From assembly GCA_047967505.1 (NCBI GenBank), contig CM106538.1: 64,000 nt of DNA; one strand, given 5' to 3'. The position numbers and the translations under genes are program-made. The notes beneath the pieces are model-generated. The model was not told the origin of the DNA. It made no database searches and saw only the letters and a list, made by a program, of their open reading frames with translations. Within the stretch, counting starts at the first letter, position 1; the number at the start of each line of letters is the position of its first letter. Positions 1 to 64,000 of this stretch are shown here, piece by piece. The stretch comes from Dipteris shenzhenensis. Lineage: Eukaryota.

Positions 1-2446
1 TTTATTGTTGTATAAGGCTCCTTGATATTTATATTAACTTTGTTCTCTAATTTTTTGTAAGGTTCATGCCTTTTTGGTAGGTTTTGTGAGATCTCTATGA
101 CTTTGCATACTCTTTTTGCCCATCTCTCCTCAATTCTTATCATCCACTTTGAAATAGATACTCTAATGGCTAATTAAGAAAAAATTGTGACTCAAAATTG
201 CCAGCATCTACACTGGCAAAAATGTGATCTTCAGATGTCCTACTCTTAGCTAAGAGAAACAAGACATGAAGGAAGGGTAGTGCATCTAGATCAAATAAAG
301 AAACATCACATCCAACCATTGCATCAACTATAACAAGTCTTCAATGACATAAGATGTGCAGCTCAAAAATGGCTCAAGTGACTCATAGATAAGAAGCAAG
401 CAAGCAATTGTCTACCCACATGTAATGATAACACAAAAAATAGCATGATGTAGACCAAGCAAGGCTCAAACAAAAGCAATAGACAAGACTTAGCATCAAA
501 AAAGGCACGACTCAATGCACTACTACAACTAGCTATGTAGCAACAATATGCTCAACTAACATCACCACATAAGCAGGTAAGACAACAACCTACGACAAAG
601 AAGCAAGCACGTGAGCCTAGCCCTTGGACTACCATGACCCAAAAGCCAACAAACAAAAACTCAATAATAGTAAGAGCTACATCTAAGTAAAGGGGCATGC
701 AAGGCACCTACTCAATAGATCTACAACATAGGTCCACAATGAAAGGTAGGACCAAACAATAAGCAACTTAGACGAGACTATAAGCAATGAAGCTATAGAC
801 AAAGGTGACAAGCAACTCAAGAAGCAAGAAACATGACTGAGGAATGCCTACAACTAGCATTTACACACTAGCAAACACAAGCAAAGGCATTAGTGCTAAA
901 ATAGACTTAGAATGGGCCTTCGTTGATCATCTCCTTTAGTTGCATTTTTCTCACCATCTGTTGCATCTTCCTCAAACACATTTCCTAAATACCTTTAGCT
1001 TCACAATTAGACCTAAGCCTGGTGGTAATGCCATATGGTAGATAGGGTTTGCTAAACCTTGGGTGGACATTTTTCCATGTGACAACCCTATCCACCTTAC
1101 CACATTGGCACCTATGCCACATGTCCCCTACTTACTTAGCCTACGAACTCAAACATCAAGCTAGGTCATCAAGCCATGTTATTAGGCCATGTTATCATGC
1201 TACCATGCGATTGGTCCATTGAAGCACATAGTGCCATATAGAGAGACATTTGTAAGCAACATGTGAACAGACACTATGACATCACCCACATGCCACCTCA
1301 TCAATTTTTACCACTCCTTGGACAAAGTTTGGATAGCATTTCAAATGGCCATAACTTTTGATCTTGAAGGAGCTTTAAATTGTTGTAACAGAAAAAATGA
1401 TAAGCATATCCTGCTCTACATGGAGAGGTCCTCAAACCTACATTATTACTTTTCCATAGGTTGGGTTCAACAACCTTTCTTGATCTAATACAACCTCCCA
1501 AGGCATAAAATGAACAAATATTTAAAATTTTCTATATTTTGCACATCAACATATAGTCTAGCAATAGATTAGCATAGCTATAGAGGAGATTAGACTCCAC
1601 TAGTCCAAGTGATCCATTGCCCATATCACCCTCTTAGTTCCCATTGGCATTAGTCCCCTTGAATCTATCATTGGTGTACAAATTTACACATTTGGCATAC
1701 CACCCAACATCTTGGCAGTTGGCAGCAGACAATCACATTAGAGATTTATGACACTTGATAAGGATCTTTCTCTTGGATTTATGATAGTTGCACACATTTA
1801 CACATGCATGCTAGCCATTCACATTCAGCAAAAGTTGACTATTTTCTAACATTGGTTCCCACATAGATATATCAACCTTGTACAACCTCTTGGCTATTCC
1901 TAGCACACAGTTGTCATTATTTTATTATAGGTTGGATCTTTAGCGCACACACAAGTCTTCCACCATGAGTTGTTTCACATCTTGAGAATTTGAAATAAGC
2001 CCTACAGTGGTGGCTCTCACACAATGTTCTCATGGGTAGACACTCTTGAAGGTACATGGGTAATCCTCTAGCATAGAGCATTAGACCACATCCAAATAAA
2101 TCCATAATTTTCACACCACATATGTGATGATACACCAATCATGACCCTAGATGAGATCCATGAGTGGATAGAAGGTTCTCTTTCCTCTTTCATTGCCAAA
2201 GGGTATGTACCTATTTATGGCAGTAACTCATGCCTCATTGGTCTTGAGAGATCAAACCTATATGTACCACATGCTAATATGAATCAGCCTCTAATTTCTA
2301 ATCATACACATTGTAGGTAAGCCCTTAGCAGGACACACTTTTCTCTACATCAACATAGATTGATCCTTGTGATGTACATCCATCACATGTACAAACGGTT
2401 CTGAATCCAATTGTACCACATGAGATGCAAATACACAGCAAGACTA

Positions 2447-4689
2447 TGAAGGACAAATTGATGTAATGGGATCTAGAGTCCTAAGGTCTAAGGTTGTGAG
2501 TGTGTGAACACGGTTTGCCTGGATAGGTGTCAGTAGGTGTGATTGAGTGAATCTAGGTGTGTGATGTGTGATTGAGAGAATCATGGAACTGATTGAGAGA
2601 TTTGTGGAACTAGATGCTCTACTGAGCTCACATGTGATGTCACTACTGGATGTAACTGGAGCCTATATATTAGGCCTATCTCTCTTGAATAAACTCTCTA
2701 TTTTGCTTCACTTACTCAATCCTTCTTGCAACTCCAACATGTGGTATCAGAGCCTTGGTTCACTCTCCTTGAGACCTCCTTGAGTGCCATGTCATCATCT
2801 TCTCCCTCACACTCTCTTCTTCTCCATTTTCTCCTCTTTTGAGCATAATTTCCAAGCGCTTGTTCTCCCAATGTAGGCAACCATTCTCCAAACCCTTTCA
2901 GCCATAGATTTTCCACATATAGGTGCACTTACACTCCAGAGGGTTTTTGGAAATTGCCCTTCTACAACCCGTACTTATACTCACTTCATCCTACGCCATT
3001 TTTGTTGATACAACTTACTGGAGCCACCATTTCAAAAACCATCTCAGGTGCACTTAGGCGACCTACGGGCTACCTGTTGGTAAATTTTGAGGGAAAATGG
3101 TCAAGGGAATGAGGAGAAACTAAAAAAAAACCAATCAGGTTTTGAAGAAGACATGTTTTTGGAGGTGGAGAAGATGTTGCTGCCCCTAGAGGTGTGAAGC
3201 TTCATTTGGCTTGAGACTTGCACTGAGTCTTCTACTCGGCTTCTACTTCCAAATACCTTTAATTGCGCAGGAAATGCCCTATGCTTGATGCTTTGTGGAG
3301 TGAGGTAGCAATCCTCCAAGGTTCCTCTGTTTTCTGCAAGCATTTCTAGACTATTTTTGAAGTTTGATGCTACACTAAATGCTAAGGTGATGCTTGAGGA
3401 GTTAAAGTATAGATCAGAGATTCAGAGATTACTTTTTAAGTTCATTTGAATGCATTTTTCACCTTTTATGTTGAGGATTGAGGTTATGATACTTTGAAGT
3501 GGATTTCAAGTCATACTATCTTGTTGACTAGTTGATGAGTTGACTAGTCTGGATTGACCATGACAAGAGTTTAGATGAAGGAAGAATATATCATGACTTG
3601 CATGATGATTTCAAATGGATATGATTGGAACAAAGGTTTCAACTACAACCATCATGATTCTTATTTTAAAGATGCCTTAGTTATGGTTTTAGTATCTTTC
3701 ATGATGTATGAAATGTACTTGCATTTGGTTGACTATACCTTGCCATACAATCATGATCACCTCTTTTACAAGAGTAGACACTGCCCTTGCATGACAAGTG
3801 GTAAGACCCTCTTCAGTCCATATGATTCACAAAATGTTTTTAAGGCTTGGACACTCAAAGAAGGTGAAGGACTACAAGGATCTTGTATTGCAGAATATGG
3901 ACAAGATACATTAAAGAGTGTAGAGAAGGACAAAGAGCAAAGGAGTTACAAGATTGGCTACACCAAGAACCTCTCCAATGACAATGAACCTCACACTATG
4001 GTAGCTTTGAAGAGAAGGAGGAAAAGGACAAGACATGCCATCAAACGGGGGTATTTCCCCACATCTTCCACTTAGAATGTTTTTGTGTGTGTGGTCAATA
4101 AGGGTTCTCTACCTTGGGATGTCCCCCTCAAATGATTGTTACTCTTATGTGTTACCTTGTTGGATCTAAGGGTATTCCCATGCATAGTCATTGTCTATCT
4201 CCCAATTCTAAACCAACAAACCAAAATCAGAGTGAGATCATGTTGGGATGAGGATGCCCAAATGAGTCTACTGCTAATGCAACTAGAGTGAGTACCAGGT
4301 TGTGGATCATGTGTGTTACCACTAGAGGTGGGCAAGCCATGAAGTTTCCCATGGACTACTGCTAGGGTTGAGGTCATCAATTTGTGGGGGGGAATGAAGG
4401 ACAAATTGATGTAATGGGATCTAGAGTCCTAAGGTCTAAGGTTGTGAGTGTGTGAACACATGGTGCGCCTGGATAGGTGTCAGTAGGCGTGATTGAGTGA
4501 ATTTAGGTGTGTGATGTGTAATTGAGAGAATCATGGAACTGATTGAGAGATTTGTGGATCTAGATGCTCTATTGAGCTCACATGTGATGTCACTATTGGA
4601 TGTAACTAAAGCCTATATATTGGGCCTGTCTCTCTTGAATAAACTCTCTCTTTTGCTTCACTTACTCAATCCTTCTTGCAACTCCAACA
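2447..4689 (+). mobile_element. Non-autonomous LTR retroelement (TRIM/LARD-like, 2.24 kb, no recognisable gag/pol)
   Basis: TG..CA LTRs 2447-2739 and 4395-4689; tRNA-Met primer-binding site (PBS) TGGTATCAGAGCC 2742-2754; polypurine tract (PPT) GTGGGGGGGAA 4384-4394; TSD GACTA (2442-2446, 4690-4694). The empty site with a single GACTA is seen in the inverted copy near 18565. Confidence 0.95.
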
Positions 4690-4904
4690 GACTACACCAT
4701 TGACCATGTAGTTTTTAATTAGATAAGTCCTTAGTATGAGGCTCTCAAATCTCTAGTAGCATGTGGAGATACGTGTCATAGTGTACCCAGCTCTTTAGGT
4801 GATCCTATTCCATCATCCATTATTGATGCTTTCACCTCTGACACAAATCATGTTATGATTATGGACATAGTTTTTGACACTAATTATCAACATCTCAATC
4901 ATTA

Positions 4905-4906
<2 letters not shown>

Positions 4907-4962
<56 letters not shown>
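4907..4962. repeat. (TC)n microsatellite; similar (GA/TC)n tracts at ~18313-18352, 21429-21480, 28250-28281, 56072-56107
   Basis: Directly visible dinucleotide runs; they produce the spurious ERERER ORFs. Confidence 0.95.
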
Positions 4963-4964
<2 letters not shown>

Positions 4965-6209
4965 CCCCCCTGATACTCCAACATTGTCCATAAGCAAAGT
5001 GCTTCATGAAGGCTTGCTAAGGAGATAGTGAACCAAGATCTTGAGGAGCATAGAGGCACCCACTTCCCAATAGCCACCATTAAGAGAAGTGAAACTATGA
5101 ATCATAAAGGATTTGGAGGGAAAATCCTCTCTTGCCATGTGTTTATTTGGGTAAGATCCCATCTAGATAGTTCTATTCCTCATAGAGTCATAGAGTCTCT
5201 CCTTTCTCTCCCCAAAAAAGTAGATATTGAGGGAACAACAAGTTCCATGTTTTCAAATACCTTTCACCTTCAATTTAAAAAGCACCAATGTCCCATTGCT
5301 AGAGTATATGACCATCATCTTTGCCAATACCTTCCCTGTTTAAAAAGAAACCATTATTCCCTTCCTGGAGCACATGATTGTAACTCTCTTTCCCTACAAC
5401 CTCTCTATAATTCAAAAATCAAAGTAGAACAAGTAAGGAAAGTGGGTGCACTTGTGTATATGTGTATGGGCATGTATATGTGGTGGGGGAGGTATGCACA
5501 TGCATGCACACAAAGAGAAGTGTGTGTGTGTGTGTGTGTTAAGATTAGATTAGAACCCCTCAAGAAGGTCCTAGAATATATGGACAACACTCGACTCTCT
5601 GGAAAGATAGAAACCACAGAGTATTTGGTGATCCCATGTTTTCTCCTTTTGTTTTCTTTCATCATTCTGTGCATCAATCACTCTTTGATTGTCCGCAAAC
5701 TCACAACATAGATTATGATGTATATTTGTGCCACATAGAGATTTTCTCTTGATGTACTTTTCCAGCTTCCTAGTTTTGGGATAGCTTTCTTGTAACATAA
5801 AGCATTCAAAGTTTTCACCAAAAAAGTGTGTGTGTATGTGAAGAAATATGTGTCTGTGTGTGTGAGATACATTTACTAATCAAAATTATTATGTGTGTGT
5901 GTGTGTGTGGCCCACCCCCAACCCCAAAGGGTAAGACCTCATGGTGGGGAGGAAGCCCACCAAGTGGAACTTACTCCCCACCTACTGATAATAAGTGAAT
6001 AAAAGTGGATTTGTATGATAAGTGTCAAAATTAAAAAATGATGGCCAATAGTAAATGTGTAAACCACTTCTACAAAATAGATGTAAAGGTTAGTAAAAAA
6101 TAAGACGGCGGATCATAGAATGACTAGGGATTATCCATGCTAAAGAATAATCCAATGGATGTGAATTAATTGTATGGCAGTAGCCCAACAAAAGTCTAGT
6201 TGGGAAATC

Positions 6210-6490
6210 AAAGTGTGTGTTTAGATTAAAAATTCCCATCAATGATTGAGCCATACAATTAATTCCATCAATTGGATAAAAAGTTTTTTTAAAAAAGGGG
6301 ACCATATAAGGAAAAAATATTTGAGACATCTAAGTTGAAAAATGCAACAACTAGAGTTTGCAAAAAGTCCCACCAAAATTAAGAATTTTTAATAATATCA
6401 AATTTGGCAAACACAATATTGAAAAAAGATGTCAAATCCTCAAGTAGAGGTTTCGAGGTCTGGGTCCACTTACTTGCCAGCATCCAAACA
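6210..6490. repeat. AT-rich ~280 bp repeat with a diverged inverted copy at ~14530-14810
   Basis: Translations 6090..6329 (-) MSQIFFPYM..INCMAQSLMG and 14695..14937 (+) MSQRFFPYM..INCMAQLLMG; GGGTCCACTTACTTGCCA at ~6462 is the reverse complement of TGGCAAGTAAGTGGACCC at ~14541. Confidence 0.85.
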
Positions 6491-7129
6491 AAGCGTTAAT
6501 GTACCAAGTCCTCCAACTTAGTCGTTTATGTGTGCAACAGTACTTCTTGACCCAACACCGGACTTCAATGCACCTAGGACCTTGCAGCCCCAAATACACC
6601 CGCATTCTAATCGCAACTCGTTCCGCACTCATAGGTCACCTTGACGTTCTAGCTCAAAATGGTCTTTGGCATGTCTCAGACTCAGACTATCATTTTTGCT
6701 CCAAGCCACAATGCATCGTCCCCTAGTTTGCCGTTCACAAATCCTAAGACCCACACGTGGAGTTCTGGGCCACTTTTGCACAACATGCTTTTGATGCCTC
6801 TCGAGGTGCCTTTCTTGGCACAAATGGTCCTGGTTGCCTTGCAGTGCATCCAGGGTAGAACCCTCTTGGGTCTCCCCTTCACTGATGCTGGTACACAAGC
6901 TCCTAGGCCTCTACGCAACACTTGGCCTTCCTTGGATAAGGTCACGATTCGCAGTTCTACACAAAACGCCCACCACACGATTTTTGAGCTTCAGTCCAAC
7001 TTGGTCACAAGGTTAGCAGCCTTTGGGTAGGGTCGGCACGCTTCACCCCGCGGGCTCCCCGCGAGTCTCGACCCGGTACCAAATGGTTCACATGATATTT
7101 ACAATGGTATGGAGAATATGATATTTACA

Positions 7130-8254
7130 ATCATCCATGCCTCCTCCGCTATGGTGACATGTTGAATTAATGCCATGACAAAATCACTTACACTGTAGAC
7201 AATAGAACACAGGACATCTGCATTTCTTCTTGTCCACGCGAGAATCTCATCTGCAGTTGGTACTATCTGTTGTCCTGCATTGGCTGGATTTGGTCTCGCA
7301 ACGGGCTTCACGTCCACCCCAGTAGCAGTATCCCAAAGCTCGTATGCGCTTAGGATGGTCTTTATCTTGAACTTCCATAGTGGATAGTTAGTGCCGTCCG
7401 ACTTTCCGCTTTTGCTGAACGGTGGGATTCGCAGTCTTGTGGGCTGGGCCATCTCTCATAATCTGCTCGCAAATAGAAACACACTACCAAATCTTCTTAC
7501 TAGAGTCCAAGCTCTGATACAGAAAACAATACAATGTCTGTGCTCAACAGATAATAGGATCTCGTACGCAAGAGAGAAAAGCAGATAGTATGGAGAATCA
7601 AAAATTTGATTACTGTAAAACTGATACAATAGATGGCGCTGCCTCCTAGCCATGTGCTCCTATGAGAGAAGCTTCGATGGCATGCTCGAAATAGTAGAGG
7701 ACAGAGGCTGGATGGTAAGGAATCAGGGTTGCTATAGCCAGTGATGAAATGGGCTTCACGAGCTTGCTCTTATATAGCCACCAGTCGTAGTCGGTTAGGC
7801 TCAATTGGGAGACCCGACCCAATCCGCCCGAACCGGTCGACTGGAGGCCGATAGGCCACTGACCACATGATAGAATTGTGGCGTAGATTAGAGCAACTAA
7901 CCTACGATCTCCATTTGGCCCCTCCATTTGGCCCACAGCCATCCGGGATCATCTAGGGCTCCAAATGGGCCCCACAACCCAAGAGTGGGCTGCCTCGGGA
8001 AATGCTCCATCTACCCTTAGTGCGGTCAATCATGGGATGCCTTCCCACACTTGCATGTAGCCTAGTTGGCAGTGTGCCAACTCTATCTGAAGCCATCCAG
8101 CCATCAGGCCACACATGGCCCCCATCTAGTGTCCAAACCAGGACCTACTAGATAACCGAGCTACTCAAATGCCTTCTCCTCATATGGAGGGCTTACAAGT
8201 AGAGTTAGCTAGTTCCTACGTAGTTACACGAGAGTGGAGCATTGATATCTAACA
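7130..8254 (-). mobile_element. Truncated Ty1/Copia: 5' LTR, PBS and start of gag
   Basis: ORF 7099..7452 (-) has Copia gag N-terminus (DGTNYPLWKFKIKTILSAYELWD...AEEAW). Decayed PBS GCTCTGATAC(A) at 7511-7521. LTR start TGTTAGATATC at 8254 resembles the TGTTGAGATATC start of the 33116 element. Confidence 0.8.
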
Positions 8255-8671
8255 ATATCAGCTGTTGATGCAATGAGCATTTCTAGAAAACTAGTGTGAA
8301 AATAAATGTTTAGCAACAATGAACTCATCATTAAATTCCAAGGCATTCCTAGCTATCCAAATGAACAAAGTGCATGCACTCAAATCCAATCCCAAGTGGC
8401 ATAAGGTAACTTGAGTGCATTACCTAGAATCCAATTGAGTGGTTCACCTAAGTGTCACTACACAAATTTCCAAATTTTCCTAGGCATGACAAAAAAAGAT
8501 GGAAGACATTTTTATATTTGTCAAGGCATCTCTTACAAGTCCCATCTCCTTTTCCTATCCTTAAGCTCTTGCAATTAGTCCATACACCTTTATGCATGAC
8601 GAGCAAAAGTAATGGGATAATTTTTCATCCCATAACAAGACAAATCTATTTCTCCATGTCTAGGCATTGTC

Positions 8672-8745
8672 AGCTAACTTCCATCTTCTATTCAACGTAG
8701 TGGAAAGCTAACTTCCATCTTCTATTCAACGTAGTGGAAAGCTAA
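8672..8745. repeat. Perfect 34-bp tandem duplication
   Basis: AGCTAACTTCCATCTTCTATTCAACGTAGTGGAA at 8672-8705 and 8706-8739. Confidence 0.95.
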
Positions 8746-8779
8746 TCAACGGAGTAGGTATAGGTAGAAAGTGGAGACT

Positions 8780-10680
8780 TCTAACCCAACTGAATCCCTA
8801 TCATAAATCAAAACTCTGCCCCCTTTCCAGGTGAGGTCATGGTCTCATAGCTCTATTCTACTCATAACAAGTGCCTGATCTTGATTGGATAATCTAAATT
8901 CTCTTCTAATCTCATGCCATTCTTTCCATTTTATGTTTTTTGTACTCCATACTTGATCCCATGTCTCAAGCCCTTTTTTTGAAAAGTTACCAAGCTTTTA
9001 TCAACGGTTGATTTTTGAAAAGAACCGATACCTAGATGGAATCTAATCCCATGAATGAACCTTTACCAATAAATCCAATATGTTTTTTTATTTGTTTGAA
9101 AGCATACCATAGGGATTTCCACAACTGCCTCCCCCTAGTTGTAATCAAAGTTAGGATTAGTTATTGCTTTTATGATCCATGTGACTTCTTTTATAATCCA
9201 TGTTACTACTAACTTAAAAGTAGCTTGTTAGATGTTAACAACACCCATGCCTTCTTCATCTTTGGGTCTAGTACAAAATGCCCACTTGACTTTAGAAATC
9301 CTTCTTCTAGAATCACTGCCCCCCCCCAAGAGAGATATGTATATTATGATAAACTTTTCCAGACCAGTTTGTGAGGGGCACTGAAAAGACAAATAAAAGA
9401 TAGAGATAGGGTAAATACAATGATTCAGGACTACTGTTCTTCTTGTCAGATTGGCCTAGAAATCCTAAGCTTAGTTCTACTTTTGTTTAGAAACCAGTCT
9501 CACATTGCTTTCATACTGACCTTGAACCCCATGGGTATTCCTAGGAGTCTGGAGATTTGACCTTGTGGGATTTTTTTGCAATCCTTTGACTTTAACTATT
9601 CTTGGTCTTTTCCTAAAAGTATAGCATACCCTATTTTCACATGATTAACTGCAAGACAAAAAATGTCCAGATAGTTCAAGGCATTTTCAATGTGTTGAGG
9701 AGTGTTGCTAATAGTGAGATTAGTGTCATCTACAAGCTATTAGTTCACTGAGTGTTTCCTTGAGGGAAATTCAATTCCTTTGGGGGTTTCCTTATCCCCT
9801 TGATCCTGTATCAGCCACCTCAATGAATCTGCTACAATTGCAAACAAAAGAGAAGCAAGAGGACATCCTTTTCTAATGGATCTCTTTAACATAAAGATTT
9901 GAGACATTTCTCCATTAATATAGAGCTTGGCAGAAGCATTTGTGAGAAGTAGTTTTACAAAGGATGTGAACCTTGCTCCTATGCCAAAGTCTTAAATAGA
10001 TTGTACCAAGATGAGATTGTAAACTATTTCCAACAAGCCCACCACTCTTTGAACTAAATCCTTGCATTTTGAAGTTTGCATCGTTCCTGATAACAAATCC
10101 CCTTCTTTTTGTTAAGTAGCTATTGTTGAGCCTCTATATCTAGAATCCTTGCTTTCCTTTCCAATTCCTCTAATTCTTCCTTTAATCTACCCATTCTTTG
10201 AGCTCTAATGATTGCCTTGTGTTTCCTGGCTACTTCTAGAACTTGTTGAGTGTTAGATGCATCGTCTAGCCAACCTTGTGAGCAAGTTTTAGCCGAGTAG
10301 AAAATTGTATTATAAATTCTAGCAATGTTTGGCTGGATAGACTGGATGCTAAAGAGAGAGGGATCAAGCTTAAACCAAGAGCTACCCTTTTTACCTGAGC
10401 CAAAGACAAAGCAAAAACCAATTTATGATATGAGAGAGTCAAGGATGAGAATATTTTGCTCCTCTTAAGTGCAAGTACCAGTTTCCCCTATGTCAATCAG
10501 TTGTGAGTTCTCCTTGAGCTCTTCCCAAATCTGAAGCTTAGTGCCCCTCAAAAGAGATCCATTCTTCATCCATCTGTCCTCTACAAATTCAACCATATTA
10601 AAGTTTCCTAAAAGCACACAGTTACTCTCTTGCACTTGAAGTTACTTCGAGGTCAATTGGAGGGCAGAATAAATCTACAG
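8780..10680 (-). pseudogene. Decayed L1-clade LINE ORF2 (endonuclease and RT remnants); ends approximate
   Basis: Manual minus-strand translation gives LGNFNMVEF (GDFN-like, ~10600), LYINGEMSQIFMLKRSIRKGCPLASLLFAIV (RQGCPLSP motif, ~9830-9930) and LVDDT (FADD-like, ~9725), with many stops. Confidence 0.8.
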
Positions 10681-10711
10681 TAAAAGAGACATTTTTTATC
10701 CTACATTTTAT

Positions 10712-13700
10712 TGAAACCTGACAAAATATGAAGAGGGGAGAGGAGAAGAGTGGAGATGAGGAGAGAGGGCACAGGTAGAGAGCACACCACAAATGACTAA
10801 TTCTACACTAGATTTAGTTGAAAATGTAGAATATATACAAACCCTTTTAAGGTTAGGGTTAGGTCATCTAACCCTTTCCTTTATAGCACTCTATATGTGT
10901 TAGTGCGATGCACATATGATCACATGATGTTAAACTGATCTCTCAACACCTTCCCTTAAGATCAACATCATGAAGTAGGCCTTCCCTCAAGATGATGATT
11001 CTGGGGAATCAAAGAAGGACTGAGCATTCCATTCCATCAAACCCCTTTAATGGGAATGTCCTTCCTCTGAGTCAAACCAGGAGCTTGTCCGTACTTCTTG
11101 AAAAGCTCTTTACCGAGTGGTTTGGTAAAGATGTCTGCAACATTTCCTTTGCTATCACAATGCTGCATTGTGATGTCACCAAGTAACACTCTTTCTCTTA
11201 TGAATAGCTCTTGACATCAAGATGCTTTGTCTTGGAGTGATAAATTGGATTCTTGGCCAATGCTTGAGCCGATTGATTATCATAGTATAGTGTTGTTGTC
11301 TTTGATTCATCAAAGTAGTCTGTTTCTGACAATAGTTTTCTGAGCGCCGATTGATTATCATAGTATAGTGTTGTTGTCTTTGATTCATGAAAGTAGTCTA
11401 TTTCTAACAATAGTTTTTGGAGCCATATAGCCTCACATGCACCTGTAGTGAGTGCTCTATATTCTACTTCACTCGAATACAAAGAAATAGTTAGCTGTTT
11501 ATTTGACAACCATGATTTAGCACCTTGACCAAGGAAAAATGCATATCCCTGTATCGATCTTCTGGTCTCATGATCTCCGGCATAATCACTGTCACAATAT
11601 CCATGCAACCTTGGATGACTTCCACTGTATTCTATTCAAAATTGTCTTGTACCTCTGATGTATCTCAAGACTCTTTTGGCTGCATTCCAGTGAAATTGTT
11701 TTGGATTTGCCGTAAACTATGCTAGTGAACTTACTGCATAACCAATATCTAGTCGTGTGATAGTCAGATATATAAGAGATTTGATGAGCTGCTAATAGTG
11801 CCTGTCATTGATGGTAGGCTTTTTTGAATCTTTTATAAGTTTCAAACTCTGTTCCATGGGAGTGGTTGCAATCTTGCAATCTGCCATATGAAACTTCTTC
11901 AAGAGACTATCAACATATTTTAGCTGACTCATAAAGGTGCTGTTTGAATCTCTCCAGAACTCAATACCAAGACAATAGTGCATAAGTCCAAGATCTTTCA
12001 TGTTGAACTCTACAGATAAGTCTTGTTTTGATTTCTTGATGAATCTGACCTTGCTTCTGGTCACAATCAGATCATCTACATACAAAAGTGCAATAGTGAT
12101 GTCTTCCCCTTGAACTTTGTAGTAGAGAGTATGATCTGCATTGGATTTCATGTATCCCAAATCAGCAAAATACTTGTCGATTCTATTGGACCAACTTTTG
12201 GGTGCTTGCTTTAAGCCATAGAGACTTTTCTTGAGATGGCAAACCTGATTCTCTTTCCTGGTTCAACATAACTTGCTGGTTGTTGCATGTAGACTTCCTC
12301 GTCTAGGTAACCATTGAGAAAAGCATTCTTGACATCGAGCTGGTACACATTCCATCTGCTAAGTGTCACTAGGGATATCAAGAACCATATGGAATCCATC
12401 TTTGCTACTGGAGCATAAGTCTCATCATAGTCTTAACCTTATTGCTGTGCAAATCCTTTTGCAACTAATTTAGCTTTGTATCTTTTGATATTTCCATCTG
12501 GAATGTACTTCACTTTGTATACCCATTTGTTTGCTATGGCCTTCTTTCCTGGTGGAAGGTCACATAATTCCCAAGCATTATTCTTGTACAAAGCTTCCAT
12601 TTCTTCATTCATAGCAATTTGCCATTCTGGCTTGTCAACTGCATCTCTGAAGTACACTGGCTCTTCTGTAGCCATGATGGTAGTCATAAGAGCAGAGTTG
12701 GTGGTTTCAACCTAAATTGCTTTGCCTTTCTAAGCATACATCAATCTGGCTGGAGGTCTACTTTTCCTAGTAGACTGTCTCAGTTGCTATGGTTCTTCTC
12801 GAAGTGCTTTGAGCAATTCTTGCTCTTCTTCATCAACTTTCTCTATAGATGACTAAGTACTCGGTGTGTCTATCTCCTATGTGTTTGAAGTTTTCCATTC
12901 TGATTCCTCATCAAAGATTACATCTTTGGAGATAATGACATTTCGGTTGATGGGATCATACAACTTGTATGCTTCGCTGACTTCACTGTAGCCAAACATG
13001 ATGCATTTGCATGACTTCGCATCTAATTTTCTCGATGGTCATCATGTATGGGGACGAGCATTTTCTGAGCGAAATCTTCCGAGCGTCCGAGCGAAGGAAA
13101 AAAAAAGCTTCCAACTATGCATAAATATGGCAAAAATCGATCAGAAGAAAACATAGTTTCACTTAGAAATATGCAAAGTATTATAGCAATGGCTATTTTA
13201 TACAAAAATCTTTAGGTGAATCTGTAGGAATGGTGAGAGCATAATGGGATGGCTTTTGAAGAAACCCACATGTAGAGTAGACTTCTCTATGAAAATTCCC
13301 TTATGATCCTTCTTACAACTTTTACTTAATAGGGGGTGACATTGAAAACCCTCTCTCAACCTATCTTCATGAAAGAGTTTCTTCAAAGAAAACTCATTGA
13401 AGCAAGCCATCCAGGTAGTTTCGCCAGCGAAACCCCTTTGAAGCAAGTCTCCCAAGGTAGTTTCGCTGGCGAAACTACCTTGGACAGCACTTTTAAAAGT
13501 GACATAACTTTCATATCCAATGTCCAAATATAGTCATTCAGCCACTCAAATTGATTGGAACACCCCATTTGAGCACATCTATGGAGTTATATTTTGGAAA
13601 ATCTTTCATATATAGTATTAAATATTACATGTATTTTATGAGAGTGATATATAAGCCTAAGTTAATACTTATTTATAGTAATTTAAACTTCTTTAGAAAC

Positions 13701-14508
13701 ATGTCCATAAATATGCTATAAAAACACTAAAAAGATATTGCCATATGATATAAATGTGTTAATAAGTAATTATATATGCATAGTATTATTACATTGAGAG
13801 TGATTATGAGGAATGTTTCTTAAAGGAATCAACACTTTTTTAAGGTAATAACAGGGGTACAAAGGGATGTCTCTAAATAAGAAAATTATGTTGTGTAAAA
13901 ATGAATGAGTGACTAGTCTGTATATTTGTATGATAAAGGGATCTAGTTCTAGTGAAAATAAAAGTGTAAAAACCATGTTTCCTAAAGAAGAACATTTTCA
14001 AAAATCTCTTGAAAAACATGCTCGGATAAACCTGCTCATAGGTTTTTGCTCGTAAAATTGACGCATCCATCATGTATGTGGGCATATGCTATGCAACCAA
14101 ATATGCGGAGATGCCCAATGCATGGCTTGTGTCCAGTGAATGCTTCATAAGGTGTCATACCCTGAATCGGTTTGGTTAGAAGCCGATTAAGCAAGTAGTT
14201 TGTAGTGGCTATTGCTTCTGCCCAATACTAATTTGGAAGATGCTTTGCTAAAGTACCATTCTTCCTTTCAGTTCTTTCATTCTGTTGATGAGTATCTGCA
14301 CAAGTGAATTGTCTTTGAATGCCGCAACTTCTACAAAAGGTCATGAATGTTGAAGATGTATTCACCTCCTCTATCTGATCTTATGACTTTGATATTTTTG
14401 CCTATTTGGTTTCCAACCATGGCTTTGAATTCTTGATATCTGGAAAAGACTTCAGATTTCTCTTTTAGAAAGTAGACCCAACAATACATGTTGTAGTCGT
14501 CGATGAAA
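10712..14508 (-). mobile_element. 5'-truncated decayed Ty1/Copia (integrase, RT, RNase H, 3' LTR); same family as 49440-53426
   Basis: ORF fragments with KWVYKVK, LDVKNAFLNG, LYVDDL, GYCDSDYAG. 3' LTR 10712-10948 matches 53196-53426 in reverse complement; PPT at 10949-10959; truncated at the integrase FIDD motif near 14508. Confidence 0.92.
13050..14068. mobile_element. Non-autonomous Mutator-like DNA transposon (1019 bp) inserted in the Copia
   Basis: 9-bp TSD ATCATGTAT (13041-13049, 14069-14077); G...C termini with degenerate terminal inverted repeats. The uninterrupted homologous site occurs once in the sister Copia at ~50828. Confidence 0.75.
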
Positions 14509-14794
14509 GGGTTATTCTAACACCTAGTTTATTTGGATGGTGGCAAGTAAGTGGACCCTGACCTTGGAACCTGGATTGCCTGAGTATTCGACATCATTTT
14601 TCAATATTGTGTTTGTCAAACTCAATATTATTAAAAATTCTTAATTTGGGTGAAAATTTTTACAAACTCATAAATGTTGCATTTTTCAACTTAAATGTCT
14701 CAAAGATTTTTTCCTTATATGTTTCTCCTTTTTTTTACTTTTTATCTAATTGATGAAATTAATTGTATGGCTCAATTATTGATGGGACTTTTGA

Positions 14795-14798
<4 letters not shown>

Positions 14799-14834
<36 letters not shown>

Positions 14835-14850
14835 ACACACACACACACAC
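14799..14850. repeat. (CA)n microsatellite
   Basis: Directly visible. Confidence 0.95.
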
Positions 14851-16432
14851 AAGTTTGTGTTGTCATTGTGTGGTGATTGGTACATGCACACTCACATGTG
14901 CTTTATATGTTCCAAAAAAGATACAACTGATGTGTAGCATTTTTACACAATGGCATATGATATTGGATGATGGAAAATTACACAGTTGACCTTGTGATCA
15001 AGGTGATGGTATTGTGGGACACCTCATGTATCATTTTTGTAAATGATGGTCACGTGAGACACTGCACTTTTGCTAGCAAATGACATTATTTTCGTGACTA
15101 GCATTCATGGTCTTGGCTTGCATTTGTGATGTTGAAGGAAACGCCATATGGCACGATGTCTCAAGGCTCCTCCATAACCGACTGAGTCAGCCCATTGGCC
15201 ATTAAACTATACACACACGTCCATGGGATGGGTTATCTATGAGCACACAGACCCGCTGCTTGTTCCGCCTCTTGCAACACTACTATACCACCCACCTCAT
15301 ATCTACTGCTACGACTCATCTATGCTATCTGGCTCTTCTCTGTTCTCTTTTATTCCTCTCCGTGGAGCTTATGTCCTTGAGGTGATGGCATGTATCTTAC
15401 TTCCCTCAGATACACACTAAAGGAGTGGCTAGCTATCAGACATGTTACAGTGCGTGACTAGCAAAACTATACATGTTTTAGCTCCTCCTACCTCGACACT
15501 ATCGTTCACAAGGCGGAGTACATGAGCCCTACATATAATGGGAGATTTACATAAGCTCTGTCCAAATTTCTCAAAGCGATGGAAGCTGCGACAAAAGCAG
15601 GCGCAGTTTCACCTACAAGGTCGGACCCAGGGTTGTTGGAAGGATCAATCTTGTAATCTTGGCGGGAAGTAGTCATCTCCTCTGGCCTCTACCATCAATA
15701 GTGGTCTGTATCACCATCCCTGACCTACATTATGAAGAAGAGACTGACTGAGATTAGAAACAAATTTTCAAACAATTCGTACCTATATAGGATTGGCTGT
15801 CGTCCCTGGCCGATCAGGTTGAGAAGATCATAATCCATGACGGTGACACTGGGAGGAGATAAGCACTTATATATGCAGTCAAAACGGAGGTGATGGCATG
15901 AAACTAAGGAGCCAATCAACACTCCATCTCTTGGCTTTAGCAAGCTGAACTTCCTTGCTTGGAATCTATAGCATGGCATCGGTCGCATGTAGATAAATAC
16001 GCATGCCAATACAACGGAATAGAACGACATGCACGTATGAGGATCAACCAAAGGCTATCTAAATAAGCATGGTCAGCTTGGCGTTAACCTCTGCAATAAG
16101 AAAGGTGCAATCACATAGACTTGGGTGCGAATGAGCTAATCAACAAAAGTTGAAGAACTTGGTGGTAGCGAGAACTGAGAAGATGGGATGAAGATGATAC
16201 ATGAATGTGGAAACTAAACCCCTTGATTGTATACTGCTGGTGACGTTACACTTCTGGTAAGGAGTCAAGTTTATGAAAGCAATAGCTTTACATGCTTTCG
16301 ATCGGGGCTCTATTTTAATACTCCTTGACTTGAACAATTGCATAGCATAATCATATACGAGCAACTACATAACTTAATCACATCGTAGATCTCCTACTTA
16401 ACATTACATGTCATTAAGGTATGTGACTTACC

Positions 16433-16803
16433 CCCAAGGACATGGGGAAAGATGTTTTCTCAAAGGGATAGGTAATATATGTTTTACAAATGGTCCCCAA
16501 ATACATGGGGAGTCCTCAAACAATGTAGGAAAGAAGTATACCTTAGGTTTTTCTCTTTTAGGATCTAGTACTCAAGGCTATGTACTTAGCTCTACCATGA
16601 ATATGACTAAAAATGTGTGGATTTTTAGGACATGTTCATGGTAGAGCTAAGTACATAGCCTTGAGTACTAGATCCTAAAAGAGAAAAACCTAAGGTATAC
16701 TTCTTTCCTACATTGTTTGAGGACTCCCCATGTATTTGGGGACCATTTGTAAAACATATATTACCTATCCCTTTGAGAAAACATCTTTCCCCATGTCCTT
16801 GGG
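16433..16803. repeat. Foldback palindrome with two identical 169-bp arms and an imperfect inner stem-loop
   Basis: 16433-16601 is the exact reverse complement of 16635-16803 on base-by-base reading. The central 33 bp pair imperfectly (CTAAAAAT/ATTTTTAG) around a GTGTGG loop. Confidence 0.97.
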
Positions 16804-17719
16804 CATCTCGATATGCATCTACTTAGTACACCCATTTCTTTATATCTAAATGGTCAATATTTTCTCTTTACACTATATCCTTGTACCTACTCACTTACAC
16901 ACTTTACCATGGAAAGTGCTTTAATTACATGTACATAATCTCAAGGTATAAATCAATCACTCAAACCTTTGCAAGAATTAACTCTAAAGGCTATTGCCTA
17001 CACTCATGGGGTAATAAAGATCTTGAGAGAAGATGTTATCTTTGGAAATATCATTACATAATTTGACTTTTCCAAAACTTTGAAAAGGTTGATGGGGTTC
17101 GTACTTCTTGTGAACATTGAATGGATGTTGACCCCTACACTGGGGTATCCCTTTAAGTACCTCTAGCTAGTCCTTAATTGATCTAGTCCCTGGACACATG
17201 GGAATGATGTATCTCTGAATAGGAATGGTGTATCTCCAAATACATGGATGATGTCATGGTGTGCTAACTTCTTTTGTAACATCTTAAAAATGGTGACTCA
17301 AACATTGAGTTTCGCCATAGTGTACCTCGTGCTAAGGATATATTGATTTGATTGGATTTGTAATTACATTTGATATTCTGACATCGATAACAAGTGGAGC
17401 TCTGCATTGAGGCCTGCAATCCCACATTAAAAGATTCTTGTTCTAACATATCTTTTTTGTGGATGGATGCAGGTGAGTGGAGCTCCTTTGATATCATCTG
17501 CTTTGTACAATGCTGGTCAGATTAAATATTCCTTAGCTATGCTAAGTTGAACCATGTGGTTTTGTACACAAACCTTACTTCTTTGGCCAAATATTACTTG
17601 CCTTGTATAGTGGAAATCATGTACCTTCTTGTAAAGAATTTTTTGAAAGTTTTCTCTAGCTTGTCTTTGCATGATATGTCCTGAATGGATTGAGATGGAT
17701 TTTGTTGGTATTGAAATGT

Positions 17720-18310
17720 CACACACACACACACACACACACACTTGTCTTTTTGTGCATGCATGTGCATATCTTCCCCGCCACATATACATATGCCCAT
17801 ACATATATACACAGATGCACCCACTTTCCTTAGCTGTGATCCCCTACTTATTCTACTTTGATTCTGAATTATAGAGACGTGTATGGAAAGAGAGTTATAG
17901 TTGTGTGCTCTAGGAAGGGGACAATGGTTTCATTTTAAACAACGAAGGTATTGGCAAAGATGGTCCTATACTCTAGCAAGGGGACATTGGTCCTTTTTAA
18001 ATTAAAGGTGAAAGATATTCAAAAACATGGAACTTGTTGTTCCCTCAATACCTACTTTTTTGGGGAGAGAAAGGAGAGACTCTATGACTCTATGAGGAAT
18101 AAAACTATCTAGATGGGATCTTACCCAAATGAACACATGGCAAGAGAGGATTTTCCCTCCAAATCCTTTATGCTTCATGGTTTAACTTCTCTTGATGGCT
18201 ATTGGGAAGTGGGTGCCTCTATGCTCCTCAAGATCTTGGTTCATTATCTCCTCGACAAGCCTTCATGAAGCACTTTGCTTATGGACAATGTTGGAGTATC
18301 AAGAGGGGGG

Positions 18311-18354
<44 letters not shown>

Positions 18355-19190
18355 TAATGATTGAGATGTTGATAATTAGTGACAAAAACTTTGTCCATAA
18401 TCATAACATGCTTTGTGCCAGAGGTGAAAGCATCAATAATGGATGATGGAACAGGATCACCTAAAGAGCTAGGTACACTATGGCATGTATCTCCACATGC
18501 TACTAGAGATTTGAGAGCCTCATACTAAGGACTTATCTAATTAAAAAATACATGGTCAATGGTGTAGTCTTGCTGTGTATTTGCATCTCATGTGGTACAG
18601 TCAGATTTAGAACCATTTGTACATGTGATGGATGTACATCACAAGGATCAGTCTATGTTGATGTAGAGAAAAGTGTGTCGTGCTAAGGGCTTACCTACAA
18701 TGTGTATGATTAGAAATTAGAGGCTGATTCATATTAGCATGTGGTACATCTAGGTCTAATCTCTCAAGACCAATGAGGCATGAGTTACTGCCATAAATAG
18801 GTACATACCCTTTGGCAATGAAGGAAGAAAGAGAACCTTCTTTCCACTCATGGATCTCATCTAGGGTCATGATTGGTGCATCCTCACGTATGTGGTGTGA
18901 AGATTATGGATCCATTTGGATGTGGTCTAATGCTCTATGCTAGAGGCTTACCCATGTAGCTTCAAGAGTGTCTACCCACCATGAGAACATTGTGTGAGAG
19001 CCACCACTATAGGGCTTATTATAAATACTCAAGATGTGAAACAACTCATGGTGGAAGACTCGTGTGTGCACCAAAGATCCAACCTATAATAAAATAATGA
19101 CAATTTTGTGCTAGGAATAGCCAAGAGGTTGTACAAGGTTGATATATCTGTGTAGAAACCAAAGTCAAAAAATAGTCAACTTTTGTTGAA
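17720..19190. repeat. Right arm of the long inverted repeat (partner 1824-5539), lacking the LTR insertion
   Basis: Colinear reverse-complement similarity; begins at the (CA)n tract 17720-17744. Confidence 0.9.
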
Positions 19191-19659
19191 TTACGTTGTT
19201 TTTTTTTAACATAGAATTGTTGAATTACGTTGTTAGATGTTATGCTTATGAATAAAATCATTCATTTCACATTTTTTTTTTTCGACAAAGAACAATTCGA
19301 ATCAAATTAAATGGAAAAATGGAAGTAAATACAATTCATCTATGCTCCTAATGGAAGCAGACATGCTGCCAAGCCCACAGACTCACTATGATTCCCAAAG
19401 TAAAGATGCGCATCTATACAATCTTGTTTCAATTGCTGTAGAAAATATGTTGGAAGAGGAACCTTCTTAAACACCACAGAGCATTCATTTCACTACTACA
19501 TGTTATGCTTATGAATAAAATAATTCATCTCACTAAACTCTAAGTTTACGTATTACATTATTCTTGCAAGACACCACATATCCCTATTTACAACAAGCAA
19601 CATTTTGTCATCTATCTTTATATCGCATAATTACCGCATGATTACATTGCATCAAGATT

Positions 19660-20070
19660 TGTTGTAGGGTGACTCAACTAGTGAAGTAGAGCATTCTAAG
19701 TAAGCTTATAGCTACACTTGATTTAATAGTTCTAGAAATTATAGGGGACAAGGCAACCTCTCTTTGGGAACCTAGAAGGCTTCCAACCACCATATATCTT
19801 TCTCTAGTTAAACACTAAAAGAAGGTCTAGGGTTTTCTATGCTTTCACCAAGGGCATGTTCACTCTCTTATTCATTACCAGCTCTATCTCTCTCTAGGCT
19901 AAAGGCTTTCTCCATTGCCTTATTCACGAGTGTAACACTCATTCTCTCTAGTCTCCTTCCCTTCACTATTCGACACTTGTCTAACTTCAGCACGAATGAG
20001 AGCTTTTGACCTATCACATCCACAAACAAATACAATGTTATAGTCTTATTAAATATGTACACAAACAACA
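19660..20070. mobile_element. Possible solo LTR (411 bp)
   Basis: TGTTGT...ACAACA termini and LTR-like CT-rich composition, but the flanks (AGATT/ATGTT) are not a clean TSD and there is no second copy in the window. Confidence 0.35.
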
Positions 20071-21049
20071 ATGTTGGATATAAAGTTACAAACCGTACTT
20101 AGATCTAACAAGAAGTAATCCATAAAGGAATAGCTTTTGCAAGTCCACAAATATGTTGTTGAATTTGTTGTAAGGGAATGAAACCATATCATCCATAGCC
20201 TTCTTTTTCCCCCATGCTACAATGGAGAGGGTATCATTGATGTGATAGTATTCCAAATCTTGCATTTGACATCTTCATTGCTCACGCCTTTTTCTAATGA
20301 TATCCTCTTTCATGTTGCAAAAATGTTGTGCGTGATACCTTTCTCATGAAGGGTGTCTCTTGGCAACTGATAAAGGGCTTTATAGCCCATGCCTACCTCA
20401 TCGTAGGCATTAACAAATTCAACACAATCGACAATTTGCCCTTTAACCAGATAAGAAGAATTATTGGCTTACAAGACACTCTTACCAACAGGCGCATGAG
20501 ATAACGTGTGAAACAAAGATTCGTGTGAAGTATATGGGAAGGTGCACCGCTATCAAAATACCATGTCTCTGCTATCTCAATTATGATGAAGGTGCATGCT
20601 TTCAATGAGGCATCATAGCTGCAAGTAAAAAATGCCCTTTCATGCTCAACATAGTTGGCTGAAGTATAATCTCTGCTTGTATCATGGGAAGAACCTGAAA
20701 TAGCCATACCAAATTCTTTTTTTCCTTTGCAAGCCACCTAGCTATGTTCAATAATGGCATCAACCCTTCTTAGCGGCATCCTTTTTATCTTTCCCACCTC
20801 CAGATCCAGAAGTACTGCAATAACCATGATGGGATTCATGTTTGGGCTAAGATTTCTTCTTGCCCTTATCCCTGGATGAAAATGCTTGCTTCTCACTACG
20901 AGAATGTGATCACGTATTCTTTCTTGCCTGCTCCTCCTTCAGTGAGAGTGCTACCAACTCTTGAAAAGTAAAAAGATGCAAATTTCCCATCATCGAAGAT
21001 TGAGCAACATATGAAAAGAAAGATATGACTCCAGTAAGGATATACATAT

Positions 21050-21425
21050 ACCTTTGTAAGACTAGAATAAGTCCAATCATACAAATTTAGACTTTTTGTT
21101 GTTCTAAAGACCAAAAATCTACACAGAAAATAAAAGAGAAAATGAAAGAGAAGAAAAAAGAGGAAAACAAAAACTTTTATGAAAAACAAAAGGAAGATAT
21201 ACTTAGCAAGCAAAGAAACACTTATGTCGTCATCAATGCCCAAGCATAAGCAGCTATATTGGGTTTCTAAAGACCCGCGGAGTCTCTTGGGCAAACCCAG
21301 TGCTTACTAAAATACGTCAAATAAACAAAAGAGAAAGAAAACAAGAAATAAAGAAGAAACGAAGAAGGTGACTAAGCAAAAATAAACAAGCAAGTCAAGA
21401 AACAAAAACTTCCAAAAAATTAGAA

Positions 21426-21486
<61 letters not shown>

Positions 21487-21602
21487 AAAACATAAAAAGC
21501 TAAAAGGACCCTTTACACTTATGTATTACTTCCTACAAAGAGGCAAAATTACTTTCCTAACTTAGAAAGCACAAGCATACTCAATCAAACTCTCTTTTGA
21601 AA
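21050..21602 (-). repeat. 3' pseudo-LTR of the Penelope-like element
   Basis: Colinear with 27902-28399; contains a (CT)n tract and a multi-stem segment at ~21196-21306. Confidence 0.9.
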
Positions 21603-24600
21603 CTAAAAGAAAAACAGGCTATTCAGCTCCCCGCTTTTTGTTTTCAGCTTATGTTCAATCATTCTAAACATACCTAAGGCCGATACACCATAGATAAAAG
21701 ACTTCATATCTAAGATTGTGCATAATTTTTCCATTATTTTCCTTGGATTATACCTCTTGTGTAATAGTAAAGTGATCAAATTACTACAATGAGTAATAAA
21801 AGACTTCTTAGTTGTACAAAGGTGGGAAAATCTATGGAATTAGGAAGAAATGACTCCATATTTTGCCAAAGCAGAAATGTTTGAGTCAATGTGAGGCATC
21901 TTTATAATGTGTAAACCACTATAATCAAGTTGTTCACGTTTATCGTAAATATCAACCTCTAATCCTCTGGTAGATTGAGAAAGTCTAAGATCTAAGAAAA
22001 CACAAGAATCCCCTCTTGAAGTGCAGTTCAGTTCACAAGAGTCACGAGGATAGATTCCTTCTCCAAAAGCACAAGAGTCTTTGTACATAAAGTCTTGAAA
22101 GTTAGGAACATCTGGTACAAATAAACCATCTATAAAACACCTAACTTGGCTAAGCTTACGTAAAATGATAGGGCAGGTATTGATAGAAATAAGACGTTTC
22201 ATAAACGCAAATTCATAAGTGAAAAGATAAAAGTTTGCTAAAAAGACGGCACAATTAGTGCCCATGGGGATTCCTATAATTTGTTGAAACAAAGAATCAC
22301 CTATTGTGATGTAAAGATTATCTAAAAGAAAATCTATCCAAGAGCAAAGATCTTCAACACTTACTACCTTTGTGTATCTTTTCTTTTTAGAACCGATGTC
22401 ATGATCTTTATTTTTAGCCACAAAAAGTCAAAGCATAAGGTTGTTTTCTCAACTTTTAGCACTTTGCATCTATCTCAGCTTGAAAACTTCAGCAGCTAGC
22501 TTTTTTATTCTAAACTTCAGGTCTTCCAGCTTGATCTTTGTGTAAAGCATGGTAAAATCATAGGTTTGAAGGAGAATAGGAGACTCTTTTTCCTGAATGC
22601 TTTGAGAGGAATTAAAAAATTTTACAACAGGAATCACTCCTATAGAGTCATTTAAAATCCAACTTTAGTGTGAGGGGATATTTGTCTCCTTTAATAAGTC
22701 CCTCCAAAGTTCATGGACACTAGGCAACATGGCTTTGAAGCAATAGCTTAGCCATTTAGAGACATCCGTCAAAGTAGTCTCACAAGTAGCTGCAATAAAT
22801 CTTGGCTTTTTTGGAGTTTTGTGGAACTCTAAGCAGCACAAAGAAAAGGGATACTTGGATTGCAAACAAACCCAAAAGACTTGCAAAAACACTGGTGTTT
22901 TGAGATCAAATCCTTTTGAGAAACTAAGGCAGGGGCGTAAGTTTTGGCAGACGAGTTCACTTCTCTCAAAAGACATTCTAAGTAAAACTTTTTGCAAATA
23001 AAAACAAAGTTATTGGAACATTTGTCCATATAAGAAATGACAAAATTCCTATGGAATTTTCGAAGAAGAGTTTCATCTTCTTTAGAAAGATGGTTACTTT
23101 GCTTTGAGCAATTAACCAAAGGGACTTCTTCTAATTTCAAAGCAGCTTTCTTTAAGATCTTCCCTTTCCATTCTGAACTCCTAAACATTCTTCTAATTGC
23201 AAAACAAACTTTGAGATTCCCTTATCCATAGCTTTTAAAAGGCAAGACTCTTTAAAAAAGTACAATCAAAATTTTGTGCCTTTCACGAAAAGGTCTCTTA
23301 AGTTACTAGAAAGCAAAATTGAGGTATCAGCTGTGACTAGATGTCCTAAATCAGCATCAATAAAGCTTTGGTCTTACTTTTACAACAACAAAATTCTCTA
23401 AGGATAGAAGATTTTGAATGCTCTGAAAGCCTTTTACCTATCTCTCCATAGTTGAAAGCCTTTTGTCCTAAAGTTTTTACATACTTCCAAGCTACTACTG
23501 GATGCTTCCAAATTCTTCTCACAAAATGAGGAAGAGAATCCATTACTTCAGGGGACTTCAAAATTGAGTTTAAGCCTATCTTGTCAAGAGAGGGAGAAGT
23601 AAAAATACAAATCAAGAGTTCCTTATTTAGATAGACTTCTTTGCTTTAAAAGGAAGCCTTTACTTTTAAGAAGCGATCCAATGAAGTTTTAAGTTGTATA
23701 TAATGGAGCTTATTTGGATTCAAATCCTCAAAAGAGAAGTTTTCCAAGGTGTATTGAAGTTTAAAAATAACTTTGACATTATTATTTTCAAAAAATTTTA
23801 TTGAAAAAAGACCCAGAGACATTAATCTATGTAGGTAGAGTAGTCTTCTTTTATAGTCTCGAGAAGCAAAAACTCTTGGAACTGAGGAAGTTAAAGGAAC
23901 GAAAGGAGGAGGAAGTGGAGGAAGATGAAGTGAGGGAGGCAACTCACGAACAATATGTGAGATTGTAGGAGAGCTAGGACAACCACGTAACATAACTTTA
24001 GGTTTCCATACGAGGTTAGGTGTATGACTATGTTGGTAAAGAGGAATGTTAAAGGGCTTGATATGAGTTCTCCACATCAAAGGGTTCTTTTTCGAGGTTC
24101 TTTTATTTTTACCAAGAGTTGATTTTCCTTCCAAATTAAAACCTCTTGGGAAGAAATTCACAAGGACAAGCAGCCTTGTAAAAATCCTTGGCATTATTAA
24201 AATGGCCCTCTATATGCTCAATGGGAAAGCTATGAAGAGATTCGAAACCAGACTTTGCCATTGCCGCATATAAGGGTTTTGAATCCTCAATTAAGGAATT
24301 CTTCCCATGAACTCTTATAGCTTCCCTAACATGTTCTTGAAAATGAATAAAAGCTGTCCTATAGGTTTGTCCTACATAAAGCATATTACTACTATGTATG
24401 TTATAGACTATTGGGATAAGTGTGATCAAGGGCTTGCTCTAAGGTGCATGTGTGCATCTAGGGGAGTCACATGTGTGTGTGTGTGTGTGTGTAGTAGAAG
24501 CACACCTAGTGCTATGAGGTGTCTAGTCTGTGACCTAAGTGATGATGTAAGCACAAAGGCCCCGACATGGGAGGTTCCTTTGATTTAGCTAGTCCCGCTG

Positions 24601-26834
24601 ATGTAGGGGCTAATTGCCACTGATGTAGGGGAGGTGCCTACACCTTCCTCTCACTCTATATAATGGAGGATCTTCCTTTATTCTAATACATGGATTTTGC
24701 CTCACTTGAGCTCTCTCTCTTTGTGCCATGATGCATCTATTCTATCCCACACACTTCTTCATTTGGTGTCAGAGCTAGTAGGCTTTAGAGAATTCACTTT
24801 GGTAGTGCCACCTCATCATTTTGAGGCTTTCTTCTTTCTTCCTCTTCAGAAATGGCTAAGCTCTGTTCTCTCCATTCCTTGTGCCTTTTACCACGCCCTC
24901 TTAGCTGAAGATTCTACCCCCTGGGACACACCTCTGGCTCAGAGCATTCCTCCAGATTTCAACTCTGTAGCCCGTGTTGATTCAAATGGAGTGCGTCATG
25001 ACTGATCGCGCAATTCCGCTTCTGTGCTCACTCATTTCCAAATTCCTTCAAGCACAAGTTAGGCAATGCCTACAGCTTGCTGCTGGTGAAATATGAGCTC
25101 AAATAGTCCATTGGTTGCAGAGAAATCAACAAAAAGACAATCGATTTTGAGGAAGCTCTCCCAGGCAATGTGGCACACCATTTCGCCCCTCCTCTAGTGT
25201 GCTTACTCTCTGGTATAAAGGTTTCATTTGAGCCTACAAAGCCCCAAATATGAAGATATGTGGAGTGAGAATTCAAGCCTCCAAGTTACTCTGTTCTCTT
25301 GCAAGCATTTTTGACAGTTTTTGGACATTTGATGCTAGAGTAAATGCTAAGATGATGTTTAAGGAATAAAGTGATGCTAAGGTACAGAGCAGAGAATGCA
25401 ATTTCAGATTGAAGTTCAGTTGGGACTAATCTCTTGTCAAGATTCCAAGCTCTCAATGTTCTTCCAATGCTAAGCACTTGAAGAAGACTACAAGAAGAAC
25501 AAAGGTCAAGGTAAAGAAGACCCCAGCCAAGAAGCTTTGGGAGAAGCCAACTGGGTATGCATATGCTAAACAACTAGGCTTTTCTAAGTTTATCTTTAGT
25601 AATCTACATTTGTATGGTGAGGGAGATTTCTTTGGTCAACAAGATTAGTCATTTTGTAAGAGAGTAGACATTGCCTGATAAAGGTAAGACCCTCTCATGG
25701 CTACCTATAAAATTGACAAGTTCAATGGCCAACTCAATCCTCTAAAGAAGGTGAATCAACCACAACCAAAGGTAAAGGGAAGGCAACTGACTCTTGTTCT
25801 ACACCTACAGATGCAAAAAGGATAGAGAAAGCTTGTGCAATAATTGCATTAGGTTTGGGAGATGATTATGTACATCACATTTTAGATTTGAAATCCCCTT
25901 TTGAAGCATGGCATAAGTTAGACATATTATTTGGTGCTAGCTCTCATACTTCCAAATTGAATTTGAAAATTAAGTTCTTGAACTTAAAATGGAGGGAGAC
26001 AATGTTGCAGTTCATGTTAATACTTTGAGGAGTCTTATGACACAATTAGCCTCAATTAACTCTCCAGTCACTGAAGATGATGCTATGGCTGTGCTCTTGA
26101 AGAGCATGCCTCAAGACTTTGACTATATTGTGACTACTTTGAAGGATCTTCCCCAACCCACACTAGAGGGCATCATCAGTGCTTTACAAGAGGAGGAAAG
26201 AAAGAACACTTCAAGAATGGGTAAAGTGCACACAAAAGCACTTGCAGTAAAGTTTTCAAAGAGCAGGTACAAGGCATGCAAGCATTGTGGGAAAAACAAT
26301 CATGTTATAAAATCAACCCTTGCTCTTATTGTGGCAAGAACAATCACTCAGAGAAGTTTTGCAATGAGAAAAAGTAGAGTATGACAAAATCTAGTTAAAG
26401 AGAGAACTCGATCGACAAATGAAGCATCAAACCTTGTGGTAAAAGATAAGGACTTTGCCTTTTGAGCAATTTGTCTTTGAAATTTTTGTTTATCATCACT
26501 TGGTCAAATTTTGAGGTTCTCTGCCTGGAGTAGTACTCCAAAAAGAATGTCATGTGTTTTGTCTTTTATAAATCACCTCAGGTCACCATATGATGTAGGC
26601 CATGTGATATGTGTATTTGGTCTATCCCATTTTTGTAAACCTTGACCCTTGGGCACCTTTGCTAGCATGAGATCCTAGCCATAAATTTATCCTTGACCAC
26701 CATGAGATGGCATGAGAAACTATGTGACTAGATGTATCCTTGACATAGCAAGAGGCAAACCCTCGAGGGGGGGTATGTTGGGATAAGTGTGATCAAGGGC
26801 TTGCTCTAAGGTGCATGTGTGCATCTAGGGGAGT

Positions 26835-26871
<37 letters not shown>

Positions 26872-27528
26872 TAGAAGCACACCTAGTGCTATGAGGTGTC
26901 TAGTCTATGACCTAAGTGATGATGTAAGCACAAAGGCCCCCACATGGGAGGTTCCTTTGATTTATCCAGTCCCACTGATGTAGGGACTGATTGCCACTGA
27001 TGGAGGGGAGGTGCCTATACCTTCCTCTCACTCTATATAATGGAGGATCTTCCTTCATTCTAATACATGGATTTTGCCTCACTTGAGCTCTCTCTCTTTG
27101 TATCATGATGCATCTATTCTATCCCACACACTTCTTCATAGACAACATAAATTACTTGAGTGGCATGAATAGGACTACTTGTTTCTAAGACGTCTTAGTT
27201 TATTAAAAATTCTTATGTTATTATTAGTATAATGAGTGCTAACTAATAAAGCCTTAAAAATAGACCAATTAATGTTACCTTCCCCAAAATCATGAAGATT
27301 ATTCATGTTTGACCTAGCTAAAAAGTTAAACCTTTCTCTATATGTTTCAACTTTTTTGTTTTGATTTATCGAGCTAGACCCAACTAAATCACCTACCAAA
27401 GAGACAAGACCATCACTCGAATTTCCAATGTTATTCGGTGAGGTCAAACGATCAACTTGCTTGCACTGTCCCTGCCCATCCCAAGGAAGTTTCTCCCTTG
27501 CTATATCTCCTAACTCTAGCAGGAGCAA
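21603..27528 (-). pseudogene. Disrupted GIY-YIG + RT polyprotein of the Penelope-like element (interrupted by 24409-27138)
   Basis: After removing the insertion: QVIYVVYNIHSSNMLYVGQTYRTAFIHFQEH...FPRGFN. Linker HPVVAWKYVKTLGQKAFNY...FCCC...GHLVTADTS..LRDLFVKGTKF. RT motifs DKCSNNFVFICKKFY, FHKTPKKPRFIAA, TYDFTMLYTKI, QIIGIPMGTNCAVFLANFYL, RCFIDG, FLDL, IYDKRE, PHIDSN. Several frameshifts and stops. Confidence 0.88.
24409..27138 (+). mobile_element. Gag-only non-autonomous LTR element (TR-GAG-like, 2.73 kb)
   Basis: LTRs 24409-24761 (start mutated to TA) and 26776-27138; PBS TGGTGTCAGAGC 24764-24775; PPT GAGGGGGGG ~26765; TSD TAGAC (24404-24408, 27139-27143). Copia-type gag fragment 25989..26384 with a CxxCxxxxH knuckle; no pol. 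Confidence 0.93.
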
Positions 27529-27901
27529 GACTAGTATTTAGAGGGGCTTGCTTGCACAGTCGTTACTCGTCCCAAGGTAACTCCTCCCTTATTACTACAA
27601 GGGAATGTCACAGAAGCCAGATGACATCCCAGGAGATCGCCCTATTGGTTTCCAAAAGGCGAATTCATCATAGCATGTATCGCTAAGCCAATATACCAAA
27701 AGAAAGAGAAAGAGAAAAGGAAAGTTACAACATCATTTGAAAATAATGTTGGACATGCTTATGCTAGAGAAAATGTGATAAACATGCATTTTCCACTTTA
27801 GGAAGAAGCTACCGAAGAGGCAAAGATAGAAACTAGTACGACAAAGACAAAAGTAGCTTTCAAGCCAAAGTTACTTATTCATAAAGTTATTTAATCTAAT
27901 A

Positions 27902-28245
27902 ACCTTTGTAAGACTAGAATAAGTCCAATCATACAAATTTATATTTTTTGTTGTTTTAAAGACCCAAAATCTACATAGAAAATAAAACAGAAAATGAAAG
28001 AGAAGAAAAAAGAGGAAAACAAAAACTTTTACGAAAAACAAAAGGAAGACATACTTAGCAAGCAAAGCAACACTTATGTCGTCATCAATGCCCAAGACCC
28101 ATGGAGTCTCTTGGGCAGACCCAGTGCTTACTAAAATACATCAAATAAGCAAAAGAGAAAGAAAACAAGAAAGGAAGAAGAAAGTAAGAAGGTGACTAAG
28201 CAAAAATAAACAAGCGAGTCAAGAAACAAAAACTTCCAAAAAACT

Positions 28246-28290
<45 letters not shown>

Positions 28291-28399
28291 AAAAAGCTAA
28301 AAGGACCCTTTACACTTATGTATCACTTCCTACAAAGAGGCAAAATTACATTCCTAACTTATAAAGCACAAGCATACTCAATCAAACTCTCTTTTGAAA
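27902..28399 (-). repeat. 5' pseudo-LTR of the Penelope-like element
   Basis: Colinear with 21050-21602, with a 28-bp deletion and a shorter (CT)n. Confidence 0.9.
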
Positions 28400-30291
28400 A
28401 GGAGTTCACTATAGTGGAAACAAATTGTGCATCTCGAATAACTTCATTAACATTCAAGAGTTCTAGTGACATATTCCTGCATAGTGTCCCCTTGATTCAT
28501 GTGCAACCCATCAAGCTCCCTACACAAAAATGAGACTGTAGCCTCATTAGACCTTCATACATGTTCTCCAAAATATCCCATGAAGTCCAACAAGACCGAA
28601 TATGAGGAATTATGAACCTCTTTACATTAAATGAAATCAAAGACAACGCTTTTAGTATCCCACCTCCTTTGCTCAAGAATAACACATGCAGGTGGTTGTG
28701 CTTGCGCTTGCCCAGCTAGAGCAGCCCCCACCTTGCTGTGGAGGAGTACATGACACCTATGCAGGCACCTGTGACGTAGTCCCACAGGCCCTTGGCAACC
28801 AAAAGATTATGAATCATAAAGCTCCAAAGAGGAAAGAGATCATTTGGATTATGATGTGCCATTTGAGCAAAGTAAAAAGATTCAAGAAAACTCAGCAAAG
28901 CTCACGTGTTATGAAGGCCTTAATCAAGTAAGAGACCACTTTCAAAGCCAGTACTTGGCTCAAGGATGCACCTCAAATCTGCCAAAAAAGTCCAGTGCTG
29001 GGACACATACTGCAATCTTAGAATCCTCTGCTCAAAACTCAACCAATGCTTGGCTTAACAAGGCATAAACCCTCTGAAAATCACCTCTGTCTTGAACCAA
29101 ACAGCCAATTGCAAAACCCAATTCCTCTCAAGTAAGTAAATGCGTGACGGGTGAAGACGGGAGCCAACCCGATGCGCAATGAAGAAAGTGTGGGTTTTGT
29201 TTGTATGGCTCAATCAATAGTCCGGGATATGGGACCAAGATAGTAAAATGACAGCTCCAAAAGCCCAAACCTAGACACCAATTAAGTTGACCAGCAGGCT
29301 GAGGTCAAAACTGAGCTGAAAATTACATCAAAACTGTTCCACAAGGTCAAAAACAGAGATAAACTGACCCGGAACAGCTGCTACAGCTTCAAAAGCTCCA
29401 TTGTGTCAAATGGTCCAAAAAGGTGCAGCTTGTCAAAAAACAGATTGACCAGATCCTAGGCAGATTTAGAGAGCTCATAACCTGTCAAAAACAACTCGCA
29501 TAGCTGTAGACAGCCTCCAAAAACCCTAAAATAGGTTCAGCCCTGTCTTGAAATGTATGCAACAGTGAAAAACAAGTCGACCAACTTGAGAACTGTTCCA
29601 AAACTGTCAAAAAATATTCTCCCAGTTCAAGAAGCTTCCAAAAACAGGCACCTATGTCTGGAACAGCAATTCGAAGCTGTTTCTGTTGAAAAAAACTCCA
29701 AAATTACGAAAAAAACAGTCGACTAGCAAGAAAACAGCCCGAAACCAGCAAGAAATGAGTCGTCCAACCTTGGAACAACTGTACGAAATTCATCCAAAAC
29801 AGGTCGAAATTAACTGAAGTCCCTTCAAAAACCAGTCACCAACTCAGAAAACAGCAGCAAATGCCCTCCAAAAGAGGCGCTCTGTAGAACCCTATTGACG
29901 GTAGCTGCCAACAAAAACGAGCTGTTTTGTAACTGTTTTCCTCAATGAATCTGGAGTTCTTTGTGACAAAACAGCCCACGGGTTTGGGGAAGGCGTTAAG
30001 AAACAAGAGGAACCCGCTCTGATACCAATGTTGGAAATGAAAGCGAGTGAACGCGAGAGAATGGAGCTGAAGGAATCTAGAATGAAATTGCAGCAGCAAA
30101 ATGAAGTACAAAGCTAGGGTGGTCATAGAGACAAAACCCTAGGATGGACCCTTACTGGAGTTAAGACATGTGTGGCAACTAACAAACTAGTCCCTTATTA
30201 CATAACATTGGCCACTGCCTTAGGAAATATAAATATTTCCAACACTTTGCGACAATGCAAATGTACTTATGCGATGACCTAGGAATACTGA

Positions 30292-30392
30292 CTTCAGAGG
30301 TCAATATCATTGCTTGTTCAACCAGGGGATTCTAGAAATAATGAATTCAGAGGTCAATATCATTGCTTGTTCAACCAGGGGATTCTAGAAAT
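30292..30392. repeat. Tandem duplication of ~47 bp with a short spacer
   Basis: TTCAGAGGTCAATATCATTGCTTGTTCAACCAGGGGATTCTAGAAAT occurs twice about 54 bp apart. Confidence 0.9.
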
Positions 30393-33115
30393 GAGTTGGA
30401 TTTGATTCGCCGAACCCAACGCTACACTACTCTCTTTGTATAAAAGATCACTATACACATCATGAGACCCATGGGACACCAACAGCATGTGATCACAGAT
30501 TTCTTTTTCAAAGGAGGTAAGTCCACGCTGGGTAGATGCAGTCAGACATAGAATCCAGAACCCGTCCTCCAAAGAGACCAAGCCTACAGGAGCTTGCCAG
30601 CAAGTTCTCGCCACATACAAGGCACTCCCATTGCAATGTCACAGAACCCAATGGACATATCCAACATGCTTCAAAAACACCAAGATTCTGAGTCCAATCC
30701 CAATTGAGCCCACACACAGCTCAGATCACTCATCGTTGATACCTAGCAAGATCCCTTCAGGGGCTACACATTCAGTGGTTTTAGGTTTAGTTTCAGTTTC
30801 CATCAGATCTTCTAGGGGTGTGCTAGACACCTATAGCACCCCCACCACGTTCCCCGGTTCCCACACGCCCCCCCCCCCCCCCCCCAAAAATTCCCTTCTG
30901 ATGTTTACAGCTGTTCAAGGCCCCCTGCCTGTCACGAACATCCTCACAGGATGTATAATCGTGATTAGCTCATCACCTTAGGCAGGACATTGGGGACCAG
31001 AAAAGGACAATCAGAGGGCAGCCAATGAGTCTGTCATCTCATCGTGGATATGCAGGACAGTAAATGGGCCTGCATGAACAGCAAGGTCAAAACAGTATCA
31101 AGGACAGTAGACACAGCAGTACATAGCAGCCAACGGGCCACTTTGGCAGGCCCACAAGGAAACGCAGATAGCAGCGGCAATGCTCCAGCATGTGCAGACA
31201 GTCAGCAGGCAGCAAGCAGGGCTGCGACATAGCACAGCAGCAGCAGCAGCAAGGGATGGGCCCCAGTCGCCCAGCAAGAGGGAATTGACCAAAGTCAGCC
31301 AGCAAGGAGGGAAATACAGGCCTATATGCAGAGTTGAGCATCAAGCCTGGCCTCACATCCTAAGGTATTGAGTGGCATGGTGCTCTTCCTTTGTACACTG
31401 CCCACATGGGGCAGCCATTCTGGGGCATACAAGGTGTAACAGCAGTTCTGCACTTTGTATCAAGCATAGGGCATTTATGTGAAGCAATAAAAGATGAATG
31501 CTCTATCTGGACGATGGCGGGTACGATCCAAATTCATGTTTGAAAGGTCTAATGCTAGCATCTATACAAGTCTTTTGCTGCTAGTAGGCATGATTACCAT
31601 ATAGGCATGTGTCATGCACAGCATTCGTAGACCTGATGCATGCTACATAGGGTCAGAGCATTGTACAAACCTTTGAAGTACTGAGAAAAGGTCACATCAC
31701 CGCTTGTTCCAGCACCAATCAAGAGAGGTTCCAATCGGTCTCATGCTTCTCAGCAACCCACATGTTGTAAATGCTCCTCCTTATCGTTGCTATATATAAG
31801 GATGTAGCTTAAAAGACATCACTTTTAACTCCTGGTTCCCTCTTTCTCTCCTGAAGAGAACTTTAGGTTCGTCACCTTCCTTGATTCTTATTTTGTGGTA
31901 CCCTGACCTGATGTCTATCTTGGAATTATATGTAGATTTCTTCACTTCATCCAACAAATCATCCACCCTAGGGATGGAGAATCTATTTTTTATGGTCTTT
32001 TCATTCAACTCCCTGTTGTCAATTCCTCCTTTACTAATAAAATAAGAGAAGCAAATGGAGATTGACTAAGACTGATGAAACCTTTGTCCAACAACTCCTG
32101 GATATGATTGGCAACCTCATCCTTCTCTGCCTTTGATAACCTCTAAGGAGCCTTCTTTATGGGCTTTGGTCCTTCCTCCAAATATATGGCATGATCAATG
32201 GCATGATTAACTTCCTTTTAGGGGAAGACAAGGAGGTGGTTCTTGGAAAATGTCCTCATATTGCTATAGCATTCCCAGCATGTCAACATCTTCCACTATG
32301 AAGCCCTTACTTGGTGTCTGGTTATCTCCAGCCTCAAGTTTTAAGGATAAAGAGTGGCATCCCTCGTGAGGATTCTTCTCACTTGTTCCGCTGTGACTAA
32401 CTGCAACTTCTGAGAGAGTATACCCGATCAACGCACTTCGTTACCCTTGCTATTGAAAGTAATTGTCATGTTCGGCAAATTCATAGTAAAATTACCCAAT
32501 GTTCGGAGCCAGTTGCAACCAAGTATTATGTCTATGGGACCTGATCCAAGGCAAACAGATCAGTAATGCAGCAGTAATCTTGATTACTGCATCGGTGCAA
32601 AGCTTTTGACTGGTAGTGAAGGTCTTATTAGCCACTTCAATCAAACCACAGGCAACTTCAATGAGTGGACAAACTTCGAATTTACAAAAGCTATGGGTGC
32701 TACCACTGTCCACAAGAATATAGGCATCTCTTCCCATTACCTTACCCTTGAGCTGAAGGTGGTGGAAGTGCTTACACCATTAAAAGTGTTTGCAAATATC
32801 CTGTACAATTCTGGTTGGGTGTCCCACCTTATTTCTTCATCAGTCACAACCCACCATCCTCAGGTTCATCCAGCTATCCCCCTCAGAATCCCAGGGCAGC
32901 CTGGTTCTTGCTAAGCATCATGCCTGTAGGGTTTGTTTCAACCCAGGTTCACTCTGGCACCACCATCAATAACCGCATGACTGCCTTGCTGACAGCCGCC
33001 CCCAACAACCACAGCAAACAGTCGTTACAGCTGTACGGGCTGGGAAGTGGCCAGGCACAGCAGCAACAGCACATATAGCCACAGTAGTAGTGCAGCAACA
33101 CATACAAGAAATAAT

Positions 33116-36100
33116 TGTTGAGATATCGAGCTCCACTCGCGATATGCCAAGGTGACCGTTGTGCATTTATGTCACCGACTTGTTAGCTGGAGATGCAGTT
33201 GGTACACCGCCCACGAATAATAGCTGGATGACAGCTATCCTTATCTACACTAGTTCGTGGCTCAGTTAGTATGCCACCTTAGTTAGTTGAGTTTGGTTTG
33301 AGACCCACATATAGGGTTCTTCTATTTCTTTGTATTAGAGTTCTTTTGGCTTTCATAACTAAGAAGAGGAAAACTGTTTTCAGCCTCCACCTTTGTGTGT
33401 ATTCCCCCATTGTGCATGTAAGAAAGCCACAAGTGAAACTCCTTCCCTCTCTCCCACAATCTTCACATGGTATCAGAGCCTTGTTCGTGGTAAGGAGCTC
33501 AAGAAAGCAAGCTAAGTTCGTGGTGTCCTGGTAAGAGACGAAAGTGGTATTTCACCACACAGTCACTTCGTAGTGACGATTTTGCATCAACAGGTAACAA
33601 GCATGAATCTGCAACTCCCAATATCTCTACACAAAGGCATACGATGCAATTTCTGCGGCAACTTTTCACCGACCCACAGAACAGTGGTCGCACAGCAAAA
33701 ACAGGGCCTTTTTCTGAGTGCCTGCGGAGAACTTCCGTCTCCAAAACGGGCCCCGAAATGACCTCGAATCAGAAAAATAACCCTAAACCGTAAACCCCGC
33801 AACATATACTGCGCTCTCGCCACACCGCGAAGGGCGTCTCAATCTGAGACAATGCACTCTTGCACTTCTGGCTGTGCTACCTGCAGAGATTTGCTCCCAA
33901 ACTCGAAATGTGTTTTTTGCAGTGACAGAATATTTTGCAGTGTTCTGTAATGGCATCTGATTCTCTTTCACAGATTGTCACTGAAAAGCTTGACAAGAAC
34001 AACTTCCAGGCATGGAAGTTTAGAATGACGAATTTCTTGATGGGAAAAGGCTATTGGGAGTTCATTACAGGAAATGAAGAAGAACCTGTTCTTCCTAATG
34101 TTCCCAGTCAACAGGAAATGCAGGCATTCAAAGGATGGCATGAGAGAGCCAGGAAAGTTATGTACTGGCTGTCTATCAGTATTTCGGACTCCATGATTGT
34201 GCATATTCAGGATGCAAATACGCCAAAGGAGGCATGGGATACTTTGGCAAAAATGTATAGCACAAATACGCAAGCCAGGAAAATGCAACTCAAACAGGAG
34301 TTGCACAATGTGCAGAGAGAAAATTTGAGCATAAATGACTACCACATGAAAGTGAAGAAAATTGCAGATGCACTTGCTTCCATTGGGTCGCCAGTGGATG
34401 ATGACGATTTGGTCTCTGTGACCTTGAATGGTCTAGGAAAGGATTATGCACAGTTCCGGACATCCATTGCCGTCCGTGAAAAATTTCCTAATTTTGAGGA
34501 GTTGATTGCTCTTCTAATTTCCGAAGAGCAGAGAAATGGTGGTGCATCTTCTTCAGCAGGAACTTCAAAAGAAACTGTCTTCTACTCAAATGCTGGCAGA
34601 GGTAGAGGCAGAGGTAGAGGAGGCCGATCTGCAGGCCGTGGTAGAAATCAGAATATGCAGCAAACGCAAGAAAACCAGTCCTATGCAGGAGGACGTGGTA
34701 ACTCTAGAGGCAGGGGGAGCCAAAGAGGCCGTGGTGGATGGCAGAGAGGCCAAAATGCAAACAGCAATATTGAATGCTACTATTGTGGCAAGATGGGTCA
34801 TATGGCTAAGGACTGCTATAAAAAGCAGAATGACATTATGAATGGAAAATTGCAGCAAGGCAATTATGCATCCTCTAGTAGACAGGGTGATGACAGAAAT
34901 GAGCATTTGTTTATGGTGCAGCATATGACAAATTCTGTAACAAGTGCAGAAGAAAGCAATGATGTGTGGTATGTTGACTCGGGTGCATCAAACCACATGA
35001 CAGGTCACGCTGAATGGATACAGGATGCAAGAAAAATGGAAAAACCAAGATTTGTGGAGACTGGTGATGATACCGCACATCCTATTGTGCAGATTGGCAA
35101 AATTCCTTTGTCTATGCAGGATGGGAAAAAGAAATACTTGTCTGATGTATTTCATGTCCCGAACATCACCAAGAACCTGGTTTCTGTTGGTCAAATGGTT
35201 GAGCAGGGCTTGCAGGTTAGATTTAATCCTCATGGATGCTTTGTTGAGGATATGAAAAATAATGGTCGCTTGATAGCAAAAGGAAAGAAGAAGGGCAGGA
35301 TGTTTACGTTAGATGCAGACATGCCTCAATTGAGTGCAGCAATGTTTGCACATGGGACCGGTGTAGTTGCAGATATTGATATCTGGCACAAACGCATTGG
35401 TCATGTTAATATACAGCGACTTAAATCAATGCAAGCCCAAAATATTGTTGCAGGATTGCCTAAATTCAAGGTTGCAGAAATGCACAAGGTTTGTGAAGCC
35501 TGTCAATTTGAAAAACAGGCAAGGAAACCTTTTCCTAGGCATGTTCAAGAGAGTAAAAAGCCATTGGAATTAATCCACTCTGATGTGTGGACTACAAAAG
35601 CTGCATCTATTGGAGGCTGTCACTATTTTGTCACATTTATTGATGACTTCAGCAGAAAACTGTGGGTGTATTTTATGAAAAAGAAAAGTGAAGTGTTTGG
35701 GCACTTCAAAGCTTTCAAAGCTATGGTTGAAAAAGAAACAGGCCTGCAAATAAAATGCCTAAGGTCAGATGGAGGGGGAGAGTACCTCTCAAATGAGTTT
35801 GCAAGGTTCTTGCAGGAGCATGGTATAAAGCAGCAATATTCATGCAGTCATACCCCACAGCAAAATGGAATTGCAGAAAGAAAAAACAGGCATATTGGAG
35901 AGGTATCTCGGGCTATGCTAAATGAAAAAGATCTATCAGATTATTATTGGGCTGAAGCAGTTGCTACAGCAGTCTATATAATGAACAGGACTCCCACTGC
36001 AGCAATACATGGCATGACGCCAGAGGAGATGTATACTGGTAGGAAACCAGATATTTCTCATTTGAAGATTTTTTGTTGCATTGCCTATGTCCATGTGCCA

Positions 36101-38623
36101 GATGAGTTGAGGTCCAAGTTGGATCCAAAAGCTGAGAAGTGCGTCTTTATTGGTTATTCTCTGCAGCAAAAAGGGTATAGATGCTATAACCCTTCTACAC
36201 GAAAGTTCACAGTGAGCAGAGATGTTGTTTTTGATGAGATGAGCAACTGGTATAAACCAGTAAATGTGATGATTGATGTAGATGCACAAAATGGTAATGC
36301 TCCACAGAATGCACAGCAGCAATCACAAAATATCAGTGGACCTGGAGTGTCCTCTACCAGTGGTTCACATACTTCGCCATGGACAGGCAGATTGAGATCA
36401 GGAGAATCCCCTCAAAGCAATGCAGAGAGTGGTACGCAGGTATCACGAAAAGGAAAAGAGAAGGTAGATCAACTCATGTTTGATGTGAATGCAGGTCACT
36501 CTTGTGTGGATGGTGAATCCAGTGGCTCAGAACAGAGCATTGATGATGAGTTGGGTATTCCTTCTGTTGTTACACCTGGAGTAAGAAAGACCAGGGATTT
36601 TTTGAGAGCACCTGGAAGTGAGCCTATTTTGCGCAGGTCTACCAGGGTTAGGTATCCTGTGAATAGGCTGAAATATGATGGATTTACAGCCATTCACTAT
36701 GCCTATATGGTCAAAGTGATACAGGAACCAGAACCCACTTCTTTTGAGCAAGCCATGGGAAATGAAAAATGGGAGAAAGCCATGGATGAAGAAATGGATG
36801 CCTTGGATGCTAATGCTACATGGGAATTGGTGCCTTTGCCTAAAGGCAAGAATGCAATTGGCTGTAAGTGGGTTTATAAGATCAAGCACAATGCAGATGG
36901 TTCTGTGAATAGATACAAGGCAAGATTAGTTGTGAAGGGATATGCACAGACATATGGCATTGATTATGAAGAAACTTTCAGCCCGGTTGCAAGGATGGCA
37001 ACCGTAAGAGCAGCGATTGCTATGGCTGCATCAAAGGGATGGTCTTTACATGAGATGGATGTAAAGAATGCCTTCTTGCATGGTGATTTGCAAGAAGAGG
37101 TCTTTATGGAGCAGCCAGCAGGTTATGTGCATGCTACTCATCCTGAGTTTGTTTTCAGGTTGAAGAAAGCCTTGTATGGCTGCAAGCACCTAGAGCATGG
37201 TCTGACAAGATAGGACAGTATCTTGTCACTATTGGCTTTCAGATTTCCAAGGCAGATTTCTCACTCTATGTGAGAAAAACAGAGAAAGGGATTATGCTGC
37301 TGGTCATTTATGTTGATGATTTGATCATCACAAGTGATAGTGATGAAGATATCCTTCATGTGAAAATGCTATTGAGGCAGAAGTTTGAGATGAAGGATTT
37401 GAGAGAGCTGCGTTATTTCTTGGGCATTGAGGTGATTAGATCACCAAGTGGGATACAGCTCTTGTAGAGGCAGTATGGACTGGACATGCTGTCCAAATAT
37501 GGGATGACAGGCTGTAAGCCTATTTCAGTTCCTTTGGAGCAGAATGTGAAGCTGAGTGCAGATGCAGGTGAGCTTCTGGAAGACCCTACTATGTACAGAC
37601 GCATAGTAAGAAGTTTGATTTACATGACTATTACCAGGCCAGATTTGAGCTATGCTGTTGGGTTGGTAAGTCAGTTTATGCAGGCTCCAAGGAAACCGCA
37701 TTTGGATGCGGCTAGACGCATACTCAGGTATGTGAAGTCCACATTGCAGTATGGACTATTTTATGAGGCTAGGGTTCAGATACAGTTGCATGGATACACT
37801 GATGCTGATTGGGCTGGTAGTATTTCTGATAGACGATCTACCAGTGGATATGTGTTCTCTTTTGGGAGTGCTGCAGTCACTTGGAGCAGCAAGAAACAGC
37901 CTACAGTTGCCTTGTCGAGCACAGAGGCTGAGTACAGGGGTGCAGCAATGGCTGCATGTGAGGTAGCTTGGTTGCATAAGCTACTCTATGATATGCATCA
38001 GTCTACAGATGGGCCAGTTGTCATTTATTGTGACAACATGAGTTAGTATACACTTGGCAAAGAACCCAGTCTTTCATGCTAGAACAAAGCACATTGAGGT
38101 GCATTATCACTATGTGCGGGAGAAAGTGTTACTAGGTCTTATTGATCTAGTTTATGTCAGCACAGAGGATCAGGTAGCTGACATATTCACGAAAGCATTG
38201 GGCGCAGAGAAGCTGCGCAAGTTCAGAGACCTGCTTGGTGTGCAGGATTTGGGATTGAGCTCGAGGGGGAGTGTTGAGATATCGAGCTCCACTCGCGATA
38301 TGCCAGGGTGACCGTTGTGCATTTATGTCACCGACTTGTTAGCTAGAGATGCGGTTGGTACACTGCCCACGAATAATAGCTGGATGACAGCTATCCTTAT
38401 CTACACTAGTTCGTGGCTCAGTTAGTATGCCACCTTAGTTAGTTGAGTTTGGTTTGAGACCCACATATAGGGTTCTTCTATTTCTTTGTATTAGAGTTCT
38501 TTTGGCTTTCATAACTAAGAAGAGGAAAACTGTTTTCAACCTCCACCTTTGTGTGTATTCCCCCATTGTGCATGTAAGAAAGCCACAAGTGAGACTCCTT
38601 CCCTCTCTCCCACAATCTTCACA
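33116..38623 (+). mobile_element. Full-length, relatively young Ty1/Copia LTR retrotransposon (5.5 kb)
   Basis: 352-bp LTRs 33116-33467 and 38272-38623 differing at 6 positions by eye, all transitions; PBS TGGTATCAGAGCC 33468-33480; PPT GAGGGGGAG before 38272; TSD ATAAT (33111-33115, 38624-38628). Confidence 0.98.
33950..38311 (+). pseudogene. Copia gag-pol (gag, zinc knuckle, protease, integrase, RT, RNase H) broken in RT/RNase H
   Basis: CYYCGKMGHMAKDC, WYVDSGASNH, integrase DDE region, IYVDDL, GYTDADW. Frameshift near 37180 and TAG stops at ~37465 and ~38044. Confidence 0.95.
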
Positions 38624-40556
38624 ATAATATCAGCAACAGGTGCTAAAGCAGGGTCGGCAGGTGGCATGTGGCACCTCAGGCCTGACTGCAGGTCCAGCCA
38701 TAGAACAGTCTGCCAGTTCCTCTAAAAACCTATACAAGGGACGATTGCCCCGTCTTTTCACAATCAGATTTGGACCACAGCTGCTCCTTAGCATCCACCT
38801 CTAGTACAGCCACCTCTGGGCCATCCAATGGCACGCCAGGGTCTATTAGCAGTAGGGAAGAGGGCACATTTACGTACCAATCAGAAAACAAGAAACAGAG
38901 ATGCTATGGTGTGTTTGTGTTTGGTTATGAGGAGTGAAGCATGCAGTATGCCTCTGGGCCATGCCTATTGTGCCCAGCACATGCTTGTTTTGTAACTAAT
39001 ACTGAATGTGGAGACTTGCATAGATGCTAGCATAACTGCAAGGGATACAATCAAACATGATGAAAACGTCACATGATTGGTCCCTCCCCCCCCTCCAGAA
39101 AAACCCTGCATGCGCTTTTTCTCCTTTTCTGGCACCCACGTAGAGAATATTGATCTTTATTGTTTCCCTTGATACCAAGTACATACACCTGCTACACCTT
39201 CTATGTCCAGTAATGGCTGCCTCATGGAGACTGAAGACACTGCTTGAGACTTTGCCTAAGGACTAGCACTATGCTGGCCACCAACACCTTTGGGCGTAAG
39301 GCAAAGATAGATGAATCTAGGAACATTCCCAAACTCATCCTCTAAAAACACAACATAGTGCAGTTTCAATCTCACGATAGTCACTCATAAGATTGAAAAC
39401 CATAAACTCCATCACGCATAACAGGGACTAGCTACGATGACATCCCCACTGATGTCATCAGCGCCCAACAATGAGTGTAGACCATAGTATAAAAATATGC
39501 TCTCACACATACAAATCCACACACCCACACATACTTGAGCATCCATTTATACAAAGTCTTCGTACTAAGTTTCTGTCGGCACTCCAAAGGTGAAGGGCAA
39601 ACTCAGCCATGATGCCTTGCTAGCACTAAGGGAGAAGGCTAATCAAAAAGTATTCGTAGGATATTCAACATAGCATACTCTTTTATTTCTAGGATTTGCT
39701 GAACCTGATGACACAAGGCCTTTATGAGTGAGTCAATATGCTGTGGATGCCTATACTCGAATCTGAGAGTTACAATATAACCAACAAGCTTGTGATGAAT
39801 AAGGCCGGGTTAACACACATCCACCCCACCCTGGTGGACAAGCAAAAAAAAAAGTCTCCTCCAATGAAATTCAGGAGCCCATGAAAGTGCATTTCACATA
39901 TCAGGCCGGACGGCTGAGAATATTTCTCGCGTGGCAGGTGCGTCACAGATGCCTTTCCAAGGCTCGACATCCAACACCCCAAGCTCGCCCGCAAGGTGTG
40001 TCCGCCTCACTCCACCAATCAAAAAGCGAATCATAGAACAAAATCGCCTGAGATATTGCCGACAGGATTCGATCCCCTGACTGCACCTACCAGATTCTAG
40101 CAGCCTTACCACCAAGCCACCTTATAATGGATGCCATACAGAAGGCCTTAAATGGATATAGTCTCATTCATCCGCCCATGTGTGAAATGAAGAGCCGTGC
40201 GCGGCCACTCCTCAGGAGGGTTCAGCCATCCACGGACGTGTGTCAACCCAGCCTAAGCCAGAAATAACATCAATATAACTGAAACAGCTGCAAGCAAGGA
40301 TCGCACTGATTTGGAATAGTTTGGAAACTATGAGTTGACACTCTATTATAATTATCATACGGTATGATATGACGAATAGATCACAACGAAAACTTCGCCA
40401 AACAATACTCCAACACAAGTAGGATTATCAACTATTTTGCCATGCAGGAAACTTCCAGCCATGTTCTTTGATTGGATGTTTTACATGAGGAAGCAAATAT
40501 ATACTTGGCCCAACATAAAAGTAACAACCTGTCACATACTGAATCAAAGGAGTGAG

Positions 40557-41000
40557 CACCCGTGCTGTACAGAACAATTATATGAAGCTTGATATCACAG
40601 GAATCAACAACCTGCCACTTTACACTGCGTATGCTTCTATATAAAATATTACTGAGCGTTGATACTTAAGCTAATTCGAAAAGAGGGAGGGAAAACATGT
40701 AAAAGGGAGAAAAGAAGGGGTAAACGTCTTGGCATAATCTTTTTTGAAGCAAAGATATAATTGGCCGACAAACAAGCATTCAAAGTTTAATCCTAAAACC
40801 ATAAAAGTGACAACCATCACGTACAGAATCAATGGGTGCACCCGCTGTACAGTATAATGATATGAAGCTTAATATCACATGAATCAACAACCTGCCACCT
40901 TACAATGCATATGCTTATAGATACAAATATTACTGAGCCGGGGGGGGGGGGGGGGGGGGCATGTCAAAGGGAGAAAAATGGGTAAACCTTTTGGCATAAG
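40557..41000. repeat. Diverged direct duplication (~40557-40738 and ~40838-41000) downstream of ZRF1; second copy holds a G20 run (40940-40959)
   Basis: Shared TATGAAGCTTRATATCACAKGAATCAACAACCTGCCAC and AATATTACTGAGC blocks. Confidence 0.85.
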
Positions 41001-41256
41001 CCTTCATTTAAGCATAGTTTCAGAGGATGTGTCAGTAAACCTTTGAAGGTGCTGCTATCTACAATAAGCAACACATAAATCGGTATACATTCTTGATTAA
41101 GGAATAGGCATAAATCACTCAACAAAACTGGCATTTGTCTGTTACAAGGCCAGTATATGAATCCTTTGCAGCATCAAAAACATCCAGAAATCTCTCCAAC
41201 TGCTTTCACTCAAAATATTGTGTTCTCCCTTTGATCTATTACCCTACCTAAAAACC

Positions 41257-43320
41257 CTACTCCGTACCTTTTCTAGACCTAAAGTTTTCCCTTAGCTCTG
41301 CAAATTTTTTGAAACATTGCCCCTTGGACTTTCCTGGCACTGCAGCTGCTATTCGATCCCATCGCTGTACTGTATCTTTGGGAAAAGCCTTCAATGCCTT
41401 TACAAGAGCACCTTCCTGTACGTCAGACCATACATCCTGTTCAGAGCTGGCTGCCGAGCCATTTGAACTAGGCTGACTCCCATTTGGAACTGATTTATCT
41501 TCTGCTTTCTCCGCAACTTCATTATCAGCAATAGCTTTACTTGCATTGACAATATCTCCATTGCTAGCCATGGCAACGGCCTTGACATTGCCATTTGTCA
41601 AAGGGGAGCTTGGTACAGGTTGAATAGAAACAGCATCAGGAGAATCTTCGCGCGTGGACAAAGGAGAGGCAATGACTACGTTAGTAACTTTCCTCTTCTC
41701 CAAGAAAGAATCGAAGGCCTTTGAAGAATCTGGCTTCTGCAAAAGGACGGTCTTGATCGCCTTAAGGATCTCTTCCACAGAGCGGTCAGTCCCAATGTAA
41801 TTTGACACAACCTCCCACCTTTGCGCAGTCCCCTTGGGATATTTCTGCATGGCCTTTCGCAACAGCTCCACCTCATCCTTGCTCCAAGGTTTTTCCTTCT
41901 TCTCTCCGGTGTTGAGGGTACTAACAGCCTTACTTCTCTCCTCAGAGCCTTCCAAATTCTTTTTCGGATAGTCAGTGGCAGTACTGTTTGCTGCATGTGA
42001 AGATGATGACAAACTTGAGCCTTTCTGTCCATCAAGAACTTGCTTCAAAACCTTACTCTGATCCTGGGCACCCTTCTTCTCCAGATCCTCACACAAGCGT
42101 CGAAGCTCATCAATCTCTAACGACACGCATAGGTTCTCGATATCATCCTCAAAAATTCCAAAGACCTTCCTGCTTACAACATCAGAAGCAACAACTCGTA
42201 GCCTTGACCTTTCCTTTCTAAGCAACTTCTTCTCCCTCTCTTTGGACTTCTTCTGGGCAGCAGCTTCTTCTGCAGCTTTTCTTTCTTCTTGCTCCTTTCT
42301 TAGCCTTTCTTCCTCTAATAATCTGGCAGCTTCTTCCTCTTTGTCTTTCTTGGCCTGCAGTTTCGCTTGTTTCTTCCTGAGTTTCTCAGCCTTTTCTTCT
42401 TCCTTCCTTCTCGCTATTCTCGGATCCCTTTTGTATGCATTTTCGACCATAGCGCGTACCCTCACGCTTTCTTCCTTCTTAGCTTTCTCCCTCAGCTTCG
42501 CATTCTGCCTTTCCATCCATCTTTTATGTTCTCTGCTTTCTGCCAACTCAAGATCGTATTCGTCGGCATGGGGAAACTCCCGCCAACTTTTGAAACCATA
42601 CCAAAAATCGTAGAAGCTATCAACTTCGGCGAGAGGAGTGTCATCGCTCCCGAGAGAGGGCACCGGTTGAATGACCGACCATCGCCCATTCCTTACAAAC
42701 ACAGGCCCATACACCTTCAGAAAATCTTGAGGGGCGCAGTCCCCAGGCACTGCATCATCGAACTCATCCGTAGAATCATAGACCCTTCTCTTCACGGGAT
42801 CTATCAGCACCTCATACGCCTCCTGAATGGCCTTAAAATGCTGATCGATTTCTTCCTTCTTGGCCTCTTTGGCCTCCTCGGTTTCTTCTGCAAGAAGAAG
42901 GGCCGCCTGTTTGTCAGGGTGATGCTTCAACGCCGCTTCCCTGTAGCATTTCCTGATCTGATCCTCGGTAGCAAGGTACCGCAGATGACTGAGACCTAGC
43001 AAGGCATAATGATCCTGCTGCTGCTGCCCAAGCGTCGATTTTTTCTTGCCTTTGAACTCGAACGAATCCGCGGCCGTCGAGAAGCTTTTCTCCTTGCTAT
43101 CCGGATCAACATCGTCGCGCTCCTCCTCCTCCTCCTCCCCCCGGTGGTGCTTATCGGCAAAACCCAAAAGCCGGCGAGCCAAGGAGTGGAAGGAGAACCC
43201 GGCGGGCTCAAAGCGGGAAGTCTTGAGGGGCAAGCTATTGGAAGAAGCGATGAAGGGGAGGCGATCTGGGAAGTCAGGCGCGGGGTAAGAGAGGAGGAGC
43301 CGGGGAAGGGGAGCCGGCAT
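41257..43320 (-). CDS. ZRF1: DnaJ homolog subfamily C member 2 / zuotin-related factor (J-domain, ZUO1-like region, charged coiled coil, two SANT/Myb domains), single coding exon
   Basis: 687-aa intact ORF; J-domain QQDHYALLGL...HHPDKQ...RRVYDSTDEFDD; FYDFWYGFKSWREF and AYKRDPRI zuotin motifs; SANT repeats WSKDEVELLRKAMQKYPKGTAQRW and WSDVQEGALVKALKAFPKDTVQRW. Confidence 0.97.
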   Translation of the reverse strand: MPAPLPRLLLSYPAPDFPDRLPFIASSNSLPLKTSRFEPAGFSFHSLARRLLGFADKHHRGEEEEEERDDVDPDSKEKSFSTAADSFEFKGKKKSTLGQQQQDHYALLGLSHLRYLATEDQIRKCYREAALKHHPDKQAALLLAEETEEAKEAKKEEIDQHFKAIQEAYEVLIDPVKRRVYDSTDEFDDAVPGDCAPQDFLKVYGPVFVRNGRWSVIQPVPSLGSDDTPLAEVDSFYDFWYGFKSWREFPHADEYDLELAESREHKRWMERQNAKLREKAKKEESVRVRAMVENAYKRDPRIARRKEEEKAEKLRKKQAKLQAKKDKEEEAARLLEEERLRKEQEERKAAEEAAAQKKSKEREKKLLRKERSRLRVVASDVVSRKVFGIFEDDIENLCVSLEIDELRRLCEDLEKKGAQDQSKVLKQVLDGQKGSSLSSSSHAANSTATDYPKKNLEGSEERSKAVSTLNTGEKKEKPWSKDEVELLRKAMQKYPKGTAQRWEVVSNYIGTDRSVEEILKAIKTVLLQKPDSSKAFDSFLEKRKVTNVVIASPLSTREDSPDAVSIQPVPSSPLTNGNVKAVAMASNGDIVNASKAIADNEVAEKAEDKSVPNGSQPSSNGSAASSEQDVWSDVQEGALVKALKAFPKDTVQRWDRIAAAVPGKSKGQCFKKFAELRENFRSRKGTE

Positions 43321-43511
43321 GATGGAGGATGAGCAGTTACATCAAAGAGGGGAAGGAGAGGCTATGGCGATGGAAACTTCGGAGGAGGAAGAGAGGCTAT
43401 GGCGATGGCGGTGCCTGCTGTTGCTTATGATGCTGCTGTTTCTTCTTGTTCCCTCTTCGTCCCTTTCTTTTTTTTTCGCAATGCCGTAGTTGTGTAAATA
43501 ACCTTTGCAAT

Positions 43512-43632
43512 CAAAGGGTTTGGCTTTCTTTCACCTTTTGCTTCCACGTACACACACACACACATTACATTTCAAGGGTTTGCCTGTCACCTTTCTTCCT
43601 TTATTGCTTCTCCATTTCCGTCAAGGGTTTGG
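43512..43632 (-). promoter_or_regulatory. Three telo-box-like AAACCCTT motifs upstream of ZRF1
   Basis: AAGGGTTTG on + at ~43514, ~43574 and ~43623, 190-310 bp upstream of the ATG; one mismatch to the canonical AAACCCTA. Confidence 0.35.
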
Positions 43633-45142
43633 CTTTCACCTTCCTTACCTTTAGCGCATCGTCTCGAACACCACACCTCACGCGCGCGCACACACACACA
43701 CAGGATGGCCACTCTCTGTTTACAACCTCCGTCGACATAAAAAAAGGAAGCATTCGTAGCTCCGTGTAACACCAAAGGGCATGTTTTCGATTGGTGCAAG
43801 TGGGGTTCAAACCCCCCGTTGGTGCATATTATGCATGGGCAAGATATGGACTAGACATTGAGACTCGCCATGCTTATGAGCACCTTCCTTTTTTAGGATC
43901 AAATCAAAATTGCATACTTGTTAGTCGTGTGAGGTATACATTGCCTTGAAGACAGTCATAAGCTCACGAGTATGCCATACCTTGCGAAGCAACGTTTGAT
44001 GAGGGCACCGTGCTATTAGATATGGCCAAAGACAAGTTACAACCATAAATGTCTCCTAAAGATCTACCGTAGGCAGCAATGTAACTAGAACAATAAGTCT
44101 CACCACCTTTCGCTTTGCTTGAATTATTGCATCCCTATAGTAGCCATGTTCCATTTCCTTCCCTCCAACTATATCATGACATTTGTCACAAATATTTCTC
44201 AAAATCTTATGTCAATTGCATCTCTCGTGGGTCCACATGAAAGGGGGACGCATGGTGTCCTAGACCTTAGGTTCATTCCAAAATGTGGTCACCCATTTTC
44301 ATGCAATTAGGTGCCCCCCTCCATCCAAATGATGAGATGCTTTATAGACAAAGAATATAGTACAAAGGTAGGGCATGGAGAGGGCTATCTTAGTATGATA
44401 AAGTGCAAACTCACTATTTGCTAAAGTGACTTTATAAAGGGCATGGTGTCCATTCACATGGGAACAAACCTCAAAGGATTAGCACATTACTAAGTTTGGC
44501 AAGGAAAGACCAAGCTAAACAGAGATGCAAGATAGCGAACAACATTTACTAGAGAAGAGCTTGTCAAGTGAATGGGTAGTTGTTGGCATCACTCGACCTA
44601 AAAAGATCCGTTAAACAAGAGAAGGTTTTGTGCCTTGAGGCAAATTCTTCAGTATGTAGATCCTGAAATTTCAACATTTGGGTTGAAATCAAGTTGGTTA
44701 CTTTTAGGGTCACTACTAATGTTGAGTGGCATTTGCAAAATGACAAGAAGAAACTTGTAGTGTTGCACCAACTCTTACATTGCTAGATCAAGAACCTTTT
44801 GACATACAAGTGAAAGTGGCATTCTAGAGCTTATTGTGGCTATATAAATGACCATTTAAGAGTGTAAGTTTTGGTGCTCTTGTGATGGGTCAATTGAATG
44901 CCTTCTCTCTCTCTTTGAGTCACCAAGGCATGTATTGGTGGGGCCAAGCCACATAGCTGGGATCCGTGTGAAGCCAACAAGGTGCAACATAGTGTTGCAT
45001 CTAGAATGGGTGTTGCCTCAAGAATTGAACCCATTGCCACTATGATTGGATTTCCATGGCCTTGACAATTATCTCTATTAACAAGGATATTAGCTCTTCA
45101 TATTCAACTTTGTGTTTTGGAGAGAGCCTTCTATGGACACAC

Positions 45143-47691
45143 TGTTGAGAGTTGTGGTGCCATGAGCACTTGTAGAGCAAAGGTATGAGCAAAGAGCAAG
45201 CTGCCACATGGCATGGAGGAGATATCCCACATGTGAGCAAGCAAATGGATGTAAGTACCCTCACCTATAAAAGGGAGGTTCATTTGAAGTAATATCAATC
45301 AAGCACTTTGCACTATCTCAAGATTCTCTTTATGAGTCCAAGCTAATCTATCTTGGAACCTAATTGACTTGAGGTACATGTCATGAGCACTCTCTTCATC
45401 ATGTTTCCACATAGGTTCCATCCACCTTAGAGTGCTCCATAGATCCTGAGGCACACATGTTTTGCCATGGTATCAGAGCATAGGTTTAGCTCTCCTAGTT
45501 TAGCTCATTAGTAGTTCACTAGGATTGCTTCCATTCCTAGATTAGTTGTAGGCATGCCTTAGGAGCTCATGTTTTTTCTCCTAGGTTAGTTTTAGTTTTA
45601 GATTGAGAGAATTCCGTCCATGAGAATTTGAGATATTTTCGTTCTTGTGAGAGCTAAATCAATCTTTTTGATTGTGTGGAAGAGAGAGACACATTCATGA
45701 TCATGCCTCTTGAGTGATTGTTCAGATTTGAGAGCATTCTTTGAGAGATTCTTGCTGAGAGGAAGAAGAGATTTCCGTTCATGCCTCAGAGATTTGGTGA
45801 GAGTTTGATTCACAAAGAATCCCTACGAGTCTTCTTGTGTGAGAGAGAGAGAGTTTCTACAACTCTATCTACAGCCAGCCAAGGCAAAGCAGCACTTCTT
45901 CTACCTTGACTCTAAGGAAGCAGATTGTAGCAAAGGCAACTCTACAAGCAACTAAAGCGACCTAGCAGGCTATCTACATTGCCTAGAGCAGCCAGCCTTC
46001 AAGATAAAGCACCAGCGACTTCTACAAGGCTCCCATGACTTCTGCCATAACAGCGCCAACGCCATCCAACTGACCTTGCAAGCTCCAATGCCCACGGCCC
46101 TCTATTGACGAGCTAGCTGCCAAGCAGATTAGTCGCCCATCATCCATGAGCCAGAAGTAGCAATACGTTCACAGCTTCACAGACTCCCGACAACCAGTGC
46201 ACCTCAGCCTCCTTCGACGAAGCTTCTCCACCATAGCCGCAACTTCTGCTTTTCTGCAGTCAGCTCTAGACGACGAGCAATGACCTACAATGAAAGCTCT
46301 AGTGACTCGAGCTCCAAAGCCTCCACCAACGATGGGCAGCCCCTCCATCTCTAAACGACAGCAGCAACGACACGCAGTGCTAGTCTCCACCGACGGACGA
46401 CTCCATCGACAAAAATTGGAGAAGAGAAATCGCCTCAGAAATACAAAGTCTTGTAAGTTTCTCCACAAATGACACGTGGCAGACAAGTATAGTCAAGCTA
46501 AGGTTAGGGAAACTTAACCCATGGTTCAGAGGCTTGGTCAGCTTCTTGCCACATGGTAGATAGGGCTTTACCCTGGTTAGTTCAGCTAACCTTGGTTAGC
46601 CAGGGTGTGGTCACTGGTAGATAGGGTTACTTAAGCCACATCAGCATGCACAGTCAGCAGTGCCTCTTGTTAAGCACAGTATGGAATTCTGCATGTGAAT
46701 CCCTGTGCCACATCATCAAAGGCCCCTCTTCTTCACAAAAGCTTCAACAAGCCATAACTTGCAATCCAGGAAGAATTTGCACACGCTCCGAAAAGGAAAA
46801 GTGATAGTCTTTTCGAGCTCTACACGCTTATCAGATCAAAATCATTGTATGCAATTAGGCACAATATGCAATTAGACACTGCTAATATTGAAAGAAATCA
46901 ATTGGTAAGACCTTTGCAACAAATGGAAACATGGCGCATGAATGCACAAAGCATGCCAAAAGCACAAGTGCATGAGATGACCATAGCAGAAAGCATGGCA
47001 TCCACACATAAAGCATTAAGGCACATGGAAGAACAAAGCATCATGCATGAAGCTACACAAGGAAGAAGATTGTAGATTGAAGAACCAGCAAGTCAACTAC
47101 GTGGAATCATCATCAAGCCATGAGCCAAAAGGTGACATCAATGGAATGTATTGAGAAACAAAAAAAACCTTGCCAACCTTGCCTATATTTTGTAATCAAA
47201 CCTGTCCACCTAAGAGTAGCTATGAAAGCACCCAGGGGAGGTATTGACATATAAACCACACTTGACCACCTTAAGTAGCAATGCATGCACTAAGGGGAGG
47301 TGATGGATTTGTAACTCACATCTGACCACCTTGCAGTAGCCAAAGGATCATGGCACCAAGGGGAGGTGTTGAGAGTTATGGTGCCATGAGCACTTATAGA
47401 GCAAAGGTATGAGCAAAGGGCAAGCTGCCACATGGCATGGAGGAGATATCCCACATGTGAGCAAGCAAATGGATGTAAGTACCCTCACCTATAAAAGGGA
47501 GGTTCATTTGAAGTAATATCAATCAAGCACTTTGCACTATCTCAAGATTCTCTTTATGAGTCCAAGCTAATCTATCTTGGAACCTAATTGACTTGAGGTA
47601 CATGTCATGAGCACTCTCTTCATCATGTTTCCACATAGGTTCCATCCACCTTAGAGTGCTCTATAGATCCTAAGGCACACATGGTTTGTCA
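45143..47691 (+). mobile_element. Non-autonomous LTR retroelement (2.55 kb, non-coding interior)
   Basis: 325-bp LTRs 45143-45467 and 47367-47691; PBS TGGTATCAGAGC 45468-45479; PPT AAGGGGAGG 47358-47366; TSD CACAC (45138-45142, 47692-47696). Confidence 0.96.
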
Positions 47692-47696
47692 CACAC

Positions 47697-48950
47697 ATGA
47701 TTTCTCATCAAAGGAAGTAACATGGCACATTTTGATGTTGTGTGATTGTATTGTCAACTACCAAAATCTACCTTTCTTACCATGAAAGCCATCATTTGGA
47801 AAGGGAGGCTATACACCCAATGGCTTGGGGATTTTATTTTGGAGTGGCCAATCTTCTAGTTGATATAGAATTGAACCATAGCAAATCCAAAATCATCCAC
47901 AATCAATATGCTTTGGATCCTTTTGAAAATCCTATGAAGACACATTTGATGGCTTTAACATCGTGCATAAGCTAGAGAGCCAAATACTCTCGAATGATTG
48001 TTTACGAGATTAATTCCTATAAATGCCTCTTCTACTGTCATGTTTGCAATATGTCAATGGTACTTCTCTTCATCAAGTAGACTACTATTTCAAAAGCCTC
48101 TACCCAATATGGCCTTACAATGTTCTTTTCATCAGACATAACCATGCTAATTTCATTTTCATCAAACATAAAGATGCTAATTAATCAATGACTACTTTTT
48201 CTTTTTTTGGCTATTCCATTCTGCTTGGGAGTGTATACATGTAGACTATATCTTAATCCCAAAGTGTCTACAAAATGTATTGAATTCATTGGACTTGTAT
48301 TCACCTCCATTATGACAATGGAGACCTCATCGAACTCATTGAGCTCACTGTACTTGTACTAACTTGCATTATTATAATGGAAAACTTTGATGAGCTTGCC
48401 AATTTGTGATTCCAGTAGTGCTTTAACAACTTGAATATACTGAGTGCATCAGATTTTTGTTTCAAGAAATGCATGTAGCCTTTTGGAATAATCATCTGCA
48501 AAGATGATGAAGTATATAATGCTTTACTTAATGACTAGGTACAAGCATAACACTATATGTCAAAACAAATGATCCAAATAACATTTGAGCTCCTAGACCA
48601 CGATGTCGAAAATGGTTATCTGTGCTACTATTCCATGCAATATGATTCCCAAACATCTTTTTTGAAAATAGACTTGTGGAAGACCTTGTACCATGTTTGT
48701 TCTAGGCCATTGAAAGTTAGGCACGAATGGAGAGAAGATTTTGTGCCATAGCTAGAACATAGAAAGCATCACTAATACGTTATGCAATACCTATATCATT
48801 AAATAGAGGCATGCTAGAAATCCCTTCAATTTATGAGGTGTATTATCACCCATAAAAACATTCTCTTTGGCATTTTTGTTTAAATGTAAATTTGAAAACC
48901 GATCCTTTGTAGAAGTCATGTGATTGCTTGCACTCGAGTCAATTGCTAAG
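47697..48950 (-). pseudogene. Very old Copia integrase-region remnant; ends approximate
   Basis: 48310..48501 (-) contains YMHFLKQKSDALSIFK (integrase WVYFLKxKSE-like); otherwise heavily decayed. Confidence 0.55.
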
Positions 48951-49073
48951 TACTTTCATCTCTGTGATTATGATAAACTAGGATTTCTGCAATGGCATAC
49001 TATGAACTAAGACCTTACTTCTAGAATTTATCTTGACAATTGTCATGCTAACGATCATTTACATAATTTTCAA

Positions 49074-49280
49074 ACTATCTATGATGATTGCCTTGATTTT
49101 ATGTTGATTACCAACTCTATGCTGATTGCCTTGATTTTACGTTGATTACCAACTCTATGTTGATTGCTTGATTTTATGTTGATTTGTAGGCTACATATGC
49201 TGATTTGTAGATTGTTTATGCCGATTGCCTTGATTTTCTATTGATTACCAACTCTATTTATGTTGATTACGAACTCTATT
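49074..49280. repeat. Minisatellite with a ~38-bp unit, about 4-5 decaying copies
   Basis: TGATTGCCTTGATTTTATGTTGATTACCAACTCTATG at 49085 and 49123, partial at 49161 and ~49223. Confidence 0.85.
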
Positions 49281-49439
49281 GGATTCACCAATGGTTGTAT
49301 CTCTTTGATTCTTTCTACACTTAGGTTTTGAATGTCCTAAGATACCACAATATTGACAATTGCATATCTTTCTAGAAGTATTGTTTTGATTTTTTTCTCT
49401 TTCAAGGTCTTTTCTAGCTCCGAAGTTCCATGTCCTTAA

Positions 49440-52400
49440 GTTTGGACACTATGAAAGAGATTCCCATGCAAGAAGCAATACGACCAAGACAGTCAATCCA
49501 ACAGCAATCGAGGGAATTTCCGCAGAAGAGGAAATCATTGTCATGGACATTCTAATCACAGTCATTATGCAAATGAACATGGGAATATGTTTCTTGCAAA
49601 TGAGGAAATGCAGAAGACTGATACAGTGTATCTAGACACTGATTGCAATTCAAAAGAGGATTTCAACTATCAAGTCAACCAAGCAGATCAAGATCCTTGG
49701 TGCATCGACAGCAGTGCATCATATCTTATGACAAATCATCAAGAATGGTTCACAGAGATAAAACCATTAGAAGGTGAGAAGAATGTCATCTACACGGCAG
49801 ATAATACACCGAATCCAATTCAAGGGACATGCAATATCCCTATGAACAATTTCACTGGTATGAAAGGATTAGTGTAATATGTACTCTATGTTTTGAAGCT
49901 CAGCAAAGAACCTCTTATCTCAGCAGTAGGTCAAATGACGGAACACAACTACCAAGTCATCTTCGACAGAGATGAATGCACTATCAGAGACAAATCTAGA
50001 GGATTTCAATAAGTAGGAAAAGGAGTCAAGGAAGGACGCTTGTACTGAATGCTAGCTACAATACCAGATTTGCATGCCATGTCATCTCAACTGCAACAAA
50101 TGCCACTATCCACAAAATGGCACAAGAGATATGGTCATGTCAATTTTAAGAGCTTGATAGATCTCAGGAATTCGAATATGGCGATTGGGATTCCTAAGCT
50201 ACAATTTCTTGCAAAAGTTTGCGAAGCATGCTCTACTTCGGCAAACAAAAGCGAATCAACTTTGGCAGAAGCACCTCTCGAGCTAGAGCTACTCTTGATT
50301 TGATAAATACAGATGTATGGGGTTATGCCCAGCCCTGCAACATCAATGGTTCACTTTACTACTTGACTTTCATCGACGAGTACAGTAGATATTGTTGGGT
50401 CTACTTTCTGACAGGGAAATCTGAAGTCTTTTCCAGATTTCAAGAATTCAAAGCCATGGTAGAAAACCAGACAGGCAAAAAGATCAAAGTCATGAGATCA
50501 AATAGAGGAGGTGAATACATATCTTCAACATTCATGAACTTTTGCAGAGGTCACAGCATTCGAAGACAATTCACTTATGCAGATACTCCTCAACAGAATG
50601 CAAGAGCTAAAAGAAAGAATGGTACTTTCGCAGACAGTGCTAGAGCAATGCTTACTGAGAAGCATCTTCCGAATCAGTAGTGGGTAGAAGCAATAGCCAT
50701 TGGAAACTACTTGCTTAATTGGCTTCCTACCGAACTGATTCAGGATATGACACCTTATGAAGCATTCACTGGACATAAGCCATGCATTGGGCATCTCCGC
50801 ATATTTGGTTGCATAGCATATGCCCACATACATGACGACCATCGCAGGAAATTGGATCCAAAGTCACGTAAATGCATCAGGTTGGCTACAGTGAAGAAAG
50901 CAAAGCATACAAGTTGTATGATCCCATTAAGCGCAAGGTCTTTATCTCAAGAGATGTAATCTTCGATGAGGAATCAGAGTGGAAAACCTCAACCACACAG
51001 GAGATACACGCACTGATTTCACAGTCATCTACAGAAAAGGTAAAGATTCCAAAAAGCCTACAGTCAATGACAAGTATTACAGGCAGTTCATTGGATCTCT
51101 TATATATCTTACTATCACACGGCCAGATATTTGTTATGCAGTAAGTTCACTTGCACAATTTATGGCAAATCCAAAAAAGTCTCACTGGAATGCAGCCAAA
51201 AGAATCTTTTGATACATGTGAGGTACAAGACAGTTTGGAATAGAATACAAAAAAAGTCACCCAAGGTTGCATGGATACTGTGATAGTGACTATGTCGGAG
51301 GTGCTATATCATGGTTGTCAAACAAACAACCAACTATTTCTTTGTCTTCGACTGAATCAGAATATAGAGCACTCACTACTACAGATGCATGTGAGGCTAT
51401 ATGGCTCATAAGACTATTGTCAGAAATAGACTACTTTGATGAATCAAAGCAACTCAGATGATCTACTAGGGAAAGCATACCTCCATCCAGATTGACATAT
51501 GCTCAGAAAGGTAAACCAATTCAGGTTGAAACCACCAACTATGCTCTTATGACTACCATCATGGCTACAGAAGAGCCAGTGTACTTCAAAGATGCAGCAG
51601 ACAAGCTAGAATGGCAAACTGCCATGAATGAAGAAATTGATGCTTGTGCAAGAATAATACTTGGGAATTGTGCAACCGTCCACCAGGAAAGAAGGCCATA
51701 GCAAACAAATGGGTATACAAAGTGAAGTATAACCCAGATGGGAGTATTCAAAGATACAAAGCCAGACTAGTTGCAAAAGGATTTGCCTAGCAATATGGTC
51801 AAGATTATGATGAGACTTATGCTTCAGTATCCATGATGGATTCCATACAGTTCTTAATATCACTAGCAACAATCAGCATATGGAATGTGAATCAGCTCGA
51901 TGTCAAGAATGCATTTCTCAATGGTTATCTAGACGAGGAAGTCTATATGCAACAACCAATAGGTTATGTTGAACTAGGAAAAGAGAATCAGGTTATCTCA
52001 AGAAGAGCCTCTATGGCTTAAAGCAAGCACCCAGAAGTTGGTATAGCACAATCGACAAGTATTTTGCTGATCTGGGATACATGAAGTCCAATGCATATCA
52101 TACTCTCTACTACAAAGTTCAAGGGGAAGACATTACTATTGCACTTTTGTACGTAGATGATCTGATTGTGACTGGAAGCAAGGATAGCTTCATCAAGAAA
52201 TTGAAAAAGACTTATCTATAGAGTTTAAATTGAAAGATCTTGGACTTATGCACTATTGTCTTGGAATTAAGTTTTGGAGAGATTCAGACAACACCTTTAT
52301 GAGTCAGCTGAAATATGTTGACAGTCTTCTGAGGAAGTTTCATATGGCAGGTTGCAAGATTGTAGCCACTCCCTTGGAACAGAGTTTGAAACTTACTAAA

Positions 52401-53426
52401 GATTCAGAAAAGCCTACAATCAATGATAGGTAGCTCATTGGATCTCTTATATATCTGACTATCACATGGCCAGATATTTGTTATGCAGTAAGTTCACTTA
52501 CACAGTTTATGGCAAATCCAAAACAAACTCACTGGAATGCAGCCAAAAGAGTCTTGAGATACATCAGAGGTACAAGACAGTTTGGAATAGAATATAGAGG
52601 AAGTCATCCAAGGTTGCATGGATATTGTGACAGTGACTATGGCGGAGATCATGAGACTAGGAGATCCACACAGGGATATACATTTTTCCTTGGTCAAGGT
52701 GCTATATCATGGTTGTCAAACAAATAGCCAACTATTTCTTTGTCTTGGACTGAAGCAGAATATAGAGCACTCACTACAGGTGCATGTGAGGCTATATGGC
52801 TTAGAAGACTATTGTCAAAAATAGACTACTTTGATAAATCAAATCCAACAACAATATGCTGAGATAATCAATCAGCTCAAGCATTGGCCACGAATCCAAT
52901 ATATCACTCCAGGACAAAGCACATAGATGTTAGAGAGCACTTCATTAGAGAAAGAGTGTTACGTGGTGACATCACACTACATCATTGTGATAGCAAAGAG
53001 AATGTTGCAGACACCTTTACCAAACGTTTCGGTAAAGAGCTTTTTGAGAAACACCGGAAAGATCTTGGTTTGACGCAAAGGAAGGACATTCCCATTAAAG
53101 GGGTGGATGGAATGTAATGCTCAGTCCTTCTTTGATTCCCCGGAATCATCATCTTGAGGGAAGGCCTACTTCATGATGTTGATCTTAAGGGAAGGTGTTG
53201 AGAGACCACGCTCAACATCATGTGATTACATGTGCATATCACTAACACATATAGAGTGCTATAAAGGAAAGGGTGAGATGCCCTAACCCTAACCCAAAAT
53301 GGGTTTGTATATATTCTACATTTTCAACTAAATCTAGTGTGTAGTTGGTCATTTGTGGTGTGCTCTCTAGCTATGCCCTCTCTCCTCATCTCCGTTCTTC
53401 TCCTCTCCCCTCTTCATATTTTGTCA
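49440..53426 (+). mobile_element. 5'-truncated decayed Ty1/Copia with internal rearrangement and 3' LTR
   Basis: WCIDSSAS (protease), WHKRYGHVN, integrase 50219..50680, RT and RNase H fragments; PPT AAGGGAAGG then LTR from 53196, matching 10712-10948. Confidence 0.92.
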
Positions 53427-54480
53427 AGCTGGTCATGGCCTTTGCTTGAACTGTTAAGTGCAGTTGGTATGAATCTTTTGATCTCTTAATCAAATAATGT
53501 CAGTTGATCTCCTATGTCCTTTAGTGTAACCAAGTAATCTAGACCTATATCTGATTGCAACTTGATTGCATTATTGAATTGATTTTCAAGTAAGATTATT
53601 ATGGCATGTTATTGGCATTAAATTGATTATCAAGAGATTTCCATGCATCTATAACTAACCTTTAGTCTTTGATGATAGGAATCATGATATTTTTGACATT
53701 AAAGTTGAAGAAATTGATGTGCTTTCTCATCCTATTTATTGTGTTGTTTGGCAAGTCTTACAAGTTGGTCTATAGTCAAACAAAGTTGTTGAAGTTGATG
53801 CTGGAGGTTATGTCTCTTTTCTTGTTCTATAATGATATTCCAACACTTTTTCATTTGGAATTTATTTACAAGTGTAAATTTCTAATTTCCCTAATCATTA
53901 TGATAAATTTTATTGTTTTGGTCCAAAAACATCATCTCATAATGTGATTTCTTCATACTTATACAACAAGTGTAACAAATGCAAATATTGCTTTTGTCCT
54001 GCAAAAAATTTTGTTTAAGTGAAAGGAGGATACCATTGAAAATAAATGTAAAAATATATAGAAATTAATCAATGTGGGCAAACTATCAAAAATAGTTATA
54101 CAAATTGTAGTTTGAAAAAGTGTGCCTAAAACAACATAAATGGATAATATACCCAAGATGTGGCCAAAATATCTAGAAATAGCTATTGACTACACTAATC
54201 ATCATAAATAATGATGCCCAAAAATAGTCTTTATGGAAATCAATTATTTTGGACTAATGTGTACTTTTAGTGGATAAGATCTCATTTCAAATTGGATTCA
54301 ATTTGAGTGAAAAATGACCAAGATATGGATGTCTAAAAAAAGGTGAGTTTCGACATATGCAAGTAGATTGGTCAAGGCACCTATAACTAGAGTAACCATT
54401 TGGCTAAAGTGACCCAGTGTGATAACCATTAGTGTATATTTGGTCCAATTTGGCCTACCTATCCACTAGGTCACCATCAC

Positions 54481-54790
54481 ATCAAAATGCAAATCGATAA
54501 ACTACAATTCAAGGTGCATGGAAATATGTGTTGTAATAAAGGGTTGTGCTTAACATGCATAGGTGATGTTGCGTGTCTATGCATGTGCAATCTAGTTGCT
54601 ATGCTAAAAGGAACTAATAATGATGCTAGGCTACCACTAGGTTTACTTGGCCCACCTATTACTAGGCTATTGTCAAATCAAAATGCAAATTGATAAACTA
54701 CAATGCAAGGTGCATAAAAATGTGTGTGCCAATAGATGGGTGTGCTAAACCTACATAAGTGATGTAGCATGTGTGTGCATGTGCAATTTC
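54481..54790. repeat. Diverged tandem duplication, ~196-bp period
   Basis: ATCAAAATGCAAATYGATAAACTACAATKCAAGGTGCAT at 54481 and ~54677 with continued similarity downstream. Confidence 0.75.
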
Positions 54791-56067
54791 TATGCTTCTA
54801 GTAGCAAGTGCTAATGATCTAGCCTATGCCCATGTGTTAATGATGAGGTGCTAGTGTTGGTGTGGCCTATTTAGGTGGTCGTTGAGATGGCCTACCGAGG
54901 TGGCTAACCCACATGGTAATGATGAGTTGGTTGCTACCATGTGTCACCTGCAAAAGAGGGTAAGGCTAACATGGTAGTCAAACACCATGTGTTGACTTCT
55001 CGAGAAAACCCTTATCTACCATGCCCTTCTCTATGCATCAGTTGCCTTATACATAACCGCGTGTCTTGCTATGATTGAGGGCTTTAACCTTCTCTACAAG
55101 GTGGCAAATCTGCATCATGGTGTGGCTTGTATGAAGCGGGATGAATTTGTATCTGAGGCGCAAAGGGGATGAGATGAGGTTGGCCTTTGAAATGATGGCA
55201 TATAAAAGCACTAGCCTATGACGAGTATAAGTCTTGCAAAGCTTGAGACTAAGGATGACGAGGCAAGGGGCAACTACACGAAGCACAAAATAGTTGAGGC
55301 AAGCAAAATTTGGATCTCCTAGATGATGAAGAATAGGTCATGAGGATAGTTGGGAGCTTTAGAGCTCATATGCAGGGTTGTGGGAAACTAACAGCATAGC
55401 TACGAGACTATGTTATTGCCATGGCTGGTGAGACAATTGACTAGATTGAGGAATACTACTTGGCCTGTATAGAGACCTATAGGATCTTAAAAGATGCAAT
55501 AGATGACTATTACTATACCTAGGCAACTATAGGTCACTATTGAATAAGGTATCAAATGGTGTGTTGAAGAAGTTTACGGTCACCAACTCATGGTTGATCT
55601 TATGAGAGCCATGCCAAAATCTTGGAGTAATATGAGGTTCTCAACAATGTAACATTTGAACCTTTTTTATGTGATTAGCTTAGTGACTTTTGTTGCTTGC
55701 ATCAATTGAGATGGAGAAGAGCCTCAAATAAATTACAAACCTGACTTTTCTCGCTCTCTTTCTCTCTATTTTCACATGGACTATCTCTTTCCCAAGAAAA
55801 CTCTCACAAATCACTCATTCACAAGACCTCACTTATAACATTTCTCAAACATTGAACACTCATTCGAACATAGAAGGAAGGAACCTTCCCAAACACAAAG
55901 AGACTCAAGAAACATACTCAAGTTCTAGGTATCAAAATCTCAAGCTTTTTGAGGTGAATCAAAAAGCGGAATGCCCTCTACATAGCTAACAAGAAGAATG
56001 GAACATAATGGAAGTGCTTGGACACTCAAAAAGAGGAGCACAATAGGTTTTGATATCCTTGTTGGAG

Positions 56068-56113
<46 letters not shown>

Positions 56114-56309
56114 ATTGTACACAAAGAAATACGAAAAATATACATGTTCACACCTTATGGATAGGGATAGGGATAGGATTACGGTTTGAATTTTCCCATA
56201 AACCCTATCTCTATGGTGCAATTTACACCATTCTAGCCACTCCTTGAGGTTTGCATTCAAGAAGGCTTGCTTGGCATCCATGACTTGACATCCATTCAAG
56301 AAGGCTGAC

Positions 56310-59300
56310 TGAGAGTGCTCTTAGCGAAAGTAAGAACGGAAGAGGGAGAGAGAAAAACAGAGAGCCACACAAGTTTTGGTGGGTGCAGAACCACCATATA
56401 TGTGTTTGAGTATTGTACATAACCGGGGTAAAGGCACAGTGACCTTTAACCCCCACAACCTCCCACTTAAAGGACAATGTGCCTTTAAGGGAGAACAACT
56501 AGTGACCATACTATCCAATGCCCATCAATACACGACAATACTCAAACCGCTGACTAGGTAGACTCTTAGTCAGCATATCTGCAAGGTTATCATCTATATG
56601 AACCTTGACAAGCTCTATGCGCTTGTCCTCAAGTACCTCCCTGATGAAATGGTACCTGACCTCAATGTGTTTGGTCTTTGCATGAAAGACCGGATTCCGT
56701 GCTAGCTGAATAGCACTCATGGAATCACTATGCAATATCGGTACACCTGTATGAATCCCCAAATCTCCCACTAGCCGATCAAGCCATATAGCCTCCTTGC
56801 AACCCTCTGTGGCTGCAACATACTCAGCCTCTATGGTAGACAAAGCAACACACTTCTATGCGTGAGACATCCACGACACTGCACTACCTACAAAGGTGAA
56901 CACATAACCAGAAGTAGGGATCTCCTACTATCCACATGCCCTGCATAGTTTGAATCTGTGTACCCAAGTACACGCATGTCTCCTCTACCAAAGCAGATGC
57001 ACATCTCCTTGGTACCCTTCATGTACCTCATGATGCACTTAACTGCCTCCCAATGCCTCTTTCCTGGATTAGCCATATACCGTCTACCAACTCCCACTGC
57101 AAATGCAATGTCTGGTCTAATAGCTATCATAGCATACAAAAGACTCCCAACTGCTAATGCATAAGAAACCTTGGCCATCATGGCCCTCTCCTCATCTGAT
57201 TTGGGACTATCTGTGTGACTCAGTTTCACATATGGAGGCAATGGAGTACTCACTGCCTTCCCCCCCTCCATATTGAAACGCTGCAATACTTTTGTAACAT
57301 ACTCTTTTTGTGAAAGCCAAAGGAGTTTCTTGCTCCGATCACGCGTGATGCGCATACCAAGAATATGACCTGCAAGTCCCAAATCCTTCATATCAAAGGC
57401 CTCATGCAACTTGGCCTTTAATGCATCTAGTTCATAAGTATTCTTGCTAGCCAATAGCATATCATCCACATATAGTGCCAGGATTATCAAGCTATTATCC
57501 TTAGCCCTTTTAGTGTAGAGGCAGTGATCAATTTCACTCCTTCTAAAACCCTGGGACCGAATGAAAGCATCAAACTTCTGACACCATTCTCTAGGCGCTT
57601 GCTTAAGACCATAGAGACTCTTCTTCAGCTTGCAAACTAAATGCTCTTTGCCCTTTTCTTCAAAGCCTTCCAGCTGCACCATGTAAATTTCCTCATGCAA
57701 ATCCCCATGCAAGAAAGCTGTCTTGACATCCATCCGCATAAGCTCCATATCCTCTAATGCCACTAGTCCAAGCATGCATCTAAGTGTGGTCATCTTCACA
57801 ACCGGAGAGAATATCTCATCAAAGTCCACACCCTTCTCTTGCTTGAACCCTTTAGCAACCAAACGGGTCTTGTACCTAGGCACATCATCACCTGTGACCT
57901 TCATCTTGTAGACCCATTTACATGGCAATGCTTTCTTTCCATGTGGCAAAGAAACCAAGTCCCAAGTCTTATTCTTCATAAGTGAACTCATCTCTGATTG
58001 CATAGCATACTCCCACTTGCGTTGATCCTCGTGCATCATAGCCTCTCTGTAACAAGAAGGCTCCTCGCAATCAGTAAGCATCACATAGTCTACCCCTGGA
58101 ACAAACCTATCAGGCGGTCTAGACACTCTAGATGATCTTCTCAAGGGCATTTCAGCTTGTTGTCCCACCTGCATATCAGCCACATTTGGCTCATCATTTC
58201 CACCAATAGATGATCCATCATCTACCCTTGATTGTATACCTATGGGAGTACTTGGTGGTACCATTTCTTGCACATTTGGTGCATGGACAGCTTGCTGTCT
58301 ATCAACATATGCAGGTGGATTCACATCCTGGCAAGTGATTCTCCTCATTTCCATATCCCTCATGGTGCCTTATGCATCTTCTTCTCATTAAAGACTACAT
58401 CATGGCTGCGTATGATCTTCTTTGCTTCTGGATCCCAGAGACGATAGCCCATCTCTCCACTTTCACCATAACCCAGAAAGATGCATTTCCTAGACTTAGG
58501 ATCTAGCTTCTTTCGAAGCTCTTTTGGCACATGTGCATATGCCTCACACCCAAATATACGCAAATGAGAGTAAGAGGGCTTCTTGCCACTCCATGCCTCT
58601 TCAGGAATACCACCATCCAAACTCTTACTAGGTGATCTATTGATCACATGCACTGCAGTCTTCATTGCCTCAGCCCAAAAACCACCAGAAAGACTTGCAT
58701 TGGAAAGCATGCATTGCAACCTTTCTTGAATGGTACGATTCATCTTTTCTGCAACTGGATTTTGTTCTGGAGTACGAGGGGATGTGAGCTCCCTCTTAAT
58801 CCCACATGTATCACAGAAATGCTGAAAGTCATGAGAGAGATACTCTCCACCATTGTCAGTCCGTAGGCATTTAAGCGTTCTACCTGACTGATTCTCAACC
58901 AAGGCCAGCCATTTCTAAAATACCTGGAACACATCACTCTTCCGAGCTATAGCATACGCCCACACTTTCCTAGTTGCATCATCAATGAATGTCACATAGT
59001 ATTCAGCCCCGCCTAATGACCGTGTAGGCATGGGACCACATACGTCTGAATGCACCAAATCAAGCTTTTCAAACTCTTTCTTTCCCCTTCTTTTATGGGC
59101 TGATTTAGTCTGCTTCCGATAAAGATAGTGCTCACAAAATTCAAAATCATAGAAACTCAAATGCAGTACATAACCCAAACGGCATAAGAGTTTCATTCCA
59201 TTCTGGCTCATGTGCCCCAACTTGCAATGCCATAAAGAAGTGCTTGGCTGCTCGGTTATTGCAACAACATGATCAAATACCCCTGATACATGTAAGGGAT

Positions 59301-59439
59301 ACAAAGTCCTACACTTGGCACCCCTGGCCAAAAGCATATAGCCCTTCTGAATTTTCCAACTCTGAAAGCCAAAAGTGGTGTGAAAACCAGCATCATCTAG
59401 CTAACCCACTGAAATAAGACTCTTGATCAACTTAGGCAC
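56310..59439 (-). mobile_element. 3' half of a Tnt1-like Ty1/Copia (copy A), cut by same-family copy B
   Basis: ORF pieces 58915..59337, 58360..58902, 56888..58363 and 56511..56843 (integrase, RT with LYVDDM, RNase H); 148-bp 3' LTR 56310-56457 homologous to 59440-59609; in-frame stop at 58915 and frameshifts. Confidence 0.93.
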
Positions 59440-62400
59440 TGTGGGGGTTAAAGGTCACTGTGCCTTAACCCCAGTTATGTACAATACTCAAACACATATA
59501 TAAATGAATGAAAAAGAAGATTAGGGTGGTTCTGCACCCACCAAACTTGTGTGGCTCTCTGTCTCTCTCTCTCCTTCTTCCGTTCTTGCTTCCGTTGAGA
59601 GCACTCTCAACTGGTATCAGAGCTCGGGTGATCTAGCTGAGCGTGCGTGAATGCTTGAAGCTCAGCAGCTCTGTGGGAGGAAGGAGAAGCTCTGTGGGAA
59701 GCTTTGTGGGTGACTTTACTTGCATCCGAGTGTGCAGAGACCTTGGAGGAACCTTTGGAAAAGTCATTTTGGCTTTACGAAGTGGTTTTGAGAGCCTGTT
59801 AAGAGCTTTCAAAGAAAAAGTCGTTTTTTGAGCTTTTCCCTGTTCCGTTCGATGACAGAGACTCCGTATTGACTTGTAGAGGCAACTATTGCTTGCTTTT
59901 GGTGTCCACATTACTTCAGGAGCTTGGAAACACCTTCATTCTTGAATCTGGGATCATTTCAGTGGATTTCTGACTCATTGTATCAGTTCCTGCGTTTTTT
60001 GCCCGGGTGTTGGAACTCAAGTTTGGAGCAACCATTTGCAGATCTGTCAGTTCCGGTGGACTCGGGAGGTCCTAAAACTTCCATTCGCACTCCGGTGGAG
60101 TTTACAGATAGCTCTATTTCCAAAAACGTTTTTCAGTCCGTGTGTTGGACCCAGTGATTGAGGCCACGGTTTCCAAAACCGTCTGTCCCATTGCGTTCCG
60201 GACGCCCAAAAACCCCTACCTGTCAGTTCTTGCGCGATTCGGTGGAGGATTTTCAGAGTTATAAATCTCTGTGTATTCGATTTCGTCTCTCTGTTATGCA
60301 TTTTTCATTCTAAGGTTTTGAAACCTTAGATTTATGCCACATGGCAGTGGATAAGTGTTGACTCCCATTTCTCACTCATCGGTTGGGATTTTGGAGTTCT
60401 GGCAGAAGAGAGATATTTGCAGATTTTCTTGCTGAGTCCGATTATGCAATGGCGCCCATGTTTTGAAGCATCTCAGGTTCTATTTTCAGTAGCGCTCATT
60501 ACCGTGGGACTATGATTTCTTGAGCATACCTTATGCAAATCACTCTGGTTGCAGTTTGAGCAGTGGTGTGCGCTCATTCGTGGTATGCATTGGGTTGCAG
60601 TGGATGATTTATAGGCCATTTGGATGCATTGCGGTCCTTGTTGGATGCGCTGATAGGCCCAAATTGCATTGTGGGATGCTATTTTTTATGGACGCTTTGC
60701 ACATGGATGCTATTTTAAGCTAAGGGACAGCTTTGACACATTGCAGGTGATGCACTGATAGTGCTATGCTCTCTTGGATGAGACATTATTGATGCATATG
60801 TCAGTGGACAGTGTTTATGCTTGAGTCATTTGGCACTTATTGGCATTTTCTTTTGGGCCAGATTTGCTCATATGGATGCATAGTATATGCACATGAGTCA
60901 GATGCATCTTTTGATGCTTTGAGTTTTGAGTTTTGGTGATATTTCACTCTATTGTGGCATACACATTTGGGTGCACCTGGTATTTGGTGTGATTCTCTCT
61001 TGCAGGCACTAGCATTTGGGATTTTGCTTTATTTGCATCATGGCATCCTCTTCCATGCCTGAAAAGGAGTTTTTCAGCATTAAAAAGTTTGATGGGACAA
61101 ACTTTTCTTTGTGGAAAGAACAAATAAGGGATGTGCTTATTCAAAAGAAGCAGATTAAACCCTTGGCAGGGATTGAAGCTAAGCCTGCAAATATGTCTGA
61201 GGATGATTGGAATGAGTTGGATGCATTAGCAAAGTCTACTATTAGACTTCATCTTGCAGAGTCAGTTTATTTCACAGTAGTAAATGAGCAGACTACGGAA
61301 GATTTGTGGAAGAAACTATGTGCCACTTATGAGAAGGAAACTGCCTCTAATAAAGTTTACCTCATGAAGAGGTTGTTTGAGCTGCAGATGAAGGAAGGGG
61401 TCTCCATTGCTTCTCACTTGAATGAATTCAATATTATTTTCAGCCAGCTTCAGGCTCAGAAAATGAATTTTGATGCGGAGACTAAGGCAATATTTCTCTT
61501 ATGTTCATTGCCATCCTCATGGGATACCTTCCGTACAGCTGTCAGTAACTCTGCACCTGGTGGAGTACTGAAATTTGATGATGTTGTGGGTAGCTTGTTG
61601 GCCGAGGAGATTAGACGAAAGTCTATGGATGGCAGCAAACAGGATGCAGCCTTAAATGTGCAAAGGGGTAGATCACAGTTCAGGGGGAAGTCCCAAGAAA
61701 GAGGGAAGTCTCGGAGCAAATCCAGGGCACGGAACATTGAGTGTTACCATTGTGGCAAGAAGGGCCATATGAAAAAGGATTGCTACAAGCTGAAAAGAGA
61801 GCAAAAGGATAAGAAAAAGAATGCAAATTGGGGTGCAAATCAAAAGGAAGAGAGTCCAAGGGAGGACAAAGGAAAAGTGAAGATCGAGGAGATCAATGCA
61901 GTCACACGTGATAGTGACAATGATGTTCTCTTCATGTCTAGTTTATCTGCAGAGTTGCTTACCACGTCAGATGATGCATATTCCCAGGATTGGATTTTGG
62001 ATTCTGGTGCTTCATTCCATGTTACTCCCCATAGGGAATGGTTCTCCACTTATGATAGTGGAAAGACAGGTTGTGTGCATCTTGGAAATGACTATGCATG
62101 TGACATAGTGGGAGCAGGTGACATAAAGTTTTCTTTTGCAAACGGGTCTGCATTTGTTTTGAAACATGTGAGACATGTGCCTAAGCTGACCAAGAGTCTT
62201 ATTTCAGTGGGTCAGCTAGATGATGCTGGTTTTCACACCACTTTTGGCTTTCAAAGTTGGAAAATTCAAAAGGGCTCTATGCTTTTGGCCAGGGGTGCCA
62301 AGTGTGGGACTTTGTATCCCTTACATGTATCAGGGGTATTTGATCATGTTGTTGCAATAACCGAGCAGCCAAGCACTTCTTTGTGGCATTGCAGGTTGGG

Positions 62401-64000
62401 GCACATGAGCCAGAATGGAATGAAACTCTTATGCCGTTTGGGTTATGTACCGCATTTGAGTTTCTCTGATTTTGAATTTTGTGAGCACTGTCTCTATGGG
62501 AAGCAGACTAAATCAGCCCATAAAAGAAGGGGAAAGAAAGAGTTTGAAATGCTTGATTTGGTGCATTCAGACGTATGTGGTCCCATGCCTACACGGTCAT
62601 TAGGCGGGGCCGAATACTATGTGACATTCATTGATGATGCAACTAGGAAAGTGTGGGCTTATGCTATAGCTCGGAAGAGTGATGTATTCCAGGTATTTCA
62701 AAAATGGCTGGCCTTGGTTGAGAATCAGTCAGGTAGAATGCTTAAATGCCTACGGACTGACAATGGTGGAGAGTATCTCTCTCATGACTTTCAGCATTTC
62801 TGTGATACACGTGGGATTAAGAGGGAGCTCACATCCCCTCGTACTCCAGAGCAAAATCCAGTTGCAGAAAAGATGAATCGTACCATTCAAGAAAGGTTGC
62901 AATGCATGCTTTCCAATGCAAGTCTTTCTGGTGGTTTTTGGGCTGAGGCAATGAAGACTGCAGTGCATGTGATCAATAGATCACCTAGTAAGAGTTTGGA
63001 TGGTGGTATTCCTGAAGAGGCATGGAGTGGCAAGAAGCCCTCTTACTCTCATTTGCGTATATTTGGGTGTGAGGCATATGCACATGTGCCAAAAGAGCTT
63101 CGAAAGAAGCTAGATCCTAAGTCTAGGAAATGCATCTTTCTGGGTTATGGTGAAAGTGGAGAGATGGGCTATCGTCTCTGGGATCCAGAAGCAAAGAAGA
63201 TCATACGCAGCCATGATGTGGTCTTCAATGAGAAGAAGATGCATAAGGCACCCATGAGGGATGTGGAAATGAGGAGAATCACTTTCCAGGATGTGAATCC
63301 ACCTGCATATGTTGATAGACAGCAAGCTGTCCATGCACCAAATGTGCAAGAAATGGTACCACCAAGTACTCCCACAAGTATACAATCAAGGGTAGATGAT
63401 GGATCATCTATTGGTGGAAATGATGAGCCAAATGTGGCTGATATGCAAGTGGGACAGCAAGCTGAAATGCCCTTGAGAAGATCATCTAGAGTGTCTAGAC
63501 CGCCTGATAGGTTTGTTCCAGGGGTAGACTATGTGATGCTTACTGATTGCGGGGAGCCTTCTTGCTACAAAGAGGCTATGATGCGTGAGGATCAACGCAA
63601 GTGGGAGTATGCTATGCAATCAGAGATGAGTTCACTTATGAAGAATAAGACTTGGGACTTGGTTTCTTTGCCACATGGAAAGAAAGCATTGCCATGTAAA
63701 TGGGTCTACAAAATGAAGGTCACAGGTGATGATGTGCCTAGATACAAGGCCCGTTTGGTTGCTAAAGGGTTCAAGCAAGAGAAGGGTGTGGACTTTGATG
63801 AGATATTCTCTCCGGTTGTGAAGATGACCACACTTAGATGCATGCTTGGACTAGTGGCAGTAGAGGATATGGAGCTTATGCAAATGGATGTCAAGACAGC
63901 TTTCTTGCATGGGGATTTGCATGAGGAAATTTACATGGTGCAGCCGGAAGGCTTTGAAGAAAAGGGCAAAGAGCATTTAGTTTGCAAGCTGAAGAAGAGT
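59440..64000 (+). mobile_element. Young Tnt1-like Ty1/Copia (copy B) running off the window end
   Basis: TG..CA LTR 59440-59609; PBS TGGTATCAGAGC 59612-59623; ~1.4 kb leader; then gag-pol. Confidence 0.95.
61040..64000 (+). CDS. Copia gag-pol polyprotein, apparently open to the window end (987 codons; absent from the ORF track, consistent with no stop being reached)
   Basis: MASSSMPEKEFFSIKKFDGTNFSLWK...CYHCGKKGHMKKDC...WILDSGASFH...integrase...RT, ending VCKLKKS in the same frame as the ATG at 61040. Confidence 0.88.
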   Translation, partial: MASSSMPEKEFFSIKKFDGTNFSLWKEQIRDVLIQKKQIKPLAGIEAKPANMSEDDWNELDALAKSTIRLHLAESVYFTVVNEQTTEDLWKKLCATYEKETASNKVYLMKRLFELQMKEGVSIASHLNEFNIIFSQLQAQKMNFDAETKAIFLLCSLPSSWDTFRTAVSNSAPGGVLKFDDVVGSLLAEEIRRKSMDGSKQDAALNVQRGRSQFRGKSQERGKSRSKSRARNIECYHCGKKGHMKKDCYKLKREQKDKKKNANWGANQKEESPREDKGKVKIEEINAVTRDSDNDVLFMSSLSAELLTTSDDAYSQDWILDSGASFHVTPHREWFSTYDSGKTGCVHLGNDYACDIVGAGDIKFSFANGSAFVLKHVRHVPKLTKSLISVGQLDDAGFHTTFGFQSWKIQKGSMLLARGAKCGTLYPLHVSGVFDHVVAITEQPSTSLWHCRLGHMSQNGMKLLCRLGYVPHLSFSDFEFCEHCLYGKQTKSAHKRRGKKEFEMLDLVHSDVCGPMPTRSLGGAEYYVTFIDDATRKVWAYAIARKSDVFQVFQKWLALVENQSGRMLKCLRTDNGGEYLSHDFQHFCDTRGIKRELTSPRTPEQNPVAEKMNRTIQERLQCMLSNASLSGGFWAEAMKTAVHVINRSPSKSLDGGIPEEAWSGKKPSYSHLRIFGCEAYAHVPKELRKKLDPKSRKCIFLGYGESGEMGYRLWDPEAKKIIRSHDVVFNEKKMHKAPMRDVEMRRITFQDVNPPAYVDRQQAVHAPNVQEMVPPSTPTSIQSRVDDGSSIGGNDEPNVADMQVGQQAEMPLRRSSRVSRPPDRFVPGVDYVMLTDCGEPSCYKEAMMREDQRKWEYAMQSEMSSLMKNKTWDLVSLPHGKKALPCKWVYKMKVTGDDVPRYKARLVAKGFKQEKGVDFDEIFSPVVKMTTLRCMLGLVAVEDMELMQMDVKTAFLHGDLHEEIYMVQPEGFEEKGKEHLVCKLKKS

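Follow-up and report, generated by a model that had tools for sequence, protein, structure and literature searches.

Land plants have so far been regarded as all but devoid of Penelope-like elements (PLEs) that carry an endonuclease. The closest described systems are the Chlamys PLEs of Craig, Yushenova, Rodriguez & Arkhipova 2021 (PMC8557442), whose hosts, according to the text and metadata sheet of that study, are green algae, streptophyte algae and Physarum, and whose diagnostic motifs (CxC, GH..T.D, G.KF, and DK followed by a variable residue) are given in its sections 6 and 9. The land-plant PLEs covered in the text are endonuclease-less, rDNA-targeting families of spike mosses and one horizontal transfer into conifers, the Selaginella families being endonuclease-less only, and no fern genus appears in the text or metadata sheet. 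The preliminary description of the locus reported here had listed spike mosses among the Chlamys hosts. They offer no land-plant precedent for the architecture, since the spike-moss families described in PMC8557442 lack the endonuclease.

The window, a 64,000-nucleotide stretch of contig CM106538.1 from Dipteris shenzhenensis, very probably contains one decayed insertion of an endonuclease-first PLE of the Chlamys type, resident in a fern-lineage plant (Table 1). The domains follow the order N-terminal extension, GIY-YIG endonuclease, CxC linker, telomerase-like reverse transcriptase (RT) and 3′ UTR. The element belongs to a known kind of PLE, to which it adds a new member, and it extends the host range of that kind. 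One PLE copy was examined in this host, which ZRF1 phylogeny places in the fern lineage.

Table 1. Features of the PLE and its surroundings in the window, with the evidence for each.
Feature	Positions	Strand	Evidence
Penelope-like element (PLE); one unit, about 4.1 kb	21050-28399	minus	
Upstream flank, decayed Copia-type gag N-terminal part	28400-28901	minus	weak matches
Upstream pseudo-LTR, 498 nt	27902-28399	minus	direct-repeat families D3-D5, global alignment
5′ end of full-length unit: presumed 5′ UTR, N-terminal extension, first GIY-YIG half	27144-27901	minus	tblastn
Non-autonomous Copia-type LTR retrotransposon, gag only, 2.73 kb	24409-27138	plus	repeat families D1, D6
Second half of GIY-YIG endonuclease	24084-24408	minus	tblastn of P0309 and P0310, alignment A1
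Linker region	23177-24083	minus	ORFs; tblastn of P0155, P0007, P0037, P0160
RT, DKC motif to thumb	21603-23176	minus	tblastn of P0151, P0151 model
3′ UTR of full-length unit = downstream pseudo-LTR, 553 nt	21050-21602	minus	repeat and alignment evidence
Downstream flank, same decayed Copia-type element, gag end to protease/Pol_BBD start	20393-21049	minus	weak matches

The endonuclease is split by a nested LTR element that is not part of the PLE. Its LTRs (24409-24762 and 26776-27138; 354 and 364 nt) are 96.0% identical with ends TG(TA)...CA, and its plus strand matched Retrotran_gag_2 with E values of 3.5e-13 and 1.5e-9. A 5-bp target-site duplication, TAGAC, was read directly at the junctions (24404-24408 and 27139-27143). 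The first half of the GIY-YIG core, ...ETSSPIHATQVIYVV (27144-27194), stands in frame upstream of the insertion, and from 24408 downward the reading continues as (V)YNIHSSNMLYVGQTYRTAFIHFQEH...FFPRGFNLEGKS. Protein P0309, a 362-aa relative from a public assembly, is 66% identical to the window across 103 columns (tblastn, E = 3e-38). It carries the same stretch in one unbroken ORF, ...TTQVIYVIYNIHSSSMMYVGQSYRTAFIRFQEH...FFPKGFNLEGKS, and the junction is therefore not a product of chance; P0310 is likewise continuous across it. The original proposal that excising the insertion restores a GIY-YIG reading is confirmed.

Remnants of the N-terminal extension were found at 27178-27695. Over the 5′ part, tblastn of P0309 gave four collinear pieces (frames -3, -1, -2 and -3) with one in-frame stop, and both P0007 and P0035 match PIHATQVIYVV at the expected place. 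A module of the form LHDFGEGxIxW..FK..IVSTHYTNN is conserved in P0309, P0310 and the window. The second endonuclease half reads YNIHSSNMLYVGQT...FIHFQEH...PIEHIEG...FFPRGFNLEGKS. In alignment A1, Y, G, H and E are invariant and R is kept in every row except the window; GFN is present, and conservation of R, H, E and N beyond the GIY-YIG core holds for the family. The window copy departs from this pattern, with the catalytic Arg changed to His and about 9 codons around the catalytic Glu deleted, together with a frameshift.

The GIY-YIG core of the window, VIYVVYNIHSSNMLYVG, contains no Cys from VIY to YVG, in agreement with the first reading of the sequence, and the cores of P0309 and P0310 have none either. 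A CX2-5CxxC finger was absent from the 60 aa upstream of the endonuclease in the window. Among the 11 cysteine-less relatives, 10 had no core Cys (P0007 has one) and none, P0309 and P0310 included, had the upstream finger, whereas CxxC-type relatives carried two core Cys in 7/7 and the finger in 5/7. The best matches of the predicted structure point to an I-TevI-like GIY-YIG fold. For the model of P0310 (pLDDT 81), the I-TevI catalytic domain took PDB ranks 1-3 (probability 0.99-1.00, target TM 0.76-0.78; Foldseek E weak, 0.012-0.1) with other GIY-YIG enzymes ranking lower, and sequence profile A2 also matched I-TevI (E = 0.011).

The linker comprises a basic and Pro-rich stretch, VVAWKY, CxC (as FCCC, at about 23382-23393), GHLVTAD and KGTKF. 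Both HPVVAWKYVKTLGQKAFNY and FCCC lie in ORF 23346-23645, and past a frameshift the linker reads IDADLGHLVTADTSIL...LFVKGTKF. Damage to this region amounts to two in-frame stops, that one frameshift, and a second frameshift at the 3′ edge (about 23175). Across the alignment the linker consensus is CxC...GHVxTxD...GxKxR, and P0155 has GCAC and GTKF. The motifs noted at the outset, namely P-V-W-Y..FNY, CxC as FCCC, and GHxxTxD..KGxKF, were all recovered in place.

The RT carries one frameshift near 22850 and otherwise reads in a single frame (over about 23009-21603) with 5 in-frame stops, and its active site is mutated from FVDD to FIDG. A library search with the RT returned 4221 matches at E ≤ 0.001. 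The closest intact RT relative, P0151, is 55% identical to the window RT over its aa 120-579 (tblastn, E = 2e-161, 5 stops in the HSP). All of PDB ranks 1-14 for the P0151 model (pLDDT 80) were telomerase RTs (E = 1.4e-9 to 7.6e-6), while a group II intron RT first appeared at rank 18 (E = 2e-4), DRT2/DRT9 RTs ranked below telomerase, and no LINE RT was present among the structure matches listed; at the sequence level the RT part had no PDB match. These results support the initial assignment to a PLE-type RT as opposed to a LINE or group II intron RT. The DK motif is DKC in the window and its fern relatives, and DKA in P0007 and P0035. The spacing between RT motifs A and B (RT3(A)-RT4(B), the IFD position) was 97 aa in 5/5 close relatives, compared with a median of 93 for the 32 rows of the cysteine-less side and of 81 for the 10 rows of the CxxC side. 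This comparison, made between the two sides and not against canonical PLEs, is consistent with Naiads having a shorter spacer than Chlamys. The thumb is followed at once by the end of the ORF (21603) and then by the pseudo-LTR, and the proteins of relatives end within a few residues of this stop. No C-terminal GIY-YIG was seen among the 150 best RT matches listed.

The two direct repeats bracketing the unit are 95.2% identical (global alignment, 498 aligned columns), and a search for an inverted copy found none. The upstream repeat starts one base past the position equivalent to the ORF stop codon and adjoins the 5′ end of the full unit; it is a 5′-truncated tandem copy consisting of the element's 3′ UTR only. 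This confirms that the direct repeats of ~0.5 kb are not true LTRs, as had been supposed. They contain GA runs of different length, (GA)16 upstream (28250-28281) and (GA)26 downstream (21429-21480). No hammerhead ribozyme was detected when 20500-29000 was scanned against Rfam at E ≤ 5, the 4 weak matches belonging to other families. The element does not fit a canonical PLE with a C-terminal endonuclease, as only a stop and the 3′ UTR follow the thumb and there is no hammerhead match.

Pfam GIY-YIG and RVT_1 had no match at E ≤ 1 in any window piece, nor in P0309, P0310, P0151, P0152 or P0155. Because Pfam finds nothing directly, the domain calls in the window rest on transitive homology and predicted folds. 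N-terminal GIY-YIG was detected at E ≤ 0.01 in 9 of the 18 long relatives scanned, P0033 and P0073 alone of these nine scoring above the curated cut-off. When 10 long relatives were aligned to the window by tblastn, the RT region was matched by 10/10 and the endonuclease region also (E ≤ 0.01) by five, P0007 (938 aa), P0022, P0033, P0035 and P0042. These five more distant relatives have GIY-YIG and RT in one ORF, and their matches to the window run from endonuclease through linker to RT, nothing else in the 64 kb being matched. The preliminary description depended on both domains sharing an ORF, and this is supported from distant relatives collinear with the window. No fern-family protein recovered spans both domains: P0309 does not extend beyond the endonuclease, and the first residues of P0155 and P0151 fall in the linker. 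We infer that intact fern copies would have a single ORF.

In the careful RT tree (37 rows), the window and five close relatives formed one clade (100/99). On their side were all 9 labelled N-terminal-endonuclease proteins without the Cys pair; the other side, split off at 100/99, held all 7 proteins with a CxxC core (Naiad-type). The quick RT tree (58 rows) gave the same split. In both trees, which are unrooted and contain no named Chlamys, Naiad, canonical PLE, TERT or LINE reference, groups were labelled by their endonuclease motifs. The name Chlamys is therefore assigned from the defining motifs and the motif-labelled tree, not from named reference sequences, and on this footing the Chlamys-like, endonuclease-first reading is supported; of the possible disproofs listed at the outset, most were tried and none went against it. 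The element does not fit Naiad, there being no core Cys pair or upstream finger and the RT tree separating the groups.

An alternative is that the fern family represents a vascular-plant lineage of endonuclease-first PLEs that is separate and so far without a name, sister to the curated Chlamys and not nested within them, its zinc-finger-less endonuclease being shared by common ancestry or through parallel loss. We regard this as improbable. The missing Chlamys references in both trees leave room for it, as do the long, well-separated fern clade (stem of 0.51 changes per column), the weak support for the nearest neighbours of that clade (57/52 and 81/88), and the family's own N-terminal module, but every motif by which the text of PMC8557442 defines Chlamys was found, and in both trees the fern family falls inside, not beside, the cysteine-less group. 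Even less credible is an animal Naiad-type or other foreign PLE brought into the plant by horizontal transfer. PMC8557442 does cite a PLE transfer into conifers, that of a canonical PLE, but the endonuclease here has neither the Cys pair of the Naiad-type proteins (7/7) nor their upstream finger (5/7), and the tree sets the RT apart from the CxxC side at 100/99. One relative is a gene model of Ceratopteris richardii, and identities of 55-67% to Ceratopteris relatives indicate about the same divergence as for the host gene ZRF1 (65%), which fits long residence in ferns. That a GIY-YIG fragment came by chance to lie upstream of an unrelated element, whether a PLE of the endonuclease-less or canonical kind or the RT of another retroelement, is barely conceivable: the frame is broken many times between the domains, so that continuity is unreadable from the window copy alone, but five independent single-ORF proteins are collinear with both parts and the linker, one pseudo-LTR pair brackets the whole unit, and nothing endonuclease-like follows the RT.

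Returning to the Chlamys-type element, its surroundings suggest that it was inserted in a Copia gag. In the upstream flank, DUF4219 (E = 0.014; 28716-28901) and Retrotran_gag_2 (E = 0.28; 28497-28715) were matched, as was aa 27-49 of the window's own Copia protein (28767-28835; E = 4e-4). The downstream flank has WYFDSGAPSH at the protease/Pol_BBD start, Pol_BBD itself at E = 0.086, and matches in the right order to aa 189-202 (20928-20969; E = 0.73) and 343-358 (20531-20578; E = 0.13) of the same Copia protein. The insertion site first proposed is weakly supported by these collinear, sub-threshold matches on both flanks. The PLE would have landed in the gag region of the Copia-type element; a gag-only LTR element later split it, and frameshifts, stops and active-site substitutions have since built up. 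The copy now shows no fewer than 6 frameshifts and 8 in-frame stops, along with the substitutions R>H in the endonuclease and FVDD>FIDG in the RT; because of this accumulated damage it can neither move nor encode protein, and it is long dead and without function.

The product of an intact member would be one protein of some 1,100 aa. A short helical module at its N terminus would be followed by a zinc-finger-free GIY-YIG nickase, then by a basic/Pro-rich linker containing the CxC motif, and finally by a telomerase-like RT whose motifs A and B are separated by an enlarged spacer. By analogy with what is established for PLEs, the nickase would cut chromosomal DNA and the RT would copy the element RNA onto the exposed 3′-OH (target-primed reverse transcription). 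Partial tandem insertion would leave a 5′-truncated copy, reduced to the 3′ UTR, directly upstream of the full copy, which would account for the pseudo-LTRs of about 0.5 kb. Some of the members that have kept FVDD and the R/H/E/N motifs intact may remain active.

The fern family was seen in Dipteris shenzhenensis, in the Ceratopteris gene model and in several further assemblies. We see an even chance that Chlamys-type endonuclease-bearing PLEs persisted past streptophyte algae, probably by vertical inheritance, into vascular plants, where they form a diversified fern family with its own helical N-terminal module. If this is true, land plants would have their first native lineage of endonuclease-positive PLEs, leaving aside the conifer case, which was acquired horizontally. 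A fern Chlamys-type family with a conserved endonuclease partly bridges the interval from streptophyte algae to seed plants, and bears on the question of whether plants lost PLEs a single time or more than once. Of the five closest relatives scanned, one is entered at NCBI as a 'hypothetical protein', and this label together with the Pfam silence makes it likely that annotations of fern genomes misassign the family to genes or to unknown repeats.

Compared with the known systems as described in the text of PMC8557442, the element shares most with Chlamys: an N-terminal GIY-YIG without the CCHH Cys pair or the CX2-5CxxC finger, a CxC linker, G.KF, DK with a variable third residue, a probably long RT motif A-B spacer at the IFD position, pseudo-LTRs from partial tandem insertion, no canonical hammerhead ribozyme, and a unit length (4.1 kb) within the stated range of 3.3-8.2 kb. 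Chlamys-1_meVir (fig. 6 there) has the same minimal organization. The window element differs from Chlamys in its fern-lineage host and in the conserved helical N-terminal module upstream of the endonuclease, and whereas many Chlamys families favour (CA)n or (C)n microsatellites, neither was present at the junctions of this copy. Canonical PLEs (Penelope/Poseidon, Neptune, Nematis, Hydra) likewise combine a telomerase-like RT with a GIY-YIG nickase and pseudo-LTRs, but in these the endonuclease, which has CCHH, follows the RT on its C-terminal side, and the pseudo-LTRs contain hammerhead ribozymes. The PLE-X families of Selaginella and Chara share land-plant or streptophyte hosts, the wider Chlamys group and the CxC motif; they lack GIY-YIG and have canonical hammerhead ribozymes, the reverse of the window element, and in Selaginella they target 28S rDNA, as opposed to the Copia-type element here. 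Animal Naiad has the same order of endonuclease, CxC linker and RT, with pseudo-LTRs and no hammerhead ribozyme, and an RT similar enough to be recovered in the same search. In contrast to the fern family, which has neither, Naiad carries two Cys in the GIY-YIG core and usually the upstream CX2-5CxxC, the RT A-B spacer on the Naiad-type side is about 16 aa shorter, and the RT tree separates Naiad-type proteins from the window at 100/99.

The endonuclease-first, Chlamys-like reading given to the Penelope-like element (PLE) in the preliminary description is supported, and the observation of the element itself was confirmed. All features of the element lie on the minus strand, and the full unit, from 27901 to 21050 minus a nested insertion, is about 4.1 kb. 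Its two direct repeats share 95.2% identity across 498 aligned columns; indels account for the other 55 nt, among them a difference in a GA run, (GA)26 versus (GA)16. The upstream repeat starts one base past the position following the stop codon (21603-21605) in the downstream copy, and its other end adjoins unique sequence leading into the coding region. This geometry is not LTR-like, and the repeats were rejected as LTRs. It is a PLE partial tandem, in which a 5'-truncated, 3'-UTR-only copy stands directly ahead of a full-length copy. The repeat start after the stop codon and the 3'-UTR-only upstream copy bear out the earlier view of these ~0.5 kb direct repeats as non-LTR. An inverted 5' copy, which is typical of many PLE insertions, was looked for at the element and was absent, and a search of the element region for a hammerhead ribozyme found none.

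Coordinates of features in the window
Feature	Position	Strand	Size or content
Downstream direct repeat	21050-21602	minus	553 nt
Upstream direct repeat	27902-28399	minus	498 nt
RT single frame	23009-21603	minus	in-frame stops
Nested LTR element	24409-27138	plus (gag)	LTRs and target-site duplication
Upstream N-terminal module	27178-27300	minus	P0309 aa 150-200; P0310 aa 11-55
5' internal duplication of PLE	27455-27600	minus	two adjacent frames
Tandem unit, unrelated to PLE	30279-30384	plus	53 nt x 2
ZRF1/DnaJC2 gene	41257-43341	minus	intact, intronless, 694 aa; DnaJ, zuotin-homology, two Myb/SANT domains
Further Copia-type element or fragment	12262-14507	minus
Further Copia-type element or fragment	33926-37213	plus
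Further Copia-type element or fragment	47906-52051		
Further Copia-type element or fragment	56888-59439	minus
Further Copia-type element or fragment	61037-64000	plus

The nested element has LTRs of 354 and 364 nt (96.0% identical, TG, or TA in one copy, to CA) and is flanked by a 5-bp target duplication, TAGAC, at 24404-24408 and 27139-27143. Because it fills its interval with TAGAC at both flanks, the excision proposed earlier (24409-27143) proved exact with respect to LTR ends and duplication. The only recognizable content of this 2.7-kb insertion was a Copia-type gag (Retrotran_gag_2, E 3.5e-13 and 1.5e-9), without protease, integrase, or RT; the insertion has the appearance of a non-autonomous Copia derivative with gag alone. 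The sequence adjoining its 5' LTR, TGGTGTCAGAGC, presumably resembles a tRNA-iMet primer-binding site.

Upstream of this insertion the PLE frame reads ETSSPIHATQVIYVV; the downstream frame, from the duplicated target site, reads VYNIHSSNMLYVGQTYRTAFIHFQEH...PIEHIEG... and, past a frameshift, FFPRGFNLEGKS. P0309, a close relative (362 aa) from a public assembly, has the endonuclease stretch unbroken (...TTQVIYVIYNIHSSSMMYVGQSYRTAFIRFQEH...FFPKGFNLEGKS) and its matches to the window lie on either side of the insertion, the downstream one reaching 66% identity across 103 columns (E 3e-38). No other control speaks as strongly against a fortuitous reading of the junction. A second close relative, P0310, likewise matched on both sides, and in the more distant relatives P0007 and P0035 the collinear stretch matches PIHATQVIYVV. 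The GIY-YIG halves had been rejoined across the LTR insertion from the window alone, and P0309 and P0310 read through as that reconstruction requires.

Pfam searches gave no GIY-YIG or RVT_1 match at E ≤ 1, either for the window's own pieces or for the close relatives, including P0309 and P0310, which led us to rely on profiles, predicted folds, and more remote relatives instead. Starting from the P0309 segment, an iterated search reached 23 of 190 PLE-related proteins, and N-terminal Pfam GIY-YIG matches, weak to significant, were present in half of the long relatives scanned (9/18). In alignment A1, which covers the endonuclease, the invariant or near-invariant columns coincide with the GIY-YIG signature positions IY, Y.G, R, H, and E. 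The P0310 model (pLDDT 81) has a beta-beta-alpha-alpha-beta-alpha core, and its top three PDB matches were the I-TevI catalytic domain (probability 0.99-1.00, target TM 0.76-0.78; Foldseek E weak, 0.012-0.1), with T4 EndoII, UvrC, Hpy188I, and Eco29kI lower among the matches. Against PDB, a second profile, A2, matched I-TevI solely and weakly (E 0.011), and A1 matched nothing at E ≤ 1. The GIY-YIG identity of the putative endonuclease is thus supported by iterated search, signature columns, and predicted fold.

Just upstream of the endonuclease, the fern family (the window element and its close relatives) shares a conserved module, RERFxFLARSNxxNLHDFGEGxIxWxxFKxxIVSTHYTNNxI..LxRLRxLRxKH, with no Pfam match and with two confident helices in the P0310 model (residues 21-34 and 39-52, pLDDT about 90); P0007 retains only its last part. 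The PLE 5' region also carries a short internal duplication, GGVTLGRVTTVQASP and GETSLGWAGTVQAS, which P0309 has as well, so that it belongs to the family and does not reflect damage to this copy.

Relatives are collinear with the window from the endonuclease through the linker, which contains a basic, Pro-rich stretch as well as VVAWKY, FCCC, GHLVTAD, and KGTKF, so that the CxC linker with GHxxTxD and KGxKF motifs described previously is present. The RT extends from DKC onward. Its ORF alone matched 4221 library proteins at E ≤ 0.001, and P0151, a close relative in the linker and RT part, matched the window RT with 55% identity (E 2e-161). Telomerase RTs occupied PDB ranks 1-14 for the P0151 model (pLDDT 80); DRT2, DRT9, and group II intron RTs ranked below them, and no LINE RT was among the matches listed, which agrees with the initial assignment to a PLE-type RT. 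The available text of PMC8557442 places the PLE RT next to telomerase, and the telomerase-like predicted fold of P0151 fits a PLE RT.

The same paper (PMC8557442) defines Chlamys as PLEs with the endonuclease first that retain CxC, G.KF, DK-x, and a long IFD and have neither the CX2-5CxxC finger nor the CCHH pair, both of which Naiads have. The window's GIY-YIG core contains no Cys, as had been noted for the span between its two halves. Among relatives, a Cys pair in this core was found in 0/11 of the cysteine-less group (10 without Cys, P0007 with one) and 7/7 of the CxxC group, and an upstream CX2-5CxxC in 0/11 and 5/7, respectively. In a careful maximum-likelihood RT tree of 37 rows, unrooted and with groups labeled by motif and not by name, one branch (support 100/99) parted the two groups and placed the window with the cysteine-less, endonuclease-first proteins, in agreement with the original reading. 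The CxxC side held 13 rows, including all 7 CxxC proteins; the other held 24, among them the window with 5 close relatives and every one of the 9 cysteine-less proteins. The window and P0151-P0155 formed a clade, also at 100/99. P0097 (long branch) and 20 unlabeled or partial-endonuclease rows were left out of this tree, and a 58-row quick tree gave the same split. RT motifs A and B lie 97 aa apart in the fern family, and the median distance is 93 aa for the cysteine-less side and 81 aa for the CxxC side; 11 of the 58 rows, window included, failed the motif patterns and went uncounted.

The RT trees, which include no canonical PLE, TERT, or LINE sequence, are unrooted because no canonical PLE outgroup was obtained. 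Seven of the 190 PLE-related proteins have >150 aa after the RT, and none was suitable: the six that were scanned were chimeric gene models (Ras, UCH, BNR, Mab-21) or had no domain after the RT, and the endonuclease of P0092 is N-terminal. Gene models P0074, P0077, P0100, and P0108 fuse a PLE RT fragment with Ras, ubiquitin hydrolase, BNR, and Mab-21 domains and are probably annotation chimeras from unmasked elements of this kind.

The window copy is a fossil. Comparison with P0309, P0155, and P0151 and the ORF map showed that its reading frame shifts at least six times (near 27544, 27456, 27178, 24170, 23375, 23175, and 22850). In-frame stops number at least eight, of which one falls in the N-terminal region, two or more in the linker, and five in the RT. 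About 9 codons are missing over the catalytic Glu region of the endonuclease, the Arg of the R..H motif is His (FIHFQEH versus FIRFQEH), and the RT active site has changed from FVDD to FIDG.

Insertion of the PLE into a Copia-type gag, as first proposed, is likely but not firm, because the flank signals are weak but collinear, on the same strand as the PLE. The upstream flank has DUF4219 and gag signals, with aa 27-49 of the window's own intact Copia protein matching 28767-28835 (E 4e-4), and the downstream flank has a gag end followed by a Pol_BBD start. The window holds five or more additional Copia-type elements or fragments, one with a 1095-aa open frame from gag to mid-RT; in this region, nested retrotransposons surround a single host gene. 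The two copies of the 53-nt tandem unit are 94% identical.

The host gene, ZRF1, had been suggested as a guide to the host. Among named matches, the best come from ferns (Adiantum, 66%; Ceratopteris, 65%). In a quick tree it grouped with the three named ferns in a starred clade (SH-aLRT 100), within which it and one unnamed protein were sister to the rest. These matches and this position indicate a fern-lineage host that is not close to the sampled polypod ferns.

The close relative P0152, a Ceratopteris richardii entry that NCBI labels "hypothetical protein," matches the RT ORF with 67% identity, so the fern family is already in public data, unnamed. The available text of Craig et al. 2021 (PMC8557442) and its metadata supplement contain no fern genus, and their sole land-plant rows are endonuclease-less Selaginella PLE-X families. 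No PLE or Chlamys elements are described in ferns in the available portions of PMC8557442, PMC11630846, and PMC10288648, and full-text searches of the literature, which did not extend to Repbase, Dfam, or subscription journals, found no such description, so an earlier annotation may exist. In the literature covered, Chlamys-type PLEs are not yet recorded from ferns, and the element itself is of a known kind.
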